From: Scytonematopsis contorta HA4267-MV1
Lineage (GTDB): Bacteria > Cyanobacteriota > Cyanobacteriia > Cyanobacteriales > Nostocaceae
Length of the DNA stretch: 64,000 nucleotides
NCBI GenBank assembly: GCA_019359035.1
Contig: JAHHIC010000051.1
Location: forward strand, 94,146 to 158,145
Reading direction: 5' to 3'
Part shown: positions 1-64,000 of the stretch, one piece after another
How the letters are laid out: each line of letters begins with the position of its first letter
Numbering within the stretch: the stretch's first letter is position 1
Made by a program: the position numbers and the translations under genes
The notes under the pieces: model-generated
Told to the model about the DNA's origin: nothing
What the model saw: the letters and a program-made list of their open reading frames with translations, nothing else
Database searches by the model: none

Positions 1-299
1 CGAATCGAGGTCATTTCCGGAGCGGATAAATCAGTTTCAGCATGAATAGGGGCAAATCCAGCCGCAGTCAACATTAAGTTTTGCTGTCTTAGGGGGATTT
101 CCAAAACGGTAGCCAATTGTAAAACCATCTCTCTGCTGGGTTTTGCGCGTCCTGATTCAAGAAAACTAATGTGTCGCTGAGACACTTCACTGTTAACAGC
201 TAAGTCGAGTTGGCTGTATCCTTGTTGGCTACGCCATTGTTTAAGGAGCTTTCCAAACGAGGGAGTTATAGTTGTACTGTCCGTATTTGAATGCTGCAT
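1..299 (-). CDS. XRE-family helix-turn-helix transcriptional regulator. The 3' part is truncated by the window edge. N-terminal translation: MQHSNTDSTTITPSFGKLLKQWRSQQGYSQLDLAVNSEVSQRHISFLESGRAKPS...
   Basis: Reverse-strand translation from the ATG (complement of 297-299) gives the classic Cro/C1 HTH: QQGYSQLDLA...ISFLESGRAKPSREMVLQLA. The ORF runs off the window start and is absent from the ORF track because there is no in-window stop. Confidence 0.6.
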   Translation of the reverse strand, partial: MQHSNTDSTTITPSFGKLLKQWRSQQGYSQLDLAVNSEVSQRHISFLESGRAKPSREMVLQLATVLEIPLRQQNLMLTAAGFAPIHAETDLSAPEMTSI

Positions 300-402
300 A
301 ATTAAGACGTTCGTTCCGGGATGACTTTTGATTACCTGTGAGGTAATTGTTTTTATTATCTCCCTTTGGCACGATTAAATCATACTGACTCAGGTAAAAA
401 TT

Positions 403-777
403 ATGCTGAAATCAACCAATGTCTCGACAACAACAGTTCTAGCAGAATCTTTCAAGGCTTGGAAACTCTTTTATTTACTACTTACAATTGGTGGTTCCAT
501 TGCACCTTGGTTTTGGTTGCTTCAAGACCCAAAAGCATTATTGTCGTTACCTTTCTTCTTTCAACAGGCGTTTGCGAATAATATAACCGCTGGAATAACA
601 AGTGATTTGCTGATTAGTGCATCAGCCTTCTTTTATTTTGCGTGGATTGAACTTAAACGCTTGGGGGTTTCTCGGTTGTGGATGCTAGCATATATCGGAT
701 TAACTTTTGGGGTGGGACTTTCTTGCTCGTTGCCATTCTTTCTATACCGTAGAGAGTGCATCCTGAAAAAAAATTAA
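403..777 (+). CDS. small hydrophobic membrane protein (hypothetical)
   Basis: The 124-aa ORF has three to four predicted hydrophobic helices and no recognisable catalytic motif. Confidence 0.45.
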   Translation: MLKSTNVSTTTVLAESFKAWKLFYLLLTIGGSIAPWFWLLQDPKALLSLPFFFQQAFANNITAGITSDLLISASAFFYFAWIELKRLGVSRLWMLAYIGLTFGVGLSCSLPFFLYRRECILKKN

Positions 778-1223
778 TCTTACACTTCACTGAAAGACAA
801 TTGTATTCAATTTATTGTCCCCCTTCCCGATGTTCGGAAGGGGTTAGGGGTAGGTTCTTTATATTATTTTATTTCCAGGTTGTGAATGGCTTAAAGATTA
901 CTTGGAAACTCATCCTCAGGCTAGTAAGGAACTTAATATGTGTCAAACTTACCGCTCTTTCAAAAATGTCTTCTAATTTTCCGTAATTGCCCAAAACTAT
1001 ACTGTATATATTATTAGAGAAGCAACTATAACTAAACTATATAACTAAAGCATGGGGACTTACCCCACCTTAACCCAGTCATCACGGCTGGGTTTTGAGT
1101 TTGTAAGGTAGGATTTTCATCATGTTTATTATAAAATTTATTTATGAATATTAAGTTTTCTTGTTACGAGCAGCGTTCGTTATATGATGCAATCGCAAAA
1201 CTACCGTGCCAAATTATAAAAAT

Positions 1224-2138
1224 TCAACTTTTCTCAGGCACAACCTTTTTTGGCAAAGGTATTGGTTGTTTTGGCTTGGGTGCTGGTGCTGGTGTTCCTG
1301 TTGATGCTGGTGCTGCTCCTCTCATTTCTTTCTTTTTAGCTTCCAAAAGTGTAGCTTTATCCTTTTTAGAAGCTTTAAGAAATTTAGGTGCATTTTCTTG
1401 AGGTTCAGCCAATAACTCGAAAAATCCAAAGACATTTCGCTGCGGTAAAAACTTCGCTTTAACTTGAACAAACGCTGGATGTCCCTGGTCACCTTCTGCT
1501 TTGGGATTAAAGCGAAACGGTCTCACGGGTGAATCTCTCCAAAACAAGGGGATATGGCTTGCTTTCATAAATTTTACTTTTTTGGCAGGTTCCGCTTGCT
1601 TAATAAATTCCAGTCTTTGGTGAGTAAAATTGCGAAACACGGATATACAAGGTGTCGGACACACAGGAATGAATTGCCACAACCCGCAAAATTTAAACTC
1701 AAAATCTTCTAACTGGGACGAAATAGCCTCTTCTTCTCTTCCTTTATCAAAACCAACTAACTGAAACGCGATTTGATGAGGTTGTTCTTTTCTAGGAAAG
1801 TGAATCACCTTTGGATAAACAAGCAGTCGTTGAGTATGCTCACCAGTTGCCTCAATTTCTTTTTTTAGAGCCTCAAATACTCTACGTTTTTTGGGGATAT
1901 AAAAAAGTTGATATGTAGAGCGTCCAAACGTAATGGTACTTTTACCCTCTGTGTCTAAGTTTACCTCGCCTATTATTACCCCTACAGCTTGAAAAATCCC
2001 ATCAGGATGCTCTGCGACTTCTGCCGAATCTTCAGCATCGCTTACCTCTGGTGGAATATCTGAGGAAGTCGGTGGTGTTTGTTCTTCTACCTCAGTGCCA
2101 TTTGAAATTGGGTTTGTAGATGTCATGTTTTTGTTCAA
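1224..2138 (-). CDS. hypothetical protein with acidic N-terminus and Pro/Ala/Lys-rich C-terminal tail
   Basis: The 304-aa ORF has an ATG start and protein-like composition. There is no diagnostic motif. The C-terminal PAPAPKPKQPIPLPKK tail is low-complexity. Confidence 0.6.
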   Translation of the reverse strand: MNKNMTSTNPISNGTEVEEQTPPTSSDIPPEVSDAEDSAEVAEHPDGIFQAVGVIIGEVNLDTEGKSTITFGRSTYQLFYIPKKRRVFEALKKEIEATGEHTQRLLVYPKVIHFPRKEQPHQIAFQLVGFDKGREEEAISSQLEDFEFKFCGLWQFIPVCPTPCISVFRNFTHQRLEFIKQAEPAKKVKFMKASHIPLFWRDSPVRPFRFNPKAEGDQGHPAFVQVKAKFLPQRNVFGFFELLAEPQENAPKFLKASKKDKATLLEAKKKEMRGAAPASTGTPAPAPKPKQPIPLPKKVVPEKS

Positions 2139-2572
2139 GTGATATTGTAAAAATATTAATCAATACTTATAATAGCAGCTTTAATAACTTAGAGCTTTAT
2201 GCAAATAGGTGTATTATTCAAACCCGCTGACCGACCTGTAGCTACATTCATTACAGTAACTGCGTTGTCTTATAAGTGGTCTTATAATATGCCTTCACCT
2301 CATGGTCAAATACTTTTCAGATTTATTTGGAACTTTTAAATAATTAGTTAGGTCATTGACGATATATGGACGATGCGTATAATATTTAGCAGATAATAGC
2401 TGATTATACTAGTTACAAATTAACTTTATATTTTTAACTTGATGAAAAACAAAAACTTTAAATCATGTAAATAAACATAAATATCCTTTTTATTTGGTGG
2501 ACATTAGAGAAAACCGCTCACAAAATAGGAGAGGTGTTTTCTTTATAATAAATATTATATTGGAGGGTCGCA

Positions 2573-3319
2573 ATGAAACTTAACCAAGTAATAGCAGTCT
2601 TACAGACAATTAAAGCTAATTCGACAAAGGCAAAAACAGCGGTTTACCATCAGATTCAAAAGAGTCCAATGTTTCAGGGAATTTCCCGCACTTACCAACC
2701 AGTAGCGGAAGATGGTTTTGTGTATCCTCCTGAAAATCAGACCTTACAATTAAAAGCTGAAGATTTACTCGGTCAATTTGAACAAGCTTGTAGCGAATTA
2801 TTTAATTTGTGTGCTACGCAAGATTGGGCTAATGCTGAAGCAAAAGCGGATATAGTGGTTGATGGAAATACTATTTTGAGGGAGGTTCCTGTTTCTTATC
2901 TACTGTTCTTGGAAAAGCAACTGGTTGATATTAAAACTTTTATTTCCAGTTTACCTGTTTTAGATACTACGGAAACTTGGGTTTACGACCAGCAGCAGGA
3001 ATGCTTTGCTACGGAACCAAAATTAACTACTAAAACAAAAAGGATTGTTAAGCCAGTAGTCTTATACGAAGCGACCAAAGAACATCCAGCACAAGTCAAG
3101 GAATCTTCGGAAGATGTACCCGAAGGTACTTGGAGAACAGTTAAATTTTCTGGTGCTATTTCTATTGCACGGCAAAATGAGTTGTTGCGTCGAGTAGATA
3201 AGTTAATGCAGGAAGTGATTTTTGCAAGGGAACAGGCTAATAGCTTGGAAGTGACCAAAAATAATTCTGTTTCCCGTTCTGTTTTTGGGTACCTGTTCGC
3301 TCCCTCAAATATTAGATAG
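2573..3319 (+). CDS. hypothetical protein (unknown family)
   Basis: The 248-aa ORF is preceded by GGAGGG seven nucleotides upstream of the ATG. Composition is balanced. It lies immediately upstream of the tRNA-like elements. Confidence 0.65.
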   Translation: MKLNQVIAVLQTIKANSTKAKTAVYHQIQKSPMFQGISRTYQPVAEDGFVYPPENQTLQLKAEDLLGQFEQACSELFNLCATQDWANAEAKADIVVDGNTILREVPVSYLLFLEKQLVDIKTFISSLPVLDTTETWVYDQQQECFATEPKLTTKTKRIVKPVVLYEATKEHPAQVKESSEDVPEGTWRTVKFSGAISIARQNELLRRVDKLMQEVIFAREQANSLEVTKNNSVSRSVFGYLFAPSNIR

Positions 3320-3324
3320 AATAT

Positions 3325-3474
3325 ACTTGGAGTACAAGTTAAGTCTTAGTGTCTATAGTAAAATTTGTAGGTTCGATTCCTACCCTCCCTACTTTAGGGG
3401 AGGTGGCCAAATGGTAAAGGCGTTTCTCGACACAATTTAGTTTAATGTCTTAGTTTTAGGCTATTACTCCAAGT
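3325..3474 (+). ncRNA. tRNA-like element A with permuted topology. The order is T-arm (GTAGG-TTCGATT-CCTAC, 3367-3383), acceptor 3' strand CCTCCCT (3384-3390), a 6-nt loop, acceptor 5' strand GGGGAGG (3397-3403), and a D-arm-like GCC-AAATGGTAAA-GGC (3406-3421). The whole is closed by a 10-bp helix formed by ACTTGGAGTA (3325-3334) and TACTCCAAGT (3465-3474).
   Basis: A canonical GGTTCGATTCC T-arm motif is present. The acceptor strands are perfectly complementary but arranged 3' strand first, so they form a capped hairpin. There is no anticodon arm. Confidence 0.4.
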
Positions 3475-3529
3475 TCAACGTTAAACTTCACTTTCTGCAT
3501 CGACCCCTGTAGATTAATGCACGCGGTAC

Positions 3530-3620
3530 ACCAGTTCAAATCTGGTTCGGCGCTTTTTATAAAAAGTTTATTTATCGTTTTGCGCCGATAGTTTAGAGGT
3601 AAAACACCACTGCTTAAAGA
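3530..3620 (+). ncRNA. tRNA-like element B with permuted topology. The order is T-arm ACCAG-TTCAAAT-CTGGT (3530-3546), acceptor 3' strand TCGGCGC (3547-3553), a 28-nt AT-rich loop, acceptor 5' strand GCGCCGA (3582-3588), D-arm GTTT-AGAGGTA-AAAC (3591-3605), and an anticodon-stem-like CCACT plus loop GCTTAAA (UAA) without a pairing partner.
   Basis: The two acceptor strands form a perfect 7-bp complement. The D-arm and T-arm geometry is textbook. The arrangement is 3' half upstream of 5' half. Confidence 0.4.
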
Positions 3621-3815
3621 ATAAATTTATAGGAACCGGAAATAAACTAGGCAGGAATGATGATTACAAGCTAAAAGCTGATAACTTTTGGTTACCAACC
3701 CCTGAGGCATGGATACTGCTTTAGGGGATTTTAAATAATAAGGGTGGCTAATCAGGTGGATAAGAAGTATATATTACAACTATTACACTTGGCGATTAGA
3801 AATCGCACCTACACA

Positions 3816-3842
3816 AGGAAAACCCACGAAGTTGGGTTTAAG
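3816..3842 (-). terminator. candidate intrinsic terminator downstream of the 3862-4284 gene
   Basis: On the minus strand AAACCCA-N6-TGGGTTT forms a stem followed by a T-rich run. Confidence 0.35.
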
Positions 3843-3861
3843 AATTAAGTTAACAGAACTT

Positions 3862-4284
3862 TTAAAAAAGTGTTTGGTTAGTTTTACTAATTTGCCAACC
3901 ATGCTTCTTTTTATTAGTACAAGTGACACCAGATTTTTTTGATACGCAAGTAAAACCTTGATTACGCCAAGTTTTACCATAGCCTAAAACTGGATATTTA
4001 GGATTAAATATAGTGTCACCGTGGCAGAATCGCTCGCTTTTTCCATTCAAATCCATACCAAAAGCATTACCCCATTCTAAGTTACAGTCTTTCGGTTTTG
4101 GTGGTAACTTTGCACTATTTATTTGTATGTCGCAACGCAGCTCTTTATTTTCCTGTGCTAAACAGTAGATATTGCCTGTGGGTGTCTGAAAGCCTGCTGT
4201 GTTTTGTGCGACTACGCTTAAAGCTGTCACGAAAAGTACCAAAGCTGTGGTTGTTACAGCAATATATACGTTTTTTAATCTCAT
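3862..4284 (-). CDS. secreted Cys-rich small protein (hypothetical). The start is reassigned to the internal ATG that gives MRLKNVYIAVTTTALVLFVTALSVVAQ.
   Basis: A signal-peptide-like N-terminus follows the internal Met. The mature part is Cys-rich. The tracked ORF of 175 aa begins further upstream with no better start context. Confidence 0.55.
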   Translation of the reverse strand: MRLKNVYIAVTTTALVLFVTALSVVAQNTAGFQTPTGNIYCLAQENKELRCDIQINSAKLPPKPKDCNLEWGNAFGMDLNGKSERFCHGDTIFNPKYPVLGYGKTWRNQGFTCVSKKSGVTCTNKKKHGWQISKTNQTLF

Positions 4285-4981
4285 TTTCTTTGAAAAATTA
4301 ATTGTATCGTGGTACTGATAAAGTACTAACTTTCCTAGATTAACTACTAATTTAAGTGATGTAAAGTTGAAAATATTACTTTTAGTCAAAGGAGTATCAT
4401 CAGTATTAGCTTATAAACTTGTAATCAAATTCAATTTATTCAACTGAAATCCTTCTGTTTGGGATAGGTCACAGCACATTATTCAATCCCTTAAATGAAC
4501 CCTTGATACGAGACTTCAGATTATCCATCATTCCTCCAAATCAGAAATAATTGCCTACGTGTTTTTACGATGTATGTAAAAAGTATAAATACGTATTGCT
4601 AATATATCTTTTATAGGATTTTTTATAAAAATTTAAGAAAAAGAGTTTTTTACATACGTAAAAAAACGGATGGCGCACCTATATTGTTTAGGTTATTGTT
4701 GCGATGTCAGTATAGATGACAATTTTTAGCATATGTATAGCTTAGTTGACAAGGAGAAAACAACTAGTTTCTTAGGAATGTTTTAAGAATTGACCACAAG
4801 GCATCAAATTTTAACTATTTTAAAACCTACCTAGTCGTTCGCAGCCAGGTAGGCTTTGTAAAAAGTTTGAATTTTCGAGTTATCCACGCGCACTTAGAGA
4901 AATTTTCTCTCAAAATTTGCTCAGTAGTTCGCAGCTACGATGCAAATTATTTAGTACAAATAACCCATAGGAGGGGTTTTT

Positions 4982-5392
4982 ATGGACGAACAGTATCAAG
5001 TTAGCACACAAAATCTGAATGAGAACACCGTAATCACTGATTCTGATAGGAATTTTCATGCTCACAGTAACAATTCGATTTGGATTGCAGCAACTATTGC
5101 AGAAGATATTCATTCGCTAGCTAACAATCGTCATCAAATTGCATCCCAATGGTTTCGAGAGCGCTCTCGACAAGCTCAACTCAGTTTTAATGTTGCTGTC
5201 GGTTTGGCTGGAGCAACTACTATATTGAGTCTTACATTTGCTGTATCGGTTTGTATGAACAAAATTTCTGAAGCCACAGCAGCCGCAGGTTTGGGTTTGA
5301 CATCAGGTGCAGTTAGCGCGTATTGCTTTAAATTGTCGGATGACGCAAATAAAAGACTGGATGCAGCCGCAAAAGAACTTTTAGAAGAATAG
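4982..5392 (+). CDS. TRADD-N-associated two-transmembrane domain protein (cyanobacterial family)
   Basis: A strong RBS, AGGAGGGG, precedes the ATG. The motif RQAQLSFNVAVGLAGATTILSLTFAV is followed by a second hydrophobic helix. This matches the family's characteristic R-x-A-x-x-S-F pattern and 2TM layout. Confidence 0.7.
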   Translation: MDEQYQVSTQNLNENTVITDSDRNFHAHSNNSIWIAATIAEDIHSLANNRHQIASQWFRERSRQAQLSFNVAVGLAGATTILSLTFAVSVCMNKISEATAAAGLGLTSGAVSAYCFKLSDDANKRLDAAAKELLEE

Positions 5393-5867
5393 AAAACAGT
5401 TAGCGCATAAAGTTATTATTCAAATGTTAATAAAATTGGGGATGCATTTACAAACCTATTCCCAAAGTACAATATAGGGGGTGTACAGCCCTGGACACAT
5501 ATTAATATGGCTGATTTTAAAGAAGTTGTCCAACGCCAAACCTCATGTGATAGTAAGACAACTACATCCTCATACCCAACAGGAAGGGGTATTTATCTGA
5601 GTGACAGCAGTCGATTACAGTTATCTCCACAACTGATTAAATCAAACGGTAATATTAAACTACAAAATAATTATTTAAGGGAAAATAAATTTGGTGATAC
5701 ACAAGCATCACCAATAAGGTATCTTCCTTGAAATACCTATACTGCATTCTCTATTCGTAAAGCATAACGATTCTTGGACTACTTTTCTTGTAGTTCCTGA
5801 CTCCAAAAGTTCTGGGACAATTTTTCTTGCTGCTATACAACCACAATCGGTTGGAACTACTCAGAAA

Positions 5868-6611
5868 TTAATTAATAATTTCTCCTTTGTTATTGTCCAA
5901 CTTTTCACGCCATTTTTGGAGTTCTTCAGGTGTTTGTCTTACCCAATCTGTTACTTCGCCAACGATTTTTAATGGTGCTTGGGAGCGATATGAGCGTGTC
6001 GGATTACCCGGAAATTTTTTGTCTGTAACATTCGGGTCATTTTCAAAATCCCCTGTCGGTTCAACGATATAAACACGTTCACGTCCATCCCCTTTTGCTA
6101 ATGCAGCAGCTAGTCCCGCTCCATTAACAAGGGCTGTAAAATAAATGTGATTCATTTTGAGTTCAGATTTGTAATTAGAACTGCGCCCTGCTGTCAACAA
6201 ATCGCCAACTGGCAAATTTGCTTTCGTTCCATGATAAAAAGGACCTTTGTCAGAAGGTTTATCCTTAAACGAAGTTGCTAATTCATAATTCTTTTTTGCC
6301 TTGTCAGGGTCGCTTAAGTCCTCATAGCATTTAGCAATGTTTGAATATAGATTCGTGAAAGCACTCTTAACAGTGTCGTTATTTATTTTTAATGCAAACT
6401 GCAAAGCCGTCTCGAGCCATTTTAATTTATCGGAAACATTTTTTTGATGTCGGGCTACATAATGAGCTGAAATAAATTTTTCAAAGTCGTATGTCGCTTC
6501 GTTCCAGGCTTGAAGAAATAGTTTACTTGCTTCTTCAGGTTTGCCTTTTTCTTCCATGCTTATACCTTGAAGACAAAGTTTAACAACATTGTTATTTGGG
6601 TTGAATTCCAT
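5868..6611 (-). CDS. arr: NAD(+)-rifampin ADP-ribosyltransferase (Arr family) with an N-terminal helical extension of about 115 aa
   Basis: The C-terminal 130 aa carries Arr hallmarks: GPFYHGTKANL, HIYFTAL, RVYIVEPTGDFENDPNVTDKKFPGNPTRSYRS, and PLKIVGEVTDW. A GGAGA-type RBS precedes the ATG. Confidence 0.85.
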   Translation of the reverse strand: MEFNPNNNVVKLCLQGISMEEKGKPEEASKLFLQAWNEATYDFEKFISAHYVARHQKNVSDKLKWLETALQFALKINNDTVKSAFTNLYSNIAKCYEDLSDPDKAKKNYELATSFKDKPSDKGPFYHGTKANLPVGDLLTAGRSSNYKSELKMNHIYFTALVNGAGLAAALAKGDGRERVYIVEPTGDFENDPNVTDKKFPGNPTRSYRSQAPLKIVGEVTDWVRQTPEELQKWREKLDNNKGEIIN

Positions 6612-6856
6612 AATTATTTTGTCTCCTAATTATCGTAATATCTATTTATTGGTAGCTAAAGTGTATCCTCATTCTAGACAATTACTAGACAGTAAGTGGT
6701 GAGTTATTAAGTATTGAAACATACAAAAACTTGGCGACGGATTCAACTATGAACACAGTCCATCAAAACTTGCCAGTTATGCTTCAATCAAGAATTTACG
6801 ACCGCTTAGGGATATCAACTCGCAGATACCTCACCATTCTAAATAAAAATTTGCAA

Positions 6857-7168
6857 TTATTTATGCTGTTTGTAGGGCGCAACTTTAACGACCTCTTCTA
6901 TAAAATCAGCCAGTCTGGGTTGTATTTTCTCCAGGGTTTGCCCAATAGAGTTGATTATGTGAGCGACCTGGAGAATTTTTAGCACTACGTCTGCTCTCCT
7001 TTCAAACTGAGAACCCCAGTTTTTGTCTATGGTTTGATAAACATACATCCCTTCATTGGCTTGTTCCAATGTTCTGACACACGCGGCTCTGTATCCTCGT
7101 TCTCCCGGACGTGAGCTTTTAAGGTATAAACTACAGTATTCCAAGGGTTCCATTAAAAATCTCCGCAA
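6857..7168 (-). CDS. hypothetical protein
   Basis: The 103-aa ORF has GGAG eight nucleotides upstream of its ATG. It overlaps a less protein-like plus-strand ORF (6731-6982) that is judged spurious. Confidence 0.5.
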   Translation of the reverse strand: MRRFLMEPLEYCSLYLKSSRPGERGYRAACVRTLEQANEGMYVYQTIDKNWGSQFERRADVVLKILQVAHIINSIGQTLEKIQPRLADFIEEVVKVAPYKQHK

Positions 7169-7329
7169 TAGTTTAGTTACATAAACTTGGTAAAACCATC
7201 TTTATTTACGGCTAATAATCCTATGCAAGGCATATGCGATGCTACTAATAGTTACACACAAGTGATTCTTATCGTAAACTAAAAGTAGCATATATTATGG
7301 AAACTAAGCTATACAGGAAAGAAATTATC

Positions 7330-7614
7330 ATGTTACCCATGAGCGAGGTTTTATCTATAAAGTGGACTCCAGAACGTCGCTCCAAGCTGCGAGAAATACG
7401 CGGTCGCATACCATTGGTGGATATAGCTAGCAGACTGAACGAAGTCGGTGTTGAGATATCCAGGCAATACCTTTACAAAATAGAAACCTCAGATGACGTT
7501 AAAGGCGTATCACCGGAAATAATAGAAGGTCTAGCTATTGTACTCGGCGTAAGCGTTACAGAGCTACTTTGTCTCGATTCTAGATTAATTGTACTACCTA
7601 GGGTTGACATTTGA
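7330..7614 (+). CDS. helix-turn-helix DNA-binding protein. The start is moved to the internal ATG carrying an AGGAAAG RBS.
   Basis: The segment VDIASRLNEVGVEISRQYLYKIE matches an HTH pattern and VSVTELLCLD resembles an XRE-like C-terminal helix. Confidence 0.5.
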   Translation: MLPMSEVLSIKWTPERRSKLREIRGRIPLVDIASRLNEVGVEISRQYLYKIETSDDVKGVSPEIIEGLAIVLGVSVTELLCLDSRLIVLPRVDI

Positions 7615-8095
7615 AACAAAAGGTAGAATTATATGAATTGTAGTGAGATTATAAAAGTGGAGTGCAACTGTAATTAAAAGTAGTTTACAAGTAATGCTTC
7701 TGTTCTACTGAGCAGAATTTTAGCAAAATAGTACAGATGGGTAAAGCCAGTATTGCTGTAGTTACATATCAGAATTGCTTCTGTAAACCGGTTTACAACG
7801 GCAAAGCCCATATTACCCGTGATTTATGTCATTCGAGTAGACCACCTAAAATCATTTGAGTACTCAGATTCAGACTGTTTGAGTATGCAGAAGATATTCG
7901 AGCGCATCTAAAAACTACGCAGTAACCCTAATTTGGAAGAAGCGGCGATTGCTAATTTAAAACACTTAGGTGAAATAAAGCGCCCTTACTTGACTCCATT
8001 TGAAGAAAAAATGTTAACTTTTCTAGAACAAGAACTGGGGGCTTAAGGTTTATTGTAACCAATAGTTTATATTTTACTGTTACATAAAGTAATGT

Positions 8096-8135
8096 ACGAA
8101 AAGTCCTGCTCGCTTCTGATTGTTAGCAGGACTTA
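8096..8135 (-). terminator. intrinsic terminator for the 8188-8670 gene
   Basis: On the minus strand AAGTCCTGCT-loop-AGCAGGACTT forms a stem followed by a TTTTCG U-tract. It begins about 50 nt after the stop codon. Confidence 0.6.
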
Positions 8136-8187
8136 CAAACCGTGTGTAGGTTTTTGGTCGCATCTTAGCTTGATACCTACTTACAGA

Positions 8188-8670
8188 TTATGAAATTGTT
8201 CCAGCAGATTGAGCTAAAAAGGATTCCACAGCATCATGCTGCTGGGTAAAGGCTAGGTACTGGCGTGCCATTTCTGGTGTGAGAAATTCAATCATCAAAC
8301 TGTTTTCTACCCAAAATTCCATCACATCAAAGAGAGAATCGCGATTACAACGCACGACACGCCATTGTTCACGAGAACCAATTTGTTCAATCTCAGCTTG
8401 ACTTGTTGAAACCGAAATTGCAGCATGTGTTGCTGTAAATCGGGAAGGATGGGGATTGTGGACAAAATGGACGGAATCTAATTCAGTCCCAGGAAGGAGT
8501 TCACACCCTAAAGGTAAAATTTCAATCGCAGTGCCATGCTCATCGAATGCGACAACTATGTAGCTTCCTGGATGGGGTGGGAAAGGGGCTACTTGACCTT
8601 TAACAACTTCTGCTAGAACAGTTGCAACATGTTGAGGGTTTTGGGCAGAAATAGAAATGTGGTGAATCAT
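8188..8670 (-). CDS. small enzyme-like protein. The glyoxalase/VOC-like fold is a guess.
   Basis: The N-terminal MIHHISISAQNPQ resembles VOC-family starts. There is no firm motif. Confidence 0.4.
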   Translation of the reverse strand: MIHHISISAQNPQHVATVLAEVVKGQVAPFPPHPGSYIVVAFDEHGTAIEILPLGCELLPGTELDSVHFVHNPHPSRFTATHAAISVSTSQAEIEQIGSREQWRVVRCNRDSLFDVMEFWVENSLMIEFLTPEMARQYLAFTQQHDAVESFLAQSAGTIS

Positions 8671-8904
8671 AATAATTTACTTTACTCCTACTAGACTATG
8701 TGTAAGTTATATGCTGCTTATACCTATGTTTATGCAGCAAGCTTTTACGAAGCTGGTAAAGTTTTACAAGAAATACGAGATAAACGCTTATATCGTAGTA
8801 CTCACGAGACTATGAGCATAAGTAAGTCAGCAAAAATAAATTTTGCTATATAAACAAATGTAAAATGCGTTCACTACGTTGTACGTCGCGCTAACACTAA
8901 TTGC

Positions 8905-8937
8905 AATTTTGAATTTTGAATTTTGAATTTTGAATTG
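8905..8937. repeat. STRR-like heptamer tandem repeat (ATTTTGA)n, about 4.5 copies
   Basis: Read directly from the sequence: caattttgaattttgaattttgaattttgaattg. Confidence 0.9.
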
Positions 8938-9062
8938 ATGTGACCCTGACAAGTTTTAGGTCTAGTTACACTGACAACTTTTGGGTTTGGTCACATCATG
9001 ACTTTGTGAACATACTAATTGCCGCGATACCAAACGCACCTACATCAAGACATTGCCTGTAA

Positions 9063-9594
9063 TTATTTTGGTTGATTCCTCCAAGGGCAAAAACCCTCCG
9101 GAAGCGTTGATTCACAAGCCGAACGGAGCAAACTTAAACCAATTCCTTTTGATAAAGGATGAGTTTGTGTCTCAAAAATAGGTGAAAAAAATACATAGTC
9201 TATTCCGCACTGTTCCGCTTCTTTTATAGATTTCAACGAGTGGCATGACTTGCCAAATAACACATTACGGTCTTTCGTCTGATGAGTTTTAATTTTGTCA
9301 TTCTCTCTAAAATGGAAGGCACTAACCAGAGAAGATTTATAATTAAGAGAAAATGGTAGTATGATTGGCAATTCTTTATAAGACAAATTCTCCAAAATTG
9401 TATCTACAGTTTCTTTGTTCGCATCATATAAACGCACATAGAAAGAATCAGCACCATTATTGGTAGCTATTTTTCCCCACTCTGTAACTTTTTTAGCAAG
9501 CTTTAACAAGTCTTGAGAAAGTAGCTCTTCGGCAATCACTGATGTGGAATCAAATATTGCGATTTTTTTGAAATGTTTTACTGTTAGTGTCATA
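9063..9594 (-). CDS. thiamine-phosphate synthase (ThiE/TenI)-family protein. The start is set at the internal ATG (MTLTVKHF...). The tracked ORF begins at a TTG.
   Basis: The motif GIDYVFFSPIFETQTHP resembles the ThiE/TenI phosphate-binding loop region. Confidence 0.45.
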
Positions 9595-9716
9595 TAAACC
9601 CTATTTCCTGCAGCAGTAATGACTGTAGAAGCTGAAGTTATTAGCCAAGTCTTACTTATTCGAGTTGAAGTTGACAAAAACTCAACTGTACTTTAATCTC
9701 TTTTACCGTAAGTAAA

Positions 9717-9807
9717 AATTGATTAAAGTATGTATCGTTTTTGTCGCGTAATTCATCCCGACACTAACACGAAGTGTATAGTGTGGGGCTTCTTACTGCT
9801 TAAGCTA
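9717..9807. repeat. Left copy of a 91-bp inverted repeat. It is MITE-like and contains an internal imperfect hairpin, CACTAACACGAAGTGTATAGTG.
   Basis: The reverse complement matches 13290-13380 with two mismatches. Confidence 0.9.
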
Positions 9808-10370
9808 AAAGCTGACTGTTCGCTCTTGATAAATTCAAGCAAAGAGGTAACACAATCTTGGTGGGGGTAGTTTGTCAGAGCTTTAGCAGCCTCAACTACA
9901 TCAACATCGGAACCATTACTTAGTTTTTCAATCAGATTTTTCCAATCAGGTTGAGTTTGCATTCGTTTTTACGGAAATTAAAAATATAACTCAATATTAA
10001 TGAAGAGCATCCCAATTTTAAAACCACTGTCTCAAGTCAAGTAATACAATAGAATTATGTTCTGCTGGCAAATACCCCTGCTTGCCACAAACAAAAGCCA
10101 CTAATTTACCAAGGTAAAAATGATTAAGCCCAACACTTTGTATCGCAAACACACTATTGAAAGAGTTGGTCACGGAAAAAAAGCCGTATTTAGGACAATT
10201 ATCAATGATAAAGAGTGGTCAGCCCTTACCGAATCAGAAGTTAAAAGAACTATTGACGCTTGGATAGATGAAGGAGTAGAGCCAGAGTAAAGTTTATCAA
10301 GATAACATTATTAAGTTTTCTTACTAAAAATCCTGAAAAACCTGGTTTACCATTGCTTATGTACTGAAAA

Positions 10371-10922
10371 TTAAATAAGATTTTTCCCAGCACAACGGGA
10401 ATTGTCTAAAAGTTCGTTTAGCTTCGCAATAACTGTCCAAGGATTTCGACCTTTCAAAGGAGCAGCAATCGCAGCCTCATAGGGATTACGACCAGTTTGT
10501 TTAACTGCTTCAAGAGCTGCTTGGTTAGATAATCCTCGTGCATAGACTAACCAAGCAGCTAAAACATGTCCCGTGCGTCCACTTCCACCATAGCAGTGAA
10601 CCACAACTTTCTCGCTTTTTTGGTTTGCATCTGCCAAAAACGGTAAAATTTGCTGAGTTAAAGTTTCGCTATCTGCAAGTTGAAAATCCTCAATTGGTGC
10701 CCAGCAAACCTGATTCAATCCAAAACTGTTTCGATAAGCTTCTAGTAAATCAAAATCTGAGTAAGGAGCTAGCTGAGTCTGGGAAAGCAAACAGCAAACG
10801 CGCTTAATATCTTGACCCCGCATAAATTCAATCCACTGGTTGATATTTTCGTTGCTATACCCAGGTTTTGCGGCACCGAACACAATCGATTCACTTTCTG
10901 AGGCTGCTGCAAATTTATACAT
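10371..10922 (-). CDS. protein-tyrosine / dual-specificity phosphatase
   Basis: A CX5R P-loop is present: VVHCYGGSGRTGHV. The ATG start is chosen downstream of the TTG reported by the ORF track. Confidence 0.85.
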   Translation of the reverse strand: MYKFAAASESESIVFGAAKPGYSNENINQWIEFMRGQDIKRVCCLLSQTQLAPYSDFDLLEAYRNSFGLNQVCWAPIEDFQLADSETLTQQILPFLADANQKSEKVVVHCYGGSGRTGHVLAAWLVYARGLSNQAALEAVKQTGRNPYEAAIAAPLKGRNPWTVIAKLNELLDNSRCAGKNLI

Positions 10923-10972
10923 TTTGTCCAAATTTGTTTGCGTTTGTGATTATCAATATTATTTTTTAACCG

Positions 10973-13210
10973 CTATTTTTTTGATAAACAAATTGAATAA
11001 ACAAATACTGGTACTCTTTTATAAGCTGGTGTACCGCAACGTTTATCGATTTTCGCGGTAAAAATAGCGTTGACTTCCGGATAAAACATCATTGCTGCAC
11101 CTTGACGAATATCTCCGAAAATAATTTCCACGTTTTCTAATTTTCCTGCATCACCTTGAACTGTTACCCGTTGATGTTCGTCAAAACCAGCTTTATCGGC
11201 ATCTTGATGATTCATTAAAATACAATTCCGGTGTGGCATTCCGCGATAATAGTCACCAGGTTTATAAACAACTGTGTTGTGTTGCGAGTAACTTCTTCCT
11301 GTGCCCAAAATTAAGACAATACCTGGGGTTGATTCCGCTATCCCAAAATCTGCTTTGCTCGGTAAATTTAACTTTGGTAAAGGTGTAACAAACATTTTTG
11401 CTTTACCTGTATCTGTAGCAAATTTGGGTTGATTAAAAATACGTCCAGAAATAGTAAATTCTTCTCCTGTAATATCCATATCACCAATTTTTTCATAACC
11501 AGGAATTGTTTTTGCAATCAGTTCGCGGACGTATTTTGTATCTTGAAGTTTACGCCAATTTACTGGGTTATATCCCAAAACTCGATGAGCAATTTCAACG
11601 ATTAATTTAACTTCGGAAATCAAATCACCATTTTTTAAATGAGTTGTCCCCACATCATTGAGACGGACAAAATTATTACCCGATTCGACGGTAGTTTTAT
11701 GGGGATTTTCAAAGCGCGTAAATACTGGCAGAATAATAGTATTTTGCTTTGCTAAACCGTGAAAATGTCCGAGATTGGGTTTTGTTGCTACATAAAAAAT
11801 GGTTTCAATTTGTCCTAAAGCGCGTTTTGCTTGGTTTAAATCGGGGTTTGCTGCGTAGAGATTTCCTCCTAAACATATTAAAGTGTCAACTTCACCCTTT
11901 TCTGCAGCAGTAATCAATGCTCGTGTATCGTAGCCAGGAATGCGACTTAAAGGACGTTGCAACAGTTTTTCCAAAGCTTGCTGAATTTCTTTTTTGAGGT
12001 TGACAGTCACACCCATCGAGCCAAATCCTTGCACGTTTGAGTGTCCGCGAATGGGCATTGTTCCTGCACCTGGTTTTCCTGCGTTTCCTGTCAATAGTGC
12101 AGTATTGGCAATACTATAAATGTTATCGACGCCGTTTTCCTGTTGTGTGACTCCCATTGCCCAAGCAAACACTACACCCGAAGATGTGCGTATCATCCTC
12201 GCTGCGGCTGTAATTTCGTCTTGGGAAATACCGCAAGTTGTGGTAATTTTTTCCCAAGAAGTGCTTTCAGCATGTTTGATTATATTTTCCCAATCTTCGG
12301 TATGGGCTTTGAGAAAATCCTGTTTAACTAAATTTTGTGCGATTAAAGATTTTTGTATCCCCACAAATAAAGCGACATCACTACCAGGGATGGGTTGAAG
12401 ATATAGCGAGGAAATATCCGAACCACCCGCTAGCATAGATTTGATGGGGTACGCTGGGGATGCGAATTTAACTAAACCAACTTCTACGGTTGGGTTAATA
12501 ATAATTACCTTACCACCACGTTCCCGCAGTTTAATTAACTCATTCATCAACCGGGGATGGTTTGCTGGTGCATTAGAACCAATCAACACCACACAATCGG
12601 CTTGTTTGAGATTTTCTAAACTTACCATCGAAGTCCCGGAACCAAACATCTGCTTTAACCCTACCGTCGAAGCTGCGTGACACAAGTCTGAACAATCAGC
12701 TAGGTTATTGGAACCCAATGAACGCATCATCAGTTGCAGCAAAAATGCAGCTTCGTTCGATGACCGACCAGAACTATACGAAGCTATACGCTGGGAAGAT
12801 TTTCTAAATGCTGTCTCCGCAATTTGATAAACCTCATCCCAAGATATTCTTTCATAGCGCGAACTTCCCCGACGTAAAATCAAAGGATGAGTCAACCTAC
12901 CTAAATTATTTGCTTCCTGGGAATTTAATTCTTGTAGTTGTTCCAAAGTATAGTTTTGCTCGAACTGTGTGGCTGGTTGTAGTTCTGATGCAATTGCTTC
13001 TACACTTTTAGCGCAACGTTGCAACACTTCACCATCTTCATTAACAAAACCACCCTTTTGGCCACCTGTCCCCCACGCACAGGAAAGACAAGCACTTTTA
13101 TGAAACAATTTCTGCCAAACCTTGACACCATCAACAGATATAGTTTTATCTGCCCAGTATTTTATGACGGGCATTCCTCCACCGACATCTGGTGTTTTGT
13201 CAGCGCTCAT
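10973..13210 (-). CDS. FdhF/YdeP-family molybdopterin oxidoreductase (formate-dehydrogenase-like alpha subunit)
   Basis: The 745-aa ORF has an N-terminal Cys cluster for an Fe-S site (CLSCAWGTGG), molybdopterin-binding segments, and overall YdeP-like organisation. Confidence 0.85.
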   Translation of the reverse strand: MSADKTPDVGGGMPVIKYWADKTISVDGVKVWQKLFHKSACLSCAWGTGGQKGGFVNEDGEVLQRCAKSVEAIASELQPATQFEQNYTLEQLQELNSQEANNLGRLTHPLILRRGSSRYERISWDEVYQIAETAFRKSSQRIASYSSGRSSNEAAFLLQLMMRSLGSNNLADCSDLCHAASTVGLKQMFGSGTSMVSLENLKQADCVVLIGSNAPANHPRLMNELIKLRERGGKVIIINPTVEVGLVKFASPAYPIKSMLAGGSDISSLYLQPIPGSDVALFVGIQKSLIAQNLVKQDFLKAHTEDWENIIKHAESTSWEKITTTCGISQDEITAAARMIRTSSGVVFAWAMGVTQQENGVDNIYSIANTALLTGNAGKPGAGTMPIRGHSNVQGFGSMGVTVNLKKEIQQALEKLLQRPLSRIPGYDTRALITAAEKGEVDTLICLGGNLYAANPDLNQAKRALGQIETIFYVATKPNLGHFHGLAKQNTIILPVFTRFENPHKTTVESGNNFVRLNDVGTTHLKNGDLISEVKLIVEIAHRVLGYNPVNWRKLQDTKYVRELIAKTIPGYEKIGDMDITGEEFTISGRIFNQPKFATDTGKAKMFVTPLPKLNLPSKADFGIAESTPGIVLILGTGRSYSQHNTVVYKPGDYYRGMPHRNCILMNHQDADKAGFDEHQRVTVQGDAGKLENVEIIFGDIRQGAAMMFYPEVNAIFTAKIDKRCGTPAYKRVPVFVYSICLSKK

Positions 13211-13289
13211 AAGTTTACCTGGAGCAACTACTTTCTATTACTGATGGTAAACCATAGAACAGAAATCGTCAGATAGCCGTTAATTGACC

Positions 13290-13380
13290 TTAGCTTAAGC
13301 AGTAAGAAGCCCCGCACTATACACTTCGTGTTAGTGTCGGGATGAATTACGCGACAAAAACGATACGTACTTTAATCAAT
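13290..13380. repeat. Right copy of the 91-bp inverted repeat
   Basis: Matches the reverse complement of 9717-9807. It overlaps the last three codons of the 13372-14148 ORF. Confidence 0.9.
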
Positions 13381-14148
13381 AGCTAGAAAATATTTAATTT
13401 TATCTACTAAATACTCAACATTATCTTTACTAGAACTGTAAAATTTATCAATTAATATTTTTTGTTGAGATATTAGAGTTAGCACAAGACGACTTTTTGT
13501 ACCAAAAGGCTGTATACCAACTTCGATAATACTTCTTAATGGATACGTAATAATTTTATGATTTGTTATACTTTTACGCTCTATTGCAACTTTATTTAAA
13601 TTTTTATCGAAAGTACAATAAACTGTGGGTAAAGTAATAGCATAAAAACCAAGTGCAATAAAAATAAAACCGATTATGAAAAATGGTACAATACTTCCAG
13701 CAATATCTTGTAAATCATCTTGTTGTTTTATTAACAATGTTTTTTGATTACTAGTAATAAATTCATTAATGTTTTTAGCTATTTGCTGATGTTGTTGTTT
13801 ATCAAGGGTTGGTTTAAATAACAAATACTCTCCATTGGATGCAATAATTTTTACTTGATAATTCATGCCCTTATATTTCTTTTCAATAACCTTTGCAGCT
13901 TGAAGTTCAGATATTTTTAATGTTTCCATACGAGTCAAATAAAATCGATTTAAAGTACAGTTAATTTTGCTTTCTATAAAGCGCTCACAACTTAATTTAA
14001 TACCAGTATTTTCTCCAAAGACTATTGCGAGCAAAGGTAACAAGCTGACCATGACTCCAATCATGGCAAGTTTTTTTCCTTGCTCCCAAAAGCTAACAGG
14101 TTTGTGTTGTAATACAAGGAGAGAATCAGTCTGAGTTAATATTTCCAT
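13372..14148 (-). CDS. membrane protein (hypothetical), AT-rich
   Basis: The 258-aa ORF has two hydrophobic helices (VMVSLLPLLAIVF and IVPFFIIGFIFIALGFYAITL). GC content is low. Confidence 0.55.
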   Translation of the reverse strand: MEILTQTDSLLVLQHKPVSFWEQGKKLAMIGVMVSLLPLLAIVFGENTGIKLSCERFIESKINCTLNRFYLTRMETLKISELQAAKVIEKKYKGMNYQVKIIASNGEYLLFKPTLDKQQHQQIAKNINEFITSNQKTLLIKQQDDLQDIAGSIVPFFIIGFIFIALGFYAITLPTVYCTFDKNLNKVAIERKSITNHKIITYPLRSIIEVGIQPFGTKSRLVLTLISQQKILIDKFYSSSKDNVEYLVDKIKYFLAID

Positions 14149-14682
14149 ATATGTATTTGCTTTTAATTTAGTTAGATACTAAGAAGAACGTAACCCATAA
14201 AGTATTTGCTTTTATCAGTTTGTCTGTAAGATTACATATCTGTTTTAATACATAAAATCTTGTAATGCCAAGGTGTACTGCTGAATTTATATATTTAATA
14301 GTTCCGGTCATGTCATAGGCGGAGAAATAAAAGTAGTTTTATGTAATGCAGATGGAACTTACACTTATACAGATGGAACTAAAGCCTGGAATGCATCGTC
14401 AAATCCAAAACCTTGGTGGCAAGTTAATTGGTTGCCTTTCTAACTTGTGCTAACTTAAGAGAGCCTGAGTAAATAGTTAACAAGTATGCTTCTGGATTTT
14501 ATAATAATTTAAGAGAGAAAGGTTATATTTATCGTTTAGCGACTAATAATGAAGCATTTTTAAACTAACACAAAAGACAGCATATCTTAATTTACATATG
14601 TCAACTAAAAAATTAGCATCTACCCCCAAAGTATGTCAGCTTAAAATTAGTCTTTCAATTTTTGCTTAATTTGCTTAATATT

Positions 14683-15822
14683 TTAAATTAGTTTAGTTGT
14701 ATTCGCATTAAAGACCTGATTTGGAGGTTCAATATTCTCAATCATAGTACTCCAAAAATTAGTAGATCCATTGTAATTATAATATGTATTCAACTCTTGA
14801 AAAGAATTTTTGATAGCATCAGTATTAGCAGTATTATCAATATTTTTAGCAGATAAGGGCATTATTTGCTCGGAAGATGTAGATGCTTTTTGACGATTTC
14901 CAAGATAGTTATCATAATTTTCATCTCCTTTTTCATCATAATATAATCCATATCGTGTACCGTCTGTACCATAATATTCATATGTGTAATACACGCTATT
15001 ATTACCAATTAATGCTTTCCGAAAAGGGTCAACAGCAGGAAAAACTGTCCCATCTTCAAGGTTTACATTTACACCTTTATCTCCTTTTACATCCCAATAA
15101 CTTACAGTTTGAATAGGTTTTTCATTAAGGAAAATAGCCTTATCTTTTTCATTTAAAGCAACAGAATAACCTCCTTTTGTTGTAGGAATTACTAGGTATT
15201 CACTATAAGCATTTACAACCTTAGCAAATTCTGAAGACAGGGTTATATTAGCTTTATTATCCAAATTATAAAAAGCATCAAATGGAGTACCTGGTATTTC
15301 CTTTGCTACGAATTCAGAAAAATCTACTAATGAATTAGTAACAAATGTTTTACCACCAGTTGCTTCATAAAGTTGCCCTGCTGCATATTGTGTACCTACA
15401 GTTGCTACTACAGCTACTACAGTAGGTGCTCCAAAATAAAGTGCAGCAGCTCCTGCGGCTGCAGTTGCTATAGAGGTGACTATATCACTAACTATTGTTT
15501 GACCGAAAGCAATAATTCTAGCTTGATATTTTGTATATCCTTCCTCTTGTAATTCTCGAATTTCTATTGGCAAAGTAATAATCTTATCAAGCCCATAAAA
15601 CTTTATGGATGTATATTTTTGATATTCTTGGGGTGCATCAGCCTTTTTGAGCAAATCTTCAAAAGTTTCTTCCATACTAGAAAGTGTTATCTCTAGCAAA
15701 TCTTTAATCTTATTATTAGATTTTTGAGGATTTATAGTTATATTTTGTAAATCTTTTTGTTGTGCTTTATTATATTTTTTCTCTAGAGTATTGTAAACAA
15801 TTACAAAAGAATTATCTGACAT
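14683..15822 (-). CDS. hypothetical protein (AT-rich, Asn/Tyr-rich C-terminal half)
   Basis: The 379-aa ORF with ATG start sits in a low-GC island. An Ala/Gly/Val-rich segment, IATAAAGAAALYFGAPTVVAVVATVG, may be a membrane or amphipathic region. Confidence 0.55.
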   Translation of the reverse strand: MSDNSFVIVYNTLEKKYNKAQQKDLQNITINPQKSNNKIKDLLEITLSSMEETFEDLLKKADAPQEYQKYTSIKFYGLDKIITLPIEIRELQEEGYTKYQARIIAFGQTIVSDIVTSIATAAAGAAALYFGAPTVVAVVATVGTQYAAGQLYEATGGKTFVTNSLVDFSEFVAKEIPGTPFDAFYNLDNKANITLSSEFAKVVNAYSEYLVIPTTKGGYSVALNEKDKAIFLNEKPIQTVSYWDVKGDKGVNVNLEDGTVFPAVDPFRKALIGNNSVYYTYEYYGTDGTRYGLYYDEKGDENYDNYLGNRQKASTSSEQIMPLSAKNIDNTANTDAIKNSFQELNTYYNYNGSTNFWSTMIENIEPPNQVFNANTTKLI

Positions 15823-16334
15823 TTTTGTAGATTCCTATTCAATATTTACAAAATAACTTTAGCTAAAAAAGCTGGTTAGATTATACCTTTTAGGATATAA
15901 AAAATCGTAAAAATGTTTAATAAACTTCATGTATTAGTACTTGCATTATTCTTTTTAAAAGCAAAAATAATAAAGCTTATTCAGCGAAAACTTTTGCTTG
16001 TTATGCTTTGTTGTAATACTTAGGTATTAGTTTTAGAAAGACTAGCAAATTAACTAAAAAGATTAAACTACTGATTGAAGAAAGGAAAAATTAATGCTTA
16101 CCAAAAATCTTACCATTAAGAATATAGTGATTATAGCGCTCACTAAACCTGTAACAATATCTAGGATTATTGAACTCCACTTCTTTCGCAGTCTAAAATT
16201 TTGATACGTTTCTAGTATTCTCAAATATTGAAATTTGTTAAATTTCAACTTTAGCTAATTTTTTATTTTTTGTTTGAGGTATGACTGAATTTAAGTAACT
16301 AGTGAAAATACAAATTCATCAATGACTTAGTACT

Positions 16335-16814
16335 TTAGCTGTTATGCTCTGGTGATTGTTGCACAGTCATCCAAAGTAGCCATAGTGATATCGCTAAACC
16401 AACTGCACCACTAATCAGAAATTCATAAAATGCCAGAATATGATAGGTATAACTCAAGGTATAGACCCCAAGGCTGAGCGGCAATAATAATAACAGTCCA
16501 GTCCAACTTCCAGGTCGGAGTTTTTGATTTTTCCAACTCAACCCCAGATGGTCTAGCAAGGAATGAGTTAGTCCAATTGCAGGTAAAAGACCCCCCACGA
16601 TTGGCCATTGCCAGCCAGCCAAAGCAACACCGATAGAAAAGATAAAAATGGGCAAATTATCTAAGAAAAGCACACGGTCAAAAACGACTGACTGCCAGTC
16701 TGGTTTAACTTTTTGATATGCAGGAATCCAGGCTTCGGCAATTGTATGAACAATCAGCCCTACCGCTAACAGCAAAATTGAGATATTAAATATGAAGTGT
16801 TGACTATCAAGCAT
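16335..16814 (-). CDS. integral membrane protein (hypothetical)
   Basis: The 159-aa ORF has four to five hydrophobic helices. Confidence 0.6.
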   Translation of the reverse strand: MLDSQHFIFNISILLLAVGLIVHTIAEAWIPAYQKVKPDWQSVVFDRVLFLDNLPIFIFSIGVALAGWQWPIVGGLLPAIGLTHSLLDHLGLSWKNQKLRPGSWTGLLLLLPLSLGVYTLSYTYHILAFYEFLISGAVGLAISLWLLWMTVQQSPEHNS

Positions 16815-16914
16815 TTGTTAGTTCCTCCACAGTAAAGAGCAAAACTGATAAATCCTGTGGTCTAACTATTTATTGTACTGAACGCTTCCATATAATTACC
16901 GTATTTCCTCAATT

Positions 16915-16990
16915 AACAAACTGCCAAATTGGCATTATAGAAGCTGAAAGCTAGCGCTAATCTAGCATTGTTGTATCGGAACAGTTGTTT
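16915..16990. repeat. Copy 1 of a ~75-bp direct repeat containing the palindrome TGCCAAATTGGCA
   Basis: About 90% identical to 30318-30390. Both copies sit immediately upstream of plus-strand DNA-binding or antitoxin genes. Confidence 0.85.
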
Positions 16991-17467
16991 ATGTACGTCG
17001 GGGTCACACAATTAGCAGAAAAACTGAAAGTATCTTCCACAAGAGTCAGAACGCTTCTGAGACAGGGAAGAATCACAGGTGCTTTTAAAATAGGGAAAAT
17101 TTGGGTAATACCGTTGGTTGAAGGTATGCCACAAGCAACAAAAGGCTCTAGAGGTCCAACACTTTCCTGGAAAACACGTCGTATCAATGCGGTGACTAAC
17201 ATTCATGTCAACCAACATATCATTCGTAGCAATAATAAAACGGGCGATCGCAATCCTGTGATTACGGTGAAACGACACGATAGCAATACTTACGGTCACG
17301 AGGTGGTCATAAATGGCCCTTGTCGAATAGTTTACGAGCCAGATACAGGTTTACCCGCTTGTAATTCCGCAAAAGTTTGGATTGAGACTTTTTCGCAGGT
17401 CGAAGTTATTTGTAAAGAATTCTGCAACATGGTTGGAGATAAAAGCGTTTTTTGTGGCGTTGGATAA
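16991..17467 (+). CDS. excisionase-family / MerR-like HTH DNA-binding protein with a C-terminal domain of unknown function
   Basis: The N-terminal MYVGVTQLAEKLKVSSTRVRTLLRQGRITGAFKIGKIWVIP matches the excisionase-type HTH pattern. Overlapping minus-strand ORFs are judged spurious. Confidence 0.55.
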   Translation: MYVGVTQLAEKLKVSSTRVRTLLRQGRITGAFKIGKIWVIPLVEGMPQATKGSRGPTLSWKTRRINAVTNIHVNQHIIRSNNKTGDRNPVITVKRHDSNTYGHEVVINGPCRIVYEPDTGLPACNSAKVWIETFSQVEVICKEFCNMVGDKSVFCGVG

Positions 17468-17574
17468 ATTAAATTTTTCAGCTATATAATTCGGTTTGAG
17501 CAGAAGCTTTGACTATAGCGCTATAGGTCAGGATGATTATAATTGAAACTATATATAATGAGGTTAAGTTTCTT

Positions 17575-17979
17575 ATGGCTCCACCTACAGAAATTCGCAA
17601 AAGAGCTATTACGCTGTTGGAACAATTACCGGGAGAATCATTATTAAAGGCAGTTGAATTTTTGGAAGCCCTTTCTCACGAAGCTTTGCAGGTGTCAGAA
17701 ACGCCAAAACCAGAATTGGTAAGCGAAGCCGCTTTGCTTAAAATTATTCAAAACCGTCTGCCTTCTGAAGAACAATATAGATTAACTTACTTGCGCCAAC
17801 AAAATGAAGCCGGAAAAATCACAGAAGTAGAGCATCAAGAGTTACTGATGTACGTTGAACGTATTGAGCAACAAGATGCAGAACGCGCAGAAGCATTAAT
17901 AAAACTTGCTCACCTTCGCAAAGTTGATTTAAAGGTGCTGATTAACGAGTTTTTACCTACACACACTAACGCAGCATAA
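17575..17979 (+). CDS. small helical protein, a possible partner or antitoxin of the downstream HNH nuclease. The start is uncertain; the tracked ORF begins at 17533.
   Basis: Its stop overlaps the start of the HNH gene (TAATG at 17976-17981). It is acidic with coiled-coil-like content. Confidence 0.45.
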   Translation: MAPPTEIRKRAITLLEQLPGESLLKAVEFLEALSHEALQVSETPKPELVSEAALLKIIQNRLPSEEQYRLTYLRQQNEAGKITEVEHQELLMYVERIEQQDAERAEALIKLAHLRKVDLKVLINEFLPTHTNAA

Positions 17980-18422
17980 TGTCAGAACGAACCACAGAAC
18001 CAATGAGGCGTATTGTTGCTATTCGTGCGCGTGGTTACTGCGAGTATTGTCGCTGTTCCGAACAATTTGCAACTGAGGGCTTCACAGTTGAACATATAAA
18101 ACCTCGACAAGCAGGTGGTGAAACAATTTTAGAGAATCTTGCTTGGAGTTGCGTTGGCTGTAATAGTTATAAACATGCCAAAGTACAAGGAACCGACCCA
18201 GTAACGGGAGAAAAAATAGCACTATATAATCCTCGACGACAGCCTTGGAGTGAACATTTTGAGTGGAGTGATGATTTTACAAGGGTGTTAGGTAAAACGC
18301 CTTATGGTCGAGCAACAGTTGAAGCTTTGCATTTGAATCGCTTTGGTGTTGTGAATCTGCGCCGTTTGTTGTTTGCTGCGAATCTACATCCACCAGAAAA
18401 GTTAGAAGATAATGAATTATAA
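17979..18422 (+). CDS. HNH endonuclease
   Basis: An HNH motif is present in CEYCRCSE...HIKPRQAGGETILENLAWSCVGCNSYK, showing C-x2-C...H...N...C-x2-C spacing. Confidence 0.8.
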   Translation: MSERTTEPMRRIVAIRARGYCEYCRCSEQFATEGFTVEHIKPRQAGGETILENLAWSCVGCNSYKHAKVQGTDPVTGEKIALYNPRRQPWSEHFEWSDDFTRVLGKTPYGRATVEALHLNRFGVVNLRRLLFAANLHPPEKLEDNEL

Positions 18423-18701
18423 ACTCTACTCACGATAATAAGCACTAGAACAATAACCGCTCCACACAGGCAGCTACCTTGGGCAACATTAGCATTGGAC
18501 ATATTTTTCTCCCTTGGGTTTAAAGCATAAACATCTATTATATCGGTGCGGAGAGTACCAATTAATCTGGGGTCAGCTTGTTCTTAATCCAGAAGAATTA
18601 ATATATCAAACGTTTTTTGTTACAATTGATATCTGTGAAACTAAGTGGTAACGTGAATAAAAATCTTGGTATTTTAGCAAGCGGTATTTTACTAGAAAAT
18701 A

Positions 18702-19697
18702 ATGAAGTCATTAAAGTTTTATAAGTTTAGCTTTTGGTTAATCGCTTTTGCGCTTTGGGGATGGATGGCTCCTTCATCAAAAGCGGCAATGCTAGTGACC
18801 AGCATTAAAAATGATAGTATCCTCCGTTACAACGATACAACAGGAGAATTTATTGATACTTTTATCCCAAGTGGTGCTAATGGCTTAGACGGTCCAGCAG
18901 GTATGAAGATTGGACCAGATGGGCTACTTTACGTTATCAGCATTGTCAATGATAACATCTTACGTTATAACCCTCAGACAGGAGCATTTATTGATACTTT
19001 TGTTAGCGACAAAACACTTGATTTTGCAGAAGATTTGACTTTCGATCCAGATGGGAATTTTTACCTTTCAAGTTCGAGTACTCAACAAAGTAGAAATAAG
19101 GTTGTACGCTATGACGGTAAAACTGGTAATTTTATAGATAACTTTGTGACACCTGGTAGTGGTGGAATATTTGGACCAGTTGGTATTGACTTTGGAAGGG
19201 ATGGAAATTTGTATGTAGGTAGTGTTTTTAAGGGTGAGATTTTACGCTATAACGGTAAGACAGGGGCATTTATTGATACTTTTATAAAAGGTAATCCTGG
19301 TGATAGATTTGCCGACTTTACTTTCGCTCCTGATGGTAATCTCTACATTGCTAATCCTGGTACTGATAGTGTTTCTCGATATAATAGCGTTACAGGACGA
19401 TTTATTGATACCTTTGTTAAAAGCGGTAGCGGGGGGCTTGACCGTCCTGTAGAAGCAGTCTTCGGGCTGGATGGCAATTTATACGTTAATAGTTTTGAAA
19501 CTGATAGTATTCTTCGTTACGACGCTAAGACAGGAAATTTTATTGATGCTTTTGTAACTACTGGTCGTGGTGGTTTAGATGGTCCTACTTCAATTGTATT
19601 TGTTAAAGATATTCCAGAACCTAGCAGCAGTCTTGCAATCTCAATTTCTGCTTTAATTGGTCTATTCAAACTCCGTAAGCGAAAAAAAGCGAACTAA
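18702..19697 (+). CDS. PEP-CTERM sorting-domain protein with ~45-aa NHL/beta-propeller-like repeats
   Basis: It has an N-terminal signal peptide. Repeated units follow the pattern ILRYN..TG.FIDTFV...G.GGL.GP.G..FGPDGNLYV. The C-terminus IPEPSSSLAISISALIGLFKLRKRKK shows PEP, a TM segment, and a basic tail. Confidence 0.8.
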   Translation: MKSLKFYKFSFWLIAFALWGWMAPSSKAAMLVTSIKNDSILRYNDTTGEFIDTFIPSGANGLDGPAGMKIGPDGLLYVISIVNDNILRYNPQTGAFIDTFVSDKTLDFAEDLTFDPDGNFYLSSSSTQQSRNKVVRYDGKTGNFIDNFVTPGSGGIFGPVGIDFGRDGNLYVGSVFKGEILRYNGKTGAFIDTFIKGNPGDRFADFTFAPDGNLYIANPGTDSVSRYNSVTGRFIDTFVKSGSGGLDRPVEAVFGLDGNLYVNSFETDSILRYDAKTGNFIDAFVTTGRGGLDGPTSIVFVKDIPEPSSSLAISISALIGLFKLRKRKKAN

Positions 19698-19743
19698 TTT
19701 TTTGACATGTTTAACTCAACATCAATTATCATCTCCGGAAAAT

Positions 19744-19777
19744 AATGTAGAGACGCGATTAATCGCGTCTCTACATT
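19744..19777. terminator. Palindromic hairpin-family element AATGTAGAGACGCGATTAATCGCGTCTCTACATT, located between convergent genes
   Basis: A perfect 14-bp stem is read from the sequence. The same element recurs at 30233, 46999 and 60684. Confidence 0.6.
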
Positions 19778-19789
19778 ACTGGAAGCCTT

Positions 19790-20902
19790 TTATATGGTAA
19801 ATTCTTCCAGAAGCACCGCTCCTTCATAGCTAATTTCAACTTGAAATTCCCCACCTATTTTTTCGCTAAATTCCAGTTGGATAGCATTATCAGTCTCTCT
19901 GGTACATACCTCTCGACTAATTGACTCAGATGTATTTGGGTTAAGAGTGACTTTTAATTTGAGGTCAGGGGGTAAAATTTTCTCTTCATAGGGAAGAACT
20001 TGCACAAGCACCACTCTTTCTTGATTTTCTTTGTCTTTGAGGTTAACAGTCAAAGCTAAACATTTGTTTTGTAGCAGTATGCCAAAATCAAATAATTTAG
20101 TCTGGGAGAAAGGGAAATCTTTTAATTCTTTCCGACTTCTGACACAACCCCAAGCTAAGTTATTGGGAATAGTATCCCAAACAGATTTAGTCGATTTCCA
20201 ACCTTCTTCGATTACTCCATCACACCATTTATCTAAATTTACCAAAGCTCGACCTAATTTAGTCTTAGTTTTGTTGATATTTCCAGAAACTTTTTCTATT
20301 AAACTGTTTTTATTTTCCGCAACTACTGGTAATTTAATTGCGGATGGTTCTAGGAAAGATATATACTGCAAGAGATTATTTAGTTCCCCATCAAACAAAG
20401 ATAAATTAAGTTGATAATTTCCATCTGTTTGCAGTGCAATATATCTCATTTGAGAATACTTTGACAATAAATCGTAACGCAAAAATCCGTGAATATTTAA
20501 TTGCTCTTCTTCTTCCAAAACCTCAACTAAAACATAAAAATGTGCTGCGGTATTATTAGAAGTAATCAGTTGTGCTGGAATACTGACAAAATTCTCTACC
20601 AAATTATCAAGCACGATTAAACATAGGCGATATTCACCTATGCTGAGAAAACAAATGTTTTCAAATGTAGCATCTCCGATATCTTTATTTATTATTGTAC
20701 CTGGTCGTCTTTCTCGCAGCCATTTTTCAAAACCATGTAGCGCAAGCGTGTTTAGATATGTTAACCATTGGTTTGTTTGGGTTATAGTTTGGCTATTCAT
20801 AAATTTCGCCTCATCTAAAGTTTCTGGTTCTAGCCACACAATTTTTGGTGATAATTTACTGGAATTATATGTAGAGTCTAAATCGTTTGCTAAATTACTC
20901 AT
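19790..20902 (-). CDS. DUF1822-family protein (cyanobacterial)
   Basis: The 370-aa ORF has length and sequence character typical of DUF1822. It is adjacent to a sigma-like gene, as is common for this family. Confidence 0.5.
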   Translation of the reverse strand: MSNLANDLDSTYNSSKLSPKIVWLEPETLDEAKFMNSQTITQTNQWLTYLNTLALHGFEKWLRERRPGTIINKDIGDATFENICFLSIGEYRLCLIVLDNLVENFVSIPAQLITSNNTAAHFYVLVEVLEEEEQLNIHGFLRYDLLSKYSQMRYIALQTDGNYQLNLSLFDGELNNLLQYISFLEPSAIKLPVVAENKNSLIEKVSGNINKTKTKLGRALVNLDKWCDGVIEEGWKSTKSVWDTIPNNLAWGCVRSRKELKDFPFSQTKLFDFGILLQNKCLALTVNLKDKENQERVVLVQVLPYEEKILPPDLKLKVTLNPNTSESISREVCTRETDNAIQLEFSEKIGGEFQVEISYEGAVLLEEFTI

Positions 20903-20980
20903 ATATTCTCCTATTATTATGTGTATTTACTTTGAATTATTATATTGGCTCCCTAGTTTTATTATAATCTTCAGATGACT

Positions 20981-22462
20981 TTATGCAACAACTAAGCTCT
21001 GAAAAGATGCACGAATTAAATTAGCTAGCAAACTATTTTTCATTTGTTTTTTACCTAAGATTAACTCTGATTTTGCCAAATCAAATGTTTGTTTACAAGC
21101 AAACTCTCTAATTGAAACAGAAATATTCTTTAAATATTCAGGGTCATGAGAGATAGCTTCAACTCGCTGTTTGTCTAATGATTGTAGAAGTTTTTGCGAA
21201 AATCTCTCCTCCGTTTGCGATTGAATGATATCTATAAAATTTTCAATCTCAAAAATGCGTCTAGCTTTAGACCAATTAACTCCCCACTGTTGACCAATTT
21301 CACTCATGGACATATTTTCTTGATAATAAAGTCGTAAACCTTCGGGAAAGTTTGTCGCAAAGTCTCTGTACCCTCGACTTTTTTGTAAAGTTTCGACCCG
21401 CTGGTGAATTACTTCGGGTATTATTTCTTTTAATACTTCTTCAAACATGCTTTTGCATAATTCTCCTAGCTTTTCCGATTCCAGTTCTTCTAAATTACGG
21501 TCTGTATAATACGGTAATTCTGGATTGGGTTGGTAATTGTTAGTTGAATTATCGTAAACTTCTGTGGGTACTGTTTTTGGACTACCTGTTTTTCTGTAAA
21601 GCCAATCTTCTCGTAAAATTTCAGCTATGCGGTGGAAATGGGATACTAGTTGTTTGGGGTCAAGAGTAATATTTTTTTGCTGCAAAAGTCCCAACATTTG
21701 TGATAACTGGTTTGCTGTTGGTTCCGTACAGCGTCCTTTGATTTGGGATTGCAGTCTATCCCGTTGGTAAACTTTTTGAAAGGCATTGATGATTTCTCTA
21801 TCACCTTGCAAAAGTAGCGCATCCATTTTAACAGGGATAGATTTACATAATAACGCCCAATCGGTAGGTGTTCCTAACCCAAAACTCCATAAAAAAGACC
21901 TGATATCATCATTATGGTTGGTAAGTCTTGTCACCCAGTTGTCCAAACTTTCGTTATTCCCTGGTTGTCTGTTGAATTTCCGCAAGATTTCGACGCTGAA
22001 AAATCTTCCTACTGTTGCTCCTTCTTTCACTATGGGTCTTGTTGTACCGTCTTTTTCTAAAACAAGTTGGGTTTTTCTTTCGCTATCCAAAATCACCAGC
22101 GTTCTACCATCGTCGTTTAAAACAAAGGGTAGTAAATCTGTATGGCTAAAAAGATTTTCTCCGGAAATTTTGTAAGTCTGGGGAATGGTTTTGCAAGCAA
22201 TTAAGATTCTCTCTGATATATAACACCGCAAACACAGCAGCGCTATGGCTTTTTGGTAAGCATCGTTGTGGGAATCGAAGATTGCTAGCAACTCGGTGTG
22301 AATGTGTTTGTTTTCTTCTGAGGTCAGTGTAGATTTGTTAGCTAGGTGGGGGAAGTGTTGTTTAAAAAATTCTTCTCCTTGAGCGATAATTTTTTGGTTT
22401 GTGGCTGGTCTATCTCCTCCTGTAGGTAGATGTATTTTCCAGTAGTTTGAGGGGTGAATCAT
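20981..22462 (-). CDS. sigma-70 region-4-containing regulator (atypical sigma-factor-like). The start is set at the ATG with a GAGGA RBS.
   Basis: The C-terminal LYYQENMSMSEIGQQWGVNWSKARRI resembles a sigma-70 region 4 HTH. Confidence 0.45.
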   Translation of the reverse strand: MIHPSNYWKIHLPTGGDRPATNQKIIAQGEEFFKQHFPHLANKSTLTSEENKHIHTELLAIFDSHNDAYQKAIALLCLRCYISERILIACKTIPQTYKISGENLFSHTDLLPFVLNDDGRTLVILDSERKTQLVLEKDGTTRPIVKEGATVGRFFSVEILRKFNRQPGNNESLDNWVTRLTNHNDDIRSFLWSFGLGTPTDWALLCKSIPVKMDALLLQGDREIINAFQKVYQRDRLQSQIKGRCTEPTANQLSQMLGLLQQKNITLDPKQLVSHFHRIAEILREDWLYRKTGSPKTVPTEVYDNSTNNYQPNPELPYYTDRNLEELESEKLGELCKSMFEEVLKEIIPEVIHQRVETLQKSRGYRDFATNFPEGLRLYYQENMSMSEIGQQWGVNWSKARRIFEIENFIDIIQSQTEERFSQKLLQSLDKQRVEAISHDPEYLKNISVSIREFACKQTFDLAKSELILGKKQMKNSLLANLIRASFQSLVVA

Positions 22463-22547
22463 GTTTGTTTTTTCCTCTTGCCTGATATGACTGGATGCTG
22501 ATGTTGCAGCCAATGAGTGGGAGGCTTTATTTTATTGCTTTCCGAGA

Positions 22548-22582
22548 GGCTGCGTTGATATATAGGTTAGGTTTTTTAGAGC
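22548..22582. repeat. 35-bp repeat GATATATAGGTTAGGTTTTTTAGAGCTATACAGTT, the 3'-flank copy
   Basis: Near-identical to 28829-28863 on the other side of the giant gene. Confidence 0.85.
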
Positions 22583-22717
22583 TATACAGTTTTGGGAAGA
22601 GACCGAGAAATAAAATATCCCATCATGTGGTAGCGCGTTCGCGAAGCGGCACCCTGCACGAACGTATTACAAAAAATAATGGAATATTGTTTATTTGAAA
22701 TTAGCTAATAAAACGGC

Positions 22718-25700
22718 TTAATTTTTACACAACAGTCTATCTTTGTCAGTGACATTTGACCTATCAATTTCCTTCAAATTATGTAAATCTCTTTGCAGTT
22801 GGTCGCATCCGCGCTTTAATAAATCATCTAAATCAAAATTCCAAACAATGTACGTGCCATCATTTGAGGGAGAAACAATTGTTTTACCGTCTGATGAAAA
22901 ACTGACGCTATTTATTGAATCTGAAACTTTGCCCAGGGTTATAATTTCCCTTCCTGTTGCAGCGTCCCACAATTTTATATTATTCAGGCTCTGCTTTTCA
23001 CCTATGGTATTTTTAGTACTATCAGACGCTGAGACAATAATTTTACCATCAGGCGAAAAATTTACGCTATTAACTTTAGCTTCATGTTTTTTAGGAGTAG
23101 CAAATAATATCTTATTACTGTTAACGTCCAAAATTTTTACTACTCTGTCATTAGTCGCAAAAGCAAGAGTTTTACCGTCAGGTGAAAAGCTGACACTATT
23201 AATTGCGGGAGGTTTGTTTTCGTTCGTGTTAAAAGGTTCAAAAGAGTCAAGGATGTCTGACAAGTCGTCAATAGCGTCTGTATTTGTTTGCCTTGTTGCT
23301 TCTTCTTTGTGTTCTTTAATGTAGCTTCCTTTTGCGACATCCCAAAATATCACTGTACCATCAGATGATGCAGAAGCAATAGTTTTACCGTCGGGGGAGA
23401 AACTGACGCTATTGACCCAGTTTGTATGTCTTTCAAGAGTCTTGATAACTTTGCCTATTTTTGCATCCCAGAGTTTTACCGTTTTGTCATCACTTGCAGA
23501 AGCTATAATTTCACCATTTGGTGAGAAGCGAACGCTATTGACTGAGGCTGAATGTCCTTTTAAAGTCTTGATTTCTTTTACTTTAGAAGTATCCCAGAGT
23601 TTAATAGTGGCATCAGAAGATGCAGAAGCAAGTATTTTGTTATTTGGGGAGAAACTGACACTTAATACCTCTGCTGTATGACCTTCAAGCGTTACGGGTG
23701 TTCCTTGAAAAGAACGTTTCCACAATTTTACCGTATTATCAGAAGACGCAGAAGCAATCTGTTTGCTATTTGGGGAAATGCTGACATCAAGCAGATAATC
23801 GAAGCTTGCTTCGAGAGACGCAATGGTACTTACTTGCCCACTATTAATATCCCATAACCTGACCGTATCACCGTTGCTAACAAAACGTATGATTTTACCG
23901 TCAGTTAAGAAGCTGAGATTCTTGACAGAAGATGGTCTTCTCAAAGTTTTGATTGAATTACCAGTAGTCGTGTCCCAGAGTTTTACCATTTTGTCATTAC
24001 TTACAGAAGCAAGAGTTTTGCCATCGTTGGAGAAAATTACGCTATTAACTTTGCTTGTATGTCCTTGAAAAGTTTTAATCAAAGCACCAGTAGCTGCATC
24101 CCATAGCTTCACCGTTCTGTCAGTACTTGCAGAAGCGAGAGTTTTGCCATCATTGGAGAAAATCACATTACTAACTCTGCCAGTATGTCCTTTGAGGGTT
24201 TTAATTGAATTACCAGTAGCTACGTCCCAGAGTTTCACCGTTTTGTCATCACTTGCAGAAGCAAGAGTTTCGCCATCTTTGGAGAAAATCACACTATTAA
24301 CTCCACCAGTATGTCCTTTAAAGGTTTTAATAGAATTACCAGTAGCCACGTCCCATAGTTTCACCGTTTTATCATCACTTGCAGAAGCAAGATTTTTGCT
24401 ATCGTTAGAGAAAATAACGCTATTAACACTTTCTGTACTTACTTTAAGCGTCTTATTAGAATTACCAGTAGCTACGTCCCACAGTTTTACTGTATTGTCA
24501 TCGATTGCAGAAGCGAAAGTTTTGCCATCGTTGGAAAAAATCACGCTTGTAACCCTATCTGTATCCCCTTTAAGGGTTTTAATTGAATTACCAGTAGCTG
24601 CGTCCCACAGTTTTATTGTATTGCTATCACTTACAGAAGCGAGAGTTTTACCATCGTTAGAGAAAATCACGCTTGTAACCCTGTCTGTACTTACTTTAAG
24701 GGTTTTAACGGAGATACCGGTAGCTGCATCCCACAGTTTCACAGTATTATTATCGCTTACAGAAGCAAGAGTTTTGCCATCGCTGGAGAAAATCACGCTT
24801 GTAACAATGCCTGTACGCCCTTCCAAAGTTTTAATAGAAGCACCAGTGGTTGCATCCCATAGTTTCACCGTTTTGTCATCACTTACAGAAGCGAGAGTTT
24901 TGCTATCGTTGGAGAAAATCACGCTTGTAACACTGCTTGTATGTCCTTCAAAAGTTTTAATAGAATTACCAGTAGCTACGTCCCAGAGTTTCACCGTTTT
25001 GTCATCACTTGCAGAAGCGAGAGTTTTGTCATCGTTAGAAAAAATCACCCTATTAACTCTACCTGCATGTCCTTTAAGGGTTTTAATGGAATTACCAGTA
25101 GCTACGTCCCATAGTTTCACCGTTTTGTCATCACTTAGAGAAGCGAGAGTTTTGCCATCGTTTGAAAAAATCACGCTATTAACTCTACCTGTATGTCCTT
25201 TAAGGGTTTTAATGGAATTACCAGTAGCTACGTCCCAGAGTTTAACAATTTTGCCATCACTTACAGAAGCGAGAGTTTTGCCATCGTTGGAAAAAATCAC
25301 ACTAGAAACCGAATCTTTATGTCCTTTAAGAGTATAAATGGAAGTACCAGTAGCTACATCCCAGAGTTTCACCGTTTTGTCGTAACTTGCAGAAGCGAGA
25401 GTTTTGCCATCGTTGGAGAAAAGCACGCTTAAAACTCTTCCTGTATGTCCTTTAAGAGTGTAAATGGAAGTCCCAGTAGCCACGTCCCAGAGTTTCACCG
25501 TGTTGTCGTAACTTGCAGAAGCGAGAGTTTTGCCATCATTGGAGAAAATCGCGTTATAAAACTGACCCGTATAAGTATGAATGTTAGTGCCAGTCGCTAC
25601 GTCCCATAGTTTCAAAGCTTTTTCACCTACAGAAGCGAGAGTTTTACAATCCCTGGAAACAATCACGTCATTAACTCCGCTTCCATACCTATCTCCTGTA

Positions 25701-28567
25701 TGTCCTTTAGGATTGTGGGTGATGACCGTTGGTTGAAAATCTAGCTGGCTTTGTAATGCACTTATCACTTCAATTTTAGTATCAGGTTCTGCCCATAAGC
25801 TAAAAATGTTACGTTGTAATTTCTGTGCGGCTTTGATAACATCTACTAGTGCTTCATTATTATCGCCTGCATCATGCCTTTGTACAGATTGGCTACTTAA
25901 TTGCCGTAGTTCTGCATCATTTCTGCGAATTTCGCTAATCCCCGCAAAAAACGAAACCACCAGCAAACCCATAACCAAGCTAAAAATAGTTAAATTGCGT
26001 CTAAATTTCTGCTGATGTTGTTGTTTATTTCTTTGTGTGATACTTTTTTTAATAAAATCACACTCTTTGTCAGTTAATTCCTCACCCCGTTGCTTGTACC
26101 AGTCCTCAGCGACTGAAAGTGCGGTTCCCTGCAATAATGAATCTGGATTTTGATTATTTTTCTCCCATTCTCGCTCATCTTGCTTTAATCTTTCTTGCCA
26201 AACTCTAAACTCGCGGTTATTTTCTATCCATTTGCGAAAAGTTCCCCATTCCCGAATTAATGCTTCGTGGACAATTTCTACTGTTTCCACTTTATTAATA
26301 TCATCTCTCCCCGTCACCACCAAACGCTTGTCGGCTAACTTTTGCACCAAGTCCCAATTTTTATCTCCTACATCCTGACGAGTTGCTACCCGTCGGGTGT
26401 CTTCTGTTCCTGCTCCTGGACTTACTAGCTGGATAAATATTTGTTCTGCTTTATATCTGTTATCTAAATCCTGCAATTGCAAAGCATCTAAAACTTCATC
26501 AGCATGTTTCGCTAAAGCTTTTTCTAAACCCCCTATTTCGTCATAAGCTTGGTGAGTTAAATACCAATTTTCTTGCTTCTCCCACAACTGCGTTAAAGCA
26601 AATTCTAACAGAGGTAAACGTCCGGGATGACTACCCAAATCATCGATTAACTTATTGGTTAAACCTGACTGCAATTCTACCTTCATTTTCAGAGCGGGTT
26701 TTTCAATCGCATCCCGTAACTCTTCCCTTTCCATTGGTGTGAGCAATAAAGGTGTATGCTCTTGCAAAGCTTTACCCAACAGGGAATTTAAGACTATTCC
26801 CAAAAAATCTGCTCTTAAAGTTAGCACTAAGGTAAAATTTTGTGCGTATTTAATTGTGAAATATAAAGCCTTTAGAAAACTCTGACGTTCTGTTTCTGGA
26901 GTGAGGGTGTAAAGTTCTTCAAATTGGTCAGCGACTAATACTAAACGTTGATATTTTGAAGAGGAAATTAAAGTTTGAATAACATCGCATAATTTTGTCT
27001 CATCATCGTGCCAATCTAACTCTAAATCTATTTGCGCTAATCTATTATCATTAATTTTTGACCTAACTTTTCTATGCTGTAATATTGACTTGTCAGAAAT
27101 ATCGCTTAAAGCCACAGCTAAGTTATCAAAAGGTTTATTTTCCGGACGAAAACTGACTATCCCGATATTACCGACATTTCGCAACTTTGGAAGCAACCCT
27201 GCAAACACAACGCTAGATTTACCGCTCCCAGAAGCACCGATGACAGCAACTAAGGGTTGATTATTTACCGCTTCTCGCAAACTAGCAATAAATTTTTCTC
27301 GACCAAAATAAAAAGCAGCGTCTTCTTCCCGAAATGCAGACAAACCACGATAGGGGTTATCGGGAAGTTCTCCTGTTAACCCTCCCAAATCCGACCAAGT
27401 TGGTGGAGCTTCGGTTGTATTTTGACAGATGACTGGTAACCAGGTTATCCCCGGTAGCTGGTTTTGCAAGTCTTGTTCATCTGCGAGTTCCAATAACTTA
27501 TCTCTGGCTTCCCCTACGGAAGTAAATAAAGATTTACCGCTTGCAAAAGAACTTAAAAAATATCCAATGAACTTTTGAGCAATGATATCTGGTACAACTT
27601 CACGCCAAACAATAATGTAACCTAAATTTAATTCCGCTAAATCTCTGGCTAAACCCAAACCATCGCAGGAATTGAATATCGCTAGCTTTAACCCATTAGC
27701 TATTGCTGCACTGAGTGTTTTTTTGATATCCGTTAAGCTGAGGGAATCCCGTGGGTTAATGTTGATGACTCCAGTTTGGGTATCGTTTTGGATATCGTTT
27801 TGGGTTTCACTATGCCCTGCAAAAAACAGGATATCACAAGGTTCTTCCCAAAGCATGTTAAAGTCCGCACGACTGGGTTCTGTGAGGGAAATTAATTCTG
27901 TTCCTCGTTTCTTCAATTTTTGCAGTAACTCTTTGTCTGTGTGAGTATCGATACCTTGACTATTGCCAAAAATACTGATGATTCTGGCTCTCCTAATTTT
28001 CTTAGCGGATTCATCTGTAGTCAGCTTGTTTGTAGTAGATTCATCTTTAGATACAAGAGTTTTAGCTGTGTGATAGTTAAAACAAAGAGCAGCTTCTTTT
28101 GTATAATTTTGAGATGGTAAATCTTCAGTAAAAAAATCCCATTCGTGCCAAGGTAGACGGTGTAAAATATCTTTTGTTGCGGAGGATGTCACTTTTTGTG
28201 TGTGGATTATCAAACGAATTTCTGAATCGGGGTACTGCCGCAATACTGACGATAATTTAGACTTGAGAGGCTGCAACCACTGATGCATTTGATGGCGTAA
28301 ATTCAGTGCTTCGTTGCGACAATCTCTTTCGGAAATATGAGTTACTTGGTTATTGGTAAAACCGCGTCGAGCATTCTTTGATAGTAAAGCATAATACTGG
28401 TATTTCCAATGTTCGTAGGAAAGAGGAATTTCAGTATTAGGAGATAACTGGGCTGACAACTGCGCGATTTTATTTGGTAAGGTCACAAATGTAACCGCAA
28501 ACTTATTTTTATCAAACCCGCTCTCAAAATTACCATCACCGAACTCTAAGTTTACAAATATTTCCAT
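22718..28567 (-). CDS. 1949-aa multidomain NLR-like protein. Domains in order: N-terminal domain of unknown function, CHAT (caspase-like) domain, STAND/NB-ARC-like NTPase, predicted TM helix, then about 25 WD40 repeats.
   Basis: The CHAT His/Cys dyad context is ILFFAGHSE...LAIFNSCDGLG. The NTPase region contains PYRGLSAFREEDAAFYFGRE and the P-loop VIGASGSGKSS. A hydrophobic segment, LTIFSLVMGLLVVSFFAGISEI, may be a TM helix. Many GH...WD units are present, and the repeats are highly similar at the DNA level. Confidence 0.85.
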   Translation of the reverse strand: MEIFVNLEFGDGNFESGFDKNKFAVTFVTLPNKIAQLSAQLSPNTEIPLSYEHWKYQYYALLSKNARRGFTNNQVTHISERDCRNEALNLRHQMHQWLQPLKSKLSSVLRQYPDSEIRLIIHTQKVTSSATKDILHRLPWHEWDFFTEDLPSQNYTKEAALCFNYHTAKTLVSKDESTTNKLTTDESAKKIRRARIISIFGNSQGIDTHTDKELLQKLKKRGTELISLTEPSRADFNMLWEEPCDILFFAGHSETQNDIQNDTQTGVININPRDSLSLTDIKKTLSAAIANGLKLAIFNSCDGLGLARDLAELNLGYIIVWREVVPDIIAQKFIGYFLSSFASGKSLFTSVGEARDKLLELADEQDLQNQLPGITWLPVICQNTTEAPPTWSDLGGLTGELPDNPYRGLSAFREEDAAFYFGREKFIASLREAVNNQPLVAVIGASGSGKSSVVFAGLLPKLRNVGNIGIVSFRPENKPFDNLAVALSDISDKSILQHRKVRSKINDNRLAQIDLELDWHDDETKLCDVIQTLISSSKYQRLVLVADQFEELYTLTPETERQSFLKALYFTIKYAQNFTLVLTLRADFLGIVLNSLLGKALQEHTPLLLTPMEREELRDAIEKPALKMKVELQSGLTNKLIDDLGSHPGRLPLLEFALTQLWEKQENWYLTHQAYDEIGGLEKALAKHADEVLDALQLQDLDNRYKAEQIFIQLVSPGAGTEDTRRVATRQDVGDKNWDLVQKLADKRLVVTGRDDINKVETVEIVHEALIREWGTFRKWIENNREFRVWQERLKQDEREWEKNNQNPDSLLQGTALSVAEDWYKQRGEELTDKECDFIKKSITQRNKQQHQQKFRRNLTIFSLVMGLLVVSFFAGISEIRRNDAELRQLSSQSVQRHDAGDNNEALVDVIKAAQKLQRNIFSLWAEPDTKIEVISALQSQLDFQPTVITHNPKGHTGDRYGSGVNDVIVSRDCKTLASVGEKALKLWDVATGTNIHTYTGQFYNAIFSNDGKTLASASYDNTVKLWDVATGTSIYTLKGHTGRVLSVLFSNDGKTLASASYDKTVKLWDVATGTSIYTLKGHKDSVSSVIFSNDGKTLASVSDGKIVKLWDVATGNSIKTLKGHTGRVNSVIFSNDGKTLASLSDDKTVKLWDVATGNSIKTLKGHAGRVNRVIFSNDDKTLASASDDKTVKLWDVATGNSIKTFEGHTSSVTSVIFSNDSKTLASVSDDKTVKLWDATTGASIKTLEGRTGIVTSVIFSSDGKTLASVSDNNTVKLWDAATGISVKTLKVSTDRVTSVIFSNDGKTLASVSDSNTIKLWDAATGNSIKTLKGDTDRVTSVIFSNDGKTFASAIDDNTVKLWDVATGNSNKTLKVSTESVNSVIFSNDSKNLASASDDKTVKLWDVATGNSIKTFKGHTGGVNSVIFSKDGETLASASDDKTVKLWDVATGNSIKTLKGHTGRVSNVIFSNDGKTLASASTDRTVKLWDAATGALIKTFQGHTSKVNSVIFSNDGKTLASVSNDKMVKLWDTTTGNSIKTLRRPSSVKNLSFLTDGKIIRFVSNGDTVRLWDINSGQVSTIASLEASFDYLLDVSISPNSKQIASASSDNTVKLWKRSFQGTPVTLEGHTAEVLSVSFSPNNKILASASSDATIKLWDTSKVKEIKTLKGHSASVNSVRFSPNGEIIASASDDKTVKLWDAKIGKVIKTLERHTNWVNSVSFSPDGKTIASASSDGTVIFWDVAKGSYIKEHKEEATRQTNTDAIDDLSDILDSFEPFNTNENKPPAINSVSFSPDGKTLAFATNDRVVKILDVNSNKILFATPKKHEAKVNSVNFSPDGKIIVSASDSTKNTIGEKQSLNNIKLWDAATGREIITLGKVSDSINSVSFSSDGKTIVSPSNDGTYIVWNFDLDDLLKRGCDQLQRDLHNLKEIDRSNVTDKDRLLCKN

Positions 28568-28828
28568 GACTCACCCGATAAATTTAATTGTATTACTTAG
28601 GCTAAAAAGTTAAAAAAAACAGCTTATTCGATAATTTGTGCAAGAGTTTGCTTAATTATTGTAGTACATAAATAGGTTACATGTAACATTTTATATTCTG
28701 TGATTTTACACATAAATAAGTGTGCAAACAGACCCGGAAGGAAAAATCTTGTTTGGGTCTGGTTACACCGCATTACACCCAATTAATTACCCGGAGACCT
28801 TATTTTGTAGCTTCCGGTAATCTACGTG

Positions 28829-28863
28829 GATATATAGGTTAGTTTTTTTTGAGCTATACAGTT
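28829..28863. repeat. 35-bp repeat, the 5'-flank copy of the element at 22548
   Basis: GATATATAGGTTAGTTTTTTTTGAGCTATACAGTT. Confidence 0.85.
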
Positions 28864-28866
28864 CCC

Positions 28867-28956
28867 GTTTCTGTAGTGCGGGCTTCCAGCCCGCTTCTCT
28901 ATCCCAAATGTGTAAATTTACAGTTTCTGTAGTGCGGGCTTCCAGCCCGCTTCTCG
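28867..28956. repeat. Two copies of the 33-nt hairpin element GTTTCTGTAGTGCGGGCTTCCAGCCCGCTTCTC, separated by 24 nt
   Basis: Read directly. The core GCGGGC-TTCCA-GCCCGC forms a stem-loop. Related copies lie at 54421 and 63980. Confidence 0.85.
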
Positions 28957-29107
28957 CGCAAATAGGGAGCAAGATGCTCCCACTACAAATTATTTTCACA
29001 AAATTGGGATGCTCCCAAAGTGTATATCCCCAAATTAAGTAAACATATTAATGATTAGAAAAGAGAAAGCAAATTATTAAATAACTAATTCACAAGGAGA
29101 ATTGATT

Positions 29108-30214
29108 ATGCTGAAAATAATTCGCGCAATGACTTTAACTACTTTTGTATTATCCACTCCTCTATTACTTTCATCTAGTGTATTCGCACAACAAAGACAA
29201 AATATACAGAATCAAGTTTCAACAACATCAACGACACCAACAAAAGAACCTATGCGACTAAATCTACTACCTCAAGATACTTTAATAGCAGAAGCAACAA
29301 AGCCTGCTGTTGTCCGAGTAGTTATTGGTTGCAAAGCACAAGTTAAATTCAACGGTAAAAACTACACCCCAGAAATTGATGGTCATGGTTCGGGTTTCTT
29401 TGTTAATCCTAATGGTTATATTGTTACCAACGCTCATGTAGTAGAATTGGTGGAACAAACAGCAGAATGCAAAGATATTCTGGCTATGAAGGCTTTAGAA
29501 CAGATATTAGAAGATGTTAATGATATTGAAGCATTTTCCCAAAAGTATCCAACAAAAGAAGATTTTATCAAGGATTTGAAGTTTGATAAAATCGAAACCA
29601 AAAAAGAAGTAATTTTAACTAATGGTGATAAATTACCTTTTGAAGTTGTAGTTTCCGGAAATCAAGAAGACAGCGGTCGAGATGTGGCTATTATTAAAGT
29701 CAATCTCAGAAATGCACCCTCACTTTTAATTGCGGATAGCAATCAAGTCCAAGTTCAACAGGATATTACTGCTGTAGGATATCCTGGTGTTGGTGATATT
29801 CCCCAAGAAAGAGGAGTAGGTTACAATGAACCTTCTTTTACTAATGGTAAAGTCTCTGCTCGTAAGTATATGAATGGTTCGTTGGTGTTACAGGTTAGCG
29901 CTGCTATTACTAATGGTAATTCTGGTGGACCTGTAATTAATAATAAAGGTGAAGTTGTCGGTATTTCTACATTTGCATATACCAAACAATCGGGTTTTAG
30001 TTTTATTGTTGCTAGCAATACAATTAAAGACTTTTTGCAACAAGCGGGTGTGCAGAATGATGAGGGAGTTGTTACCCAACGTTTTCGTACAGCCTTAAAT
30101 TCGTACAATCAGGGACAGTGCGAACAAGCAAGACAAAATTTTATTACAATACAGAGGTTGTTTCCTAAGCACCCAACTGTTGACAAATACTTACAAATAT
30201 GTAGTGTTAATTAG
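29108..30214 (+). CDS. secreted trypsin-like (S1/DegP-family) serine protease
   Basis: An AAGGAGA RBS precedes the ATG. A signal peptide is present. The His region reads HGSGFFVNPNGYIVTNAHVV and the Ser region reads GNSGGPVINNKGEVVGIS. Confidence 0.85.
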   Translation: MLKIIRAMTLTTFVLSTPLLLSSSVFAQQRQNIQNQVSTTSTTPTKEPMRLNLLPQDTLIAEATKPAVVRVVIGCKAQVKFNGKNYTPEIDGHGSGFFVNPNGYIVTNAHVVELVEQTAECKDILAMKALEQILEDVNDIEAFSQKYPTKEDFIKDLKFDKIETKKEVILTNGDKLPFEVVVSGNQEDSGRDVAIIKVNLRNAPSLLIADSNQVQVQQDITAVGYPGVGDIPQERGVGYNEPSFTNGKVSARKYMNGSLVLQVSAAITNGNSGGPVINNKGEVVGISTFAYTKQSGFSFIVASNTIKDFLQQAGVQNDEGVVTQRFRTALNSYNQGQCEQARQNFITIQRLFPKHPTVDKYLQICSVN

Positions 30215-30232
30215 ATATCTCCGCACAAAGAA

Positions 30233-30308
30233 TGTAGAGACGCGTTAGGAGCTCCGCTCGACTTCGTGAACGCAGAGCCTGCCGCAGGTATTATATCGCG
30301 TCTCTACA
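30233..30308. terminator. Hairpin-family element with an expanded loop: TGTAGAGACGCG...52 nt...CGCGTCTCTACA
   Basis: It has the same arms as the 19744 element. It is positioned just after the protease stop codon. Confidence 0.5.
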
Positions 30309-30317
30309 CTCAGTTAT

Positions 30318-30390
30318 AAAAGCTGCCAAATTGGCATTACAGAAGCTAAAAGCTACCGCTAATCTAGTATTGTTGTATCGAAACAGTTGA
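30318..30390. repeat. Copy 2 of the ~75-bp direct repeat
   Basis: Matches 16915-16990. Confidence 0.85.
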
Positions 30391-30463
30391 GTTGGGATTG
30401 ATAAGTTAATTATTAGTCCTTAAAATAAGAGGATAGAAAAATAGTATTGGTAACTGGTATTTT

Positions 30464-30730
30464 ATGAATATCTCCTTGAATCCGGAATTAGAGCAATTTA
30501 TCCAAAGTCAAGTTGCAAATGGTAACTACAATTCAACTGAAGAGGTTATTATTGCGGGTATTAAATTGCTAGAGGAAAGGGAAAGTATTTATAAGGGTCG
30601 GTTTGAAGAACTGCGACAAGAAATCATGGTAGGGGTAAAACAGCTTGAACGTGGAGAACGGCTTGACGGTAAAGAAGTAATTGAAAAACTACGTCAAAAA
30701 AATCAAGCAACGAGAAAGGCTGAGGCGTAA
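30464..30730 (+). CDS. parD: ParD-family type II antitoxin
   Basis: The N-terminal MNISLNPELEQFIQSQVANGNYNSTEEVIIAGIKLLEERE is ParD/RHH-like. Confidence 0.8.
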   Translation: MNISLNPELEQFIQSQVANGNYNSTEEVIIAGIKLLEERESIYKGRFEELRQEIMVGVKQLERGERLDGKEVIEKLRQKNQATRKAEA

Positions 30731-30737
30731 TATATTA

Positions 30738-31031
30738 ATGAGCATCTACTTTGTATCGCCTGAAGCAGCTCAAGACTTGCAAGAAATTAATGATTACCTG
30801 TTCGCGAAAAACCCAGATATCGCCAACAAGTTTTTGGATACTATGATTCAAAAGTTTGAGATATTAGCAAATTTTCCTAATATGGGACGTAGACGTGATG
30901 AACTTTCAACAGCTCTGCGTAGCTTTCCAGTGGATGATTATCTAATTTTTTATCAGCAATTTGAAGAAGGAATTGAAATTGTCCGTGTAGTTAGTGGTTA
31001 TCGCGATTTGAATGCGCTTTTTGATGAATAG
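30738..31031 (+). CDS. parE: ParE/RelE-family type II toxin. The start is moved to the ATG after the parD stop.
   Basis: MSIYFVSPEAAQDLQEINDYL...EIVRVVSGYRDL is ParE-like. It abuts parD. Confidence 0.8.
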   Translation: MSIYFVSPEAAQDLQEINDYLFAKNPDIANKFLDTMIQKFEILANFPNMGRRRDELSTALRSFPVDDYLIFYQQFEEGIEIVRVVSGYRDLNALFDE

Positions 31032-31207
31032 CAATAAAACTATGTAGAGAAGTTACATGTAACGCCTCCACTAATACAGCACTTTGTAGTTAAATGAGAA
31101 ACAGTGCTTAATTTTATAACTCTTGTGGGGTGGGCATCCCGAACCGCCCGATTGTACTTGAGTCACTTGGAATCTGCTGTATTTTATTACGGTGATAAAC
31201 CATGCGG

Positions 31208-32794
31208 TTATTTCGAGTTATTAATACTAATTAAATCGCTCAAAATACTGTCCAAGCTGCCATTGACTTGAATTTTATCAATTTTTTCGGCAATTCGTTC
31301 CAACACTTCGAGTTCTTTCAACCGCAATGCAATAGGATTATCTTCCATGACTTTAGCGGTGTTGAGCATACTACGAGTTGCAGCAGTTTCTTCACGACGT
31401 CTAACTACGTTAGCTTGAGCAGCTTTTTCCGCTTCGACTACTTTACTCAAGATAGTTTTTATCTCACCTGGTAAGATAATATCTTTAACTCCCACAGAAG
31501 CTACTTCAATTCCATAGTCTGCTGTTTTAGAACGAATGTAGTCAGAAATACTCGTGTCAACAGCACCTTTATCTTCAAGTAACGCATCAAGAGTCTTTTC
31601 ACCAACAGCCCCACGTAATGCAAACTGTAATTCTTTGTACAAGAAGCTACTTGCATCTGACAAAGTATTTTTTGCTCGTAGTGGTTCGACGATACGATAA
31701 CCTGCTGTCAAGTTTAATCGCAAAGGCACCTTATCTTTGGAAAGGATATCTTGACCAGATACTTCCATTGTTTGTTGACGCAAGTCAAAAACTTCCGTTT
31801 GAAAAGACCGTCCAAATATCCACCAAGCGTGAATTCCTGGTCGCAGTTCAGATTGGTACTCTTGGTTAATATATAGTAGACCGATATGCTGTGCTTTAAC
31901 TTCACAAAGATGCAAACTCTTGCAAGCAAGATAAGTTACTTCTGGTAAACCAGAGTTTAATTCAGCTACTAAGCGAGGTGGTAACTTAGCATCGGTGCTG
32001 ATATCTATAACTTCCACTTCTACACCTTGCCAAAATAGCTTGCGACTAGATGGCGCTAATATAGAAATGGCTTTACCTTCATATCGCACAATAGCTACTT
32101 GAGTATTCAGTAATTGCACGACTACACAATAAGCAGCAATAAAGTCGGGATGTCTTTGAATTAATACATCTTCGAGTGGAAAATCTGGATTTGGTATGAT
32201 TCGGTTAAGAGTACGAACAGTTACCTCTCTATCAAAAGTCCAAAATGCATATTCACCTGGTTCCAAAGGTCGAACAAAGTTATTTTGCACATACAGTAAA
32301 CCAACCTCAGACTCGGAAATTCGGAATTTTTTAATTCCATTTAAAGTAAGACTGCACGTTTGTAGACGAAACTCAGATGGCAACTCTAAGCTTTCTTCCA
32401 AGTTAAAGATATGCGCTTCCACTTCAATAAAACCACGCCAAAATGCACGTAGTTGATTTGGTGCAACGCTTACCCAGTTTTGACCATAATGTACCAAAGC
32501 TGCTTGATTAAATGCAGTTCTAACGATTACTAAGTAATCTACCAACTCCGAACTGTGGTTTCGCAGCAATAATTCTAAGTTTTCAATCTTTGCTTCTGGC
32601 ACGTTAAGGTCATAGGTTTTAACTTGCCAGTGTCTACCAAAGTAAGTATAAGTACCGGGTTGCAATATTTTCTTAAAATCGCTTCGATGATACAAAATTC
32701 CAAATTCGTTAGGTTTGATATAAAAGGTTTTCCACATAATAATATTGATAGATAATTCGGGCATTTTTACCCAGTCCAGATTAAATAAAGCCAT
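31208..32794 (-). CDS. SPFH/band-7 (slipin-like) domain protein with a large N-terminal extension
   Basis: The C-terminal region VASVGVKDIILPGEIKTILSKVVEAEKAAQANVVRRREETAA is characteristic of stomatin/prohibitin-type SPFH domains. Confidence 0.65.
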   Translation of the reverse strand: MALFNLDWVKMPELSINIIMWKTFYIKPNEFGILYHRSDFKKILQPGTYTYFGRHWQVKTYDLNVPEAKIENLELLLRNHSSELVDYLVIVRTAFNQAALVHYGQNWVSVAPNQLRAFWRGFIEVEAHIFNLEESLELPSEFRLQTCSLTLNGIKKFRISESEVGLLYVQNNFVRPLEPGEYAFWTFDREVTVRTLNRIIPNPDFPLEDVLIQRHPDFIAAYCVVVQLLNTQVAIVRYEGKAISILAPSSRKLFWQGVEVEVIDISTDAKLPPRLVAELNSGLPEVTYLACKSLHLCEVKAQHIGLLYINQEYQSELRPGIHAWWIFGRSFQTEVFDLRQQTMEVSGQDILSKDKVPLRLNLTAGYRIVEPLRAKNTLSDASSFLYKELQFALRGAVGEKTLDALLEDKGAVDTSISDYIRSKTADYGIEVASVGVKDIILPGEIKTILSKVVEAEKAAQANVVRRREETAATRSMLNTAKVMEDNPIALRLKELEVLERIAEKIDKIQVNGSLDSILSDLISINNSK

Positions 32795-33217
32795 AATTTA
32801 TAGTTTTGTAGTATACATACTACACGAGAAATATTATAAACTCTGCAAGTGCAAGCGTCTACAATTAAGATGCGGACGGATAGATATTTTTCGACTGGAT
32901 TAAGATTGCTGTAACTAAACTACCTTTCGGTTCGTCAAAGCAACAGCGCTCAAATATGCCGTTCAGTTTGTTGACTCTAAAATTCTATAAAGAATCTTGA
33001 TGTGACAAACGAAGGACATACTCAAGTCAGAAAAAATCTAAACGCACAGGCTCCTTCGCTGTTGTATTAACGCTCATCATTTCTGACAAACGAAAACACG
33101 CACCAGCACCACAGAGTTTTGAGTTTTTAAGGTAACGGAATTGAACCGTTTCAGGATTTCTCCTTCACCATTTTTCTGCTACTTCCCACAAGTAGTGTCT
33201 TTTGACCCGGACAGGGT

Positions 33218-33291
33218 TGGTAAAAGTATAGGAATCGAACCTATTACCAATCGGTTAACTGCCGACCGCTCTTCCAGTGAGCTAACTTTTT
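33218..33291 (-). tRNA. tRNA-Asn(GUU)-like gene. It has an unusual all-A/U acceptor stem and may be a pseudogene.
   Basis: Reverse-complement read: acceptor AAAAAGT, D-arm GCTC-ACTGGAA-GAGC, anticodon arm GTCGG-CAGTTAA-CCGAT with anticodon GTT, T-arm ATAGG-TTCGATT-CCTAT, then ACTTTTA-CCA. The 1:72 pair is A/A. Confidence 0.5.
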
Positions 33292-33292
33292 T

Positions 33293-33365
33293 TGGTGTAT
33301 GATGAAGGACTCGAACCTTCGTCCAGCCGATTTTTCGGATGCTCTGCCAACTGAGCTAATCACAC
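33293..33365 (-). ncRNA. Anticodon-less tRNA-like element with alanine-type acceptor features (G3:U70, A73, encoded CCA)
   Basis: Reverse-complement read: acceptor GTGTGAT/ATCATAC including a G3:U70 wobble; D-arm GCTC-AGTTGGCA-GAGC; T-arm GAAGG-TTCGAGT-CCTTC; then A-CCA. The anticodon arm is replaced by a 15-nt segment with a short CCGA-AAAA-TCGG hairpin. Confidence 0.45.
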
Positions 33366-33559
33366 GATGGGACAGTTTCACTGCGCTGTTCGGCATACGC
33401 ACAATTTAATCATCTTGGCGCACCAGTTGGGTATACTGAACCCAAACTATAGATTCGCTTGTGTATTACTGTCTTACTACATAACGTAACACACGATATG
33501 TAAAGCGTCAACCTTCCTAATATATTGTTTATTTTCCAGGGAATAATAAGTTCAAGAAA

Positions 33560-34640
33560 GGGCGTAATTGTATACACCCTCGTTGGTAAGCTAATTGGGT
33601 AAAGTACTAAACAGCAGCATTTTTCCTCACAGTTTCCACGTCTAATTCCAAGGACTCGGCAATTTGCTCAATGCTTAACCCTAACTTAAGTAGCTTGGGA
33701 ATGGTTTTCAACTTGATACCAAGCGCACCTTCTTCTCGTCCTTCTTCTCGTCCTTCTTCTCGTCCTTCTTCCTTACCTTGCAAGTAAACCTTGCTTTTTC
33801 TCAGCGACTCTAATTCAAGCATAACTTCTAACTCCTCCATGCTCAGGTTTGGAAATTTGTCCATCACTACCGTTTGAATAAATTCTAAGACTTTTTCTTG
33901 CAAAACGGCGTTGCTTACTTCCGATTTTGTTTGCTTTATCAACTGTCGAGCAAATTCTCCTGTTTGATTTTTTCTCTTTTTCTCGACAACTAAGCGCATG
34001 ATTCCTACTCCAAGGGATTGATTGGGAGTCTTTCCTAGTTCGTCTAAATAAAACCGACGTAAAGCTGGTAAGAATATCTTTAAATATGGGGGAAATCTTC
34101 CTTCGCTGCTGCGTTTATCATAAATGACAATAGCGTACCATTCCTCGTTGGTTGGGTCATATTGGGTCAAATAAAGTATTATCTTGCCAAAAAAGCTTTT
34201 GTAGAAGTTTTTATCTTTGTAAGCCTGTGCTTCAATGAAATAAATTGGGTCAAAGCTATATCCAGGACGAGTTGAAAGCAAACCATCTAGACGAAAACCT
34301 TGTTGCTTTACTTCCGGAGCGCTGTATTGATAAGCGCTCTTGCTATGATGTGGTTTATCTATGAGTTCAAAGAATAATTCTGGTATGTCTTTGAAAATTT
34401 TATAAAAAAGTGGGTCGGCTGTCATTCGCTTTTTGCTTACTTTTACAGTAATGCGGTAGATATCATCAGTACGATATCACTAGTAATTTTTATTTTTTCT
34501 TGATGATATATAAATATTTACAGTAACAATATTAGTCAATATCTCAGTGATAAATAAAACAGATAATCTTGTATTTATCAGTACTATTTAAAATTCAACG
34601 ATAGTAAGAACTAAGAACCTAACCTCTAAAACTAATCAAT
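33560..34640 (-). mobile_element. Rpn-family element copy 1 of ~1.1 kb (gene plus conserved flanks)
   Basis: Nucleotide similarity to the 39500-40620 copy extends about 40 bp past the stop and about 200 bp upstream of the start. Confidence 0.6.
33607..34425 (-). CDS. Rpn/YhgA-like PD-(D/E)XK putative transposase (copy 1) with a C-terminal (EGRE)n repeat
   Basis: The N-terminal MTADPLFYKIFKDIPELFFELI matches the conserved start of this family. There are four 12-nt repeats encoding EEGR. It is about 90% identical to the 39550-40404 paralog. Confidence 0.65.
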   Translation of the reverse strand: MTADPLFYKIFKDIPELFFELIDKPHHSKSAYQYSAPEVKQQGFRLDGLLSTRPGYSFDPIYFIEAQAYKDKNFYKSFFGKIILYLTQYDPTNEEWYAIVIYDKRSSEGRFPPYLKIFLPALRRFYLDELGKTPNQSLGVGIMRLVVEKKRKNQTGEFARQLIKQTKSEVSNAVLQEKVLEFIQTVVMDKFPNLSMEELEVMLELESLRKSKVYLQGKEEGREEGREEGREEGALGIKLKTIPKLLKLGLSIEQIAESLELDVETVRKNAAV

Positions 34641-34913
34641 ACTGCTCGGTTAAGCAAATCACGAAGAGTGAAACACCTGTAGAAGCATTACATGTAACGT
34701 CTCTACATACTAAAACCATTGAAAACGGGTTAGGATGATTATTATAGTTAGCTTTAGCGTTGCTTCAGCTTTTAGTTAGAGCTAAAGTTCAGGGCTTTTC
34801 TTCGCTCTAATTTTATTATCTAGAAAAAAAAGTTAATAAATTCAGGAAACTACAATACTAAACATGTATTAACTATCAAACATAAATATATATATTTACA
34901 ACTATTTACTACC

Positions 34914-35630
34914 ATGAAAAAAATTTTAATATTATTAGCCAACCCTCAAAACACAGATAAACTACGGTTAGACCAAGAAGTACGAGGAATTCAAGATTCC
35001 CTACAACGGTCTAAAAATAGAGAACAGTTTGAAATAGTTACAGAATGGGCAGTACAAGTTGATGACCTGCGTCGTGCTTTATTGACTTACCAACCGACTA
35101 TTGTTCACTTCTCTGGACATGGGTCACAGGGTCAAGGTTTAGTCTTGGAAAATAACTTGGGACAAATGCAGGTAATAAGCACAGAATCTCTAGCCCGCTT
35201 ATTTAAATTATTTCAAAATCATGTTGAGTGCGTTTTACTTAATGCTTGCTATAGTGAAGACCAAGCCGAAGCAATTCATCAACATATTGATTATGTAATA
35301 GGAATGAATCGAGCGATAGGAGATAAAGCCGCAATTGAATTTGCTGTAGGATTTTATGATGCGCTGGGTGCGGGTAGAACATATGAGGATTGTTTTGAAG
35401 TAGGCTGTGCATCTGTTGATTTAAAAGGAATTCCGGAGTCACAAACCCCAGCAATCAAAGCTAGAAAGCGTTCTTCCTCTGAAACTAGGACAAATAAAGA
35501 AAACACAACACCAGTAGAACCAGTAAATAGTGAACCAGTAAATAGTGGTTCAATCACACAGACAGCCGGTGATAATGCAATTCTGTTTGGAAACATTACA
35601 CAGGCAGGTAATTTGAATATTCAAAAATAG
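34914..35630 (+). CDS. stand-alone CHAT/caspase-like domain protein
   Basis: A His/Cys dyad lies in conserved contexts: TIVHFSGHGSQGQG and ECVLLNACYSEDQAEAI. The N-terminal LILLANPQNTDKLRLDQEVRGIQDSLQRS is typical of cyanobacterial CHAT-like N-domains. Confidence 0.75.
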   Translation: MKKILILLANPQNTDKLRLDQEVRGIQDSLQRSKNREQFEIVTEWAVQVDDLRRALLTYQPTIVHFSGHGSQGQGLVLENNLGQMQVISTESLARLFKLFQNHVECVLLNACYSEDQAEAIHQHIDYVIGMNRAIGDKAAIEFAVGFYDALGAGRTYEDCFEVGCASVDLKGIPESQTPAIKARKRSSSETRTNKENTTPVEPVNSEPVNSGSITQTAGDNAILFGNITQAGNLNIQK

Positions 35631-35639
35631 GAGCAAGCT

Positions 35640-38291
35640 ATGACCAGCACAATTTCTCAATCAGCTGGCAATAATGCGATTTTGTTCGGAAGCATTGGAC
35701 AAGTAGGAACTATTAATATTCTCAAGCTTGATTCTGAGCTAGGCAATAAGGTAATGCTTTCGACCTCTCTGGAAAGCCAGCAATTTCCCAAACCTCGTCC
35801 CCTTCCCGTTCTCTTACCTCCTCGTCCATTTCCTTTATTACTGGGTCGTCGTGAAGAAGTCAAAGTAGCCGTTGATGCTTTACCATACGACCAATCAGTA
35901 GAGTTCTATGGTTCTCCAGGTATGGGTAAGTCAGTCATTCTAAGATATCTGGCTCATCATCCATCGATTACTCCCGCTTTTAATGATGGTATTATTTACC
36001 ATCAGTGTGTCAAACATCAATCGATATCTGATTTACTACAAATTCTTTTTAACGCTTTCCATGATTGTGGAACTTCCTTTAAGCTTACAGATATTCAAAT
36101 TCGTGAAGCTCTCAAAAATAAAAAAGCTTTGGTTTTGTTAAATAATGTAAAGCTAACAAGAGAAGAAGTACAAATTTTAATCAATGTCTTACCCAGCTTT
36201 ACTTTTCTTTTTGCTTCCCAAGAGCGTCAACTTTGGGGTGAGGGACATCCCATCAAGTTGGGAGGGTTGCCTTTAAATGATGCTGTGTCTTTGCTTACCA
36301 GAGACATAGGACATCCTTTGAACGTAGAAGAACACTCTGCTGCTGAAGCACTGTGTAAAGCTTTGGATGGTCATCCCCTGCAAATTCTTCAGGCTTCTGC
36401 ATTGGTAAAAGAGGAAAATATTTCTTTAGTTGTTTTTGCTCAACAAATTAATACGACCGCTTCCAGTAGCTCTGGGAATGAGCGCTTGTTAAAGTCATTA
36501 ACAAAAGCTCAGCGGATGATTTTGGTTTTACTTGCTGCTTTTGGGGCAAATATTGCTTTAGGAGCGGAATTAATTGGTGATTTGACTGAAATCCCTCAGA
36601 TTAAACCAATTTTAGAGACATTATTACGACGCAATTTAGTACAGGTAGATGAAGAACGTTTTAATATTGCAAGTTCCCTAGTTGAGGAGTTATGTCAGAA
36701 AGAAAACATCACAGCCTTTATGGAAAAGTCTGTGAGCTACTTTACAAATTGGGTACAAAAAAATCAGGGTATTTCAGGAAATTTAACTTCACAATCGGAA
36801 GCGATATCAGAAGCAATAATTAAAGTATTAGAATGGTCATTTGAGCTTAGTAGATTTTCTGATGTCATAACTTTAGGAAAGTCTATAGAGAAAGGATTAG
36901 CTCTGAGTGGAGAATGGGATAGATGGAATAAAGTGTTGCAATGGGTACTTGAAGCAGCACGTGCAACTGGAAATCAAGCGATTGAAGCTTTTGCTTTGCA
37001 TCAATTGGGTACTCGTTCTCTTTGTTTAAATGAGGTGATTGAAGCTCAGAGTTATTTAAACCAAGCTCTCCATATTAGACAGCTATTAAATGACCAATCA
37101 GGGATAGAAGTAACTAGTCATAATCTCCAGTTTCTTTTAAATCCACCTTTACTGCCGCTATTGGAGCCTGAATCTGAGTCGGTAAGTCATGTAGACGAAA
37201 ATGTTGCAGACAACAAAAACCACCCACTATTGATGAAACTGGGTGTTGCTGCTCTATTGTTAGGGTTAGGGGGAATATTATTACCCGTATTTCTAAAACC
37301 TGCGACTCTTCCCCCAATTGAAACTACTCCCTCAAATGAAACACCTACCCCAATTGAAACTACTCCCTCAAATGAAACACCTACCCCAATTGAAACTACT
37401 CCCTCAAATGAAACACCTAAACCAATTGAAACTACTCCCTCAAATGAAACACCTACCCCAATTGAAACTACTCCCTCAAATGAAACACCTACCCCAATTG
37501 AAACTACTCCCTCAAATGAAACACCTAAACCAGTTGAAACTACTCCCTCAAATGAAACACCTACCCCAACTGTAGAGTCCAAGCTTATCTCTTTAGTTCT
37601 GGAACCCAACGAAAATGTAAGTAAGGGTACAAGAATACGAGGAAAAGTCACTATTGATAACCCTGCTCCTGCTGATGGCATTACAATTAAACTTACAAGT
37701 AGCAATAAATCTATTGCTCGCGTACAAGAAAAAGTAAGAATTCTAGCAGGGGAAGTTGAAGCAAACTTTGGTTTTGTAATTCCTAAAGAAAGCAGCGATA
37801 ACCCTAATGATGAATCTGTAGAAATTTCAGCTTCATATCAAGAAAAAGTTAAAACAGCAACAATAACCCTACTTCCACAAAAGACGGAAGAAGCAGAACT
37901 AATTTCTTTATCGCTAGATAAAAAGCTTGTAGGTTGGGGTGAAAAATTAGTGTTAACAGTGACTCTCAGCAATCCTGCACCAAATGATGGTATCGTCATT
38001 AATTTAGAAAGCGATAAACCATATCTTGCTCCCGTAGAAGCGAGCGTGAAAATTTCAGCTGGTGAAAAGCAAGCAACCTCAGAGTTCTCAACACCAAAAG
38101 ATGGTGATAATTTTCCAGACGGAGCCAACATAAAAATTACAGCATCTTATAGAGAAGTATCCAAAGTTGAATCATTCCAGATAATACCTTACCGCAGGAC
38201 AGGTACTTCAGTTTTAAAACCAAACGCGACCCGAAGATTCATAACCCCTTATCGGCTGGACTTACAGAAAAAACCTCCCAAACTTAATTAA
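35640..38291 (+). CDS. Membrane-anchored STAND (NB-ARC-like) NTPase. Domains in order: NTPase, winged helix, TM helix, eight 12-aa Thr/Pro-rich repeats, then two Ig-like beta-sandwich domains.
   Basis: An AGGAG RBS precedes the ATG. The P-loop reads FYGSPGMGKSVIL, Walker B reads KALVLLNNV, and a GLPL-type motif appears as KLGGLPLNDAV. The TM segment is LMKLGVAALLLGLGGILLPVFL. The (PIETTPSNETPT)x8 block is encoded by perfect 36-bp DNA repeats at 37313-37566. Two homologous ~100-aa modules follow: ...NPAPADGITIKLTSSNK... and ...NPAPNDGIVINLESDKP... Confidence 0.8.
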   Translation: MTSTISQSAGNNAILFGSIGQVGTINILKLDSELGNKVMLSTSLESQQFPKPRPLPVLLPPRPFPLLLGRREEVKVAVDALPYDQSVEFYGSPGMGKSVILRYLAHHPSITPAFNDGIIYHQCVKHQSISDLLQILFNAFHDCGTSFKLTDIQIREALKNKKALVLLNNVKLTREEVQILINVLPSFTFLFASQERQLWGEGHPIKLGGLPLNDAVSLLTRDIGHPLNVEEHSAAEALCKALDGHPLQILQASALVKEENISLVVFAQQINTTASSSSGNERLLKSLTKAQRMILVLLAAFGANIALGAELIGDLTEIPQIKPILETLLRRNLVQVDEERFNIASSLVEELCQKENITAFMEKSVSYFTNWVQKNQGISGNLTSQSEAISEAIIKVLEWSFELSRFSDVITLGKSIEKGLALSGEWDRWNKVLQWVLEAARATGNQAIEAFALHQLGTRSLCLNEVIEAQSYLNQALHIRQLLNDQSGIEVTSHNLQFLLNPPLLPLLEPESESVSHVDENVADNKNHPLLMKLGVAALLLGLGGILLPVFLKPATLPPIETTPSNETPTPIETTPSNETPTPIETTPSNETPKPIETTPSNETPTPIETTPSNETPTPIETTPSNETPKPVETTPSNETPTPTVESKLISLVLEPNENVSKGTRIRGKVTIDNPAPADGITIKLTSSNKSIARVQEKVRILAGEVEANFGFVIPKESSDNPNDESVEISASYQEKVKTATITLLPQKTEEAELISLSLDKKLVGWGEKLVLTVTLSNPAPNDGIVINLESDKPYLAPVEASVKISAGEKQATSEFSTPKDGDNFPDGANIKITASYREVSKVESFQIIPYRRTGTSVLKPNATRRFITPYRLDLQKKPPKLN
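37313..37566 (+). repeat. 7x36-bp near-perfect in-frame tandem repeat inside the STAND gene
   Basis: The unit CCCAATTGAAACTACTCCCTCAAATGAAACACCTAC is repeated with only a few substitutions (C/A, A/G). Confidence 0.9.
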
Positions 38292-38354
38292 GCTTTGTCA
38301 GCTTTTGAACGCCCTTATAATCTATAAAAATAATAAAATCATTATTATGGGTAA

Positions 38355-39377
38355 TTAACCGGACATGATATAAGGCGCCAAAGCTAAATTTTTCGTGCTA
38401 TCACTAAGTAGAACGCTGTCACACAGGTTAAGCAGTTCAAGTTCCGTAGAGGTTTGTCGCATCTGCCGCAGAAAATGACCTTCAGCGTCAACCAAAAGGG
38501 CTATATAATTAAGGAACATTTTCAGGTAGCCTACACGCGACCGTGCTGGCATAGTTGCTGAGTTAGGGGTTTGCCATAAACGGTCAATATATTTTCGTAC
38601 CTCAACTAAAGGAACAGGTGTGATTGTCTCAGACCGCAAAGCCTGCCGAATTTGATTAAAAATCCAAGGATTTGCTATTGCCCAGCGTCCCACCATCACA
38701 CCAGCCGCACCTGTTTGCGAAAGCACTTCTATTGCTGTTGTGGCAGAGTTGATATTACCATTAGCAAGCACTGGGCAATCGACCCATCTAACTGCTTCGG
38801 CAATCAAATCATATTTCACTGCTCCGTGATACATATCTTTTACCGTGCGACCGTGCAAACTCAGCAAATCAATATTGTGACGATTAATAATATCTAAAAT
38901 TTTGTAAAAGTTATCTGTATTTTCAAAACCTACGCGCATCTTAACGGTCAAAGGTCTATCATTCACCGCAGAACGCAGTTCTCCCAAAATCCTATCAACT
39001 TTTTCGGGTTCTCGCAGTAATCCACCCCCAACATTTTTGCGATAAACTCTAGGTGCTGGACAGCCCATGTTAAAGTCAACCCCAGCTATATTATACTGAC
39101 AGAGTTCCTGTGCTGTTCTTACTAAGTCTGGAATGCTTTCGCCAATCATTTGAGCAAAAACGGGTTGGCCTGTGTCGTTTTCGGTGATTGACGCCAAAAT
39201 GCTACGATTGAGTCGTGAGGTATCATTCACGCGGAAATATTCGGTGAAAAAATAGTCAGGACAGCCGTATTGGGCAATCACCTTCATAAACCAGAGGTTT
39301 GTTACGTCCTGCATAGGAGCAAGAGCAGTCAGGGGTAGGTCTGGATTTCGGGATTGGGGGAGCAATACATGGGACAT
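38355..39377 (-). CDS. dus: tRNA-dihydrouridine synthase (Dus family)
   Basis: LAPMQDVTN and the NMGCP active-site Cys motif are present. The TIM-barrel FMN-binding segments are apparent. Confidence 0.85.
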   Translation of the reverse strand: MSHVLLPQSRNPDLPLTALAPMQDVTNLWFMKVIAQYGCPDYFFTEYFRVNDTSRLNRSILASITENDTGQPVFAQMIGESIPDLVRTAQELCQYNIAGVDFNMGCPAPRVYRKNVGGGLLREPEKVDRILGELRSAVNDRPLTVKMRVGFENTDNFYKILDIINRHNIDLLSLHGRTVKDMYHGAVKYDLIAEAVRWVDCPVLANGNINSATTAIEVLSQTGAAGVMVGRWAIANPWIFNQIRQALRSETITPVPLVEVRKYIDRLWQTPNSATMPARSRVGYLKMFLNYIALLVDAEGHFLRQMRQTSTELELLNLCDSVLLSDSTKNLALAPYIMSG

Positions 39378-39499
39378 AAAGATTCAAACGGTCAATAAAG
39401 CATTACTGTATCAAAAAAAATTAAAGAATAAATCGTCAGTTTACCAACAAAAAACATTAGTCTAAATTTTACTTGATGTCTTATCACAGTTATGTAAAA

Positions 39500-40620
39500 C
39501 AAGGACATAATTCTATATGCCCTCGTACATAAGCTAATTTGGTAAAATGCTAAACAGCAGCATTTTCCCTCACAGTTTCCACATCTAATTCCAAAGACTC
39601 AGCAACTTGCTCAATGCTTAACCCTAACTTAAGTAGCTTGGGAATGGTTTTTAACTTGTTATCAAGCGCACCCTCCCTAAATCCTTCTTCTCGTCCCTCC
39701 TGTCGTCCCTCTTGTCGTCCTTCTTGTCGTCCTTCTTGTCGTCCTTCTTGCTTACCTTCTAAGTAAACCTTGCTTTTTTTCAGCGACTCTAATTCAAGCA
39801 TAACTTCTAGCTCCTCCATGCTTAGATTGGGAAATTTGTCCATCACCACCGTTTGAATAAATTCTAAGACTTTTTCCTGTAAAACGGCATTACTGACTTC
39901 CGATTTTGTTTGCTGTATTAACTGTCGAGCGAATTCTCCAGTTTTATTTTTCCTTTTTTTATCGACGACTAAGCGCATGATTCCCACACCAAGAGATTGA
40001 TTGGTAGTTTTTCCTAGTTCGTCTAAATAAAACCGACGTAAAGCTGGTAAGAATATCTTTAAATACGGGGGAAATCTTCCTTCGCTGCTGCGTTTGTCGT
40101 AAATGACGACAGCATACCATTCCTCGTTGGTTGGGTCATATTGGGTCAAATAAAGTATTATTTTACCAAAAAAGCTTTTGTAGAAGTTCTTATCTTTATA
40201 AGATTGCGCTTCAATGAAATAAATTGGTTTAAAGCTGTATCCGGAGCGAGTTGAAAGTAACCCATCTAGACGAAAACCTTGTTGTTTGACTTCCGGAGCG
40301 CTATATTGATAAGCACTCTTGCTGTGATGTGGTTGACCTATAAGTTCAAAGAATAATTCTGGTATGTCTTTGAAGATTTTATAAAAAAGTGGGTCGGCTG
40401 TCATTCACTTTTGCTCTTTTTTGCGGTAATGTAGTAGATTCAATTAGTAAAATATCATTATAAAAATTGATTTTTTTTGATAATATATAAATATTTACAC
40501 TAACAAGATAAACCAAAATTTAGGTAATAAATAAAACGGACAACATGGTATTTATTAGTACCTATTTAAAACTCAACCATAGTCATAACTAATAACCTAA
40601 CCCCTAACTGATATCTTGTA
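39500..40620 (-). mobile_element. Rpn-family element copy 2
   Basis: In direct orientation with copy 1. The two copies bracket about 4.9 kb. Confidence 0.6.
39550..40404 (-). CDS. Rpn/YhgA-like PD-(D/E)XK putative transposase (copy 2) with a longer (QEGR)n repeat
   Basis: Paralog of the 33607-34425 gene. The N-terminus is identical and the 12-nt repeat copy number differs. Confidence 0.65.
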   Translation of the reverse strand: MTADPLFYKIFKDIPELFFELIGQPHHSKSAYQYSAPEVKQQGFRLDGLLSTRSGYSFKPIYFIEAQSYKDKNFYKSFFGKIILYLTQYDPTNEEWYAVVIYDKRSSEGRFPPYLKIFLPALRRFYLDELGKTTNQSLGVGIMRLVVDKKRKNKTGEFARQLIQQTKSEVSNAVLQEKVLEFIQTVVMDKFPNLSMEELEVMLELESLKKSKVYLEGKQEGRQEGRQEGRQEGRQEGREEGFREGALDNKLKTIPKLLKLGLSIEQVAESLELDVETVRENAAV

Positions 40621-40914
40621 CCTTCCCGCACAAATCTAGATGATATAAAAATAGGTTAGATAAAGATATATATTTTTTATTGCTATTTCTCGCTATATCA
40701 AGGGCTATGGCTTTGTTGCAAAACTTATTTTTCAATGGATTGAAAATACTAAAATTTAAGCAAAGCTGTGGTGTTAGCTACTGAGGATGTAGATTATATC
40801 AACTGGCTGTATAAAGCTAAATAAATTTAACATAATTTTAGTTACAGCATCTTTAAAAATTTGGTGATTACTGGTATTTTGACTTAAAATGCCATTCTGC
40901 GATATAACCTAAAA

Positions 40915-42042
40915 ATGAATAATAAGAAAATTCTTCTTCAAACTGTGGTAGCTTTGGGTACATCATTTTTGAGTATTGGACTAGAAGCGGCTAATGCTGT
41001 TTTACTTGTCGGGAATACCAAAGGTGACAACATAGTATTATTCGACGAACAGAATGGAAACTTTTTGGGTGAATTTATTACTCCTGGTAGTGGAGGTTTA
41101 AAAGCCCCAGATAATTTGCTATTTGGTCTTGATGGTAACTTTTATGTGTCGAGTGGGGACACAGTAGAAAATTCTGCGATTCTTCGCTACAACGGAACAA
41201 ATGGAAAATTTATTGATACTTTTGCAACTGGTGGCGGGTTGGTTCGTCCCTATGGAACAGCATTTGGTCCCGATGGCAATTTTTACGTTAGTAGTTTTCT
41301 TAGTGACCAAATCCTACGCTATGACGGTAAAACAGGAGTATTTCTAGATGTTTTCGCACAAGGCAATAGGAAAGCTGGAGGATTAAATGGTCCTAATAGT
41401 TTACTGTTTGGAGATGATGGCAGTCTTTATGTCACGACTCAGGGCAGTGTTGCAGTGAACGGGAAACCAGATTTTAGCTTTGGTTTGCCTTCTCAAGTGT
41501 TACGTTTTGATGTCCCAACAAAAACATCTACCGTATTTATAGACCAACCAACACCATCACCTGACAGTTCTGGTTTTGTTAGCCTTCTGGGATTGGGGTT
41601 TAGTCCTGGTGATGATTTATTTGTTAGTGATTTTGCTAATGATATTAGGCGTTATAATTCCAAAACAGGAGCATTGATTGATACTTTATCTACTAACTAT
41701 ACAGGCACTACTCCAAGTAGCAATTTTATTGGTGGTTTAACTTTTGATGAGAATAATTTTCTTTATACTGTCGGTTTTGACAATAGACCTAATAGCAATA
41801 ACCTTGGCGCCATCCTACGTTATGATGCTCTGAGCGGTAATCCGCTACCTACACAAAGTAATACTAATGCAATATTTGTGCCTACTAGTAGTAAACTTTT
41901 ACGTCCTATTGGTATTACTTACACAAGTAAGTCAATTACTCCTGTACCTGAACCATCTTTAATTGTTGGTTTACTCAGCTTCTTGTCTTTTTATGGAGTT
42001 TTGATAGCATTAATAAAAAGAAATAAGATGTCAAATATATAG
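40915..42042 (+). CDS. PEP-CTERM-like sorting-domain protein with propeller-type repeats
   Basis: It has a signal peptide and repeats related to those in the 18702 gene (ILRYDGKTGVFLDVF; FGPDGNFYVSS). The C-terminus VPEPSLIVGLLSFLSFYGVLIALIKRNK is PEP-CTERM-like. Confidence 0.75.
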   Translation: MNNKKILLQTVVALGTSFLSIGLEAANAVLLVGNTKGDNIVLFDEQNGNFLGEFITPGSGGLKAPDNLLFGLDGNFYVSSGDTVENSAILRYNGTNGKFIDTFATGGGLVRPYGTAFGPDGNFYVSSFLSDQILRYDGKTGVFLDVFAQGNRKAGGLNGPNSLLFGDDGSLYVTTQGSVAVNGKPDFSFGLPSQVLRFDVPTKTSTVFIDQPTPSPDSSGFVSLLGLGFSPGDDLFVSDFANDIRRYNSKTGALIDTLSTNYTGTTPSSNFIGGLTFDENNFLYTVGFDNRPNSNNLGAILRYDALSGNPLPTQSNTNAIFVPTSSKLLRPIGITYTSKSITPVPEPSLIVGLLSFLSFYGVLIALIKRNKMSNI

Positions 42043-42231
42043 TACTTTGCAAATAAGTGAGGTACACCAAAAATATCAAAATTACCAAAACAATTGATGT
42101 GGCGGCTTTGCGTGAGATAAAGTCAAAAGAGCAAGATTTTGATATAGTCGCGCAAGATTCGGGGCTGATTTCCGAGGGTCGATTCTCTAAATTAGATTTA
42201 ACAAACAAACGAGAACAACGGAGAATCAACC

Positions 42232-43299
42232 ATGAAAGCGATTTCTACAACCCTGAAAGCTTACACCCTCTCACTCATTTTATTTGCTGGTAGCGCTTGT
42301 GCTCAAGGTCAAGCTTTGTCACAAAGCAGTGCAACACAGCCTCAAGCACAAGAAGTCACTAATACTATTATTGCAGCGAATATTGCTACTAACGCCTACA
42401 AACCAGGTATAAATAGAGTAACATTCCAAAGCAAGGGCGAAAAAATGGTTGGTAACTTGTATCTACCTGCAAACTACAAGGCTGGGGATAAATTACCCGT
42501 GGTAATCGTCACAGGTGCTTGGATGACAATCAAAGAGCAAATGCCAGCTACCTATGCCCAAAAACTTTCCGAGCAAGGATTTGCTGCATTCACATTCGAT
42601 TTTCGCACCTTTGGGGAAAGCGGGGGTAAGGTGCGCGGCTTTGAATCTGCCACAGAAAAAATAGCAGATATCAAAAATGCAGTCAGTTTCCTACAAACAG
42701 TTAATGCAGTTGACGGAAATAAAATAGCAGGATTAGGAATTTGTGCGAGCGCTGGTTACATGACAACAGTTGCAGCTGAAGATTCTCGCATAAAATCATT
42801 AATAACCGTCGCACCTTGGATTCACGACTCAGCAATTGTTAATACTGTTTATGGTGGCGAAAAAGCAGTGCAAGATAAAATTAAACTGGGAGAAAATGCA
42901 AGAAAGAAATTTGAACAAACAGGTAAAGCCGAAGTTGTCCCCGCAGCAAGTAAAACAAATCCCAAAGCGCCAATGTACGGCGAAATTCCATATTATCTTG
43001 ACACTCAACGCGGTGCAATTCCTCAATGGTCTAATGAATTTGCAGTGATGTCATGGTCGGAATGGTTAACTTTTAACCCTATGACTCAGGCAAAAAATAT
43101 CAAAGTTACCACATTATTTATTCACAGCAAAAAGGCAGCTATTCCCGAAGGATCTAGCCAATTTTTCAGCGCTATACCCACAAAAAATAAGAATTTTGTT
43201 TGGTTGGAAAATGCTACTCAATTTGATTTTTATGACCAAGAAGCAATAGTTAATCGAGCAGTATCGGAAACTGTAAAACATTTGCAAAATTCACTGTAG
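42232..43299 (+). CDS. secreted alpha/beta-hydrolase (dienelactone-hydrolase / CocE-NonD-like)
   Basis: A GGAGA RBS precedes the ATG. A signal peptide is present. A nucleophile-elbow-like GICASAGYM (G-x-S-x-G variant) follows the PVVIVTGAW strand. Confidence 0.65.
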   Translation: MKAISTTLKAYTLSLILFAGSACAQGQALSQSSATQPQAQEVTNTIIAANIATNAYKPGINRVTFQSKGEKMVGNLYLPANYKAGDKLPVVIVTGAWMTIKEQMPATYAQKLSEQGFAAFTFDFRTFGESGGKVRGFESATEKIADIKNAVSFLQTVNAVDGNKIAGLGICASAGYMTTVAAEDSRIKSLITVAPWIHDSAIVNTVYGGEKAVQDKIKLGENARKKFEQTGKAEVVPAASKTNPKAPMYGEIPYYLDTQRGAIPQWSNEFAVMSWSEWLTFNPMTQAKNIKVTTLFIHSKKAAIPEGSSQFFSAIPTKNKNFVWLENATQFDFYDQEAIVNRAVSETVKHLQNSL

Positions 43300-43378
43300 C
43301 TTTTTCAAAAAATAATTGTGTCTGTACTCTTTGCCCCTCTGTGTGAAATAAATATCCACTCTTATCAAGGTAAAAACA

Positions 43379-43939
43379 ATGCAACTACAACGAATTATAA
43401 TTGGTGCAAGCTTAATTTGGGGTTTATCAAGCATCCTTCCCAAAAGCCAGCCTACAATTGCAACCCCAACAAGCCCAACAAATCCAACGAAAATTTCTCA
43501 AGCAAATACTAATACTCAAAGCATCCGCAAAAAAAATGAGCAAACTATCCGTACATATTTTCAATTACTATCTCAAAAACGTATGGATGAGTGGCTAAAA
43601 TTATGGCATGAAAATGGGGTTCAAGATATGCCTTATTCTCCCAAAGGTTTTCCCAAGCGTGTTGAAGGGAAAACCGCAGTAGCTAAACATTATTCAGCAT
43701 TACCTACCAGCGTAGGACGTATGGAATTTCCCGATTTACAAATATATTCTACTAAAGACCCCAATACTTTCTGGGTAGAATTTAGAGGCGAAATAGAAGT
43801 ATTAGCGACGAAAAAACCCTATAATAACACTTACGCTGGACTGTTTAGGTTTCAAGATGGCAAAGTAATTTTATTCCGCGAATATTACGACCCAATTGTT
43901 TTTACAGAAGCTTTTGGTAGTCCAAATGGATTTAATTAA
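43379..43939 (+). CDS. SnoaL/NTF2-like fold protein (secreted)
   Basis: An N-terminal signal peptide is present. EQTIRTYFQLLSQKRMDEWLKLWHENGV matches the polyketide-cyclase SnoaL-like N-terminal pattern. Confidence 0.55.
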   Translation: MQLQRIIIGASLIWGLSSILPKSQPTIATPTSPTNPTKISQANTNTQSIRKKNEQTIRTYFQLLSQKRMDEWLKLWHENGVQDMPYSPKGFPKRVEGKTAVAKHYSALPTSVGRMEFPDLQIYSTKDPNTFWVEFRGEIEVLATKKPYNNTYAGLFRFQDGKVILFREYYDPIVFTEAFGSPNGFN

Positions 43940-43974
43940 CTGTAAAATCACGAACCATATTAAATAATACAACT

Positions 43975-44547
43975 ATGAATATCCAACGTCGCAATTTATT
44001 TCTCGCTTTAGGTGCTGGTTTTGCTGGGTTTATCTCAAGCACTGCAATAGCTATAGCCCGTACTAAATCGTCTCGTCAAAATAATAATCAAGTGTCTAGT
44101 AATACTACAAATACGCAGAGAGTTGCAGACCGGGCTGAAATTATTGATGCTGTAAACATTATTGGTATGGGTGCTGATTTACGAGACTGGAAAGCTAGTC
44201 GTGCAGCTTTTGCAGATAAAGTTTTAACAGATTATACCTCCCTTACGGGTGGTAGTCCCAGTACAGTGGAAGCTGATAAATTAATAGCTGGGTGGACAGA
44301 TTTTTTCAGCAAAACTTTTAAAGCCACACAGCATATGATTACAAATCATGCAGTGGAGATTAAAGGTGATAAAGCAACCTGCACCTCTTTGTTTCAAGCA
44401 CATCATGTTTATCTTGATAACACTAAAGGTAAAACTTGGACGCTTGGAGGATATTACAATCACGGACTAACTCGAATCAACGGACGTTGGAAAGTGACCG
44501 AAATGAAGATGACTTGGACTTGGGAAGATGGTACTCGTCCTGGCTAG
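43975..44547 (+). CDS. NTF2-like / SnoaL-like protein with a Tat signal
   Basis: A twin-arginine motif lies in QRRNLFLALGAGFAG. The C-terminal motif GRWKVTEMKMTWTWE is typical of NTF2-like folds. Confidence 0.55.
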   Translation: MNIQRRNLFLALGAGFAGFISSTAIAIARTKSSRQNNNQVSSNTTNTQRVADRAEIIDAVNIIGMGADLRDWKASRAAFADKVLTDYTSLTGGSPSTVEADKLIAGWTDFFSKTFKATQHMITNHAVEIKGDKATCTSLFQAHHVYLDNTKGKTWTLGGYYNHGLTRINGRWKVTEMKMTWTWEDGTRPG

Positions 44548-44685
44548 TAAGTAGGTAGGCAGGAATAAAGTCCGCTATGTAAACAAATGTAAAATTGACG
44601 AGTGGTGCTCACAATAAGCCTTGGCGCTGAAGCGCAACTACAAACCTAAAGTAATTTTTTTCCACCGACTTACTTAAGATTTGGG

Positions 44686-44748
44686 ATTTTATTTTGGTTT
44701 TGGTTTTGATTTTGGTTTTGATTTTAGTTTTGATTTTTCACCATAGAA
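44686..44748. repeat. STRR-like heptamer tandem repeat (TTTTGRT)n, about 8 copies
   Basis: gattttattttggttttggttttgattttggttttgattttagttttgatttt. Confidence 0.9.
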
Positions 44749-45151
44749 AATTACATTGTTACTCTTTATCTGTGTAATATATATAACTGTTGTGATATAG
44801 CTGCTAAACGGTGGAATCGCCGGAATTAGATGCAATTCACTATCAATTTATTGTTTAGAAACTTCCACAATATAATTTATCCAATAGGGTTTTCAGTCCC
44901 TATTTCCGTTCTAGCCCTTATCTCGGCTCAACCTCTACACCAAGGTTTTCTGTTCCGATGCTACTAGAGAGCCAACTTGCGTAAATAGAAAATCACCCTA
45001 ACGGGTAATAGGATCTTATTTTTTATAAAAGTAAATTTCTAATTAATTTAGACAATTAATACAAATCTTTTATATTGAGAACGGCTCAATACCCTCTTGA
45101 TTTCGTCTGCTGCTATTGACTGAATAAAAGTAACCTAAAAGGAAAAGCACA

Positions 45152-46900
45152 ATGCAACTTACGACACAGGAGACGGACATTGCTATGAAGCTTCAAGACT
45201 TTGACATTGATATGGAGAAGCTCTTGAAAGACTGGAACGCACCAGGCTTCGGTGTAGGAATTGTCGAAAAGGATAAACTCATCTTTGCCCGAGGTTATGG
45301 CTATCGGGACTATGAGGAGAAGCTGCCTTTTACCTCTAAAACGCTTTTCCCAATCGCCTCTAATACTAAGCTCTTTACCGCTATAGCTGCGGGAATGCTG
45401 GTGGAATCCGGGAAACTAACGTGGGATAAACCAATCCGTGATGCGGTTCCGACAATCCGCTTCTACAACAATGACTTAAATAACACCGTAACCTTGCGGG
45501 ATATGCTGACTCACCGCACGGGCATAACTCGTCACGACAGTATCTGGTATAAACAGGACTCTCTTACTCGCAAAGATATCTTTGATAGGCTTCAGTACAT
45601 GAAACCAGAGGTATCGCTGCGAGAAGCTTATATCTATAACAACAATATGTATGCTGTTGTTGGGTACATTATTGAGTTGCTGTCAGGAAAAACCTGGGAA
45701 GAGTTTGTCCGCGAGAGGATTTTCAAACCTCTGTCCATGCACAATACTATTTATAGCACTGCCGAGATGTTGAAGCAGTCTGACTACGGCGTACCATTTA
45801 CCGAAAAACGAGAAAGCAACGAGATTTACAAGATTCCATACTATAAGGAACTAAGTGCCATAGCTCCCGCTGGGGCGATCATCTCCAACATCGAAGAAAT
45901 TTCCCACTGGCTCGTGGCATTGATGAACGATGGCAATTATATCGGTAAGCAGGTTCTTCCACCGAACATACTCAAGGCAACCATAGAACCGGGGATGGCA
46001 CTGCCAAACGTGTTAGGCGAAACACGGGGCTGGTGGGAATTGCTTAACCCTGTTTATGGAATGGGTCGCGAGACGGCATCTTATCGAGGACATCTGTTAA
46101 CATATCACGGGGGAGATATTGACGGATTTCATTCCCAGATGTCTTTTCTGACTCAAAATAAACTTGGTGTGATTGTCTTCACAATTGGCGATCATTGTAG
46201 TTTATTAGCAAATACAATCACTTACAATATCTACGAACGCCTCTTGGGTCTGACTCAAACACCTTGGAGCGATCACTGGCTTAATCTAATACTTAAGTCC
46301 AAACAAGCAGGTAAGGAGGCGCGGTCAAAAGCAGGCACAGATAGGGTTTCTAATACCACTTCCTCACATTCCCTAACTGATTACGTGGGTGAATATACGC
46401 ACCCAATTTACGGCACTCTTAAGATTGAAATGAAGAATGACAATCTTCTATTCAACTTCGGAAGGATTCAGCTGCCCCTGACTCACTTTCACTATGACCG
46501 TTTCGATACACCCGATTCGGAGCTTGACGGCAAGTGGTCGGTGAACTTCCTTACCAATCCCCAAGGCGAAGTGAACAAAGTAGTAATGTCAATCGACGAA
46601 GCAGAAGCAACGTTCACCCGTCAGGCGGCAATTCTAGACCCGCAACTTTTAACACAGCTTGCAGGAACATACAAAACACCAACAGAATGGAAGTTACAGG
46701 TCGTTCTAAAAGAAGATAATTTTCTCTATCTAGTATCCCCAGGAGAGCCGGAATCAAAGCTGATTCCCTATAAAAACCTTACGTTCCAAACCCAAAGGTT
46801 CTCTGACCATAGGTTTGAGTTTGTTATGGAGAACGGTCGAGTAAAGGCTCTAAACCGGAGCGAACCGTCGGGTTCATACGTATTTATACGAATGATTTAA
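45152..46900 (+). CDS. serine hydrolase of the beta-lactamase / penicillin-binding-protein family with a C-terminal beta-sandwich domain
   Basis: An RBS is present. The S-x-x-K motif appears as PIASNTKLFTA. The YxN-like element is YIYNNNMYAVVGY. Confidence 0.85.
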   Translation: MQLTTQETDIAMKLQDFDIDMEKLLKDWNAPGFGVGIVEKDKLIFARGYGYRDYEEKLPFTSKTLFPIASNTKLFTAIAAGMLVESGKLTWDKPIRDAVPTIRFYNNDLNNTVTLRDMLTHRTGITRHDSIWYKQDSLTRKDIFDRLQYMKPEVSLREAYIYNNNMYAVVGYIIELLSGKTWEEFVRERIFKPLSMHNTIYSTAEMLKQSDYGVPFTEKRESNEIYKIPYYKELSAIAPAGAIISNIEEISHWLVALMNDGNYIGKQVLPPNILKATIEPGMALPNVLGETRGWWELLNPVYGMGRETASYRGHLLTYHGGDIDGFHSQMSFLTQNKLGVIVFTIGDHCSLLANTITYNIYERLLGLTQTPWSDHWLNLILKSKQAGKEARSKAGTDRVSNTTSSHSLTDYVGEYTHPIYGTLKIEMKNDNLLFNFGRIQLPLTHFHYDRFDTPDSELDGKWSVNFLTNPQGEVNKVVMSIDEAEATFTRQAAILDPQLLTQLAGTYKTPTEWKLQVVLKEDNFLYLVSPGEPESKLIPYKNLTFQTQRFSDHRFEFVMENGRVKALNRSEPSGSYVFIRMI

Positions 46901-46998
46901 ACAACTTATTTAAATTAGTAAGTCTTGTTTAGCAATATTTTTTGGAGTTTTTTAATAATAGACATCTCCATAAATTAATTATGCGTTACCTGAAACCC

Positions 46999-47022
46999 AG
47001 AGACGCGATTAATCGCGTCTCT
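46999..47022 (+). terminator. Hairpin-family element AGAGACGCGATTAATCGCGTCTCT downstream of the serine hydrolase gene
   Basis: Same palindrome family as the 19744 element. Confidence 0.5.
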
Positions 47023-47159
47023 ACCTTCTCTTCCGGAGAATTTTTAATTAGTTGTATATACGTACGCTGCAAGATATCAGGTATGAATACTTTAACATGT
47101 TGACAAACGCACCCTACTTACCCGAAGATACTAAAACTAAAGCTGAAACGAGTATTAAT

Positions 47160-47480
47160 CGGAAATATAGGGATAATCATTATCTAAAAACTATCAATAC
47201 GCTGCTATATATGAATTGTTGATTTAAATCAATTGACAATAAGCAAAAAATATAGCCCTGAAATGCCTGTAAAAGATGAAAGACAATAATGATTATCTCT
47301 ATATTCGTAGCAAACCCTGATGAAAACTTGAATTTCACGAAGAAAAAGCAGTTAACTCAATACCCAAGACCACGACCGTCATAATTGCTCTGATATTATC
47401 TTCCTCAATTCAACGCACAACCATCAACCCAACATCTATCGAGTGCGATCGCTCATCGCAAACCTAAATATTTTGTCAAT
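47160..47480. repeat. ~320-bp dispersed repeat, copy A (contains a HIP1 GCGATCGC site)
   Basis: About 85-90% identical to 50565-50890. The first ~150 bp also match 51050-51200. Confidence 0.85.
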
Positions 47481-48076
47481 AAAGGCTTGTATCTTGCTCG
47501 CTCTTTGCCATAACAGGTTTAGGGCAATATTGCGACTGTTGCTTCCAGCGAGTTTAATTTGCAGTTATCAAAGCTGCTTATACGCTTATAATTTAAACTA
47601 TGCCAGGGCTAACAACTGTTGCCTGATTACCTAGGTATTCCGATAATTAATGGGTAAATTACAAGATTATAGTTAGGGATAAGTTGAGTGGAGTATCGAT
47701 AGGGAAGATGTGAGCATAGACACGCATCTGAATCCAGGAAGAAAAAGGGTAACTACTAAACCTAGAAATTCACTCTTACTCACTCTTATATTCGAGATTT
47801 TCAATCTTGTAAATGAGGTTAAAAAACAGTTATCTAGCATATATATATTGACAGCATCTGTGATGTCTTATACCTGTAATAAACATAGCAAAAAAGCTTT
47901 TCTATTGTTAAAGATATTAATTAAATAAGTTTATATAAGGATTAAAGGCTGACCAAACATCATCAAATAATTAATATTTATTAACAAACGATGTTTATGT
48001 AAATTTTCCTAAAAAAATACTGGCTCATAATTGTTTTGGTGTTTAATTATAATGTGAGTTTTCAAGAGCAACCTTT

Positions 48077-49585
48077 ATGTCAACTCTAACTTATTGTAAG
48101 GGACTACCAACTCCATTAGATGAATTAAACTCACTTGGCTTTACTAAGCTCGAAATGTTTTTGGCAGCTTATGCGACTGAGTTCCATAAAGCTGTTTGTC
48201 AGACTGTTAATCATTTGCTTTCACTTGGGGATAAAAAGTTTGATAAGTCTGGTTGGAATACTCATATCCAAAATAAATATGGTTTTTTAAAACGTCAGGC
48301 TAATGGTGTTATATCATCTGCAATTGGTAAAATAGACTCAGCAAAAGAATGTAGAGTAAATCATATAAAACAACTAGAAGGTAAACTTAAATCAGCATTA
48401 GAGTGGGTAAAAAAATCACTTAAAAAACTCTTGCTCGCCGAAAAATTTTACTTAAAACCCAACTGGATAAACTCAAAAACGGGATGTAATTATCCATTAA
48501 GTTGTTGGTTAAGTGATGCTCTAACTAATTGGCAAGCCTTGAGAAAAAATATTCATCATAAAAAAAGATATATTGCTAAACTTCAAAAACAAATTGCCCA
48601 TTTAAAAAAAGCCCCACTAAGAGTAAAAGTGCCTAAAAGTGATATATTTCTTGTTGGGTCAAAGGATGAAACCTGTGGGAACCAAGTATGCCAATGGGAT
48701 GGTGACTTAATTACTATTAGAGTACCCAAATGCTTAGAGTCTAATTTTGGAACCCATGTTCAATCAAAAATTGGTAATTTTGAGAGAAAAAATTCTCGCT
48801 TACCTACATCCGGAGCAAAAACATGGCACTTTTATCGTAAAGATGGTAAGTGGACTGTTGCAGTACAATTCACTCCGATAAAAGTCAAAAAGCGTACTCT
48901 TGATATTAAGTGGGGAGCGATTGGAATTGATATTAATCCAAGTTCAATTGGCTGGGCTTATATTGATTACCAAGGAAATTTAAAACTACAGGGTCAAATA
49001 CCATTGCAGCAAGGATTACCAAAAGGTAAACAACAGGCTCAACTGGTTAATGCCTGTTTAAAACTAGCAATTTTAGCTGATACGTTTGCTTGTCCAATTG
49101 TTGCTGAGAATATAGATTTTACAATCAAAAAACAACAACTAAGAGAAAAAGGTAATCAATATGCTCGTATGCTTTCCGGTTGGGCATACTCTAGATTTTT
49201 TGAATTATTAGCTAGTATTTTATCCAATCGTGGGTTGAGATTAGTTCATGTAAATCCAGCATATTCAAGTTTACTTGGATGCGTCAAATACATGAAAATG
49301 TATGGTTTGCCATCTGATGTTGCTGCAGCTATTGTAATAGCTCGTAGAGGCATGAAATTGAGTGAAAGAATGCCCCGCTCTGTGTCCGCCTATTTAGGGG
49401 TGAACCCTAGAAAGCACGTATGGAGCGGGTTGTCAAAATTTAATAATACTGTAGTACGAACTGGCAACGTAGTTAAGTCACGGCACGACTACTTTGTTAT
49501 CCCTAACTGGGGAGTGGTGGTTAAGGATGTCGTCGAGCGAGTAACTGTAAAAGGTAAAAGTCGGGCAGTTTCCAAGCAAGCTTAA
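48077..49585 (+). CDS. tnpB: TnpB-like RuvC-fold protein (IS200/IS605 OrfB-related) apparently lacking the zinc-finger
   Basis: RuvC-I-like WGAIGIDINPSSIG, RuvC-II-like CPIVAENIDFT, and RuvC-III-like VNPAYSS...SDVAAAIVIARRG are present. No CxxC...CxxC motif lies between RuvC-II and RuvC-III. The N-terminal ~250 aa is unassigned. Confidence 0.55.
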   Translation: MSTLTYCKGLPTPLDELNSLGFTKLEMFLAAYATEFHKAVCQTVNHLLSLGDKKFDKSGWNTHIQNKYGFLKRQANGVISSAIGKIDSAKECRVNHIKQLEGKLKSALEWVKKSLKKLLLAEKFYLKPNWINSKTGCNYPLSCWLSDALTNWQALRKNIHHKKRYIAKLQKQIAHLKKAPLRVKVPKSDIFLVGSKDETCGNQVCQWDGDLITIRVPKCLESNFGTHVQSKIGNFERKNSRLPTSGAKTWHFYRKDGKWTVAVQFTPIKVKKRTLDIKWGAIGIDINPSSIGWAYIDYQGNLKLQGQIPLQQGLPKGKQQAQLVNACLKLAILADTFACPIVAENIDFTIKKQQLREKGNQYARMLSGWAYSRFFELLASILSNRGLRLVHVNPAYSSLLGCVKYMKMYGLPSDVAAAIVIARRGMKLSERMPRSVSAYLGVNPRKHVWSGLSKFNNTVVRTGNVVKSRHDYFVIPNWGVVVKDVVERVTVKGKSRAVSKQA

Positions 49586-49882
49586 AGCAAGTAGCGCTTC
49601 CGCTTATTCGTACTAAGTTAAACCGTGGACTTGGATTGAGGAACTAGATTTTCCTACATTTTTAGAAGCGGTTGATATCAAGGAGTTGAACTTGCTAGCT
49701 CCAACTTTATATAATTTTGCACTACGACGTGTTGAACAAAAAAGTAAGTACAAAGGCGAGATATTCCCGGCTAACTATCCAGCAAATGATTCTGCTACAC
49801 CATATATAGATTTTTTCCAATTTGATACAAGAAGAAATGTCCGTAAGGGCATTATTGCTATAGATTTAACTAGGTGGGTACC

Positions 49883-50410
49883 ATGATGATAAGAAACGAG
49901 CAACAATATAATACTACTAAAGAGTGGTTACAAAAGTTTGAGCAGTCAGTAGCAGGAATTGAGAATGATGAGAGCTTGAAAGCAGACCAAGTACGTTGGA
50001 AGCTATATAGGGATGCGTACCAAAGTCAGGTAGATGAATTCTTAGAAGAAATTGCCGAGTATGAAAGATTAATTAATTGTGATAAAAACCAACCAATTAA
50101 AATTAAAGTTGAAAATTTTAACAAACTTCCAGATGTATTGCTAAAAGCTCGCATTGCTGCTAAAATGAGCCAGAAAGAACTGGCTGATATTTTAGGCATT
50201 GAAGAACAACGAGTCATAGATTGTGAAGACAAAGATTATCAATGTGCTAGCTTTATAGAAATTCTTAATGTTAGTGAAGTATTGGGTATAGAATTTAAGG
50301 ATGCGTTTGTACAAGTAGATTTTGAAGAAATAGAAGATTTTAAAGAAGTTGCTTTTGAATCGCACCAGCTTGAGCAAGAAAAGAAAAATATCAGAGCAAA
50401 AGCTTCATAA
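49883..50410 (+). CDS. HTH (XRE/HigA-like) DNA-binding protein
   Basis: LLKARIAAKMSQKELADILGIEEQRVIDCE is an HTH_3-type motif. The ATG lies downstream of the tracked GTG. Confidence 0.6.
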   Translation: MMIRNEQQYNTTKEWLQKFEQSVAGIENDESLKADQVRWKLYRDAYQSQVDEFLEEIAEYERLINCDKNQPIKIKVENFNKLPDVLLKARIAAKMSQKELADILGIEEQRVIDCEDKDYQCASFIEILNVSEVLGIEFKDAFVQVDFEEIEDFKEVAFESHQLEQEKKNIRAKAS

Positions 50411-50564
50411 TTATCAAAATAGTATATTCAATACATCTCCGGAAAATAAAAAATACCTAAAATAAAGTCAAAAATAAAACTGAACTTACTAGTCCATTTT
50501 ACATAGACATTTGCTAAATACTCTATTTACCCCCCGCGATACTAGAATTCAGGTTTGGACAGAA

Positions 50565-50890
50565 AGCTTTGGCGAATATAGAAATAATCATTATCAAAAA
50601 TTTCTTAAAGCATTGCAAAATAAGACTTGCTAATTTAAATTGATTAACAATAACCTAAAAATATTATCCTGAAATACCTATAAAATATACAAAATAATAA
50701 TGATTATCCCTATATTCGCCGCAAACCCTTACGAAAAATTGAATTTCACAACATTAGCCAGCCATCTCGATACCCAAGACCACAACCGTCATAATTGCTC
50801 TGATATTATCTTCATAAATTCAACGCACAACCGTCAACGCAGTATTTGCCGAGTGCGATCGCTAATCCCAAACCTAAATATTTTGCCACT
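50565..50890. repeat. ~320-bp dispersed repeat, copy B
   Basis: Matches copy A. Together they bracket the tnpB-like and HTH genes. Confidence 0.85.
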
Positions 50891-51049
50891 CTTGGTTAAA
50901 AGGGATTATTCAGTTAACCGTTCCGGTGTTCGCTAGTTGTAGAAAGCAACCGTTGAAATAGAAAATCATCTCCCCCACCTTTTATTTTATCAGGTGGTAT
51001 TCTTCGCAGTTGACCCTAGAATTCCCTTCCTTGCAAACAATCCACACAG

Positions 51050-51200
51050 ATGTAGAGATTATCATTATCATAAATTCATGAATGCATTGAGATATAACCA
51101 TTATTATTTTAAATTGATTGACAATAATCAAAAAATATAGTCCTAAAACTACCATAAAATCTACTAAATGGTAATGATTATCTCTATATTCGCGTAAAAA
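51050..51200. repeat. Partial third copy of the 5' ~150 bp of the dispersed repeat
   Basis: AATTGATTGACAATAA...AATGATTATCTCTATATTCG is shared with copies A and B. Confidence 0.75.
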
Positions 51201-51412
51201 CTGCCGATGGGATAGCTTACAGACAACTCATCAACCACAACGATAAATTTATCAAAACCCACCCTCTCCACTCTCCATAAAAATTTCTAGGAGATAAATA
51301 TAGTTCAACAACCATATCCGAAATTATACGGAAACAAATATAATCATTTCCGGAATCACTTAGGTAGAGTAAGTATCATATAGCAACGTGCTGACTGGGA
51401 AAAGGTCGTGTG

Positions 51413-53461
51413 ATGAATCAAGAAAACAAAGAAAACGCCAAAGGTCACCAAACTCAAATCAACGATAGCGGAACTGCTAATATCGTTGATAACACCAGCA
51501 CGACAAACCAGTCAGCACAAGGAACTGGCAATAACTTATCAATAAATAACAGTAAATACGACCAAAGACAAGCCAATATAGCTGGTATTGTCGATACTGC
51601 TCATAGTGGCAGCAACATACAATTTAATCAATATATTAACCAACCCCCCCGTGAACCAATAAAACCCGCAAACAAAATACCCCACCAAGGAACCTCCCAT
51701 TTCGTCGGACGAGATAACGAACTCGCACTTATCCACGAAAAATTCACCGAGCAAAACCACACAGTTGCAATTTCCGCAGTTGCAGGGATGGGTGGTGTTG
51801 GTAAAACAGAGCTAGCAGTAAAATACGCGAGAGAGCATATTAATGATTATCCTGGAGGAACTTGTTGGTTTAGCGTCCGTTCTTCTAATATTGCAACAGA
51901 AATTCTCACCTTCGCCAAAAATGACCTGCGATTAGAAATACCTCAAAAAGACATTCAAGAACAACCCCTAACGCTACAACAACAAATAGACTGGTGTTGG
52001 AGAAATTGGCAACCACCAGATGGGGTAGTATTAATAGTATTTGATGACGTTACTGATTTAGAGAATTTTGCTGATTATTTACCGAAAAATAACCGCTTCC
52101 ACGTCTTAATCACAACCAGATTGCGAGAAATTGACGCTAACATCGAGGAAATATCTTTAGATGTGCTGTCACCAGAAGAAGCCTTAAGATTATTTACTAA
52201 TATAGTTGGTGAAAAAAAGGTAAATAAAGAAGCAGAAATAGTCAAAGAAATATGTAAATGGCTAGGATATTTACCGTTAGGGATAGAATTAGTCGGGAGA
52301 TATATAACTAAAAAACCCCCTCATTTTACTTTAGCAAGAATGCTAGAGCAATTAAAGCAGCAGCGATTAGAGCAAGAAGGGATAAATCCACAGCAAAAAA
52401 CATTAAGTACAGCGCAACTTGGTGTCAAAGCAGCGTTCGAGTTAAGCTGGTTAGAATTGAACGAACAAACGCAGAAATTTGCTGCACTATTAAGCTTATT
52501 TGCGGCAGAGATTTTTGCCTGGGATTGGGTAGAGTCTATAACTCAGTCGCTAAATTGGGATGAGGATGATGTAAATAAAGCGATTGAGGAACTTTATCAA
52601 CGGCATTTGGTTAACTCTTTAGAAGAATCAGATATATTTTACTATAAAATTCATACTTTAATCCGCGATTTTTTACAAGATAAGTTAACAGTATTACCAG
52701 AAATAGACGAATTTAAAAGAGCGTTCGTGGGTACTTTTATCGAAATAGCTCAAACAATTCCTGATTCACCGATTTTAGAAGAAATAAATTCAGTAAAAAA
52801 CACAATTCCCCATTTAGCGGAAGTCGCAGAAAAATTAATTGATACAGTGAGCAATGAAGATTTAATTTGGGCTTTTCTTGGCAATGCTAGATTTTATGAT
52901 GGACAGGGTTTATATACATTAGCATCACCTTGGTACGAACAATGCGTATCTGTAGTCAAATCTCGCTTGGGAGAAAATCATCCTGGTTATATGGAATTAA
53001 AAAAAATGTCAACAACGAACAACAACAACAACAAATCTAGGACTATATAGAGACTTTACATTGTTTGCATGTAAATAAAATGCATTATAGAAAAAGCTTT
53101 ACACGATGCGGACATTGTAACTAAAGTCAAGTTACTTCCAAATGGTTCCTAAACCTTTTGTTGTTGTCGTTGTTGACATTTAGTTTATATTCCACATAAC
53201 TTAGACTATGCTACCAGCTTAAACAATTTAGCTTTTCTCTACTACTCAATCGGAAAGTATGATGAAGCAGAACCGCTTTTTCTCCAAGCTTTGGAGTTAA
53301 GAAAACGCATACTGGGAGAAAATCATTCAAATACAATAGTAGTCAAACAAAATTTAGCTATTTGCTGGGTTAAAGGACTTGAAAAAGGTTATTTCTCAAT
53401 CGAAGTACTGCGCGAAAACCCTCTTTTCATCCAAATAATTACGGAGCTATATCAACAATAA
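51413..53461 (+). pseudogene. NB-ARC (STAND) NTPase + TPR gene disrupted by a MITE insertion in the first TPR
   Basis: The P-loop reads GMGGVGKTELA, Walker B reads VLIVFDDV, and the GLPL motif reads LGYLPLGIEL. The in-frame TPR continuation LDYATSLNNLAFLYYSIGKYDEAEPLFLQALELRKRILGENHSNT resumes at 53201 in the same reading frame. Stop codons lie inside the inserted element. Confidence 0.75.
53005..53180. mobile_element. MITE-like insertion of ~175 bp with (CAA)n-rich terminal inverted repeats
   Basis: The left TIR TGTCAACAACGAACAACAACAACAACAAA (53007-53035) is the reverse complement of the right TIR TTTGTTGTTGTCGTTGTTGACA (53157-53178). The interior is AT-rich and non-coding. Confidence 0.75.
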
Positions 53462-53661
53462 AACCACAAGAGACTCGATAGGAAGAAATACGGCTTCGTT
53501 TTGTTTTACCACCAGACTTAAAAGAATTTATCGAAAGTAATGATTGGAGATTTTCCTCCCAGTACCGCATCAAATTCTCTAGATTGATTTAGGTTACCGC
53601 TCATATTTGAAGTGAAAATTTTTTGGGAAGGTGCTGGTATAATACTAAAGGTTTTCTCTTA

Positions 53662-54315
53662 TTACATCTCTTGTGATATAGAAGTAAACATATCCTTTGC
53701 GATTCTACCGCAATTATGAACAAAAGCACTATCAAATCCGGCTCCCACAGCACCTCCCGCGAATGGAACCAACTTCATTAAATTGATAATACCTTTCTCA
53801 CCAGTCTTAGTAATTAATCTAAAGCCAACCGTTTTATTAATTTCGATTAAAATTTTTCTCGGAATTTTGCTAATGAGAGACTTAGTAACTTGATTTCCTA
53901 TCTGGACACCCGCAGTTCTAACTACTTCCAATCCAGAGTCACCCAATAATGTTAGAATTACAAAAGTGCGAACCTGTTCACATTTTATATCATAGCCTCT
54001 TAATACTGCTATGGTAGCAGCAGTATTAGCTGCCAATGTATAAGATGAAGCTAAACCAACAGGAATAGAAATTGGTAACGTTGCTAAACCACCTAATCCA
54101 GTCACAAATCCCGTACCAGCAGCATAAGCAGTGTTCCATGCAATTATTGAATTTATTGCTTTTTCCTTATCATATCCACATGACTTCAAATGGTCTTCTG
54201 CAATCTTCTCTGCCGAAGACAGAACTCCAAATCCGTTAATTCCCACAGCAACTATCCAATCTAAAAGAACTTTTGCTGGGTCGTTATTATTCCCAATGTT
54301 TGAGTTTATAGTCAT
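53662..54315 (-). CDS. EcsC-family protein
   Basis: The core IAWNTAYAAGTGFVTGLGGLATLPISIPVGLASSYTLAANTAATIAVLRGY resembles the EcsC family. Confidence 0.5.
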   Translation of the reverse strand: MTINSNIGNNNDPAKVLLDWIVAVGINGFGVLSSAEKIAEDHLKSCGYDKEKAINSIIAWNTAYAAGTGFVTGLGGLATLPISIPVGLASSYTLAANTAATIAVLRGYDIKCEQVRTFVILTLLGDSGLEVVRTAGVQIGNQVTKSLISKIPRKILIEINKTVGFRLITKTGEKGIINLMKLVPFAGGAVGAGFDSAFVHNCGRIAKDMFTSISQEM

Positions 54316-54420
54316 GACTATGCTTATTTTTATTAACTTGAATTTATTATTCCCGGATTTAAACTAAAACTCTCTATAGCAATCCTAAATCATTTGTTTG
54401 TAAAAAATCATAATAGAAAG

Positions 54421-54955
54421 TGTAGTGCGGGCATCTTGCCCGCTTCCTGTACACAAATTACCGCGCTTCCTATACACAAATTACCGCTTCCTATATACAA
54501 ATTACCGCGCTTCCTATACACAAATTACCGCTTCCTATACACAAATTACAGCGCTTCCTGTACACAAATGACAGCGTTTCCTGTACACAAATGACAGCGT
54601 TTCCTGTACACAAATTACAGCGCTTCCTGTACACAAATTACAGCGTTTCCTGTACACAAATTACAGCGTTTCCTGTACACAAATTACAGCGTTTCCTGTA
54701 CACAAATTACAGCGCTTCCTGTACACAAATTACAGCGTTTCCTGTACACAAATTACAGCGCTTCCTGTACAGAAATTACCGCTTCCTGTACAGAAATTAC
54801 CGCTTCCTGTACAGAAATTACCGCGCTTCCTGTACAGAAATTACCGCGCTTCCTGTACAGAAATTACCGCTTCCTGTACAGAAATTACCGCTTCCTGTAC
54901 AGAAATTACCGCGTTTCCTGTACAGAAATTACCGCGCTTCCTGTACAGAAATTAA
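54421..54955. repeat. Minisatellite of about 24 tandem 21-23-nt units (GCGCTTCCTGTACACAAATTACA variants). It is seeded by a GTAGTGCGGGCATCTTGCCCGCTTCC hairpin element.
   Basis: Read directly. The units differ by single substitutions (T/G, C/A, C/T) and a 2-nt indel. There are no unique spacers. Confidence 0.9.
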
Positions 54956-55326
54956 ATGCGGAGCTATCGGAACATTTTAAATCTCACCGATGTAGAGAAA
55001 GGCTTCTCAACCTTTGTTTTCTTGTCCTCCTTTTCCAATATTCTTTAATAATGGTATAGTTCCTCAAACATGGACTACTTATGTAGATTTAGTCAGCGTT
55101 AATCCGGGAAATTTTCAGAATCCAATTCAGTTATCTGTAGGTAAATCCCTCATAAATATGAATATGAATATTAGTACATTAGTTGTGAAATAATCAAATA
55201 ATTAAAAATGATTTGATATCTTCATCCCAGAACAAAAACCCTCTTAAAACTTCTCCCCTTATAGGCTACAATGTACATACAAGTTGAAGTCAAGGTATTT
55301 ACTCAGACTTGTGTGTACACGGTAGA

Positions 55327-56268
55327 CTACCGAAGGACAGAACCAGCAGGACATTGAACCTTTTCTGACAATTTTGTTGGTATTTTTGGTTTAGCAGGTG
55401 TAGTAGTGCTAGGATTTGCTGTTTCGCAAATAGCAGCCATAGTAAGTTTTTCTTTTTTATTGGGAACTATATACACAACTCCGGTATAGCTTTTTAATTC
55501 TGATTTTTTTGCGCTTGCTGTCATCATCACATGTTGCTTTTGATTTCCTTGAGGAAGGATGCGGTAACTATAATTTTCGGTTTCCGATTTAATACCTATT
55601 TGTAAATCTTGGATGCTACGAGCAAATTTATTATACTCAAGAAAGTATGCTTGTTGAGCGCGTAACATTGAACCCATATAGTTTGTTGCTTCCGACTGTA
55701 CAGCTCTTTTACTTTCACGAGCAGCGTTAGTAATTTGACTGTTTCGAGGTAATTTAGTTATGTTAGAAACTTTTTCCAACAACATCGAACCAACGCTAAA
55801 TTCTGTTGGTCGAGTTGCTCCGGGAGTCAAGCCCATATATTCTATTCGTATTTTACCATCCGGTGTCATTTCCAATATTGTCTTGATATTTTCTTTATCA
55901 GAACCCAATAAGATATCTAACTGCATGGGTTTGGTACTAGTATTGATTTTGTAAGCAACTTCATAGAACATCGGTTTTTCAATAGAACTTCCTCCTCCTC
56001 CTCCAAACACACCACTAAACCAAGGTGAAGCTGAAAAAACGTATAATTTTCCTTCTGGTGTAAAGACTGCTGAGAAGTTATAAGGGAAAAAATCTTTTAA
56101 AGCCCATTGTCCGACCAACTCCGGTACTTCCCTAATGGTAGTTTCAGCAGCATTATCAGATGTTAGAGGTTTAGTACTATTTTGCGCCAGTACTGCAACG
56201 CTTAAAAACTGTGATAAGCCCAAGCAAAGGCTTGCAGTTAAAATATTTGACAGTAGCGAATGAAACAT
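55327..56268 (-). CDS. secreted protein with a C-terminal type IV pilin-like G/H-family domain
   Basis: A signal peptide is present. The C-terminal GSMLRAQQAYFLEYNKFARSIQDLQIGIKSETENYSY matches the cyanobacterial pilin-like G/H family pattern. Confidence 0.55.
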   Translation of the reverse strand: MFHSLLSNILTASLCLGLSQFLSVAVLAQNSTKPLTSDNAAETTIREVPELVGQWALKDFFPYNFSAVFTPEGKLYVFSASPWFSGVFGGGGGSSIEKPMFYEVAYKINTSTKPMQLDILLGSDKENIKTILEMTPDGKIRIEYMGLTPGATRPTEFSVGSMLLEKVSNITKLPRNSQITNAARESKRAVQSEATNYMGSMLRAQQAYFLEYNKFARSIQDLQIGIKSETENYSYRILPQGNQKQHVMMTASAKKSELKSYTGVVYIVPNKKEKLTMAAICETANPSTTTPAKPKIPTKLSEKVQCPAGSVLR

Positions 56269-56544
56269 TGAAGTCAGTTAAAACACGGCACATCGATTTT
56301 AACCTCATTTTTTTTAATTGCCATATTCAACCCCATCCCAGGGCTATATCATATCTTGTACGAACGTGATAATACTTTATTTATGAATTTTTATGACACG
56401 GTGTAGGTGATTTAGATACAGCAAATTTCAAGTTAGTGAAATATAACGATATCCATATTTGGAAGAAATAGTATTTATAAATATCTTTACACGTTCTTCA
56501 ACCTCATCATTAAAAAGAGTATGGCAGTAACCAAGTATTATTTA

Positions 56545-56871
56545 TTATCCAGTTAGAGGCTCCTCTCTTCCAACACCAAGTTCAATCAATTTAGACTTAA
56601 CATCTTGAGTCGTATTACCACAATAGTAGTAATTTTTACTCATTAAATCAACAAGATATAAACCTTCTTTACCACCATTGATTTTCAGTAATTCTCTTGC
56701 AACTTCACACATACTTGTACTATATGCAGCGAACAAATCATCTAATGATAATCGTGGTAAATTTAAGGGATTATAAAATGATTCACCTATAATAAAATGC
56801 CACTTAGTACTTTCTCGACGAACAACGCGGTAATATACAGGCGCAACAATAGAAATATCTAAATTATTCAT
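56545..56871 (-). CDS. hypothetical protein
   Basis: The 108-aa ORF has a clean ATG and no motif. Confidence 0.45.
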   Translation of the reverse strand: MNNLDISIVAPVYYRVVRRESTKWHFIIGESFYNPLNLPRLSLDDLFAAYSTSMCEVARELLKINGGKEGLYLVDLMSKNYYYCGNTTQDVKSKLIELGVGREEPLTG

Positions 56872-57478
56872 ATTAGTGTTTTAGAATAGGGTAAGAAGCA
56901 TCCCCTTAGAGCTATAGGGACTGCATGTAACTAGCTGCTAACTAGTTCTTATGTTCGCTATCGGGAGGGTCTAATTTGTTTTCTAGCTCCTCCCTTGCGG
57001 TTTCATCATCGATAACATTTGATTCACCTGTCATAACATTTTGGCGCTCCCACAAATTGCGAAACAACCGCAATAATACAACAATGGGTTCAAATATTTT
57101 TCGATTACCATTTCCATTATTACTCAGTTTTGTACCTCCTTTTTTAATCAATTATGCGTAAAGAATTTACATTCTTTACAATTTATATTATAACCCTATT
57201 GAGCATATTTTTAGCCGATACAAAATAATTAATAATAACCAATTAAAAGTTATGATTTAATTCAACAATGTCAATTAATAATTACTATATCAGTATAATT
57301 AAAATGATGACAGAACTGTTCAAACGAGTGAGGGTATTCCTCATTTGTAAAGGAGTAATTACTTTGCTTACGTAAATCAAAAATTTTTGTAACCGTATTA
57401 AAAACATTTCAAGAGAAAAAAAATCATAGAAAAGGCTACAGAAATATATCGCTATTAGTCGCAAGTTCCACAATGGCT

Positions 57479-60433
57479 TTAAGAATTCCAGACTTGATAA
57501 AAATCTAAATAAGTCATATTTTCCGCACAATGCCACAGTAATTTATAACAAAATCCAAGAGTTTCCGTGACATCATTATTTACTTCATTCTCAAAAAAAT
57601 CTCTTAAAGATATAATTACTTCTCGTAGCTGTTCAACAAGTAAAACTTCTTTTAAATTATCAGATGCGCGTTTGCGAAGTGATTTATCGGGAGATGATTT
57701 AACAATATTTAATAAAGTGTAAAAAGCCACAGAGTTTCCTGGGTCAATTTGGGCTAATTTATAAGCTTTGTTTCGACGTGTAGAGTCATCTTTAGCGAAC
57801 TCAATTCCCTTGAGTAAAGAAGAAATTTTTTGAGCTTTTAATAGTGCTGAATAAGTTTTATAAGTATTTTGTTTCGGTACAGATGTTTTGAACTTAAAAG
57901 CAGACAAATTAGAATTAGATGCAGCGGATGTCATACCGCGTAAAGTCACCAAATTATCGACTACGATTCTTTTCAAAGATGCATCGGTTGCAATTTCTGC
58001 TATTTTCTCTAATGTTGAGATTGCTAACTGGTTGCTCGTATCGATTTTCCCTAAACTATAGGCTACTTTTCGTTGTATGGATAAGTTTTTAGTTGACTTT
58101 ATAATTTCAACTAATGCAGTAACTGCTGCTTCGTTAAGAGGGTCTACTCTACCTAGATAGTGTGCTATTTGCCAACGAAAATTTTCTTGACGAGCGGTTT
58201 TTAGAATTTTTTCTAGTACTGAAATAGCAACTTGATTCTGCGGGTCAAATGATTTTCCTAAACTATAAGCTGCGTTCCAAATGTAAAATTCGTTTTCGCT
58301 TGATTGAATGAATTCTTCTAAAGCGACAATTGCTTTTGTGCGTTCGGTTTTTAGCAAAGCTACTCGCGCACTTTCGACAATTGAAACTGGATAATTGTAC
58401 CACTTATGTATTTTTTTATCAAAATAACCAAATCGCCATTTAATTAATTGTCGCACAATTACATCCGCGTTGCGACAATCGGTAAACTCGGCAATTCCTA
58501 GCGCGGCTAAAAAATAAGCTTGATATTGGTAATAACCACCACACCCGTCTTGAAAATTAATTAGCGCTTGAATAAATTCTTCCTTTTGTACTTGTGGTAT
58601 ATCATCCCTACCTAACCAGAGTAAAATTACTTCTCGCCACTGGGGTTCAAAAATACGATAAATCCCTTGAGTACAGTCATCCAGGTTATAGTGTAAAAAA
58701 TATTGCCAATCCGGAATTGCTTGTGCAGCAAAATACTCTTGAAATGTGGGATGATAAAATGCATAAACTTTTTCTCCCAGAGTTTCGGAGATACCTATTT
58801 GATTTAACCATCCAAGCTGAAGCGCTAATTGGAAAAAACCGTTATCTGGCTCACCCAAAACTTCGCAAACAAATCGATGTCTCAGACGAAATTTTGTTTT
58901 TTCCTGGGCAATTGCGAGTAAAGCCAATTCACTGAGTGCGGTATTTAGCTGTTTTCGTTGCGCGTATGTTGTTGGGAAACGGTCTTGTTTCCACTCATAA
59001 ATAGCCTCAACAAACTGCTCATAAAGCATTGCTTTGGTGTTAGGAAAACTACCTTGAGTTAATCCCCAAGTACGACATAACAGCGCTAAACGTAAGGGAT
59101 TTTTGACTGCATCCTTAATTCGTCCTCTTCCACCCTTGTCTAATTCGGTACGCAGTTTTTCTCCTAACTGTGGATTATTCTTAAACCAACGACAGATAAA
59201 TTCCCCTACTAAATCACCAGACTTTTGTAAGGTTCTGTGTGACGTGCCGTAAGAAAAACTCAGGTTACGATATGTATCAAAATTTTCTAGCGCGTTCTTT
59301 CCTGCATCCCATACGTTCAAGCGACAGGTAAGGATTATAGTGGCGTCTGCTACCCAACCTTTGAGGAAAGTCGCAAGCATTGATAGGGCTTTGGTTGACT
59401 CTATTGTCATTTCATCCACCGCGTCTAGCAGCAACCACACTCGTCCTTGGTTAAATAAAGTGGTAAATTCCATTTCCATTTCTGGAGAAATCTGTGGTTT
59501 ACGGGTAGCATTTTTTAGCCAATCTTGAATTAGGTATTCTTCTAGAGTTTTACCCTGCAAATCAGCCAAAGAGACCCAAATCGGTAGACCAGAGGTTTTT
59601 TCTAATATTCCTGCAGCAATTCTTTGCAACAGGGTAGTTTTTCCTGCACCTGGTTCTCCCAAAATAGCGAGACGTTTACTTTGTTGTTGTAACACTTGTT
59701 GGAGAAATTCATCGTTAGCAAAAGTTTGTGTTGATTCCACATCTTCAGGTTCGTACAAACGCGAACCCTCGTAGGGTGCGAAATCATTATGACGACGCTC
59801 TCTTCCTTTACGTTCTACTAAACCTAGAGGTACGTAAACCTCATCTAACTCAAAAGTTACCCCATCCATACTAGTCAGAGGGTTAGTGGTTAGTCGTTTA
59901 TGATGTTGCGCTTCTAGAGTATCGCGGCAGATGTTTTGCCATTCGGTTTGCAATTCCACATCGGGAATAGCCTCGGACTTTATAGCTTGGGACTTTAATA
60001 CTTGGGGGGAGGGGGATAATTTTGAGCTATGACGCTGTTCCCATTCTTGGTCAAATTTTTGTAGGTTGGCAAGTTGGTCATTGCGATCGCACCAAAGTTT
60101 TAGGGTAAAGTGCCAAGTTTCCGAGCCGCTGCGTGTGGGACGGTTATCTTCAAGAATTTCTAAATAATCCGCAAATCGTTTGAGTGCTTCTTTAATTTGT
60201 TCGGCGTTAAGTGGGTTGTTGGGGACGATTGTTGCTGTGAGCGTTGACAAATAACGCACTTTGGTTCGGACAACTAGTTTATTTTCTGTGTGCCAACGAG
60301 TTTGTATATGAGGACGCAAAGCATCAATAAGGGCTTCATCACAGTCTAACTCGTCATTGGCATAAGCCAACAACGCCTCAAATAAAAGGCGTGCTCGCTT
60401 TTTTGCTTGTTGACCGTAACTTGCTCTTGCCAT
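57479..60433 (-). CDS. NACHT-family STAND NTPase with an N-terminal helical domain and C-terminal HEAT repeats
   Basis: The P-loop reads ILGEPGAGKTTLL and Walker B reads VWLLLDAVDE. The C-terminal 350 aa contain repeated ...AAYSLGKI/AHYLGRV... HEAT-like units. Confidence 0.85.
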   Translation of the reverse strand: MARASYGQQAKKRARLLFEALLAYANDELDCDEALIDALRPHIQTRWHTENKLVVRTKVRYLSTLTATIVPNNPLNAEQIKEALKRFADYLEILEDNRPTRSGSETWHFTLKLWCDRNDQLANLQKFDQEWEQRHSSKLSPSPQVLKSQAIKSEAIPDVELQTEWQNICRDTLEAQHHKRLTTNPLTSMDGVTFELDEVYVPLGLVERKGRERRHNDFAPYEGSRLYEPEDVESTQTFANDEFLQQVLQQQSKRLAILGEPGAGKTTLLQRIAAGILEKTSGLPIWVSLADLQGKTLEEYLIQDWLKNATRKPQISPEMEMEFTTLFNQGRVWLLLDAVDEMTIESTKALSMLATFLKGWVADATIILTCRLNVWDAGKNALENFDTYRNLSFSYGTSHRTLQKSGDLVGEFICRWFKNNPQLGEKLRTELDKGGRGRIKDAVKNPLRLALLCRTWGLTQGSFPNTKAMLYEQFVEAIYEWKQDRFPTTYAQRKQLNTALSELALLAIAQEKTKFRLRHRFVCEVLGEPDNGFFQLALQLGWLNQIGISETLGEKVYAFYHPTFQEYFAAQAIPDWQYFLHYNLDDCTQGIYRIFEPQWREVILLWLGRDDIPQVQKEEFIQALINFQDGCGGYYQYQAYFLAALGIAEFTDCRNADVIVRQLIKWRFGYFDKKIHKWYNYPVSIVESARVALLKTERTKAIVALEEFIQSSENEFYIWNAAYSLGKSFDPQNQVAISVLEKILKTARQENFRWQIAHYLGRVDPLNEAAVTALVEIIKSTKNLSIQRKVAYSLGKIDTSNQLAISTLEKIAEIATDASLKRIVVDNLVTLRGMTSAASNSNLSAFKFKTSVPKQNTYKTYSALLKAQKISSLLKGIEFAKDDSTRRNKAYKLAQIDPGNSVAFYTLLNIVKSSPDKSLRKRASDNLKEVLLVEQLREVIISLRDFFENEVNNDVTETLGFCYKLLWHCAENMTYLDFYQVWNS

Positions 60434-60683
60434 TTTGGTTGTGAGGCCAATGCAATAAAGTGGGGGGATTCCCCTAAGTTTAACAACTTCCCCTAGGTTA
60501 TATGCCTTATTTTACAAAGTTTTCGACGGCTGAGCGTCTTTGTGGCTTGGGGGAATATCCCCTGAGTATCCTGTATTTATCGAAGGTGATTCGCGGGACT
60601 ATGGCACAACTTCCGTTCCAGTCTGTTAACTGTCAAACCCAGTTGTACCGACATTCCCCGAATAACCTTCCCTCCCGTGGGTC

Positions 60684-60712
60684 TGTAGAGACGCGATTAA
60701 TCGCGTCTCTAC
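60684..60712. repeat. Hairpin-family element TGTAGAGACGCGATTAATCGCGTCTCTAC
   Basis: Fourth copy of the palindrome family. Confidence 0.85.
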
Positions 60713-60744
60713 CGCGTGGTGGGCTGAATATAAAATTTACTTCT

Positions 60745-61125
60745 ATATTTATTATGTTGAAACTTACTTATTTGGATAATGGTTTTAATTTAGAATATCT
60801 TCACGAATCTTTAGAAAATTGGCTCAATACTAGAGTAATGCTTGCTTTGCATTCTTGTACAAATATTTATGTTGAGAATATTACTGCTTCTTTTTTAGTT
60901 AAAGCTTCCACTATTCCTTTAAGTGATTTAATTAATCTGAAACTAGAGACAAATATTGTTGAATTATGCCCCTGTGATGCTGATTTTCTAGAAGTTACTT
61001 TCAAAGGTGTTTGGTTGACTTCTAATTTAGATAAAAATTCTGGTGTTTTTGTGACAGGACTTAGTAATTATGCTGAAGTCATTTTCTCGAAATTAAACGA
61101 TAATAAACAATTCTGTTATAAATAA
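60745..61125 (+). CDS. small hypothetical protein. The start is set at the internal ATG, MLKLTYLDNG...
   Basis: The tracked ORF begins inside the palindromic repeat. The internal Met gives a 126-aa AT-rich ORF. Confidence 0.4.
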   Translation: MFIMLKLTYLDNGFNLEYLHESLENWLNTRVMLALHSCTNIYVENITASFLVKASTIPLSDLINLKLETNIVELCPCDADFLEVTFKGVWLTSNLDKNSGVFVTGLSNYAEVIFSKLNDNKQFCYK

Positions 61126-61214
61126 GAACCTAACCCCTAACCCCTTTCCTATGAGGGAAGGGGAATAAGAAAATAGTAGTTTGAAAAAAGTAATAAGTAA
61201 AAATTTAAAATTAT

Positions 61215-62663
61215 ATGTCTGTTCATTTAGAAGTCCGTGCTGCACAAGTAGCGCAGGAAGATTTAGTTATGTTTATTAATGCCTGCTATTCTTGTAGTGG
61301 ACAGCGGGAATTTTATGATGATGCCTATGGTCAACGGGTATCTATTGACTTTTTGCATGATTATATTTTGGGTAATTATCGCTTGCTATATGCTCGTACT
61401 TTAGCTACAGGTATTAATCATTTTAACCAAGCACAAATTATTTTGAAACTTTTGGCAACTGGAAAAAATACAATTTCAGAACATCGTCAAGAAGAAGGTG
61501 CTTTAATTACCGCTGCTCTTAATGCATTACCCCCACAACGCGCATGGGGTGTTTTGCAAGAACTACAACAACGTAAAATTAATAATCGTCGTACAAGGGC
61601 AATAGCTCGCGATTATCTTGCTACTCGTCGTGATATCAACTTTGATGCGGTGAAATATCGCTCTAAAGTTAAGGCGATAATATCTCATGCACACCTCAAA
61701 TTATATGGTGAACTTCCTAATTTTCTTTTTGACTTCGCTAAACAAAAATCTTACACCACACAACTTTTTGAACAATTTCGCAAAGCGCAATATAGCAGCG
61801 ACGCTATTTATAACTTGCCCTTTACTATCGCCGAAGGGTTTGCCACGAAACACAAGATTAAGCGTGAGGTATTTTTAGAACGCATCCAAAAACAAATGAC
61901 TTTGGGCGAAAAATTACGTTATCAAGGTGCAAGCGAACGCGCTGATGTGGATATTAATCTCGATTTTGGTCGTCTCCCCCTAACTAAATTAGCATTGTAT
62001 TTTCTTTCTCTACCCCAACAAACTAAAAAAGAACAATGGGATACCTTTAACCGTGCATTAGAAAAAGCTGCATATTTAACATTAAAAAAAGCACCACTTC
62101 AACTTGGTCGAGTTGCCGCTGTTCTCGATTGTAGTTACTCTAGCTCTGGTTCCAGCGAAAAACGTCGTCGTCCTTTAGGTGTCGCTCTTGCTACTCATTA
62201 CCTATTAAGAGCCGCAGCTAAAGACTACCGCGCTTTTTGGACAGTGAGTGTAGAAGATGCTTTGTTAATTCAGCCACGAGGGCAAACTGACCTGGCTACA
62301 CCATTGCTAGCAGCACTAAGCTCTGGCGCGGAAACAGTAATAATTATATCCGACGGTTGCGAAAATGACCCACCGAACGGAGCAGCAGAAGTTTTGCGGG
62401 TATATCGTACCAAACTTGAGCGTCTACGTAAAACCTCGATTATCCACTGTAACCCAGTTTTCAATGCAAATAGTTACTCTTTACGTACCATAAGTCCTTA
62501 TACTCCCACAATTGGACTGCGAGACGCGGAAGATTTGCCCACAATGCTGGGTTTTGCAAGTCTAGCTGAAGGTTCCTTAACTTTATCTGAACTGGAAGCG
62601 TATTTACAACAAAGAGTCGAACAATTTTTAACTCACCAAAGCGCAACTCAATACTACTCGTAG
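61215..62663 (+). CDS. vWA-domain protein with a large helical N-terminal domain. Ro60/TROVE-like is one hypothesis.
   Basis: The C-terminal vWA has a MIDAS D-x-S-x-S motif (AAVLDCSYSSSGS) and VIIISDGCEN. The N-terminal ~300 aa are helical and unassigned. The TROVE assignment is not verifiable without a search. Confidence 0.7.
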   Translation: MSVHLEVRAAQVAQEDLVMFINACYSCSGQREFYDDAYGQRVSIDFLHDYILGNYRLLYARTLATGINHFNQAQIILKLLATGKNTISEHRQEEGALITAALNALPPQRAWGVLQELQQRKINNRRTRAIARDYLATRRDINFDAVKYRSKVKAIISHAHLKLYGELPNFLFDFAKQKSYTTQLFEQFRKAQYSSDAIYNLPFTIAEGFATKHKIKREVFLERIQKQMTLGEKLRYQGASERADVDINLDFGRLPLTKLALYFLSLPQQTKKEQWDTFNRALEKAAYLTLKKAPLQLGRVAAVLDCSYSSSGSSEKRRRPLGVALATHYLLRAAAKDYRAFWTVSVEDALLIQPRGQTDLATPLLAALSSGAETVIIISDGCENDPPNGAAEVLRVYRTKLERLRKTSIIHCNPVFNANSYSLRTISPYTPTIGLRDAEDLPTMLGFASLAEGSLTLSELEAYLQQRVEQFLTHQSATQYYS

Positions 62664-62768
62664 GTTGGGTTGAGGAACGTTCACCGAAGGTGGAGCGGAG
62701 CGCTTAACCCAACAAACAACCAAAAAGAACCAAAAAAGTTGGGTTTCCCAAAGCCTCAACCCAACCTA
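62661..62768 (+). ncRNA. Structured intergenic RNA element with four mutually complementary segments (GTTGGGTT x2, AACCCAAC x2) and a 15-bp terminal helix
   Basis: TAGGTTGGGTTGAGG (62661-62675) pairs with CCTCAACCCAACCTA (62754-62768). Internal AACCCAAC (62706-62713) and GTTGGGTT (62738-62745) permit alternative 1:2/3:4 or 2:3 pairings. Confidence 0.4.
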
Positions 62769-62791
62769 CAAACTTCTCAGTAGTCCCCAAA

Positions 62792-63931
62792 ATGCAACTA
62801 ACTAAAATTACTTTTAAAGGTTTAGAAATAGCACCCTCCCAAGTACATGGTGCTATCCGTATTGTTCCCTTGCTACGTCGCGAAGTACGTGGTGACTTAC
62901 GCTTACTAAAACGTTCCTATGAAGAAGACTTGGCTATAGTTTCTTTAGAAAAAGACATGAAATACCTTTCTTATGTCCCCCACGGTTTAGTTATGTCTTG
63001 GACAAAAGATGGCAGTGCTGTCACAAACTTTGGTGGGGACATGATGAAATCTGACGGAAAGCGTTTAGACTGTCGGTGTGCAAGCGTTCGTTTGATGCAA
63101 CGTATGGTAAAACGTGAAGCGAAAAACGAACTGCGATTTTTACCTCTACACTTAGCAATGGAAGGTTTTCTTTCATTATATTTCAACGGGCCCAAAATCG
63201 CTTGGGAAGAATATTCTAAGTATGCTCTTTCCTACGGGTTAGGTTGTCGCTACGAAAGTTTTGTTAGTGGACGTGATATTGCTGGATTAGAAGACGCATT
63301 ACGTGTATTTGAAATTCATACTGGACAAGTGGGAGTACTTGTTTATGTTGCTGAAGCTTTAGCATCCGTATTTGTTGTTCCCACCCCAGAAGATTACCGT
63401 GCGTTACACAACAGTTTAATAGAAGACTTCTACGGCGAATTAATTTACCAATATGCTTTAACTTATAATACAACTTACCCAATCGATTGCAAAATTGATG
63501 AGTCAAGAATTAGTAATTTAGCAGATTTGCGAATTGCTGTAGATAAAATGCGTTTAAATTGGGCATCATTTCAAAGTGTGATGGCAAATGGGTTTTTAGA
63601 CAGAGAATTAAATTCTAAAACAGTTTACAACGCAAATCCTTTTACTTTACAAAGATTTATAACTAACTTAGAAGGATATAATGAAAACTATATTGGAGAA
63701 GCAATAGTCAGGGATAATGGCGAATTGGAATATTTGCATACCTATCGCTTATCGGATGCACAAACACGTCGCGCTCGCTATCTTAGCAAGTTAGAAGAAA
63801 ATAATTGGAACTTACATAAAACTGCGTCTTCTCTTTCTTACGACTACCAAGAGTTTGTGCAAAGGATGGAGAAAGAAGGCTTTGGGTATTTGTTTAAACA
63901 ACAAGTCAGAGATAAAGCACGCAAACGATAA
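62792..63931 (+). CDS. hypothetical protein (unknown family)
   Basis: The 379-aa ORF has an ATG and balanced composition. It lies directly downstream of the vWA gene and the structured element. Confidence 0.6.
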   Translation: MQLTKITFKGLEIAPSQVHGAIRIVPLLRREVRGDLRLLKRSYEEDLAIVSLEKDMKYLSYVPHGLVMSWTKDGSAVTNFGGDMMKSDGKRLDCRCASVRLMQRMVKREAKNELRFLPLHLAMEGFLSLYFNGPKIAWEEYSKYALSYGLGCRYESFVSGRDIAGLEDALRVFEIHTGQVGVLVYVAEALASVFVVPTPEDYRALHNSLIEDFYGELIYQYALTYNTTYPIDCKIDESRISNLADLRIAVDKMRLNWASFQSVMANGFLDRELNSKTVYNANPFTLQRFITNLEGYNENYIGEAIVRDNGELEYLHTYRLSDAQTRRARYLSKLEENNWNLHKTASSLSYDYQEFVQRMEKEGFGYLFKQQVRDKARKR

Positions 63932-64000
63932 GCTGATTATGAAAAGAGGAGCATCCCACATGTGTAAATTTATTGTCTTTCGTAGTGCGGGCTTCCAACC

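What the first reader, a model, noticed from the sequence alone, without database searches (positions are those of the whole stretch)
3325..3620. Two tandem tRNA-like elements with circularly permuted topology (T-arm, capped acceptor hairpin, D-arm)
Both elements carry textbook tRNA parts in an order normal tRNA genes never show. In element A the GGTTCGATTCC-type T-arm comes first, then the acceptor 3' strand CCTCCCT, a 6-nt loop, the perfectly complementary acceptor 5' strand GGGGAGG, and a D-arm-like hairpin. Element B repeats the layout with TCGGCGC / GCGCCGA and a D-arm GTTT-AGAGGTA-AAAC, then an anticodon-stem-like CCACT and a UAA-containing loop with no partner strand. Element A is closed by a 10-bp helix, ACTTGGAGTA at 3325-3334 pairing with TACTCCAAGT at 3465-3474, so the ends of a ~150-nt RNA would pair where the anticodon stem belongs. 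This is the architecture reported for bacterial Y-RNA-like tRNA mimics (YrlA-type) and for permuted tRNA genes. Neither has been described as a tandem pair in cyanobacteria to my knowledge. The alternative is scars of tRNA-targeted integration, but integration duplicates only the 3' part. It would not create a perfectly complementary 5' strand immediately downstream.
Basis: partly seen in the sequence, partly recalled or inferred. Interest (0 to 1): 0.7.

Follow-up and report, generated by a model that had tools for sequence, protein, structure and literature searches.

The report
Two tRNA-mimic RNAs with partner protein
The two odd tRNA-like elements are real, conserved non-coding RNA genes that sit directly behind a protein gene of unknown function (DUF7873) in most of the ~165 bacterial and phage loci examined, often inside phage tRNA gene arrays, and I found no description of this gene-plus-two-RNA unit.

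Summary
Window 3325-3474 (element A) and about 3482-3664 (element B) each have a T-arm, then a 7-bp capped acceptor hairpin, then a D-arm, closed by long stems.

They lie 5 nt after the stop codon of a DUF7873 gene (2573-3319). An intrinsic terminator follows at 3699-3733.

The same order, gene then A then B, recurs in about 70 of 76 evaluable genome loci from at least six phyla. It also recurs in most of 80 viral contigs and in four of five isolated phages checked. Helix covariation is strong. In phages the unit often sits inside tRNA arrays.

The architecture is that of YrlA, the bacterial Y-RNA tRNA mimic. The defining Ro60 features fail: no rsr/TROVE neighbour, no GNCGAAN0-1G motif, and a sub-threshold Rfam score of 25 against 69.

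Three features are specific to this unit:
- a tRNA-like discriminator (A in A, U in B) plus C after the acceptor 3' strand, often a full NCCA;
- 6-nt periodic arms;
- a tRNA-Leu-like D-arm in A.

Best model: a Ro60-independent RNA-protein particle whose RNAs are matured like tRNAs. Its function is unknown. No description turned up in Rfam 15 or the searchable literature.

The parts
2573..3319 (+). DUF7873 protein gene (248 aa), the conserved partner of the two RNAs
   Evidence: Pfam PF25283, E = 1.4e-100. 5570 homologues, all named hypothetical. 2625 cluster representatives at 50% identity, all about 243-250 aa with no domain fusions. AF2 model pLDDT 90 with no significant structural relative.
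3317..3322 (+). TAGAAT overlapping the stop codon; possible -10 element for RNA A (speculative)
   Evidence: TA[G/A]AAT is invariant in 12 Nostocales loci, about 8 nt before helix P1 (alignment A5). No transcript data.
3325..3474 (+). Element A, whole RNA (YrlA-like tRNA mimic, tRNA-Leu-like upper half)
   Evidence: CM R1 scores 65 bits here, but the window sequence was in the seed. Independent loci score 45-69 bits.
3325..3334 (+). A helix P1, 5' strand (pairs with 3465-3474); core GGAG is sequence-conserved across phyla
   Evidence: Compensatory variants GGAGUA/UACUCC, GGAGCG/CGCUCC, GGCGUG/CACGCC.
3335..3348 (+). A 5' arm with 6-nt periodic repeats (short in this window)
   Evidence: Lag-6 identity 0.45 against 0.26 in shuffles, z = 14.4, over 32 non-redundant loci.
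3349..3361 (+). A helices P2 (GTGTC) and P3 (AGTAA) separated by a TAT bulge (the YrlA 'CUA' position); they pair with 3423-3433
3367..3383 (+). A T-arm
   Evidence: 100% paired, 2 of 5 pairs with double changes.
3384..3403 (+). A acceptor hairpin: 3' strand 3384-3390, loop 3391-3396 starting with A-C, 5' strand 3397-3403
   Evidence: All 7 pairs show compensatory changes. The base after the 3' strand is A in 47 of 48, and the next base is C in 40 of 48.
3406..3421 (+). A D-arm (GG in the loop)
   Evidence: GCC/GGC covaries with GCG/CGC. Closest to tRNA-Leu D-arms.
3423..3433 (+). A helices P3 and P2, 3' strands
3465..3474 (+). A helix P1, 3' strand
3482..3664 (+). Element B, whole RNA (second tRNA mimic)
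3487..3498 (+). B outer helices P1/P1b, 5' strands (pair with 3651-3664; P1 is weakened in this window)
3506..3515 (+). B helix P2, 5' strand (pairs with 3624-3633)
   Evidence: several compensatory pairs.
3519..3526 (+). B helix P3, 5' strand GCA-c-GCGG (anticodon-stem equivalent; pairs with 3607-3613)
   Evidence: Read from alignment A5: GUC/GAC, GCA/UGC, GUU/GAU variants.
3530..3546 (+). B T-arm
3547..3588 (+). B acceptor hairpin: 3' strand 3547-3553, 28-nt loop, 5' strand 3582-3588
   Evidence: All 7 pairs are compensatory. The following base is U in 46 of 56. NCCA occurs in 17 of 56 bacterial loci.
3591..3605 (+). B D-arm
   Evidence: GUUU/AAAC covaries with GCUC/GAGC; the D-arm was not used to select the loci.
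3607..3633 (+). B P3 3' strand, conserved internal loop TTAAAGAATA (3614-3623), and P2 3' strand
3651..3664 (+). B outer helices, 3' strands
3669..3693 (+). Conserved small hairpin after B
3699..3733 (+). Intrinsic terminator (stem plus U-run) ending the unit; conservation stops here
   Evidence: A terminator in the same place in Myxococcota.

Best explanation
Elements A and B are two separate, conserved, structured non-coding RNAs. Together with the upstream DUF7873 gene they form a self-contained three-part unit: gene, RNA A, RNA B, terminator.

Each RNA displays the upper half of a tRNA (acceptor stem, T-arm, D-arm, elbow) on top of a long stem made from its own 5' and 3' regions. This is the YrlA (bacterial Y RNA) design.

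Inferred steps:
1. DUF7873 binds the sequence-conserved basal stem (GGAGC/GCUCC) and/or the 6-nt periodic single-stranded arms, possibly as a multimer, to form an RNA-protein particle without Ro60.
2. The acceptor cap is a precursor feature. RNase P cuts 5' of the acceptor 5' strand. The 3' strand is trimmed to the discriminator plus CCA. This happens in Mycobacterium smegmatis YrlA and gives a nicked RNA with a free tRNA-like CCA end.
3. The exposed tRNA-like heads (A like tRNA-Leu, B with U73) engage tRNA-recognising factors.

The placement inside phage tRNA arrays points to tRNA metabolism or the phage-host conflict over tRNAs. The biochemical role itself is not known.
For: Shown:
- Linkage. 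The gene is followed by A 31-122 nt after its stop codon, and by B about 150 nt further on, on the same strand. This holds in about 70 of 76 evaluable genome loci from Cyanobacteria, Actinomycetes, Planctomycetota, Myxococcota, Acidobacteriota, Verrucomicrobiota and Trueperaceae. It also holds in most of 80 IMG/VR viral loci and in phages Phendrix, Pam2, phiRSL1 and FBKp24, none of which were in the model seeds.
- Covariation. A core: 98.8% paired, 11 of 15 pairs with double changes, score 0.695 against 0.166 in shuffles. B core: 15 of 16 pairs, 0.933 against 0.273. D-stems, which were not used to select the loci, covary. Closing helices are supported within clades; in Myxococcota 42 of 84 pairs are compensatory.
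- No other conserved neighbour gene.
- A terminator follows B in two phyla.
- tRNA-like 3' end. A 7-bp stem is followed by A (47 of 48) or U/G (54 of 56), then C. Full NCCA occurs in about 36 of 105 viral elements and 17 of 56 bacterial B elements, against about 1.6% by chance. Both FBKp24 elements read N-ACCA.
- 6-nt periodicity, z = 14.4.
- Phage context. 34 of 60 viral loci scanned carry co-oriented tRNAs within 5 kb, up to 36 of them, and four carry a tmRNA.
- The A D-arm is closest to tRNA-Leu.
- Precedent. M. smegmatis YrlA, with a 7-bp acceptor, is cut by RNase P and receives CCA in vivo (PMC4201824).
Against: - No transcript, processing or binding data exist. Protein-RNA binding is inferred from genomic linkage only.
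- DUF7873 has no recognisable RNA-binding fold.
- A few loci carry the gene without the RNAs (L017, L021, L055), and one lacks A's tRNA-like core (L065).
- A Vibrio phage homologue at 26% identity gave only a weak hit.
- Encoded CCA is common but not universal, and it does not track whether neighbouring tRNA genes encode CCA.
- My locus selection required paired T and acceptor stems. The percentage paired for those two helices is therefore partly by construction. The variety of pair types and the D-stem result are not.
- An rsr gene elsewhere in these genomes could not be excluded.
Confidence: 0.6

Rival explanations
1. They are ordinary YrlA/YrlB Y RNAs that work with a Ro60 (Rsr) protein encoded elsewhere in the genome. 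The DUF7873 linkage would then be incidental, or DUF7873 would be an accessory of the Ro60 particle.
For: Full-length Rfam YrlA alignment of A, including the CUA bulge (E = 0.005). Pairs of Y RNAs (YrlA plus YrlB) are known next to rsr. Ro60-encoding mycobacteriophages also carry YrlA and tRNA arrays (PMC4201824).
Against: - Score of 25.1 bits against a gathering score of 69. No gathering-level hit in the window or in 20 diverse loci.
- GNCGAAN0-1G in 1 of 51 A and 7 of 59 B elements.
- No TROVE gene among the neighbour gene clusters I annotated from the 81 genome and 82 viral loci, nor within 10 kb in L081-L084, nor among the window's large ORFs.
- The linkage to DUF7873 is as tight as that of YrlA to rsr.
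Confidence: 0.12
2. They are cis-acting parts of the DUF7873 mRNA, such as 3'-UTR stabilisers, processing signals, or a sensor that autoregulates the gene. In this reading they are not independent trans-acting RNAs.
For: A starts 5 nt after the stop codon. The first clear terminator comes after B. tRNA-like 3' structures can block exonucleases (general knowledge).
Against: - Two different elaborate RNAs of about 150-190 nt each, with sequence-conserved stems, periodic arms, discriminator plus CCA, and tRNA tertiary-interaction nucleotides, are far more than stabilisation needs.
- A conserved -10-like TAGAAT precedes A in Nostocales.
- The FBKp24 record annotates a promoter between the gene and A.
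- Spacing to the gene varies from 31 to 122 nt, and reaches 1.95 kb in L018.
Confidence: 0.1
3. They act as tRNA decoys or anti-defence RNAs. In this reading their main job is to soak up or mislead host or competitor enzymes that attack tRNAs, and DUF7873 is only a chaperone. This rival concerns function, not anatomy.
For: Embedded in phage tRNA arrays, sometimes with tmRNA. tRNA elbow and acceptor are kept while the anticodon loop is absent.
Against: - The best-known tRNA-targeting defence nucleases cut the anticodon loop, which these RNAs lack (general knowledge).
- The unit is also common in bacterial chromosomes in unrelated housekeeping contexts.
- PADLOC has no match.
Confidence: 0.12
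4. They are circularly permuted genes for real tRNAs, or a two-piece tmRNA, that are processed into a translating molecule.
For: The 3' half precedes the 5' half. 7-bp acceptor, discriminator, and frequent NCCA.
Against: - No anticodon arm. The ends form 30-60-nt stems with internal loops.
- ARAGORN, which detects permuted tmRNA, and the Rfam tRNA and tmRNA models are negative.
- No conserved G3.U70.
- Bacteria lack the splicing endonuclease used for permuted tRNAs in algae (general knowledge).
Confidence: 0.03
5. They are debris: scars of tRNA-targeted integration, decayed tandem tRNA genes, or junctions of two identical tRNAs.
For: Junctions of tandem tRNAs do give weak hits to the models, at 20-43 bits.
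Against: - Conserved order, spacing and covariation in more than 150 independent loci across phyla and in phages.
- True elements score 45-69 bits.
- No flanking tRNA remnants.
Confidence: 0.01

Closest known systems
YrlA / YrlB, bacterial Y RNA-like tRNA mimics bound by Ro60 (Rsr) (Rfam RF02553; Chen et al. 2014, PMC4201824)
   Same: - Same order: closing stem, CUA bulge, short V region, T-arm, capped 'acceptor' stem-loop, D-arm, closing stem.
- tRNA elbow nucleotides are kept.
- Often two RNAs in tandem next to the partner gene on the same strand.
- Also present in phages that carry tRNA arrays.
- The M. smegmatis subtype has a 7-bp acceptor, is cut by RNase P and receives CCA. The discriminator-C/NCCA signal here predicts the same.
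   Different: - Partner gene is DUF7873 (about 245 aa, orphan fold), not the roughly 500-aa TROVE/vWA ring protein Ro60.
- No GNCGAAN0-1G motif. The conserved basal helix is GGAGC/GCUCC instead.
- Arms carry 6-nt periodic repeats.
- Both RNAs, not only one, carry a full tRNA-like head.
- Below the Rfam gathering score.
Two-piece tmRNA from circularly permuted ssrA genes, with SmpB
   Same: Permuted gene order: T-arm and acceptor 3' strand with CCA, then an intervening segment, then the acceptor 5' strand. A dedicated small protein partner. Found near phage tRNA arrays.
   Different: Here a D-arm is present. There is no G3.U70, no tag reading frame and no pseudoknots. ARAGORN and Rfam tmRNA are negative. 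DUF7873 is unrelated to SmpB by sequence-profile search (Pfam and NCBIfam match only DUF7873).
Circularly permuted tRNA genes (Cyanidioschyzon merolae and other algae; some Archaea)
   Same: The 3' half of the tRNA is encoded upstream of the 5' half, joined by a short linker at the acceptor ends.
   Different: Those mature into normal tRNAs with an anticodon arm, through a circular intermediate made by the splicing endonuclease. Here the outer ends form long conserved stems and there is no anticodon loop.
Proteins that read periodic RNA triplets as multimers (TRAP with GAG/UAG repeats; HutP with UAG repeats)
   Same: Short sequence units repeated at a fixed 5-7-nt spacing in a single-stranded RNA segment next to the gene for a small protein.
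   Different: This is analogy only. The repeat unit here differs between lineages (for example GAAGCU, CAACCU, CAGCAU, GCGUUA). No fold similarity of DUF7873 to TRAP or HutP was found. Binding was not tested.

Membership tests
YrlA (Y RNA-like, RF02553) | tRNA-like domain in the order T-arm, closed 'acceptor' stem-loop, D-arm, enclosed by a stem formed from the RNA's 5' and 3' parts | tested here: met
YrlA (Y RNA-like, RF02553) | Conserved YUAY/CUA at the start of the V region | tested here: met
   Element A has CUAU at 3353-3356, aligned to the model's CUA bulge and conserved in Nostocales. Element B has no equivalent.
YrlA (Y RNA-like, RF02553) | GNCGAAN0-1G (Ro60-binding) motif near the 5' end | tested here: not met
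   1 of 51 A elements and 7 of 59 B elements, at inconsistent positions.
YrlA (Y RNA-like, RF02553) | Encoded within about 4 kb of an rsr/TROVE gene on the same strand | tested here: not met
   No conserved neighbour other than DUF7873 in 81 genome and 82 viral loci. Annotated neighbours are unrelated genes. No TROVE within 10 kb in L081-L084 or among the window's large ORFs. An rsr gene elsewhere in the genomes was not tested.
YrlA (Y RNA-like, RF02553) | Reaches the Rfam gathering score | tested here: not met
   25.1 bits against 69 for A; nothing for B; none in 20 diverse loci.
YrlA (Y RNA-like, RF02553) | Bound by Ro60 in vivo | not testable with these tools
   Needs immunoprecipitation.
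M. smegmatis-type YrlA (processed subtype) | 7-bp acceptor stem, RNase P cleavage and CCA at the acceptor 3' strand | tested here: inconclusive
   The sequence prerequisites are met: a 7-bp stem, a conserved discriminator plus C, and NCCA in about a third of viral elements and of bacterial B elements (3 of 48 for bacterial A). Cleavage itself cannot be tested here.
Canonical tRNA gene | Cloverleaf in normal order with an anticodon arm | tested here: not met
   ARAGORN and Rfam tRNA are negative at 3325-3664.
Circularly permuted tRNA gene | The outer ends reconstitute an anticodon arm with a 7-nt loop after circularisation | tested here: not met
   The outer ends form long stems with internal loops and conserved sequence.
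Two-piece (permuted) tmRNA | G3.U70 alanine identity, tag reading frame, pseudoknots; detected by ARAGORN or Rfam tmRNA | tested here: not met
   (only a 6-bit T-loop match). No conserved G.U in the acceptor.
Type III toxin-antitoxin RNA | Tandem repeats of about 34-36 nt upstream of the toxin gene | tested here: not met
   The RNAs lie downstream of the gene, and each is a single copy with its own distinct sequence and closing stems rather than a tandem 34-36-nt repeat. No PADLOC match.

The most novel reading that the evidence does not exclude
DUF7873 plus RNAs A and B is a previously unrecognised, Ro60-independent RNA-protein particle family shared by bacteria and large phages.

Its RNAs would be nicked at the acceptor by RNase P and end in CCA. 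They would be anticodon-less 'half-tRNAs': A a tRNA-Leu look-alike with A73, B with U73. Such RNAs could be aminoacylated, since LeuRS does not read the anticodon, or could be read by other tRNA-end enzymes.

The protein would sit as a multimer on the 6-nt periodic arms. Phages would carry the unit in their tRNA arrays as part of the fight over the tRNA pool.
Probability: 0.4. Interest if true: 0.92.

Novelty: new variant of a known kind. Interest (0 to 1): 0.85.

Why it matters
Bacterial tRNA-mimic Y RNAs are so far understood only as partners of Ro60. This result indicates that the same RNA design has a second dedicated protein partner. That partner is a very uniform, strongly conserved family of unknown function, with about 2,600 clusters at 50% identity.

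The unit occurs in many phyla and in at least 358 viral contigs, where it often sits among phage tRNA genes.

It gives a concrete, testable handle on three things:
- the function of DUF7873;
- why phages carry extra tRNA-like RNAs beside their tRNA arrays;
- whether anticodon-less RNAs ending in CCA are charged or otherwise used.

It also flags a recurring annotation gap. These 400-nt 'empty' stretches hold two RNA genes absent from Rfam 15, and at least one phage record calls part of B a suppressor tRNA.

Tried and rejected
- Rfam. Gathering-level scan of the window and of 20 diverse loci found only true tRNAs. The E-value scan of 3200-3900 found only a weak YrlA match for A.
- Conserved neighbour genes. 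All-against-all clustering of ORFs in genome and viral loci found none beyond small clade-specific sets: AI-2E transporter, peptidase M1, lysis enzymes, and a VWA protein in 7 viral loci.
- Literature. 'DUF7873' gave 0 papers. Several searches on tRNA-like, Y RNA and phage terms found only the Ro60/YrlA work and a viral structured-RNA survey that names no such motif. The Sim et al. 2020 review was not held.
- My automatic search for A's closing helix across phyla was unreliable. I replaced it with clade-wise RNAalifold.
- MAFFT across phyla misaligned the arms, so cross-phylum covariation is reported only for the cores.
- Encoded CCA in the elements against CCA in neighbouring tRNA genes: no clean correlation.
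- Identifying the source organism through the exact protein gave only an unnamed sequencing-run contig.
Full report
**1. What is in the window**

Element A, in 5' to 3' order:
- helix P1 (ACTTGGAGTA 3325-3334 with TACTCCAAGT 3465-3474);
- a short arm;
- helix P2 (GTGTC 3349-3353 with GACAC 3429-3433);
- a TAT bulge;
- helix P3 (AGTAA 3357-3361 with TTTCT 3423-3427, one U.U);
- a 5-nt variable region;
- T-arm 3367-3383;
- acceptor 3' strand 3384-3390, a 6-nt loop, and acceptor 5' strand 3397-3403 (6 Watson-Crick pairs plus G.U);
- TG;
- D-arm 3406-3421.

The minimum-free-energy fold recovers P1, the T-arm, the acceptor and the D-arm (z = -3.3).

Element B has the same plan: T-arm 3530-3546, acceptor 3547-3553 with 3582-3588 around a 28-nt loop, and D-arm 3591-3605.
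- P3 is GCA-c-GCGG (3519-3526) with CCAC-TGC (3607-3613).
- P2 is 3506-3515 with 3624-3633.
- The outer helices are 3487-3498 with 3651-3664.

A small conserved hairpin (3669-3693) and an intrinsic terminator (3699-3733) follow.

ARAGORN and the Rfam tRNA model call neither element. A T-arm followed directly by a perfect 7-bp capped hairpin is expected 0.18 times per 64 kb. Two occur here 163 nt apart.

**2. The context that explains it**

Element A begins 5 nt after the stop codon of an ORF at 2573-3319 that is a full-length DUF7873 protein (PF25283, E = 1e-100).

I fetched 80 genome loci encoding relatives of this protein. They come from Cyanobacteria, Actinomycetes, Planctomycetota, Myxococcota, Acidobacteriota, Verrucomicrobiota, Trueperaceae and others. 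A simple pattern scan found the same two permuted tRNA-like elements directly downstream on the same strand in nearly all of them.

Two small covariance models were built from the cores: R1 for A and R2 for B.
- They place an A-type hit 50-180 nt after the gene, and a B-type hit about 150 nt further on, in about 70 of 76 loci with enough downstream sequence.
- Exceptions are L017, L021 and L055, which have no RNAs.
- L065 keeps A's stem and repeats but has lost A's tRNA-like core.
- L046 and L047 have very long acceptor loops.
- In L018 both RNAs lie 1.95 kb downstream.

No other gene is conserved next to the unit. Neighbours are unrelated: AI-2E transporter, peptidase M1, ABC transporter, homocysteine synthesis, regulators. 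In both Nostocales and Myxococcota a terminator follows B, and conservation ends there.

**3. Are the structures real?**

Loops were trimmed to 4 nt so that the cores could be aligned.
- Element A (32 distinct sequences): 98.8% of cells paired, 11 of 15 pairs with changes on both sides, covariation score 0.695 against 0.166 in shuffles and at most 0.175 when partners are slid.
- Element B (38 sequences): 98.5% paired, 15 of 16 pairs, 0.933 against 0.273 in shuffles.

My selection required paired T and acceptor stems, so the percentage paired for those helices is partly by construction. The D-stems were not selected for. They covary cleanly: GCC/GGC with GCG/CGC in A, and GUUU/AAAC with GCUC/GAGC in B.

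The closing stems are supported by clade-wise RNAalifold. Nostocales give 100 pairs, 28 with compensatory changes. Myxococcota give 84 pairs, 42 compensatory.

Junctions of true tandem tRNAs score only 20-43 bits with these models, against 45-69 bits for the elements. The window's own tRNA pair at 33219-33365 illustrates this.

**4. Phages**

The protein also occurs in 75 isolated phage genomes: Vibrio, Gordonia, Rhizobium, Klebsiella, Serratia, Arthrobacter, Pseudanabaena, Ralstonia, Rhodococcus and Microcoleus phages, many of them 120-300 kb. It occurs in at least 358 IMG/VR viral contigs.

- In Gordonia phage Phendrix the gene (gp144) sits in the middle of a large tRNA array. The unannotated 500 nt after it hold A (63.7 bits) and B (54.8 bits).
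- The same holds for Pseudanabaena phage Pam2, Ralstonia phage phiRSL1 and Klebsiella phage FBKp24, and for most of 80 viral loci. None of these was in the model seeds.
- Of 60 viral loci scanned, 34 carry co-oriented tRNA genes within 5 kb, up to 36 of them. Four also carry a phage tmRNA.
- Again no protein neighbour is conserved.

**5. Features that bear on mechanism**

(a) *A tRNA-like 3' end.* The loop capping the acceptor varies from 3 to over 70 nt and is not conserved, except for its first bases.
- After the 3' strand comes A in 47 of 48 A elements, and U (46) or G (8) in 56 B elements. The next base is C in 40 of 48 and 47 of 56.
- A full NCCA is encoded in about 36 of 105 viral elements, in 17 of 56 bacterial B elements and in 3 of 48 bacterial A elements. 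Chance is about 1.6%.
- In FBKp24 both elements read ...ACCA.
- This is the signature of a real tRNA 3' end. M. smegmatis YrlA also has a 7-bp acceptor, is cut by RNase P in vitro and in vivo, and gains CA to complete CCA (PMC4201824).
- I therefore infer that the cap is removed and the mature RNAs are nicked, with a free CCA end.

(b) *Periodic arms.* The arms between the basal helix and the tRNA-like head are 6-nt periodic.
- In A's 5' arm, identity at lag 6 is 0.45 against 0.26 in shuffles (z = 14.4; lag 12, z = 9.5).
- The signal is weaker but significant in the other three arms.
- The repeated unit differs by lineage (GAAGCU, CAACCU, CAGCAU, GACUUA, GCGUUA). It has the same sense on both arms, so the arms cannot simply pair with each other.
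- Periodic single-stranded units suggest a multimeric binder. This is inference by analogy with TRAP and HutP.

(c) *A conserved basal helix.* A's basal helix keeps the core GGAG(C/A)/(G/U)CUCC across phyla, as expected for a protein-binding site.

(d) *Isotype resemblance.* A's D-arm is closest to tRNA-Leu D-arms among 355 tRNAs in the fetched loci, with a perfect match for the planctomycete/actinomycete type. A carries A73 as tRNA-Leu does. B has U73, which in these loci is typical of tRNA-Gly and tRNA-Cys. LeuRS does not use the anticodon (established knowledge, not tested here), so charging of A is conceivable but unproven.

**6. The protein**

DUF7873 is a large and unusually uniform family.
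- 5570 homologues, all named hypothetical.
- 2625 representatives at 50% identity, almost all 243-250 aa, with no domain fusions.
- About 45-50% identity between phyla.

The AF2 model is confident (pLDDT 90). It has four or five long helices plus beta hairpins, with an invariant EATKEHPAQ loop between the strands of the long hairpin.

It has no significant relative in PDB or BFVD and no PHROGs, PADLOC or NCBIfam family. Its role is inferred from linkage only.

**7. Comparison with known systems**

The architecture is that of YrlA, and Rfam YrlA aligns end to end with A, including the CUA bulge. The score is 25.1 bits against a gathering score of 69.

The features that define YrlA as a Ro60 partner were tested and not met:
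- no GNCGAAN0-1G motif;
- no rsr/TROVE gene among neighbours;
- no gathering-level hit in 20 loci.

So the elements work like a YrlA-type tRNA mimic but are not members of the Ro60-linked family as currently defined.

They are not permuted tRNA genes, because there is no anticodon arm. They are not two-piece tmRNA: ARAGORN and Rfam are negative, there is no G3.U70 and there is no tag frame. They are not type III antitoxin repeats, and they are not debris.

**8. Novelty and limits**

Neither Rfam 15 nor the searchable literature describes these RNAs or DUF7873. Subscription papers and one key review were not available, so prior description cannot be fully excluded.

Four things remain unknown:
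- whether the RNAs are expressed and processed;
- whether DUF7873 binds them;
- what the particle does;
- whether a Ro60 gene elsewhere in these genomes plays a part.

**Verdict**

Interest is high.

Noticed in passing
window 33219-33365 (- strand): tRNA-Asn(GTT) is followed 1 nt later by a second tRNA-like gene. That gene scores 52 bits with Rfam tRNA and ends in an encoded CCA, but has an abnormal anticodon loop (ARAGORN reports 'anticodon (aa)'; the sequence reads ...GCAUCCGAAAAAUCGGC...). The junction of the two gives a 20-29-bit hit to my models and served as a negative control.
   Followed up: partly
L031 5976-6045 (- strand; Planctomycetaceae MAG): A third permuted tRNA-like element (T-arm, CGGCGCG/AGCGCCG capped acceptor, D-arm; 43-50 bits) lies next to a tRNA-Arg/His/Arg array, 2 kb from the DUF7873 unit and on the other strand. 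Such elements may also exist without the gene.
   Followed up: partly
L065 3790-3870 (Polyangiaceae MAG): Element A keeps its basal stem and hexamer repeats (GAGCACAACCUCAGCAUCAAUCG...CUAUCGCUCCAAG) but the whole tRNA-like core is missing, while B is intact. This is either a natural deletion variant or an assembly artefact.
   Followed up: partly
L170 3739-3818 (Klebsiella phage vB_KpM_FBKp24, MW394391.1): The record annotates a 'tRNA-Sup-TTA' that overlaps the 5' part, T-arm and acceptor 3' strand of element B. This is probably a misannotation caused by the permuted element. The record also annotates a promoter between the DUF7873 gene and element A.
   Followed up: partly
L089, L107, L149, L160 (IMG/VR viral contigs): Phage-encoded tmRNA genes lie within a few kb of the DUF7873 unit, together with tRNA arrays. 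In these phages the unit is part of a translation-RNA island.
   Followed up: no
L018 3723-5675 (cyanobacterial MAG): Both RNAs are present but lie 1.95 kb downstream of the gene, suggesting an insertion between the gene and the RNAs.
   Followed up: no
L134 7955-8749 and six other viral loci: A VWA-domain protein recurs 2-3 kb downstream of the unit in 7 of 82 viral loci. This is curious because Ro60 carries a vWA domain, but the number is too small to count as linkage.
   Followed up: partly
window 4982-5392 (+), 5868-6611 (-), 51410-53050 (+), 57479-60433 (-), 22718-28567 (-): The surroundings are rich in conflict-system-type genes: a TRADD-N-associated 2-TM protein, a TPR-Arr (rifampin ADP-ribosyltransferase-like) fusion, an NB-ARC protein, an EAD4-NACHT-HEAT protein, and a 1949-aa nSTAND1-WD40 protein. 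None is conserved next to DUF7873 elsewhere.
   Followed up: no
DUF7873 model (window 2573-3319): Foldseek against PDB listed many Cas7 (Cascade backbone) chains among its top rows, at very low probability and TM about 0.1. Cas7 binds RNA in 6-nt steps and these RNAs have 6-nt periodic arms. The structural match is not significant, and I treat this as coincidence until tested.
   Followed up: partly
L087 5852-6076 (Pseudanabaena phage Pam2): Elements A and B share the same acceptor stem sequence (CUCGCCC/GGGCGAG) but keep their different discriminators (A and U). In most loci the two acceptors differ.
   Followed up: no

Follow-up and report, generated by a model that had tools for sequence, protein, structure and literature searches.

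A pair of odd tRNA genes in Scytonematopsis contorta as probable non-decoding, tRNA-shaped modules of a conserved cyanobacterial non-coding RNA unit preceding a slipin gene

The locus described here lies in a stretch of 64,000 nucleotides of Scytonematopsis contorta HA4267-MV1, which was analysed as a whole and is called the 64-kb window below. It contains a conserved non-coding unit of about 740 nt on the minus strand, matched by a profile of 30 homologous units (E 4.8e-182); the same profile finds a single copy in the window. The unit consists of a promoter region, a 5' leader, the tRNA-like modules e1 and e2, a remnant of a module e3, a 3' structured domain and the promoter of the downstream gene, in this order. 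The two odd tRNA genes described in the initial annotation are the modules e1 and e2 inside this unit and not isolated genes. The features of the locus are as follows.

32778..33516, minus strand: the whole conserved non-coding unit
33462..33493, minus strand: putative promoter P1, with the extended -10-like element TGTGTTACGTT (33493-33483) followed by TrcR-box-like repeats
33481-33474 and 33471-33462, minus strand: the TrcR-box-like repeats of P1, TGTAGTAA and CAGTAATACA, respectively
33366..33461, minus strand: 5' leader, with the hairpin GGGT-tcagtat-ACCC and the blocks CTGGTGCG and GCGTATGCCG
33293..33365, minus strand: e1, tRNA-like, with a 4-nt loop replacing the anticodon loop, G3:U70, A73 and CCA (ARAGORN, Rfam, covariation)
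33218..33291, minus strand: e2, tRNA-like, called tRNA-Asn(GUU), with a 6-bp acceptor and A1:A72 mismatch, A33 and a CCA-like 3' end (ARAGORN, Rfam, covariation)
33125..33217, minus strand: trailer, hairpin and e3 remnant, with the ultra-conserved block AACCCTGTCCGGGTCAAAAGACACTAC
33163-33154, minus strand: e3 mini-hairpin GGA-GAAA-TCC (GNRA-type)
33150-33134, minus strand: e3 T arm AACGG-TTCAATT-CCGTT
32839..33118, minus strand: multi-helix 3' structured domain of 280 nt, closed by the long-range helix AACTCTGTGGTGCTGGTG / CGCTTGCACTTGCAGAGTT
32807..32861, minus strand: slipin promoter P2, TAGACG-17-TATAAT at 32861-32833 (promoter scan 10/12)
32824-32817 and 32807-32814: inverted pair of perfect TrcR boxes TGTAGTAT, downstream of the P2 -10 element
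31208..32794, minus strand: slipin/SPFH (Band 7) gene, 528 aa (Pfam Band_7, E 9e-31)

The unit is carried by 19 distinct loci in Nostocales, Chroococcidiopsis, Fischerella and Oscillatoria (four orders), and the homology spans about 620-740 nt in the loci L002-L029 and L032. With a pattern of 20 specified bases from the trailer block, 20 homologous loci and one chance match were retrieved. In Anabaena PCC 7120, the unit is situated between alr0738 and alr0739-alr0740. Rfam 15 holds no family for it, and only the tRNA model matches there. It is not described in Brenes-Alvarez 2016 (text and supplements), in the 2017 survey of cyanobacterial tRNAs or in the 202-genome survey of RNA structures, and it is likewise absent from the retron surveys and from the eLife paper on conflict systems. 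BLAST comparison of the window region and the PCC 7120 unit with plasmid and phage collections gave only generic tRNA similarity (tRNA-Lys-like T arms of Bacillus/Priestia; phage tRNA-Met and tRNA-Asn), and a pattern scan of viral contigs gave no match to the unit. A plasmid- or phage-borne array was therefore rejected.

Two tRNA genes are called by ARAGORN in the 64 kb, and one remnant is present in addition. The call at 33293-33365(-) is 'tRNA-???' with a 2-nt anticodon, and that at 33219-33291(-) is tRNA-Asn(gtt); the two elements are separated by the single A at 33292, in agreement with the one-nucleotide spacing noted initially. Against the Rfam tRNA model (RF00005, gathering score 29), e1 scores 52.2 bits (E 2.4e-8 over the whole 64-kb window) and e2 46.7 bits (E 8.3e-7 over the same window), so that both are tRNA matches far beyond chance.

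Direct reading of the sequence confirmed that e1 is an anticodon-less tRNA-like element with intact D and T arms, the discriminator A73 and an encoded CCA. Its acceptor GTGTGAT/ATCATAC is fully paired, with G1:C72, U2:A71 and G3:U70. The anticodon arm is shrunk to CCGA-AAAA-TCGG, a mini-hairpin of 12 nt rather than the 15 nt first given. Because this short hairpin is found in at least ten distinct homologues, and because the stem and the cloverleaf show compensatory changes, the view is supported that e1 is a retained anticodon-less element of tRNA shape and not a recently broken gene. The e1 loops vary from 4 to 7 nt, with 11 different ones. At the orthologous position in L012, L013, L014, L016 and L020, an intact CAU arm GATCGA-CTCATAA-TCGAT is present. 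The module is mostly lost in PCC 7120, Fischerella (L029) and L023, and is therefore dispensable in some lineages.

The combination of G3:U70 with A73 and CCA had been taken as the alanine identity set. It does not extend to the family as a whole. G3:U70 is confined to the clade of the window (the window, L002, L003, L021 and L022), and among 15 aligned e1 sequences the 3:70 pair is G:U in 4 and U:A in 11. The discriminator varies between A, C, G and U across the family (C73 in L021 and L022), only about 60% of the family have the terminal A of CCA, and the 2:71 pair is U:A, not G:C. These features of the window e1 are best regarded as a clade-specific state and not as a family function.

The description of e2 as a tRNA-Asn(GUU)-like gene with an AAAAAGT/ACTTTTA acceptor and an A1:A72 clash is borne out by the sequence and by ARAGORN. 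The acceptor is not strictly all A/U, as had been stated, because pair 6:67 is G:C. A further defect, absent from the earlier description, is found in the loop CAGTTAA, where position 33 is A; U33 is near-universal in tRNA anticodon loops. It is replaced by A in the window and by G in L003, and it is lost too in type B units. The 5-bp anticodon stem, the 7-nt loop length and A37 are all retained in e2. The 1:72 position is unpaired in 17 of the 19 e2 homologues. Eleven different loops occur among these 19 sequences, with CAU in six of them, and even close relatives carry different anticodons: GUU in the window, UUU in L003 and L022, and CUU in L002. A G:U pair at 3:70 appears sporadically (3/19), and in L002 a 22-nt insertion is located inside the T loop.

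It is important to compare the pairing of these modules among the homologues. The e1 cloverleaf is 96.8% paired in 15 homologues, with 6 pairs showing compensatory change, and the e2 cloverleaf is 95.0% paired in 19 homologues, with 5 such pairs; none of 500 shuffles of e2 reached the observed pairing or covariation score. Compensatory changes are present in all four stems (acceptor, D, anticodon and T), which are about 95-97% paired, and in Oscillatoria the D stem of e1 is fully flipped (GAGC..GCTC). In the conservation profile, the D stem, T loop and acceptor score 0.94-1.0, in contrast to a majority fraction of 0.42 at anticodon position 34 of e2, and the variation is piled up in the anticodon loop and not evenly spread. 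This shows, at the level of the alignment, that selection has kept the cloverleaf with its acceptor, D, anticodon and T stems, the D/T-loop elbow and the mismatched 1:72 of e2. The well-paired stems with compensatory changes, together with freely varying loops, mean that e1 and e2 are probably kept for shape and not for decoding.

The intact CAU anticodon arms of some relatives show, judged by homology, that the modules descend from tandem tRNA(CAU) genes. The suggestion of a decaying tRNA array was thus right about the origin from tRNA genes and wrong about neutral decay, which is contradicted by the conservation and covariation. For the same reason, the relatives with an intact arm at the e1 position, anticipated in the initial annotation as the mark of a simple deletion pseudogene, do exist, but that conclusion does not follow from them.

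The other parts of the unit are also conserved. The further T-arm-like fragment reported near 33150 is real; it lies on the minus strand as the T arm of e3 and is conserved in relatives. This arm and the mini-hairpin are kept in the clade of the window (L001, L003, L021, L022) and in L002, L006, L012, L020 and L032A, and the T stem shows a compensatory change, ACGG/CCGT against ATGG/CCAT in L002. In most loci, e3 is a mere remnant. For the helix closing the 3' domain, pairing over 21 sequences is 95.5%, with compensatory change at 4 pairs, and it falls to 24-43% with a slid partner. In the RNAalifold consensus of this domain, compensatory changes occur at 19 of the 59 pairs. The idea that this domain encodes a small protein, starting at the ATG in CTTGAGTATGTCC, was rejected because a 1-nt insertion in PCC 7120 breaks the frame and the alignment indels are not multiples of three. 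In the 5' leader, the blocks are conserved in the alignments, and the pairings are an unscored reading of the alignment by eye. A pairing between the block GCGTATRCCG of the leader and the 3' block CGGCATAT was dropped as inconsistent across sequences.

The slipin gene is located downstream of the unit in 13 of the retrieved loci and in L026-L029 and L032, and nearly always among the 19; the protein of the window is 90% identical to its orthologue in L003. The flanking genes scanned were DUF2887, SPFH, ParDE, CHAT, NB-ARC and Dus. Adjacency to the Rpn-family (DUF2887/Rpn-like) and Dus genes had seemed notable initially, but already the closest relative does not share it; it is the slipin gene, downstream, that has a conserved place beside the unit. 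A search for proteins identical to the DUF2887 neighbour gave no match.

Both promoter regions contain sequences resembling the binding site of TrcR, for which the consensus box is TGTAGTAT (PMC10272220). Only three perfect matches to this box occur in the 64 kb, and two of them form the inverted pair at P2; the orthologous place upstream of alr0739 in PCC 7120 reads GTGTAGTATGTGTAGTAT. At P1, the repeat TGTAGTAA matches the published consensus in 7 of 8 positions, and TGTGCTAnATT and AGTAATACA are conserved alignment columns. The upstream box is weak in PCC 7120. From these sequences we infer that P1 acts as a promoter and binds TrcR. The site AAGACA-18-TATAGT at 33475-33446, given by the promoter scan, may be an alternative P1.

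Known members of the TrcR translational-stress set are the tRNA L-array, RtcB and a small number of protein genes. TrcR binds a fragment of the alr0739 promoter in vitro, and deletion of trcR raises alr0739 72-fold and alr0740, the slipin orthologue, 42-fold (PMC10272220). In a published microarray of PCC 7120, the probe alr0738_igFwd has a log2FC of -2.41, in a comparison confounded by erythromycin and with the probe position taken from its label. The same list includes rtcB, the tRNA L-array, all8564, alr0739, alr0740 and asr0855. The orthologous intergenic strand is thus shown, in one array experiment, to change together with rtcB, the L-array and alr0739/alr0740.

These observations allow us to propose, with a probability of roughly 0.6, that neither of the two odd tRNAs decodes and that both are tRNA-shaped modules of a non-coding RNA unit, about 740 nt long and conserved in cyanobacteria, upstream of slipin. 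When translation is inhibited, repression by TrcR would be lifted and the unit would be transcribed from the promoter with TrcR-like boxes. The tRNA shapes could then be recognised and cut by RNase P at their 5' sides and by RNase Z or RNase E at their 3' sides. Such cleavage would free CCA-ended tRNA mimics of about 73 nt and would give the downstream structured RNA a defined 5' end, at AACCCUGUCC. Unable to decode, the mimics would most plausibly serve as decoys or ligands for tRNA-binding stress factors. Both the cleavage by RNase P/Z and the proposed role as decoys are derived from general knowledge of tRNA-like elements. RNase P requires only the acceptor/T-arm half, so that processing alone leaves the anticodon stem and the 7-nt loop length of e2 unexplained. 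The unit might also be a long 5' leader and not a separate RNA.

If this proposal is correct, the unit adds an RNA component to the TrcR translational-stress regulon, and the alr0738-alr0739 spacer of Anabaena PCC 7120 becomes a genetically tractable object for the role of non-decoding tRNA mimics under ribosome inhibition.

A possible, though improbable, alternative is that the unit is the partner RNA (template, primer or recognition) of a type XIII-like retron reverse transcriptase (RT), with slipin and YdeI as associated proteins and with the window as an RT-less remnant or its RT encoded elsewhere. One RT family does adjoin the unit in 6 of the 19 distinct loci (L007/L015; L013 and L009; the L014/L016/L010/L024 group; L020; L028; L032). 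Its members are 55-60% identical, score 492-666 bits with PADLOC RT_XIII and carry NAxxH and VTG motifs. The layout unit-RT-unit-slipin occurs in Oscillatoria and in the L016 group, two further RT homologues share their organism name with a slipin homologue, and the long-range helix closing the 3' domain, in which no branching G was assigned, resembles the a1/a2 pairing of retrons. However, tblastn finds no RT in the 64-kb window, and the unit is equally conserved in PCC 7120, L003, L004, L006 and L029, where no RT stands beside it. In L028 and L007 it is downstream of the RT, while known retrons have their non-coding RNA upstream, and the canonical long type XIII RT loci L030 and L034 have neither the unit nor a tRNA-like gene. 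The unit stands before slipin or YdeI in just the way that it stands before the RT, as expected of a leader or promoter module that they share. A neutral explanation, in which remnants of a tRNA array decay beside the slipin promoter and are conserved only through the close kinship of the genomes, is disfavoured and very improbable. An ancestral CAU form exists, in L023, L029 and PCC 7120 e1 has decayed to a minihelix or further, most loci have only a remnant of e3, and the T loop of e2 is interrupted in L002. Yet the unit is common to Nostocales, Chroococcidiopsidales and Oscillatoriales, the stems of its modules are paired to 95-97%, compensating double changes are seen in the acceptor, anticodon and T stems, one D stem is fully flipped, variation is concentrated in the anticodon loop, and the region is transcribed and regulated according to the PCC 7120 microarray.

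Two other explanations assign a charged state to one of the modules, and little credence is given to either. For the clade of the window only, e1 could be an anticodon-less mimic alanylated by AlaRS, similar to an alanine minihelix or the tmRNA domain. AlaRS recognises mainly G3:U70, in minihelices too, and the window, L002 and L003 have this pair together with G1:C72, A73 and an encoded CCA; the step from U3:A70 to G3:U70 needs changes on both strands, and G:U persists in all five distinct clade sequences. Opposed to this are the U3:A70 pair of 11 of the 15 e1 homologues, C73 in L021 and L022 of the same clade, the U:A pair at 2:71 and the sporadic 3:70 G:U pairs of e2, which are expected from single-step drift. 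Features of tmRNA are also missing, since the window has no ARAGORN tmRNA call and no Rfam tmRNA match even at E<=5. The modules could instead be functional spare tRNAs induced by stress, equivalent to the trn L-array of Anabaena but with two genes, in which e2 decodes Asn codons and e1 is a dead copy. For e2, the 5-bp anticodon stem, the 7-nt loop, A37 and the CCA-like end are kept, and since the anticodon is recognised by the synthetases for Asn, Ile, Lys, Met and Arg, a change of anticodon could redirect charging. In the same regulon, 23 of 26 L-array tRNAs are aminoacylated in vivo (PMC8421152). Against decoding by e2 stand its changing anticodon among close relatives (11 loops in 19 sequences), the loss of U33 in the window, L003 and type B units, the mismatched 1:72 in 17/19 and an acceptor with a single G:C pair. 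Its discriminator is also not G73, which is the Asn identity in E. coli.

A more speculative and rather doubtful extension of the reading as non-decoding modules is that the unit belongs to a class of large cyanobacterial non-coding RNA not described before, with tRNA mimics joined to a structured domain of 280 nt, and is a translation-stress RNA partner of a domesticated, vertically inherited retron-type RT, or that e2 is a decoy for tRNA-targeting toxins. In the former case, the tRNA-like CCA end or the structured domain would be the primer or template, slipin and YdeI would be associated proteins, and the RT-less genomes, including the window, would keep the RNA for an RT-independent part of its function. 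The toxin-decoy form would build on the CAU ancestry of e2 and its conserved 1:72 mismatch, as in initiator tRNA.

The non-decoding modules and the unit around them resemble several known systems in part. In the type XIII retrons (Mx162/Mx65 group), as here, a long-range helix and an RT of clade-10 type are involved: the helix encloses the 3' domain and the clade-10-like RT adjoins the unit in the six loci. Known type XIII systems have WH-SWIM and HEAT/ARM genes and a short non-coding RNA upstream of the RT, while the unit loci are without such genes, and the unit is 650-740 nt long, can follow the RT and persists without an adjacent one. An intact CAU loop as a correlate of RT presence was rejected: Oscillatoria PCC 7112 has the RT and yet an e2 loop CTATTAA and a 4-nt e1 loop, and L011, which lacks the RT, keeps CAU. 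Through the repeated adjacency of the RT, a retron lineage becomes open to study that seems to be inherited vertically and may have been domesticated.

The L-array of PCC 7120 shares with the unit tRNA-type genes with encoded CCA, change in the same single array experiment and nearby TGTAGTAT boxes. It differs in having 26 plasmid genes (arrays reach 43), most of them chargeable and with proper anticodons, whereas the 2-3 modules of the unit are chromosomal, have anticodons that drift or are missing, are joined to a 280-nt domain and are tied to slipin. It has been proposed that the L-array tRNAs have non-canonical roles, for example as sponges for toxin RNases (PMC8421152, PMC10272220). YrlA, the bacterial Y RNA encoded beside rsr and rtcB, is similarly a mimic of the acceptor, D and T arms with a reduced anticodon arm inside a larger non-coding RNA, with a link to an RtcB-containing stress response. 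The arm order of the unit is not permuted, no Ro-binding stem is recognised, and the Rfam YrlA model (RF02553, gathering score 69) gives 19.2 bits and E = 1 for the window element. In common with the tmRNA domain and alanine minihelices, the window e1 has no anticodon and carries G3:U70, A73 and CCA, and a link to ribosome stalling is plausible; the unit has no tag reading frame or pseudoknot architecture, and G3:U70 is absent from most family members. The mascRNA at the MALAT1 3' end and tRNA punctuation use a tRNA shape as an RNase P/Z signal setting the ends of neighbouring RNA, a mechanism that may hold for the unit. They are eukaryotic or organellar, and the conserved anticodon stem of e2 exceeds the needs of such a signal.

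With canonical decoding tRNAs, e1 and e2 have in common the cloverleaf and the conserved D/T-loop elbow (52.2 and 46.7 bits with Rfam). They differ from them in the 4-nt AAAA loop of e1 and, in e2, in A at position 33 instead of the required U33, in an anticodon unconserved among orthologues and in the missing elongator-type 1:72 pair in 17/19. If the modules are indeed non-decoding, gene callers give pieces of one conserved structured RNA the labels tRNA-Asn, Lys, Ile, Arg, Leu, Met or 'undetermined'; ARAGORN makes calls of this kind in Anabaena PCC 7120 and in other genomes.

Exactly two tRNA-type genes were found by ARAGORN in the whole 64-kb window, both on the minus strand:

33365-33293 (-), e1, undetermined tRNA with a two-base "anticodon"
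33291-33219 (-), e2, tRNA-Asn(gtt)

The Rfam tRNA model gives e1 52.2 bits and e2 46.7 bits (gathering score 29). As read from the sequence, e1 has the ends GUGUGAU..AUCAUAC-A-CCA with the pair G3:U70; it retains intact D and T arms, and only CCGA-AAAA-UCGG is left of the anticodon arm. A single A lies between e1 and e2. The acceptor of e2 has 6 bp, A/U-rich with one G:C pair, and an A1:A72 clash, and its loop is CAGUUAA, so that position 33 is A and not U. The initial annotation, which had described two odd tRNA genes here, is thus accurate save for small details, and the T-arm-like fragment that it placed near 33150 is present (AACGG-UUCAAUU-CCGUU, 33150-33134).

We consider, with a probability of about 0.85, that e1 and e2 do not decode and belong as modules to a larger functional RNA. 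A scan of reference genomes with the e1 acceptor fixed and the anticodon region free matched two loci, in Calothrix sp. CSU_2_0 (L002) and Dulcicalothrix desertica PCC 7102 (L003), where the likeness to the window reaches far past both tRNAs, upstream and downstream. The conserved block directly 3' of e2 (TGTCCGGNTNAAAAGACACTAC), used as a query, gave 20 more metagenome loci and one chance hit. Look-ups of slipin homologues brought in Anabaena PCC 7120 (L026), Chroococcidiopsis thermalis PCC 7203 (L028) and Fischerella, while a reverse transcriptase homologue brought in Oscillatoria nigro-viridis PCC 7112 (L032). The homologous stretch measures 620-740 nt in all loci found (nhmmer), and the window holds one copy of this unit (33516-32778, E 4.8e-182). 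Rfam 15 matched the unit with two tRNAs alone, nothing else appearing even at E<=5, and a literature search found no paper that describes it. tRNA mimics within larger RNAs are already known in the Y RNA YrlA, tmRNA and mascRNA; when tested for membership, the unit falls into none of these.

The region 3' of e2 begins with a near-invariant AACCCUGUCCGGGUCAAAAGACACUAC, followed by a hairpin. A third tRNA remnant, e3, comes next in a subset of loci including the window, with a GGGA-GAAA-UCCC-type mini-hairpin in place of the anticodon arm, plus a T arm. In the window it is followed by:

33118-32839 (-), 3' domain, 280 nt

This domain is closed by a 16-bp interrupted long-range helix, whose pairing reaches 95.5% across 21 sequences and includes four compensatory pairs. 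Of the 59 pairs in the RNAalifold consensus of the domain, 19 show compensatory changes. About 15 nt separate the end of the helix's 3' strand from paired TGTAGTAT boxes downstream, and 45 nt separate it from the start codon of the next gene. In some genomes, two units are present in tandem. A second, paralogous form, type B, has a different trailer (CCCTGGCCCTGGGTACGGGCACCTTGTT...) and lacks the long variable hairpin:

L016, 4660-5338, type B unit
L009, 1592-2279, type B unit
L010, 2928-3593, type B unit
L028 (Chroococcidiopsis), 2745-3478, type B unit
L032 (Oscillatoria), 5104-5723, type B unit

Most type B copies have a single tRNA-like module, called tRNA-Ile(tat) by ARAGORN, with the loop UGUAUCG, in which position 33 is G; the Chroococcidiopsis copy additionally retains an e1-like module. 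Directly upstream of the D. desertica unit (4700-4815) there are tandem 27-nt repeats (GGAGATGCTTCGTACCTCAGTATCACA), of which the window has none.

A pseudogene in a decaying tRNA array had been proposed as another possibility. Five homologous loci (L012, L013, L014, L016 and L020) indeed have e1 with a normal arm, GAUCGA-CUCAUAA-UCGAU (anticodon CAU), and e2 has the anticodon CAU in 6/19 sequences; the ancestors of the modules were therefore tandem tRNA(CAU) genes. An intact arm in relatives had been named in the initial annotation as the sign of a simple deletion pseudogene. The pairing and its compensatory changes nevertheless speak against simple decay. The e2 cloverleaf is 95.0% paired in 19 distinct sequences, versus 33-44% with the 3' partner slid, and compensatory changes occur at five pairs, among them 32:40 (A:U in 10, G:C in 9) and 51:65 (U:A in 12, C:G in 7); in 500 shuffles, neither the pairing nor the covariation score was ever as high as observed. 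Position 1:72 of e2 is unpaired in 17/19, so that the mismatch itself is a conserved feature. In e1 (15 sequences), 96.8% of the cloverleaf is paired and six pairs are compensatory, and in Oscillatoria the entire D stem is flipped (GAGC..GCUC). Conservation is 0.94-1.0 in D stems, T loops and acceptor strands and 0.42 at anticodon position 34. The 19 aligned e2 sequences have 11 different 7-nt loops, which read as anticodons include CAU, GAU, GUU, UUU, UCU, CAG, UAG, UCC and UAU; outside this alignment, L002 and Oscillatoria unit A add CUU and AUU. The e1 loop has 4 to 7 nt. Except in Chroococcidiopsis, the shortened e1 all share the stem UCCGA/UCGG (AUCGA/UCGAU in intact e1), and this common stem suggests one old shortening event followed by loop drift. 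Since e1 is further reduced in PCC 7120, Fischerella and L023, it is not indispensable.

Some individual copies deserve mention. About 22 extra nucleotides (TACCCTCCGGGAAGACTTCGTC) split the e2 T loop of Calothrix sp. CSU_2_0 (7205-7245), with acceptor and anticodon stems retained. On the reverse strand of L017, at about 2570-2760, an extra module is inserted between e2 and the trailer; it clearly comes from initiator tRNA-fMet (anticodon stem GGG/CCC), with AAU as the anticodon in its loop CTAATAA. A second copy of the trailer AACCTTGTCTAGGTCAAAAGACA accompanies it, and the small hairpin shows a C:G to U:A compensatory change. In PCC 7120, e2 (L026 2906-2980; chromosome, about 860.75 kb) is called tRNA-Asn(gtt) by ARAGORN, and any annotation of it as a housekeeping tRNA gene is probably wrong.

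Two further explanations should be compared with that of a larger functional RNA. It had been suggested that e1, with the alanine identity set, could be charged by AlaRS. Its G3:U70 pair is limited to the clade of the window (L001, the window's own locus, with L002, L003, L021 and L022), and the other 11 aligned e1 have U3:A70. Any of the four bases (A, C, G or U) can be the discriminator, just 60% have the final A of "CCA", and 2:71 is U:A; G:U at 3:70 also occurs in 3/19 e2. The family is therefore not selected for alanine identity. Within the clade of the window such an identity is possible, judging from the sequence, because the G:U pair needed changes on both strands and persisted.

The unit may alternatively be the partner RNA of a reverse transcriptase (RT), since an RT gene abuts it in 6/19 distinct loci, among them:

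L028, 1670-2713, RT gene
L007, 9787-11241 (-), RT gene
L016, 3606-4658, RT gene
L032, 4001-5065, RT gene

The layout is RT-unit-(YdeI)-slipin in L028 and L007/L015, and unit-RT-unit-slipin in the L016 group (L014/L016/L010/L024), L013+L009, L020 and Oscillatoria. These RTs share 55-60% mutual identity, score 492-666 bits with the PADLOC retron type XIII RT model, and have the retron NAxxH and VTG motifs. RT homologues are common in cyanobacteria; for several of them the longest contig is as long as that of a slipin homologue, and in two of these cases the organism names agree too. However, the loci with unit-adjoining RTs lack the WH-SWIM and HEAT/ARM genes that canonical type XIII retrons carry, no unit lies near the canonical long RTs of this type that have WGR/HEAT neighbours in Pseudanabaena and Rivularia, and the window has no RT. 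We therefore keep this explanation as a serious alternative for the family, though not for the present locus.

The conserved partner of the unit is the downstream slipin gene (SPFH/Band 7 membrane protein, 528 aa, 90% identity between the window and L003). A YdeI/OmdA gene lies between them in several loci, including PCC 7120, where the unit sits between alr0738 and alr0739 (YdeI)-alr0740 (slipin). Deletion of trcR, the gene of the translational-stress repressor, raises alr0739 72-fold and alr0740 42-fold, and TrcR binds the alr0739 promoter (PMC10272220). Both genes are induced by chloramphenicol along with the tRNA L-array and rtcB (PMC10272220; PMC8421152). TrcR boxes have the sequence TGTAGTAT and recur around the -10 box and start site (published TrcR work; PMC10272220). 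Two of only three perfect matches in the window form an inverted pair (32824-32807), which directly follows TATAAT and ends 13 nt short of the slipin ATG. Upstream of the unit, 33481-33462 contains a 7/8 match and then CAGTAATACA; the family as a whole conserves AGTAATACA in this place. In one dataset, the intergenic forward-strand probe "alr0738_igFwd" is the most strongly changed transcript (log2FC -2.41), tabulated beside rtcB, the L-array, all8564, alr0739, alr0740 and asr0855 (PMC9938897, Supplementary Table 2); the authors ascribe this gene set to the erythromycin used for plasmid maintenance. Expression of the unit thus co-varies with the TrcR set in that dataset. We take this as evidence, from a single experiment and with the probe position taken from its name, for transcription of the unit on the expected strand and for its increase along with the TrcR regulon.

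The unit is conserved and structured, keeps its tRNA shapes without anticodon constraint, and is genetically linked to slipin. Its transcription may be controlled by TrcR. RNase P and RNase Z/E could cut at the tRNA shapes, which would release tRNA mimics ending in CCA and leave the 3' domain with a defined 5' end; the mimics might act as a decoy or ligand for tRNA-binding factors of the stress response. We hold this processing-plus-mimic mechanism only tentatively. Retention of the e2 anticodon stem and loop length, with a 1:72 mismatch like that of initiator tRNA in a module of CAU ancestry, suggests that the whole L-shape is recognized and not merely the acceptor/T half.

The upstream neighbour of the unit varies among the loci compared:

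Window: DUF2887
Closest relative of the window: MerR regulator and short-chain dehydrogenase
PCC 7120: ABC permease
Fischerella: IleRS
Chroococcidiopsis: ParE (L028 1286-1576, beside the RT-unit-slipin locus) and reverse transcriptase

The adjacency to an Rpn-family element and Dus, which had been regarded as notable, is therefore incidental; neither DUF2887 nor Dus occurs near the unit in the homologous loci. The window has two DUF2887 paralogues (Rpn/PD-(D/E)XK-like) 5 kb apart, at 33607-34425 (-) and 39550-40404 (-). They flank the Dus gene (38355-39377) and, on the strand opposite the unit, the genes of a CHAT-domain protease (238 aa) and, after it, an NB-ARC/STAND NTPase (883 aa) at 34914-38291 (+), a pairing typical of cyanobacterial conflict systems. 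Directly downstream of the slipin gene there is a ParD/ParE toxin-antitoxin pair (30464-31031, +), and a very long open reading frame of 1949 aa occupies 22718-28567 (-).

Follow-up and report, generated by a model that had tools for sequence, protein, structure and literature searches.

Two diverged Rpn-family nuclease units flank a CHAT-STAND pair and a dus gene in Scytonematopsis contorta HA4267-MV1

The window, by which we mean the whole 64-kb stretch of DNA analysed here, holds just two copies of a ~1.1-kb Rpn unit, which lie in direct orientation 5.94-5.98 kb apart and between which three genes are found. The features of the locus are the following.

33219-33291: tRNA-Asn gene, in the tRNA-like cluster left of the left Rpn unit
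33293-33365: aberrant tRNA, second of the two genes in this cluster
33553-33585, minus strand: terminator-like hairpin with U-rich tail, left (RNA fold -14 kcal/mol; z-score only -1.80)
33558-34629, minus strand: left Rpn unit: upstream regulatory region, gene and terminator, together a predicted complete transcription unit
33607-34425, minus strand: left Rpn gene (272 aa; PF11103 3e-60; TIGR01784 83 bits)
33607-33822, minus strand: RpnS-like small protein, left, predicted from conservation (71 aa from Met202)
33728-33771, minus strand: 12-nt in-frame tandem repeat, left (TRF, 3.7 copies; KEEG/REEG x4)
34510-34522, minus strand: TGTAAATATTTAT box, left, 97 nt upstream of the ATG; candidate promoter -10 region or operator
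34548-34580, minus strand: 9-bp inverted repeat in the distal upstream flank, left, TGATAAATA-N15-TATTTATCA
34914-35630, plus strand: CHAT-domain protease gene, which opens the CHAT-STAND module (PF12770 5e-10; PADLOC 'chat' 8e-21)
35640-38291, plus strand: NB-ARC STAND NTPase gene (883 aa; PF00931)
38355-39377, minus strand: Dus (tRNA dihydrouridine synthase) gene, a conserved housekeeping gene (PF01207 1e-52)
39499-39526, minus strand: terminator-like hairpin with U run, right (RNA fold -20.4 kcal/mol; z-score -4.2)
39501-40607, minus strand: right Rpn unit, likewise a predicted complete transcription unit and direct repeat of the left one
39550-40404, minus strand: right Rpn gene (284 aa, 7 xxEG repeats; PF11103 8e-61; TIGR01784 84 bits)
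39550-39801, minus strand: predicted RpnS-like small protein, right (83 aa from Met202)
39682-39750, minus strand: 12-nt in-frame tandem repeat, right (TRF, 5.8 copies)
40487-40499, minus strand: TGTAAATATTTAT box, right, 95 nt upstream of the ATG
40525-40557, minus strand: inverted repeat, right, TAATAAATA-N15-TATTTATTA

Repeat search and blastn align the two units at 85.5% identity over 1109 columns (E = 0), with identical runs of 56 (the longest), 47 and 45 bp, and the homology comprises, next to the one minus-strand ORF present in each unit, about 204 bp of upstream and about 49 bp of downstream flank. The original prediction, of two directly oriented paralog units with shared flanks that encode ~90% identical proteins and enclose a CHAT/STAND pair and a Dus gene, is borne out: the proteins share 88.7% identity with the gap counted and 93% over aligned residues, and Pfam matches to the intervening genes are found at 34914-39377. 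Both inner junctions (left Rpn/CHAT and dus/right Rpn) are covered at 100% identity to the window by Logan contigs L087 and L001, which stem from an independent assembly of run SRR12688486, the same read set as that of the window.

Both proteins score above the cut-off for PF11103 and for TIGR01784 (52.1 bits), the NCBIfam entry 'Rpn family recombination-promoting nuclease/putative transposase', in agreement with the predicted Rpn/YhgA-like PD-(D/E)XK assignment. By these profile matches both are Rpn-family (DUF2887/TIGR01784) nuclease genes with predicted nuclease activity. The left protein features an N-terminal PD-(D/E)XK nuclease domain, a long helix with four xEEG repeats and a C-terminal HTH; in the homologue alignment D47 is invariant, and E65 and Q67 (E65-x-Q67) are nearly so. 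In its AF2 model (pLDDT 85), an alpha/beta core precedes the long helix (212-247) and the HTH. The top PDB fold matches to this model are PD-(D/E)XK nucleases, every E-value being weak, while the C-terminal long helix and HTH match 2r0q and 1gdt. DUF2887 has been classed as a PD-(D/E)XK nuclease akin to YhgA that has an ExQ motif and, attached via a long helix, a resolvase-like HTH (PMC3045609). The resemblance to the E-helix and HTH of the gamma-delta and Sin resolvases (PMC3045609; 2r0q, 1gdt) is limited to the long helix and the small HTH that follows it, since the catalytic domain here, unlike that of these serine recombinases, is a PD-(D/E)XK nuclease. TIGR01784 also matches E. coli RpnA over its full length. 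BLASTP of the proteins found here against RpnA detected no similarity, a subfamily profile aligned with no more than the last 40 residues of RpnA, and this with a marginal score, the RpnA-S crystal structure was not among the fold-search returns, and the PADLOC 2023 models matched neither protein. On these comparisons the relationship to the experimentally studied E. coli Rpn proteins is remote. For the latter, nuclease and recombination activity was reportedly described by Kingston and co-workers in 2017.

The Rpn genes are old copies under purifying selection, as judged from a dS of about 0.37 and a dN/dS of 0.09 between left and right. A third Rpn unit occurs on another contig of the Scytonematopsis contorta HA4267-MV1 MAG (L088:9819-10853), so that the family counts at least three members in this genome. 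It is 90-94% identical to the right copy across the unit, at least as close as the left copy is, and the left and right units are therefore not a sister pair. Identity among the three copies follows a mosaic pattern, which suggests gene conversion in the past.

The shared flanks carry candidate regulatory elements. The TGTAAATATTTAT box occurs at equal distance (~97 nt before the ATG) in seven loci, L082-L088, other genera included, and is lacking in the remaining 89 loci examined. The upstream inverted repeat, of which the window contains just two sites, differs between left and right by changes on both arms that preserve its symmetry; it is not conserved in locus L082 and is therefore specific to the subfamily of the copies found here. 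Downstream, the hairpins likewise differ by substitutions on both sides of the stem, and the homology of the three copies ends just past the hairpin of the left unit. The flanks are, as far as these sequence patterns tell, a family-wide promoter/leader box and a terminator, predicted to be regulatory, rather than transposon ends.

The original prediction regarded the locus as composite transposon-like, which would have the Rpn genes as transposase-encoding arms moving CHAT-STAND-dus as one unit. The gene was historically annotated as 'putative transposase', and two copies of it in direct orientation do flank a 4.9-kb segment, as such genes flank cargo in Tn5, Tn9 and Tn10, and the IS1 arms of Tn9 are also direct repeats. 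The arrangement is, moreover, not a conserved one: the same layout in distant genomes had been named as a sign against mobility, and at 80 Nostocales dus loci (the best 80 of 521 Dus relatives among genome contigs, sharing 84-89% identity) no Rpn, CHAT or STAND gene was found within 10 kb. Still, we rejected the units as composite-transposon arms and hold this reading to be barely credible. The suggested check for target-site duplications at the outer ends returned none, and neither these nor terminal inverted repeats were found at either unit. Active composite transposons have near-identical IS arms, whereas the arms here are 15% diverged at the dS given above, are under purifying selection and are not sister copies, and their shared flanks are the predicted promoter box and terminator. 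The segment contains a conserved housekeeping gene, dus, and in L094, L095 and L096, from three other Nostocales genomes, CHAT and STAND are paired in the absence of Rpn or dus. The Rpn fold is not known for autonomous transposition, and the published family analysis found nothing to indicate transposition of rpn genes (PMC10327210).

Could the repeats instead serve as passive substrate, with 1.07 kb of direct repeat permitting RecA-dependent recombination that occasionally deletes ~5.95 kb or excises it as a circle? Such an event would take one hybrid Rpn copy, the CHAT-STAND pair and dus, and would render the NLR-like pair an unstable trait. The direct orientation, identical runs that exceed typical minimal processing segments and the mosaic identity suggestive of earlier gene conversion are in its favour. 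We nonetheless regard it as a doubtful, minor possibility: an overall identity of 85% strongly lowers homologous recombination, dus would be lost as well, and no deletion or circle junction is present in the Logan contigs, which derive from the same read set and break within the repeats. This reading is compatible with the explanation that we prefer below.

The three copies reside in three unrelated contexts of one genome, with their ends within ~25 nt (upstream) and ~10 nt (downstream) of one another. Such near-coincident ends are unexpected under simple random segmental duplication. They would fit a ~1.05-1.1-kb unit that moves with defined ends, the bracket then being two independent insertions, and its own nuclease and HTH, the latter like those of resolvases and IstA, might act on the symmetric inverted repeat near the upstream end and the hairpin at the downstream end. 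We consider this improbable, as the ends do not coincide exactly and match functional promoter and terminator limits, the inverted repeat is missing from L082, neither target-site duplications nor a terminal motif common to both ends were found, the sample comprises three copies only, and rpn insertion ends were variable in published comparisons (PMC10327210).

The coding sequences point to another class of system. As predicted, the genes differ in copy number of the 12-nt repeat, and the difference in the TRF arrays (3.7 versus 5.8 copies) results in a 36-nt in-frame indel, with 4 versus 7 xxEG units (TRF and protein alignment). The third copy has 2 of these four-amino-acid units, and homologues have 1-7 xEEG units, with length differences that are mostly multiples of 4 aa. 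All 54 aligned homologues share Met202, which precedes the repeats by 14-17 residues (16 in the copies here), and in six of six loci with DNA sequence, which represent just ~3-4 independent lineages, TGGAGGA is found 10 nt upstream of this internal ATG. The motif is maintained by xTG codons (M, L or V) and by GAG, the rarer codon by the GAA:GAG preference of 289:83 in nine large window genes. Selection differs along the protein, dN/dS rising from 0.05 in the N-terminal domain to 0.46 in the C-terminal part.

In E. coli, RpnA-E and RpnP2 are 'RpnL-RpnS' genes-within-genes toxin-antitoxin anti-phage systems, in which the internal Met lies 8-20 residues before the repeats and repeat number sets antitoxin specificity; the Rpn family has neither inverted repeats nor target-site duplications, occurs in duplicated arrays and is enriched in defence islands (Zhong et al. 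2023, PMC10327210). The copies found here share with these systems the TIGR01784 match, a PD-(D/E)XK N-terminal domain with ExQ, a C-terminal domain that is helical and closes with an HTH, four-amino-acid (12-nt) in-frame repeats of variable number in a long helix, a conserved internal Met shortly before these repeats, duplicated copies, a defence-gene neighbourhood and the absence of inverted repeats and target-site duplications. They differ in that they belong to DUF2887/PF11103 and lack BLASTP similarity to RpnA, have xEEG/QEGR as repeat unit, do not form tandem arrays but are dispersed or bracketing, feature the family-specific TGTAAATATTTAT box at -97 and, unlike the experimentally studied E. 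coli systems, represent a branch known from sequence alone. Variation in the 12-nt repeat, as seen here, has been published as the hallmark of gene-within-gene Rpn toxin-antitoxin defence systems, and an internal start at Met202 probably produces a small C-terminal protein.

With a probability of roughly 70%, then, the two repeats are diverged paralogous whole-gene Rpn units, by analogy one-gene toxin-antitoxin modules, in a defence-rich region. Each unit would comprise a promoter/operator region, a 5' leader, the gene and an intrinsic terminator. The full-length protein would combine the N-terminal PD-(D/E)XK nuclease (D...ExQ) with the long helix and HTH, and translation from Met202, preceded by GGAGGA, would by analogy to RpnL/RpnS yield a small C-terminal protein that binds and neutralises the toxic nuclease, together a one-gene anti-phage module. 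The 12-nt repeat falls within the long helix, which in E. coli makes up the L/S interface, and repeat numbers of 4, 7 and 2 may keep each antitoxin specific to its own toxin. Duplication and dispersal of the ~1.1-kb unit would have led to the present arrangement, in which the copies flank CHAT-STAND and dus because the region is variable and rich in conflict systems.

The intervening pair resembles bacterial NLR-like CHAT/caspase-STAND systems (Avs/NLR-type; effector protease and NB-ARC/STAND NTPase) and belongs to neither Rpn unit. Judged from its occurrence in four Nostocales genomes, it is a conserved two-gene module in variable contexts; none of the PADLOC system models covers the STAND partner. 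The STAND protein matches a Scytonematopsis contorta HA4267-MV1 protein at 100% identity. It features a Pro/Thr-rich tandem repeat, beta-rich domains at the C-terminus and, by prediction, a TM segment, and its gene contains an internal 36-nt x7.2 tandem repeat at 37312-37569 (TRF). The tRNA-like cluster lies 193 bp beyond the left unit, and a giant nSTAND1-WD40 protein, a trypsin-like protease and a likely TA pair are encoded nearby in the window. Homologues are accompanied by NACHT, iSTAND and KAP NTPases in L082 and by E2/ThiF/JAB in L089, while those in L083-L086 and L088 sit amid housekeeping genes, so that the defence-island context is not universal.

The window holds a direct repeat (33558-34629 against 39501-40607; 85.5% identity over 1109 aligned columns, E = 0), each copy, or arm, of which contains one Rpn-family gene, and no further copies were found within the 64 kb. 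Outside the coding sequence, homology between the two units extends for ~204 bp on the ATG side and for ~49 bp past the stop codon, with background identity further out, and the encoded proteins are 88.7% identical with a 12-residue gap counted and 93% identical over aligned residues. The two genes and those between them are the following:

33607-34425, minus strand: left Rpn ORF, 272 aa
34914-35630, plus strand: CHAT gene
35640-38291, plus strand: NB-ARC STAND gene
38355-39377, minus strand: dihydrouridine synthase gene (dus)
39550-40404, minus strand: right Rpn ORF, 284 aa

The original prediction, which described two such units with shared flanks and with Rpn paralogues differing in repeat number on either side of these intervening genes, was accurate in its account of the region. 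Two Logan contigs (L001 and L087), assembled independently from run SRR12688486, match the window at 100% identity, end inside the repeats, and cross both inner junctions (Rpn-left 5' end/CHAT and dus/Rpn-right 3' end) with no alternative junctions in either contig. A short-read mis-join through the repeats appears unlikely, since the longest run identical between the left and right copies is only 56 bp, followed by runs of 47 and 45 bp. With runs of this length, passive deletion is conceivable, in that the direct repeats could support rare RecA-dependent loss of ~5.95 kb. Exact-sequence look-ups of both Rpn proteins, and of two further proteins (P0001 and P0014), found no record. The STAND protein shows 100% identity with one from the Scytonematopsis contorta HA4267-MV1 MAG.

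Both proteins match Pfam DUF2887 with E ~1e-60. They also match TIGR01784 ('Rpn family recombination-promoting nuclease/putative transposase' in NCBIfam) with 83.4 and 83.9 bits over model positions 2-272 of 273, which by sequence makes them full-length members above the curated cut-off of 52.1 bits; E. coli RpnA scores 160.9 bits against the same model. They represent a remote branch of the Rpn family and, compared directly, resemble E. coli RpnA very little, with no match by BLASTP and with an hhalign/hmmsearch alignment confined to the last ~39-40 residues. DUF2887 has been placed among the PD-(D/E)XK nucleases as a relative of YhgA; it has an ExQ motif, and a long helix connects the nuclease to an HTH like that of resolvases (PMC3045609). 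Across 54 homologues, D47 of the catalytic motif never varies, and E65 and Q67 hardly vary. The AF2 model (pLDDT 85) comprises an alpha/beta core, a long helix (212-247) holding the four-residue repeats, and two short terminal helices. Its top PDB folds are EndoMS (5gke, prob 0.99), AF1548, restriction enzymes and Can2, all with E-values >0.01, and a serine-recombinase chain is also among the matches at a weak E-value. Motif and model together point to an N-terminal PD-(D/E)XK nuclease fold carrying the acidic and ExQ residues. The C-terminal 35 residues match the HTH domains of IstA and resolvase, and PDB sequence searches gave nothing beyond HTH-level matches, whether the query was the protein or its profile.

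The rpn genes have been characterized as toxin-antitoxin "genes within genes" (Zhong et al., PMC10327210): translation from an internal start yields RpnS, a small C-terminal protein that inhibits the full-length nuclease RpnL, itself toxic, repeats begin 8-20 residues past the RpnS methionine, RpnL is neutralized only by RpnS of equal repeat number, and one rpn system protects against phage. Both window genes carry variable-number four-amino-acid (12-nt) repeats in the C-terminal helix, within the predicted helix 212-247:

33728-33771: in-frame 12-nt repeat, left gene, 3.7 copies (TRF), 4 xxEG units
39682-39750: in-frame 12-nt repeat, right gene, 5.8 copies (TRF), 7 xxEG units

Length differences among the closest 120 homologues are mostly multiples of 4 aa, with 1-7 xEEG units, and the three paralogues of this genome, including one on another contig (locus L088), have 4 (left), 7 (right) and 2 (L088) units. 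Met202 and Leu203 are invariant in the motif E-x-M-L-x-L (54 homologues), with Met202 lying 16 residues before the repeats. The sequence TGGAGGA is found 10 nt 5' of the Met202 ATG in all six DNA sequences at hand; it persists although the preceding residue changes (M, L or V, all xTG codons), and it requires GAG, the rarer codon beside GAA (289 GAA to 83 GAG in nine large window genes). The position of Met202 and the GGAGGA upstream of it are consistent with an internal start, from which the following products are predicted:

33607-33822: RpnS-like small product, left gene, 71 aa
39550-39801: RpnS-like small product, right gene, 83 aa

An AF2 model of residues 202-272 (pLDDT 73) is one long helix with two short helices. 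Foldseek searches of the PDB returned HTH domains (IstA, resolvase, TrpR) for this RpnS-like model and PD-(D/E)XK folds for the full-length one, with the RpnA-S crystal structure, a three-helix bundle, absent from both. Substitution rates differ along the gene: dN/dS is 0.05 in the nuclease domain and reaches 0.46 in the C-terminal part, where dS is the lower of the two (0.135 versus 0.48); with the small counts involved, this pattern fits interface diversification together with overlapping constraints.

The two window genes are best read as RpnL/RpnS-type single-gene toxin-antitoxin defense nucleases, in a family of at least three. The 12-nt repeats and the internal methionine before them are common to E. 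coli RpnL/RpnS and the genes described here; toxicity and neutralization, shown experimentally for the former, are predicted for the cyanobacterial copies. Each family member would have been duplicated as a whole transcription unit, and it would be by chance that two units border dus and the CHAT-STAND module, in a region that is variable and rich in defense genes. The kind of system is already known, and nothing here is of a new kind. What this reading offers is a correction of 'transposase' arms around an NLR-like pair, and an extension of the E. coli hallmarks to the cyanobacterial DUF2887 branch, based on four-residue repeats of varying number and on a conserved internal Met with an SD-like motif. 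One genome holding copies with 2, 4 and 7 repeats would also be a natural test case for repeat number insulating co-resident paralogues.

The third unit copy (L088:9819-10853, JAESGU010000027.1) comes from a different contig of this MAG; it adjoins ABC-transporter genes, with a C5 DNA methylase ~4 kb off. BLAST puts its identity at 90-94% with the right window unit and at 85% with the left, and because it is closer to the right arm, the left and right arms are not a sister pair. Sliding windows over the three copies show about equal divergence in the N-terminal domain, with the right copy closest to L088 in the C-terminal part, a mosaic that suggests gene conversion between paralogues. The left and right arms differ with dS = 0.37, with purifying selection on both, and are old.

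These comparisons bear on the further claim that the region is a composite transposon-like cassette, which is not supported by its sequence. A search of 30000-44000 found no inverted repeats of ≥30 nt, k-mer comparison of the unit ends for terminal inverted repeats gave chance 6-mers only, and the target-site duplications looked for in the same way were absent, there being no direct k-mer of ≥5 nt common to the ends of either unit or to the outer ends. The arms, at 85.5% nucleotide identity and dS 0.37, are not near-identical IS copies with a proven transposase. Flanks that appear to be regulatory and a cargo that seems not to be one unit count against a composite transposon as well, and we consider one very unlikely. 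Literature on the rpn family holds no evidence of transposition, describing the genes as enriched near defense genes, duplicated, without inverted repeats or target-site duplications, and 'highly unlikely' to be transposases (PMC10327210).

What the units share outside the coding sequence is probably regulatory. Homologous loci in other genera, where the genomic surroundings are unrelated (L082 from Cyanomargarita, L083-L086 from Rivularia), retain the proximal ~130 bp upstream, which include an exact 13-nt box:

34510-34522 (left) and 40487-40499 (right): TGTAAATATTTAT, 95-97 nt before the ATG

The box was found in seven of 96 fetched loci, these being six Rpn loci (L082-L086, L088), where it precedes the Rpn start codon by 85-97 nt, together with L087, which duplicates the left unit. 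It occurs upstream of DUF2887 genes, with a fixed spacing, in at least three genera, is confined to Rpn loci among the 96, and includes the palindrome TAAATATTTA. We propose this family-specific box at ~-97 as a candidate operator for the DUF2887 proteins' own HTH. Close to the upstream unit end lies a 9-bp inverted repeat, T(G/A)ATAAATA-N15-TATTTAT(C/T)A, both arms of which have changed between copies. The downstream flank folds as a hairpin that leads into a U-rich tail, and between copies the stem has substitutions on both sides; against shuffled sequences the hairpin is clear on the right (z = -4.2) and modest on the left (z = -1.8). A consensus terminator scan missed these hairpins, which were recovered by folding, because their loops and tails fall outside the scan's rules. 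An Rfam scan of 32500-41000 gave two tRNAs alone, leaving the conserved leader without a known RNA family, and no small conserved ORF in the upstream flanks is common to both copies.

The homology of all three copies stops just past the downstream hairpin, and the copies end within ~25 nt (upstream) and ~10 nt (downstream) of one another. Such coincident ends, together with the 9-bp inverted repeat, show more regularity than would be expected from random segmental duplication. They give the ~1.05-1.1-kb Rpn unit a slight probability of being a discrete self-mobilizing cassette bounded by the upstream inverted repeat and the downstream hairpin. In such a unit, the PD-(D/E)XK nuclease and resolvase-like HTH that it encodes would have copied it at least twice within one cyanobacterial genome, through a transposition or homing mechanism that dispenses with terminal inverted repeats and target-site duplications, and the repeat numbers 2, 4 and 7 would let its copies coexist without antitoxin cross-talk. 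We consider this very improbable: there is no common end motif and no target-site duplication, the upstream inverted repeat is not present in L082, and the ends match functional promoter and terminator limits.

The genes between the arms do not appear to form one unit. Dus, a conserved housekeeping protein, has 521 relatives on genome contigs, of which the best 80 are 84-89% identical. The dus neighborhoods in these 80 Nostocales genomes were compared to see whether the arrangement is conserved in distant genomes, and have nothing in common with the window; since Dus identity does not exceed 89% even in the closest genome, this synteny is uninformative on strain-level presence or absence. CHAT and STAND are kept as a two-gene module, with CHAT upstream and a spacing of ~10 nt, in Nostoc sp. 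UHCC 0702, Heteroscytonema crispum and Scytonema sp. NUACC21 (L094, L095, L096), with different neighbors in each of the three and without Rpn or dus. The STAND protein has an NB-ARC/helical part followed by a hydrophobic TM-like stretch, a tandem repeat and two C-terminal beta-rich domains, a predicted membrane-spanning layout that is unusual for an NLR-like NTPase. The repeat, and the tRNA-type genes beside the left unit, are:

37312-37569, plus strand: STAND tandem repeat, 36-nt x7.2, encoding TTPSNETPTPIE
33219-33365, minus strand: two tRNA-type genes, 193 bp beyond the left unit

The tRNA-like cluster had been placed against the left unit, and the pair does lie close to it; the cluster belongs with the slipin gene instead of the Rpn units, because an equivalent cluster is found upstream of a slipin orthologue elsewhere. 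In the window the pair lies ~425 nt upstream of the slipin/SPFH gene in the same orientation, and in the cyanobacterial genome GCA_000317285.1 (L097:9175-9423) tRNA-Asp, tRNA-Met and a 'tRNA-???' with a 2-nt anticodon precede the slipin orthologue. This synteny revealed no empty site for the cassette. A tRNA-targeted genomic island was rejected on the same synteny and on the orientation of the tRNA 3' ends, which face away from the cassette. The window pair consists of tRNA-Asn(GTT) and a second gene that Rfam recognizes as a tRNA at 52 bits; this second gene encodes CCA and is called 'tRNA-???' by ARAGORN, its anticodon arm folding as CCGA-AAAA-UCGG with a 4-nt loop.

The window is rich in conflict-system genes between 22 and 41 kb, the CHAT-STAND pair included. 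Three such features sit immediately left of the slipin gene:

22718-28567, minus strand: nSTAND1-WD40 protein, 1949 aa
29102-30214, plus strand: secreted trypsin-like protease, also matching the PADLOC RT-Protease and LmuA protease models
30464-31031, plus strand: small overlapping gene pair, likely toxin-antitoxin

The Rpn homologue of L082 lies beside NACHT, iSTAND and KAP NTPases, in line with the published defense-island enrichment, but such a context is not universal, those of L083-L086 and L088 being among housekeeping genes. On a metagenome contig (L089), an 80%-identical Rpn homologue is found by a fused E2/ThiF(E1)/JAB protein (4912-7113 and neighbors), in another conflict-system context that also has a DDE transposase and a GIY-YIG gene.
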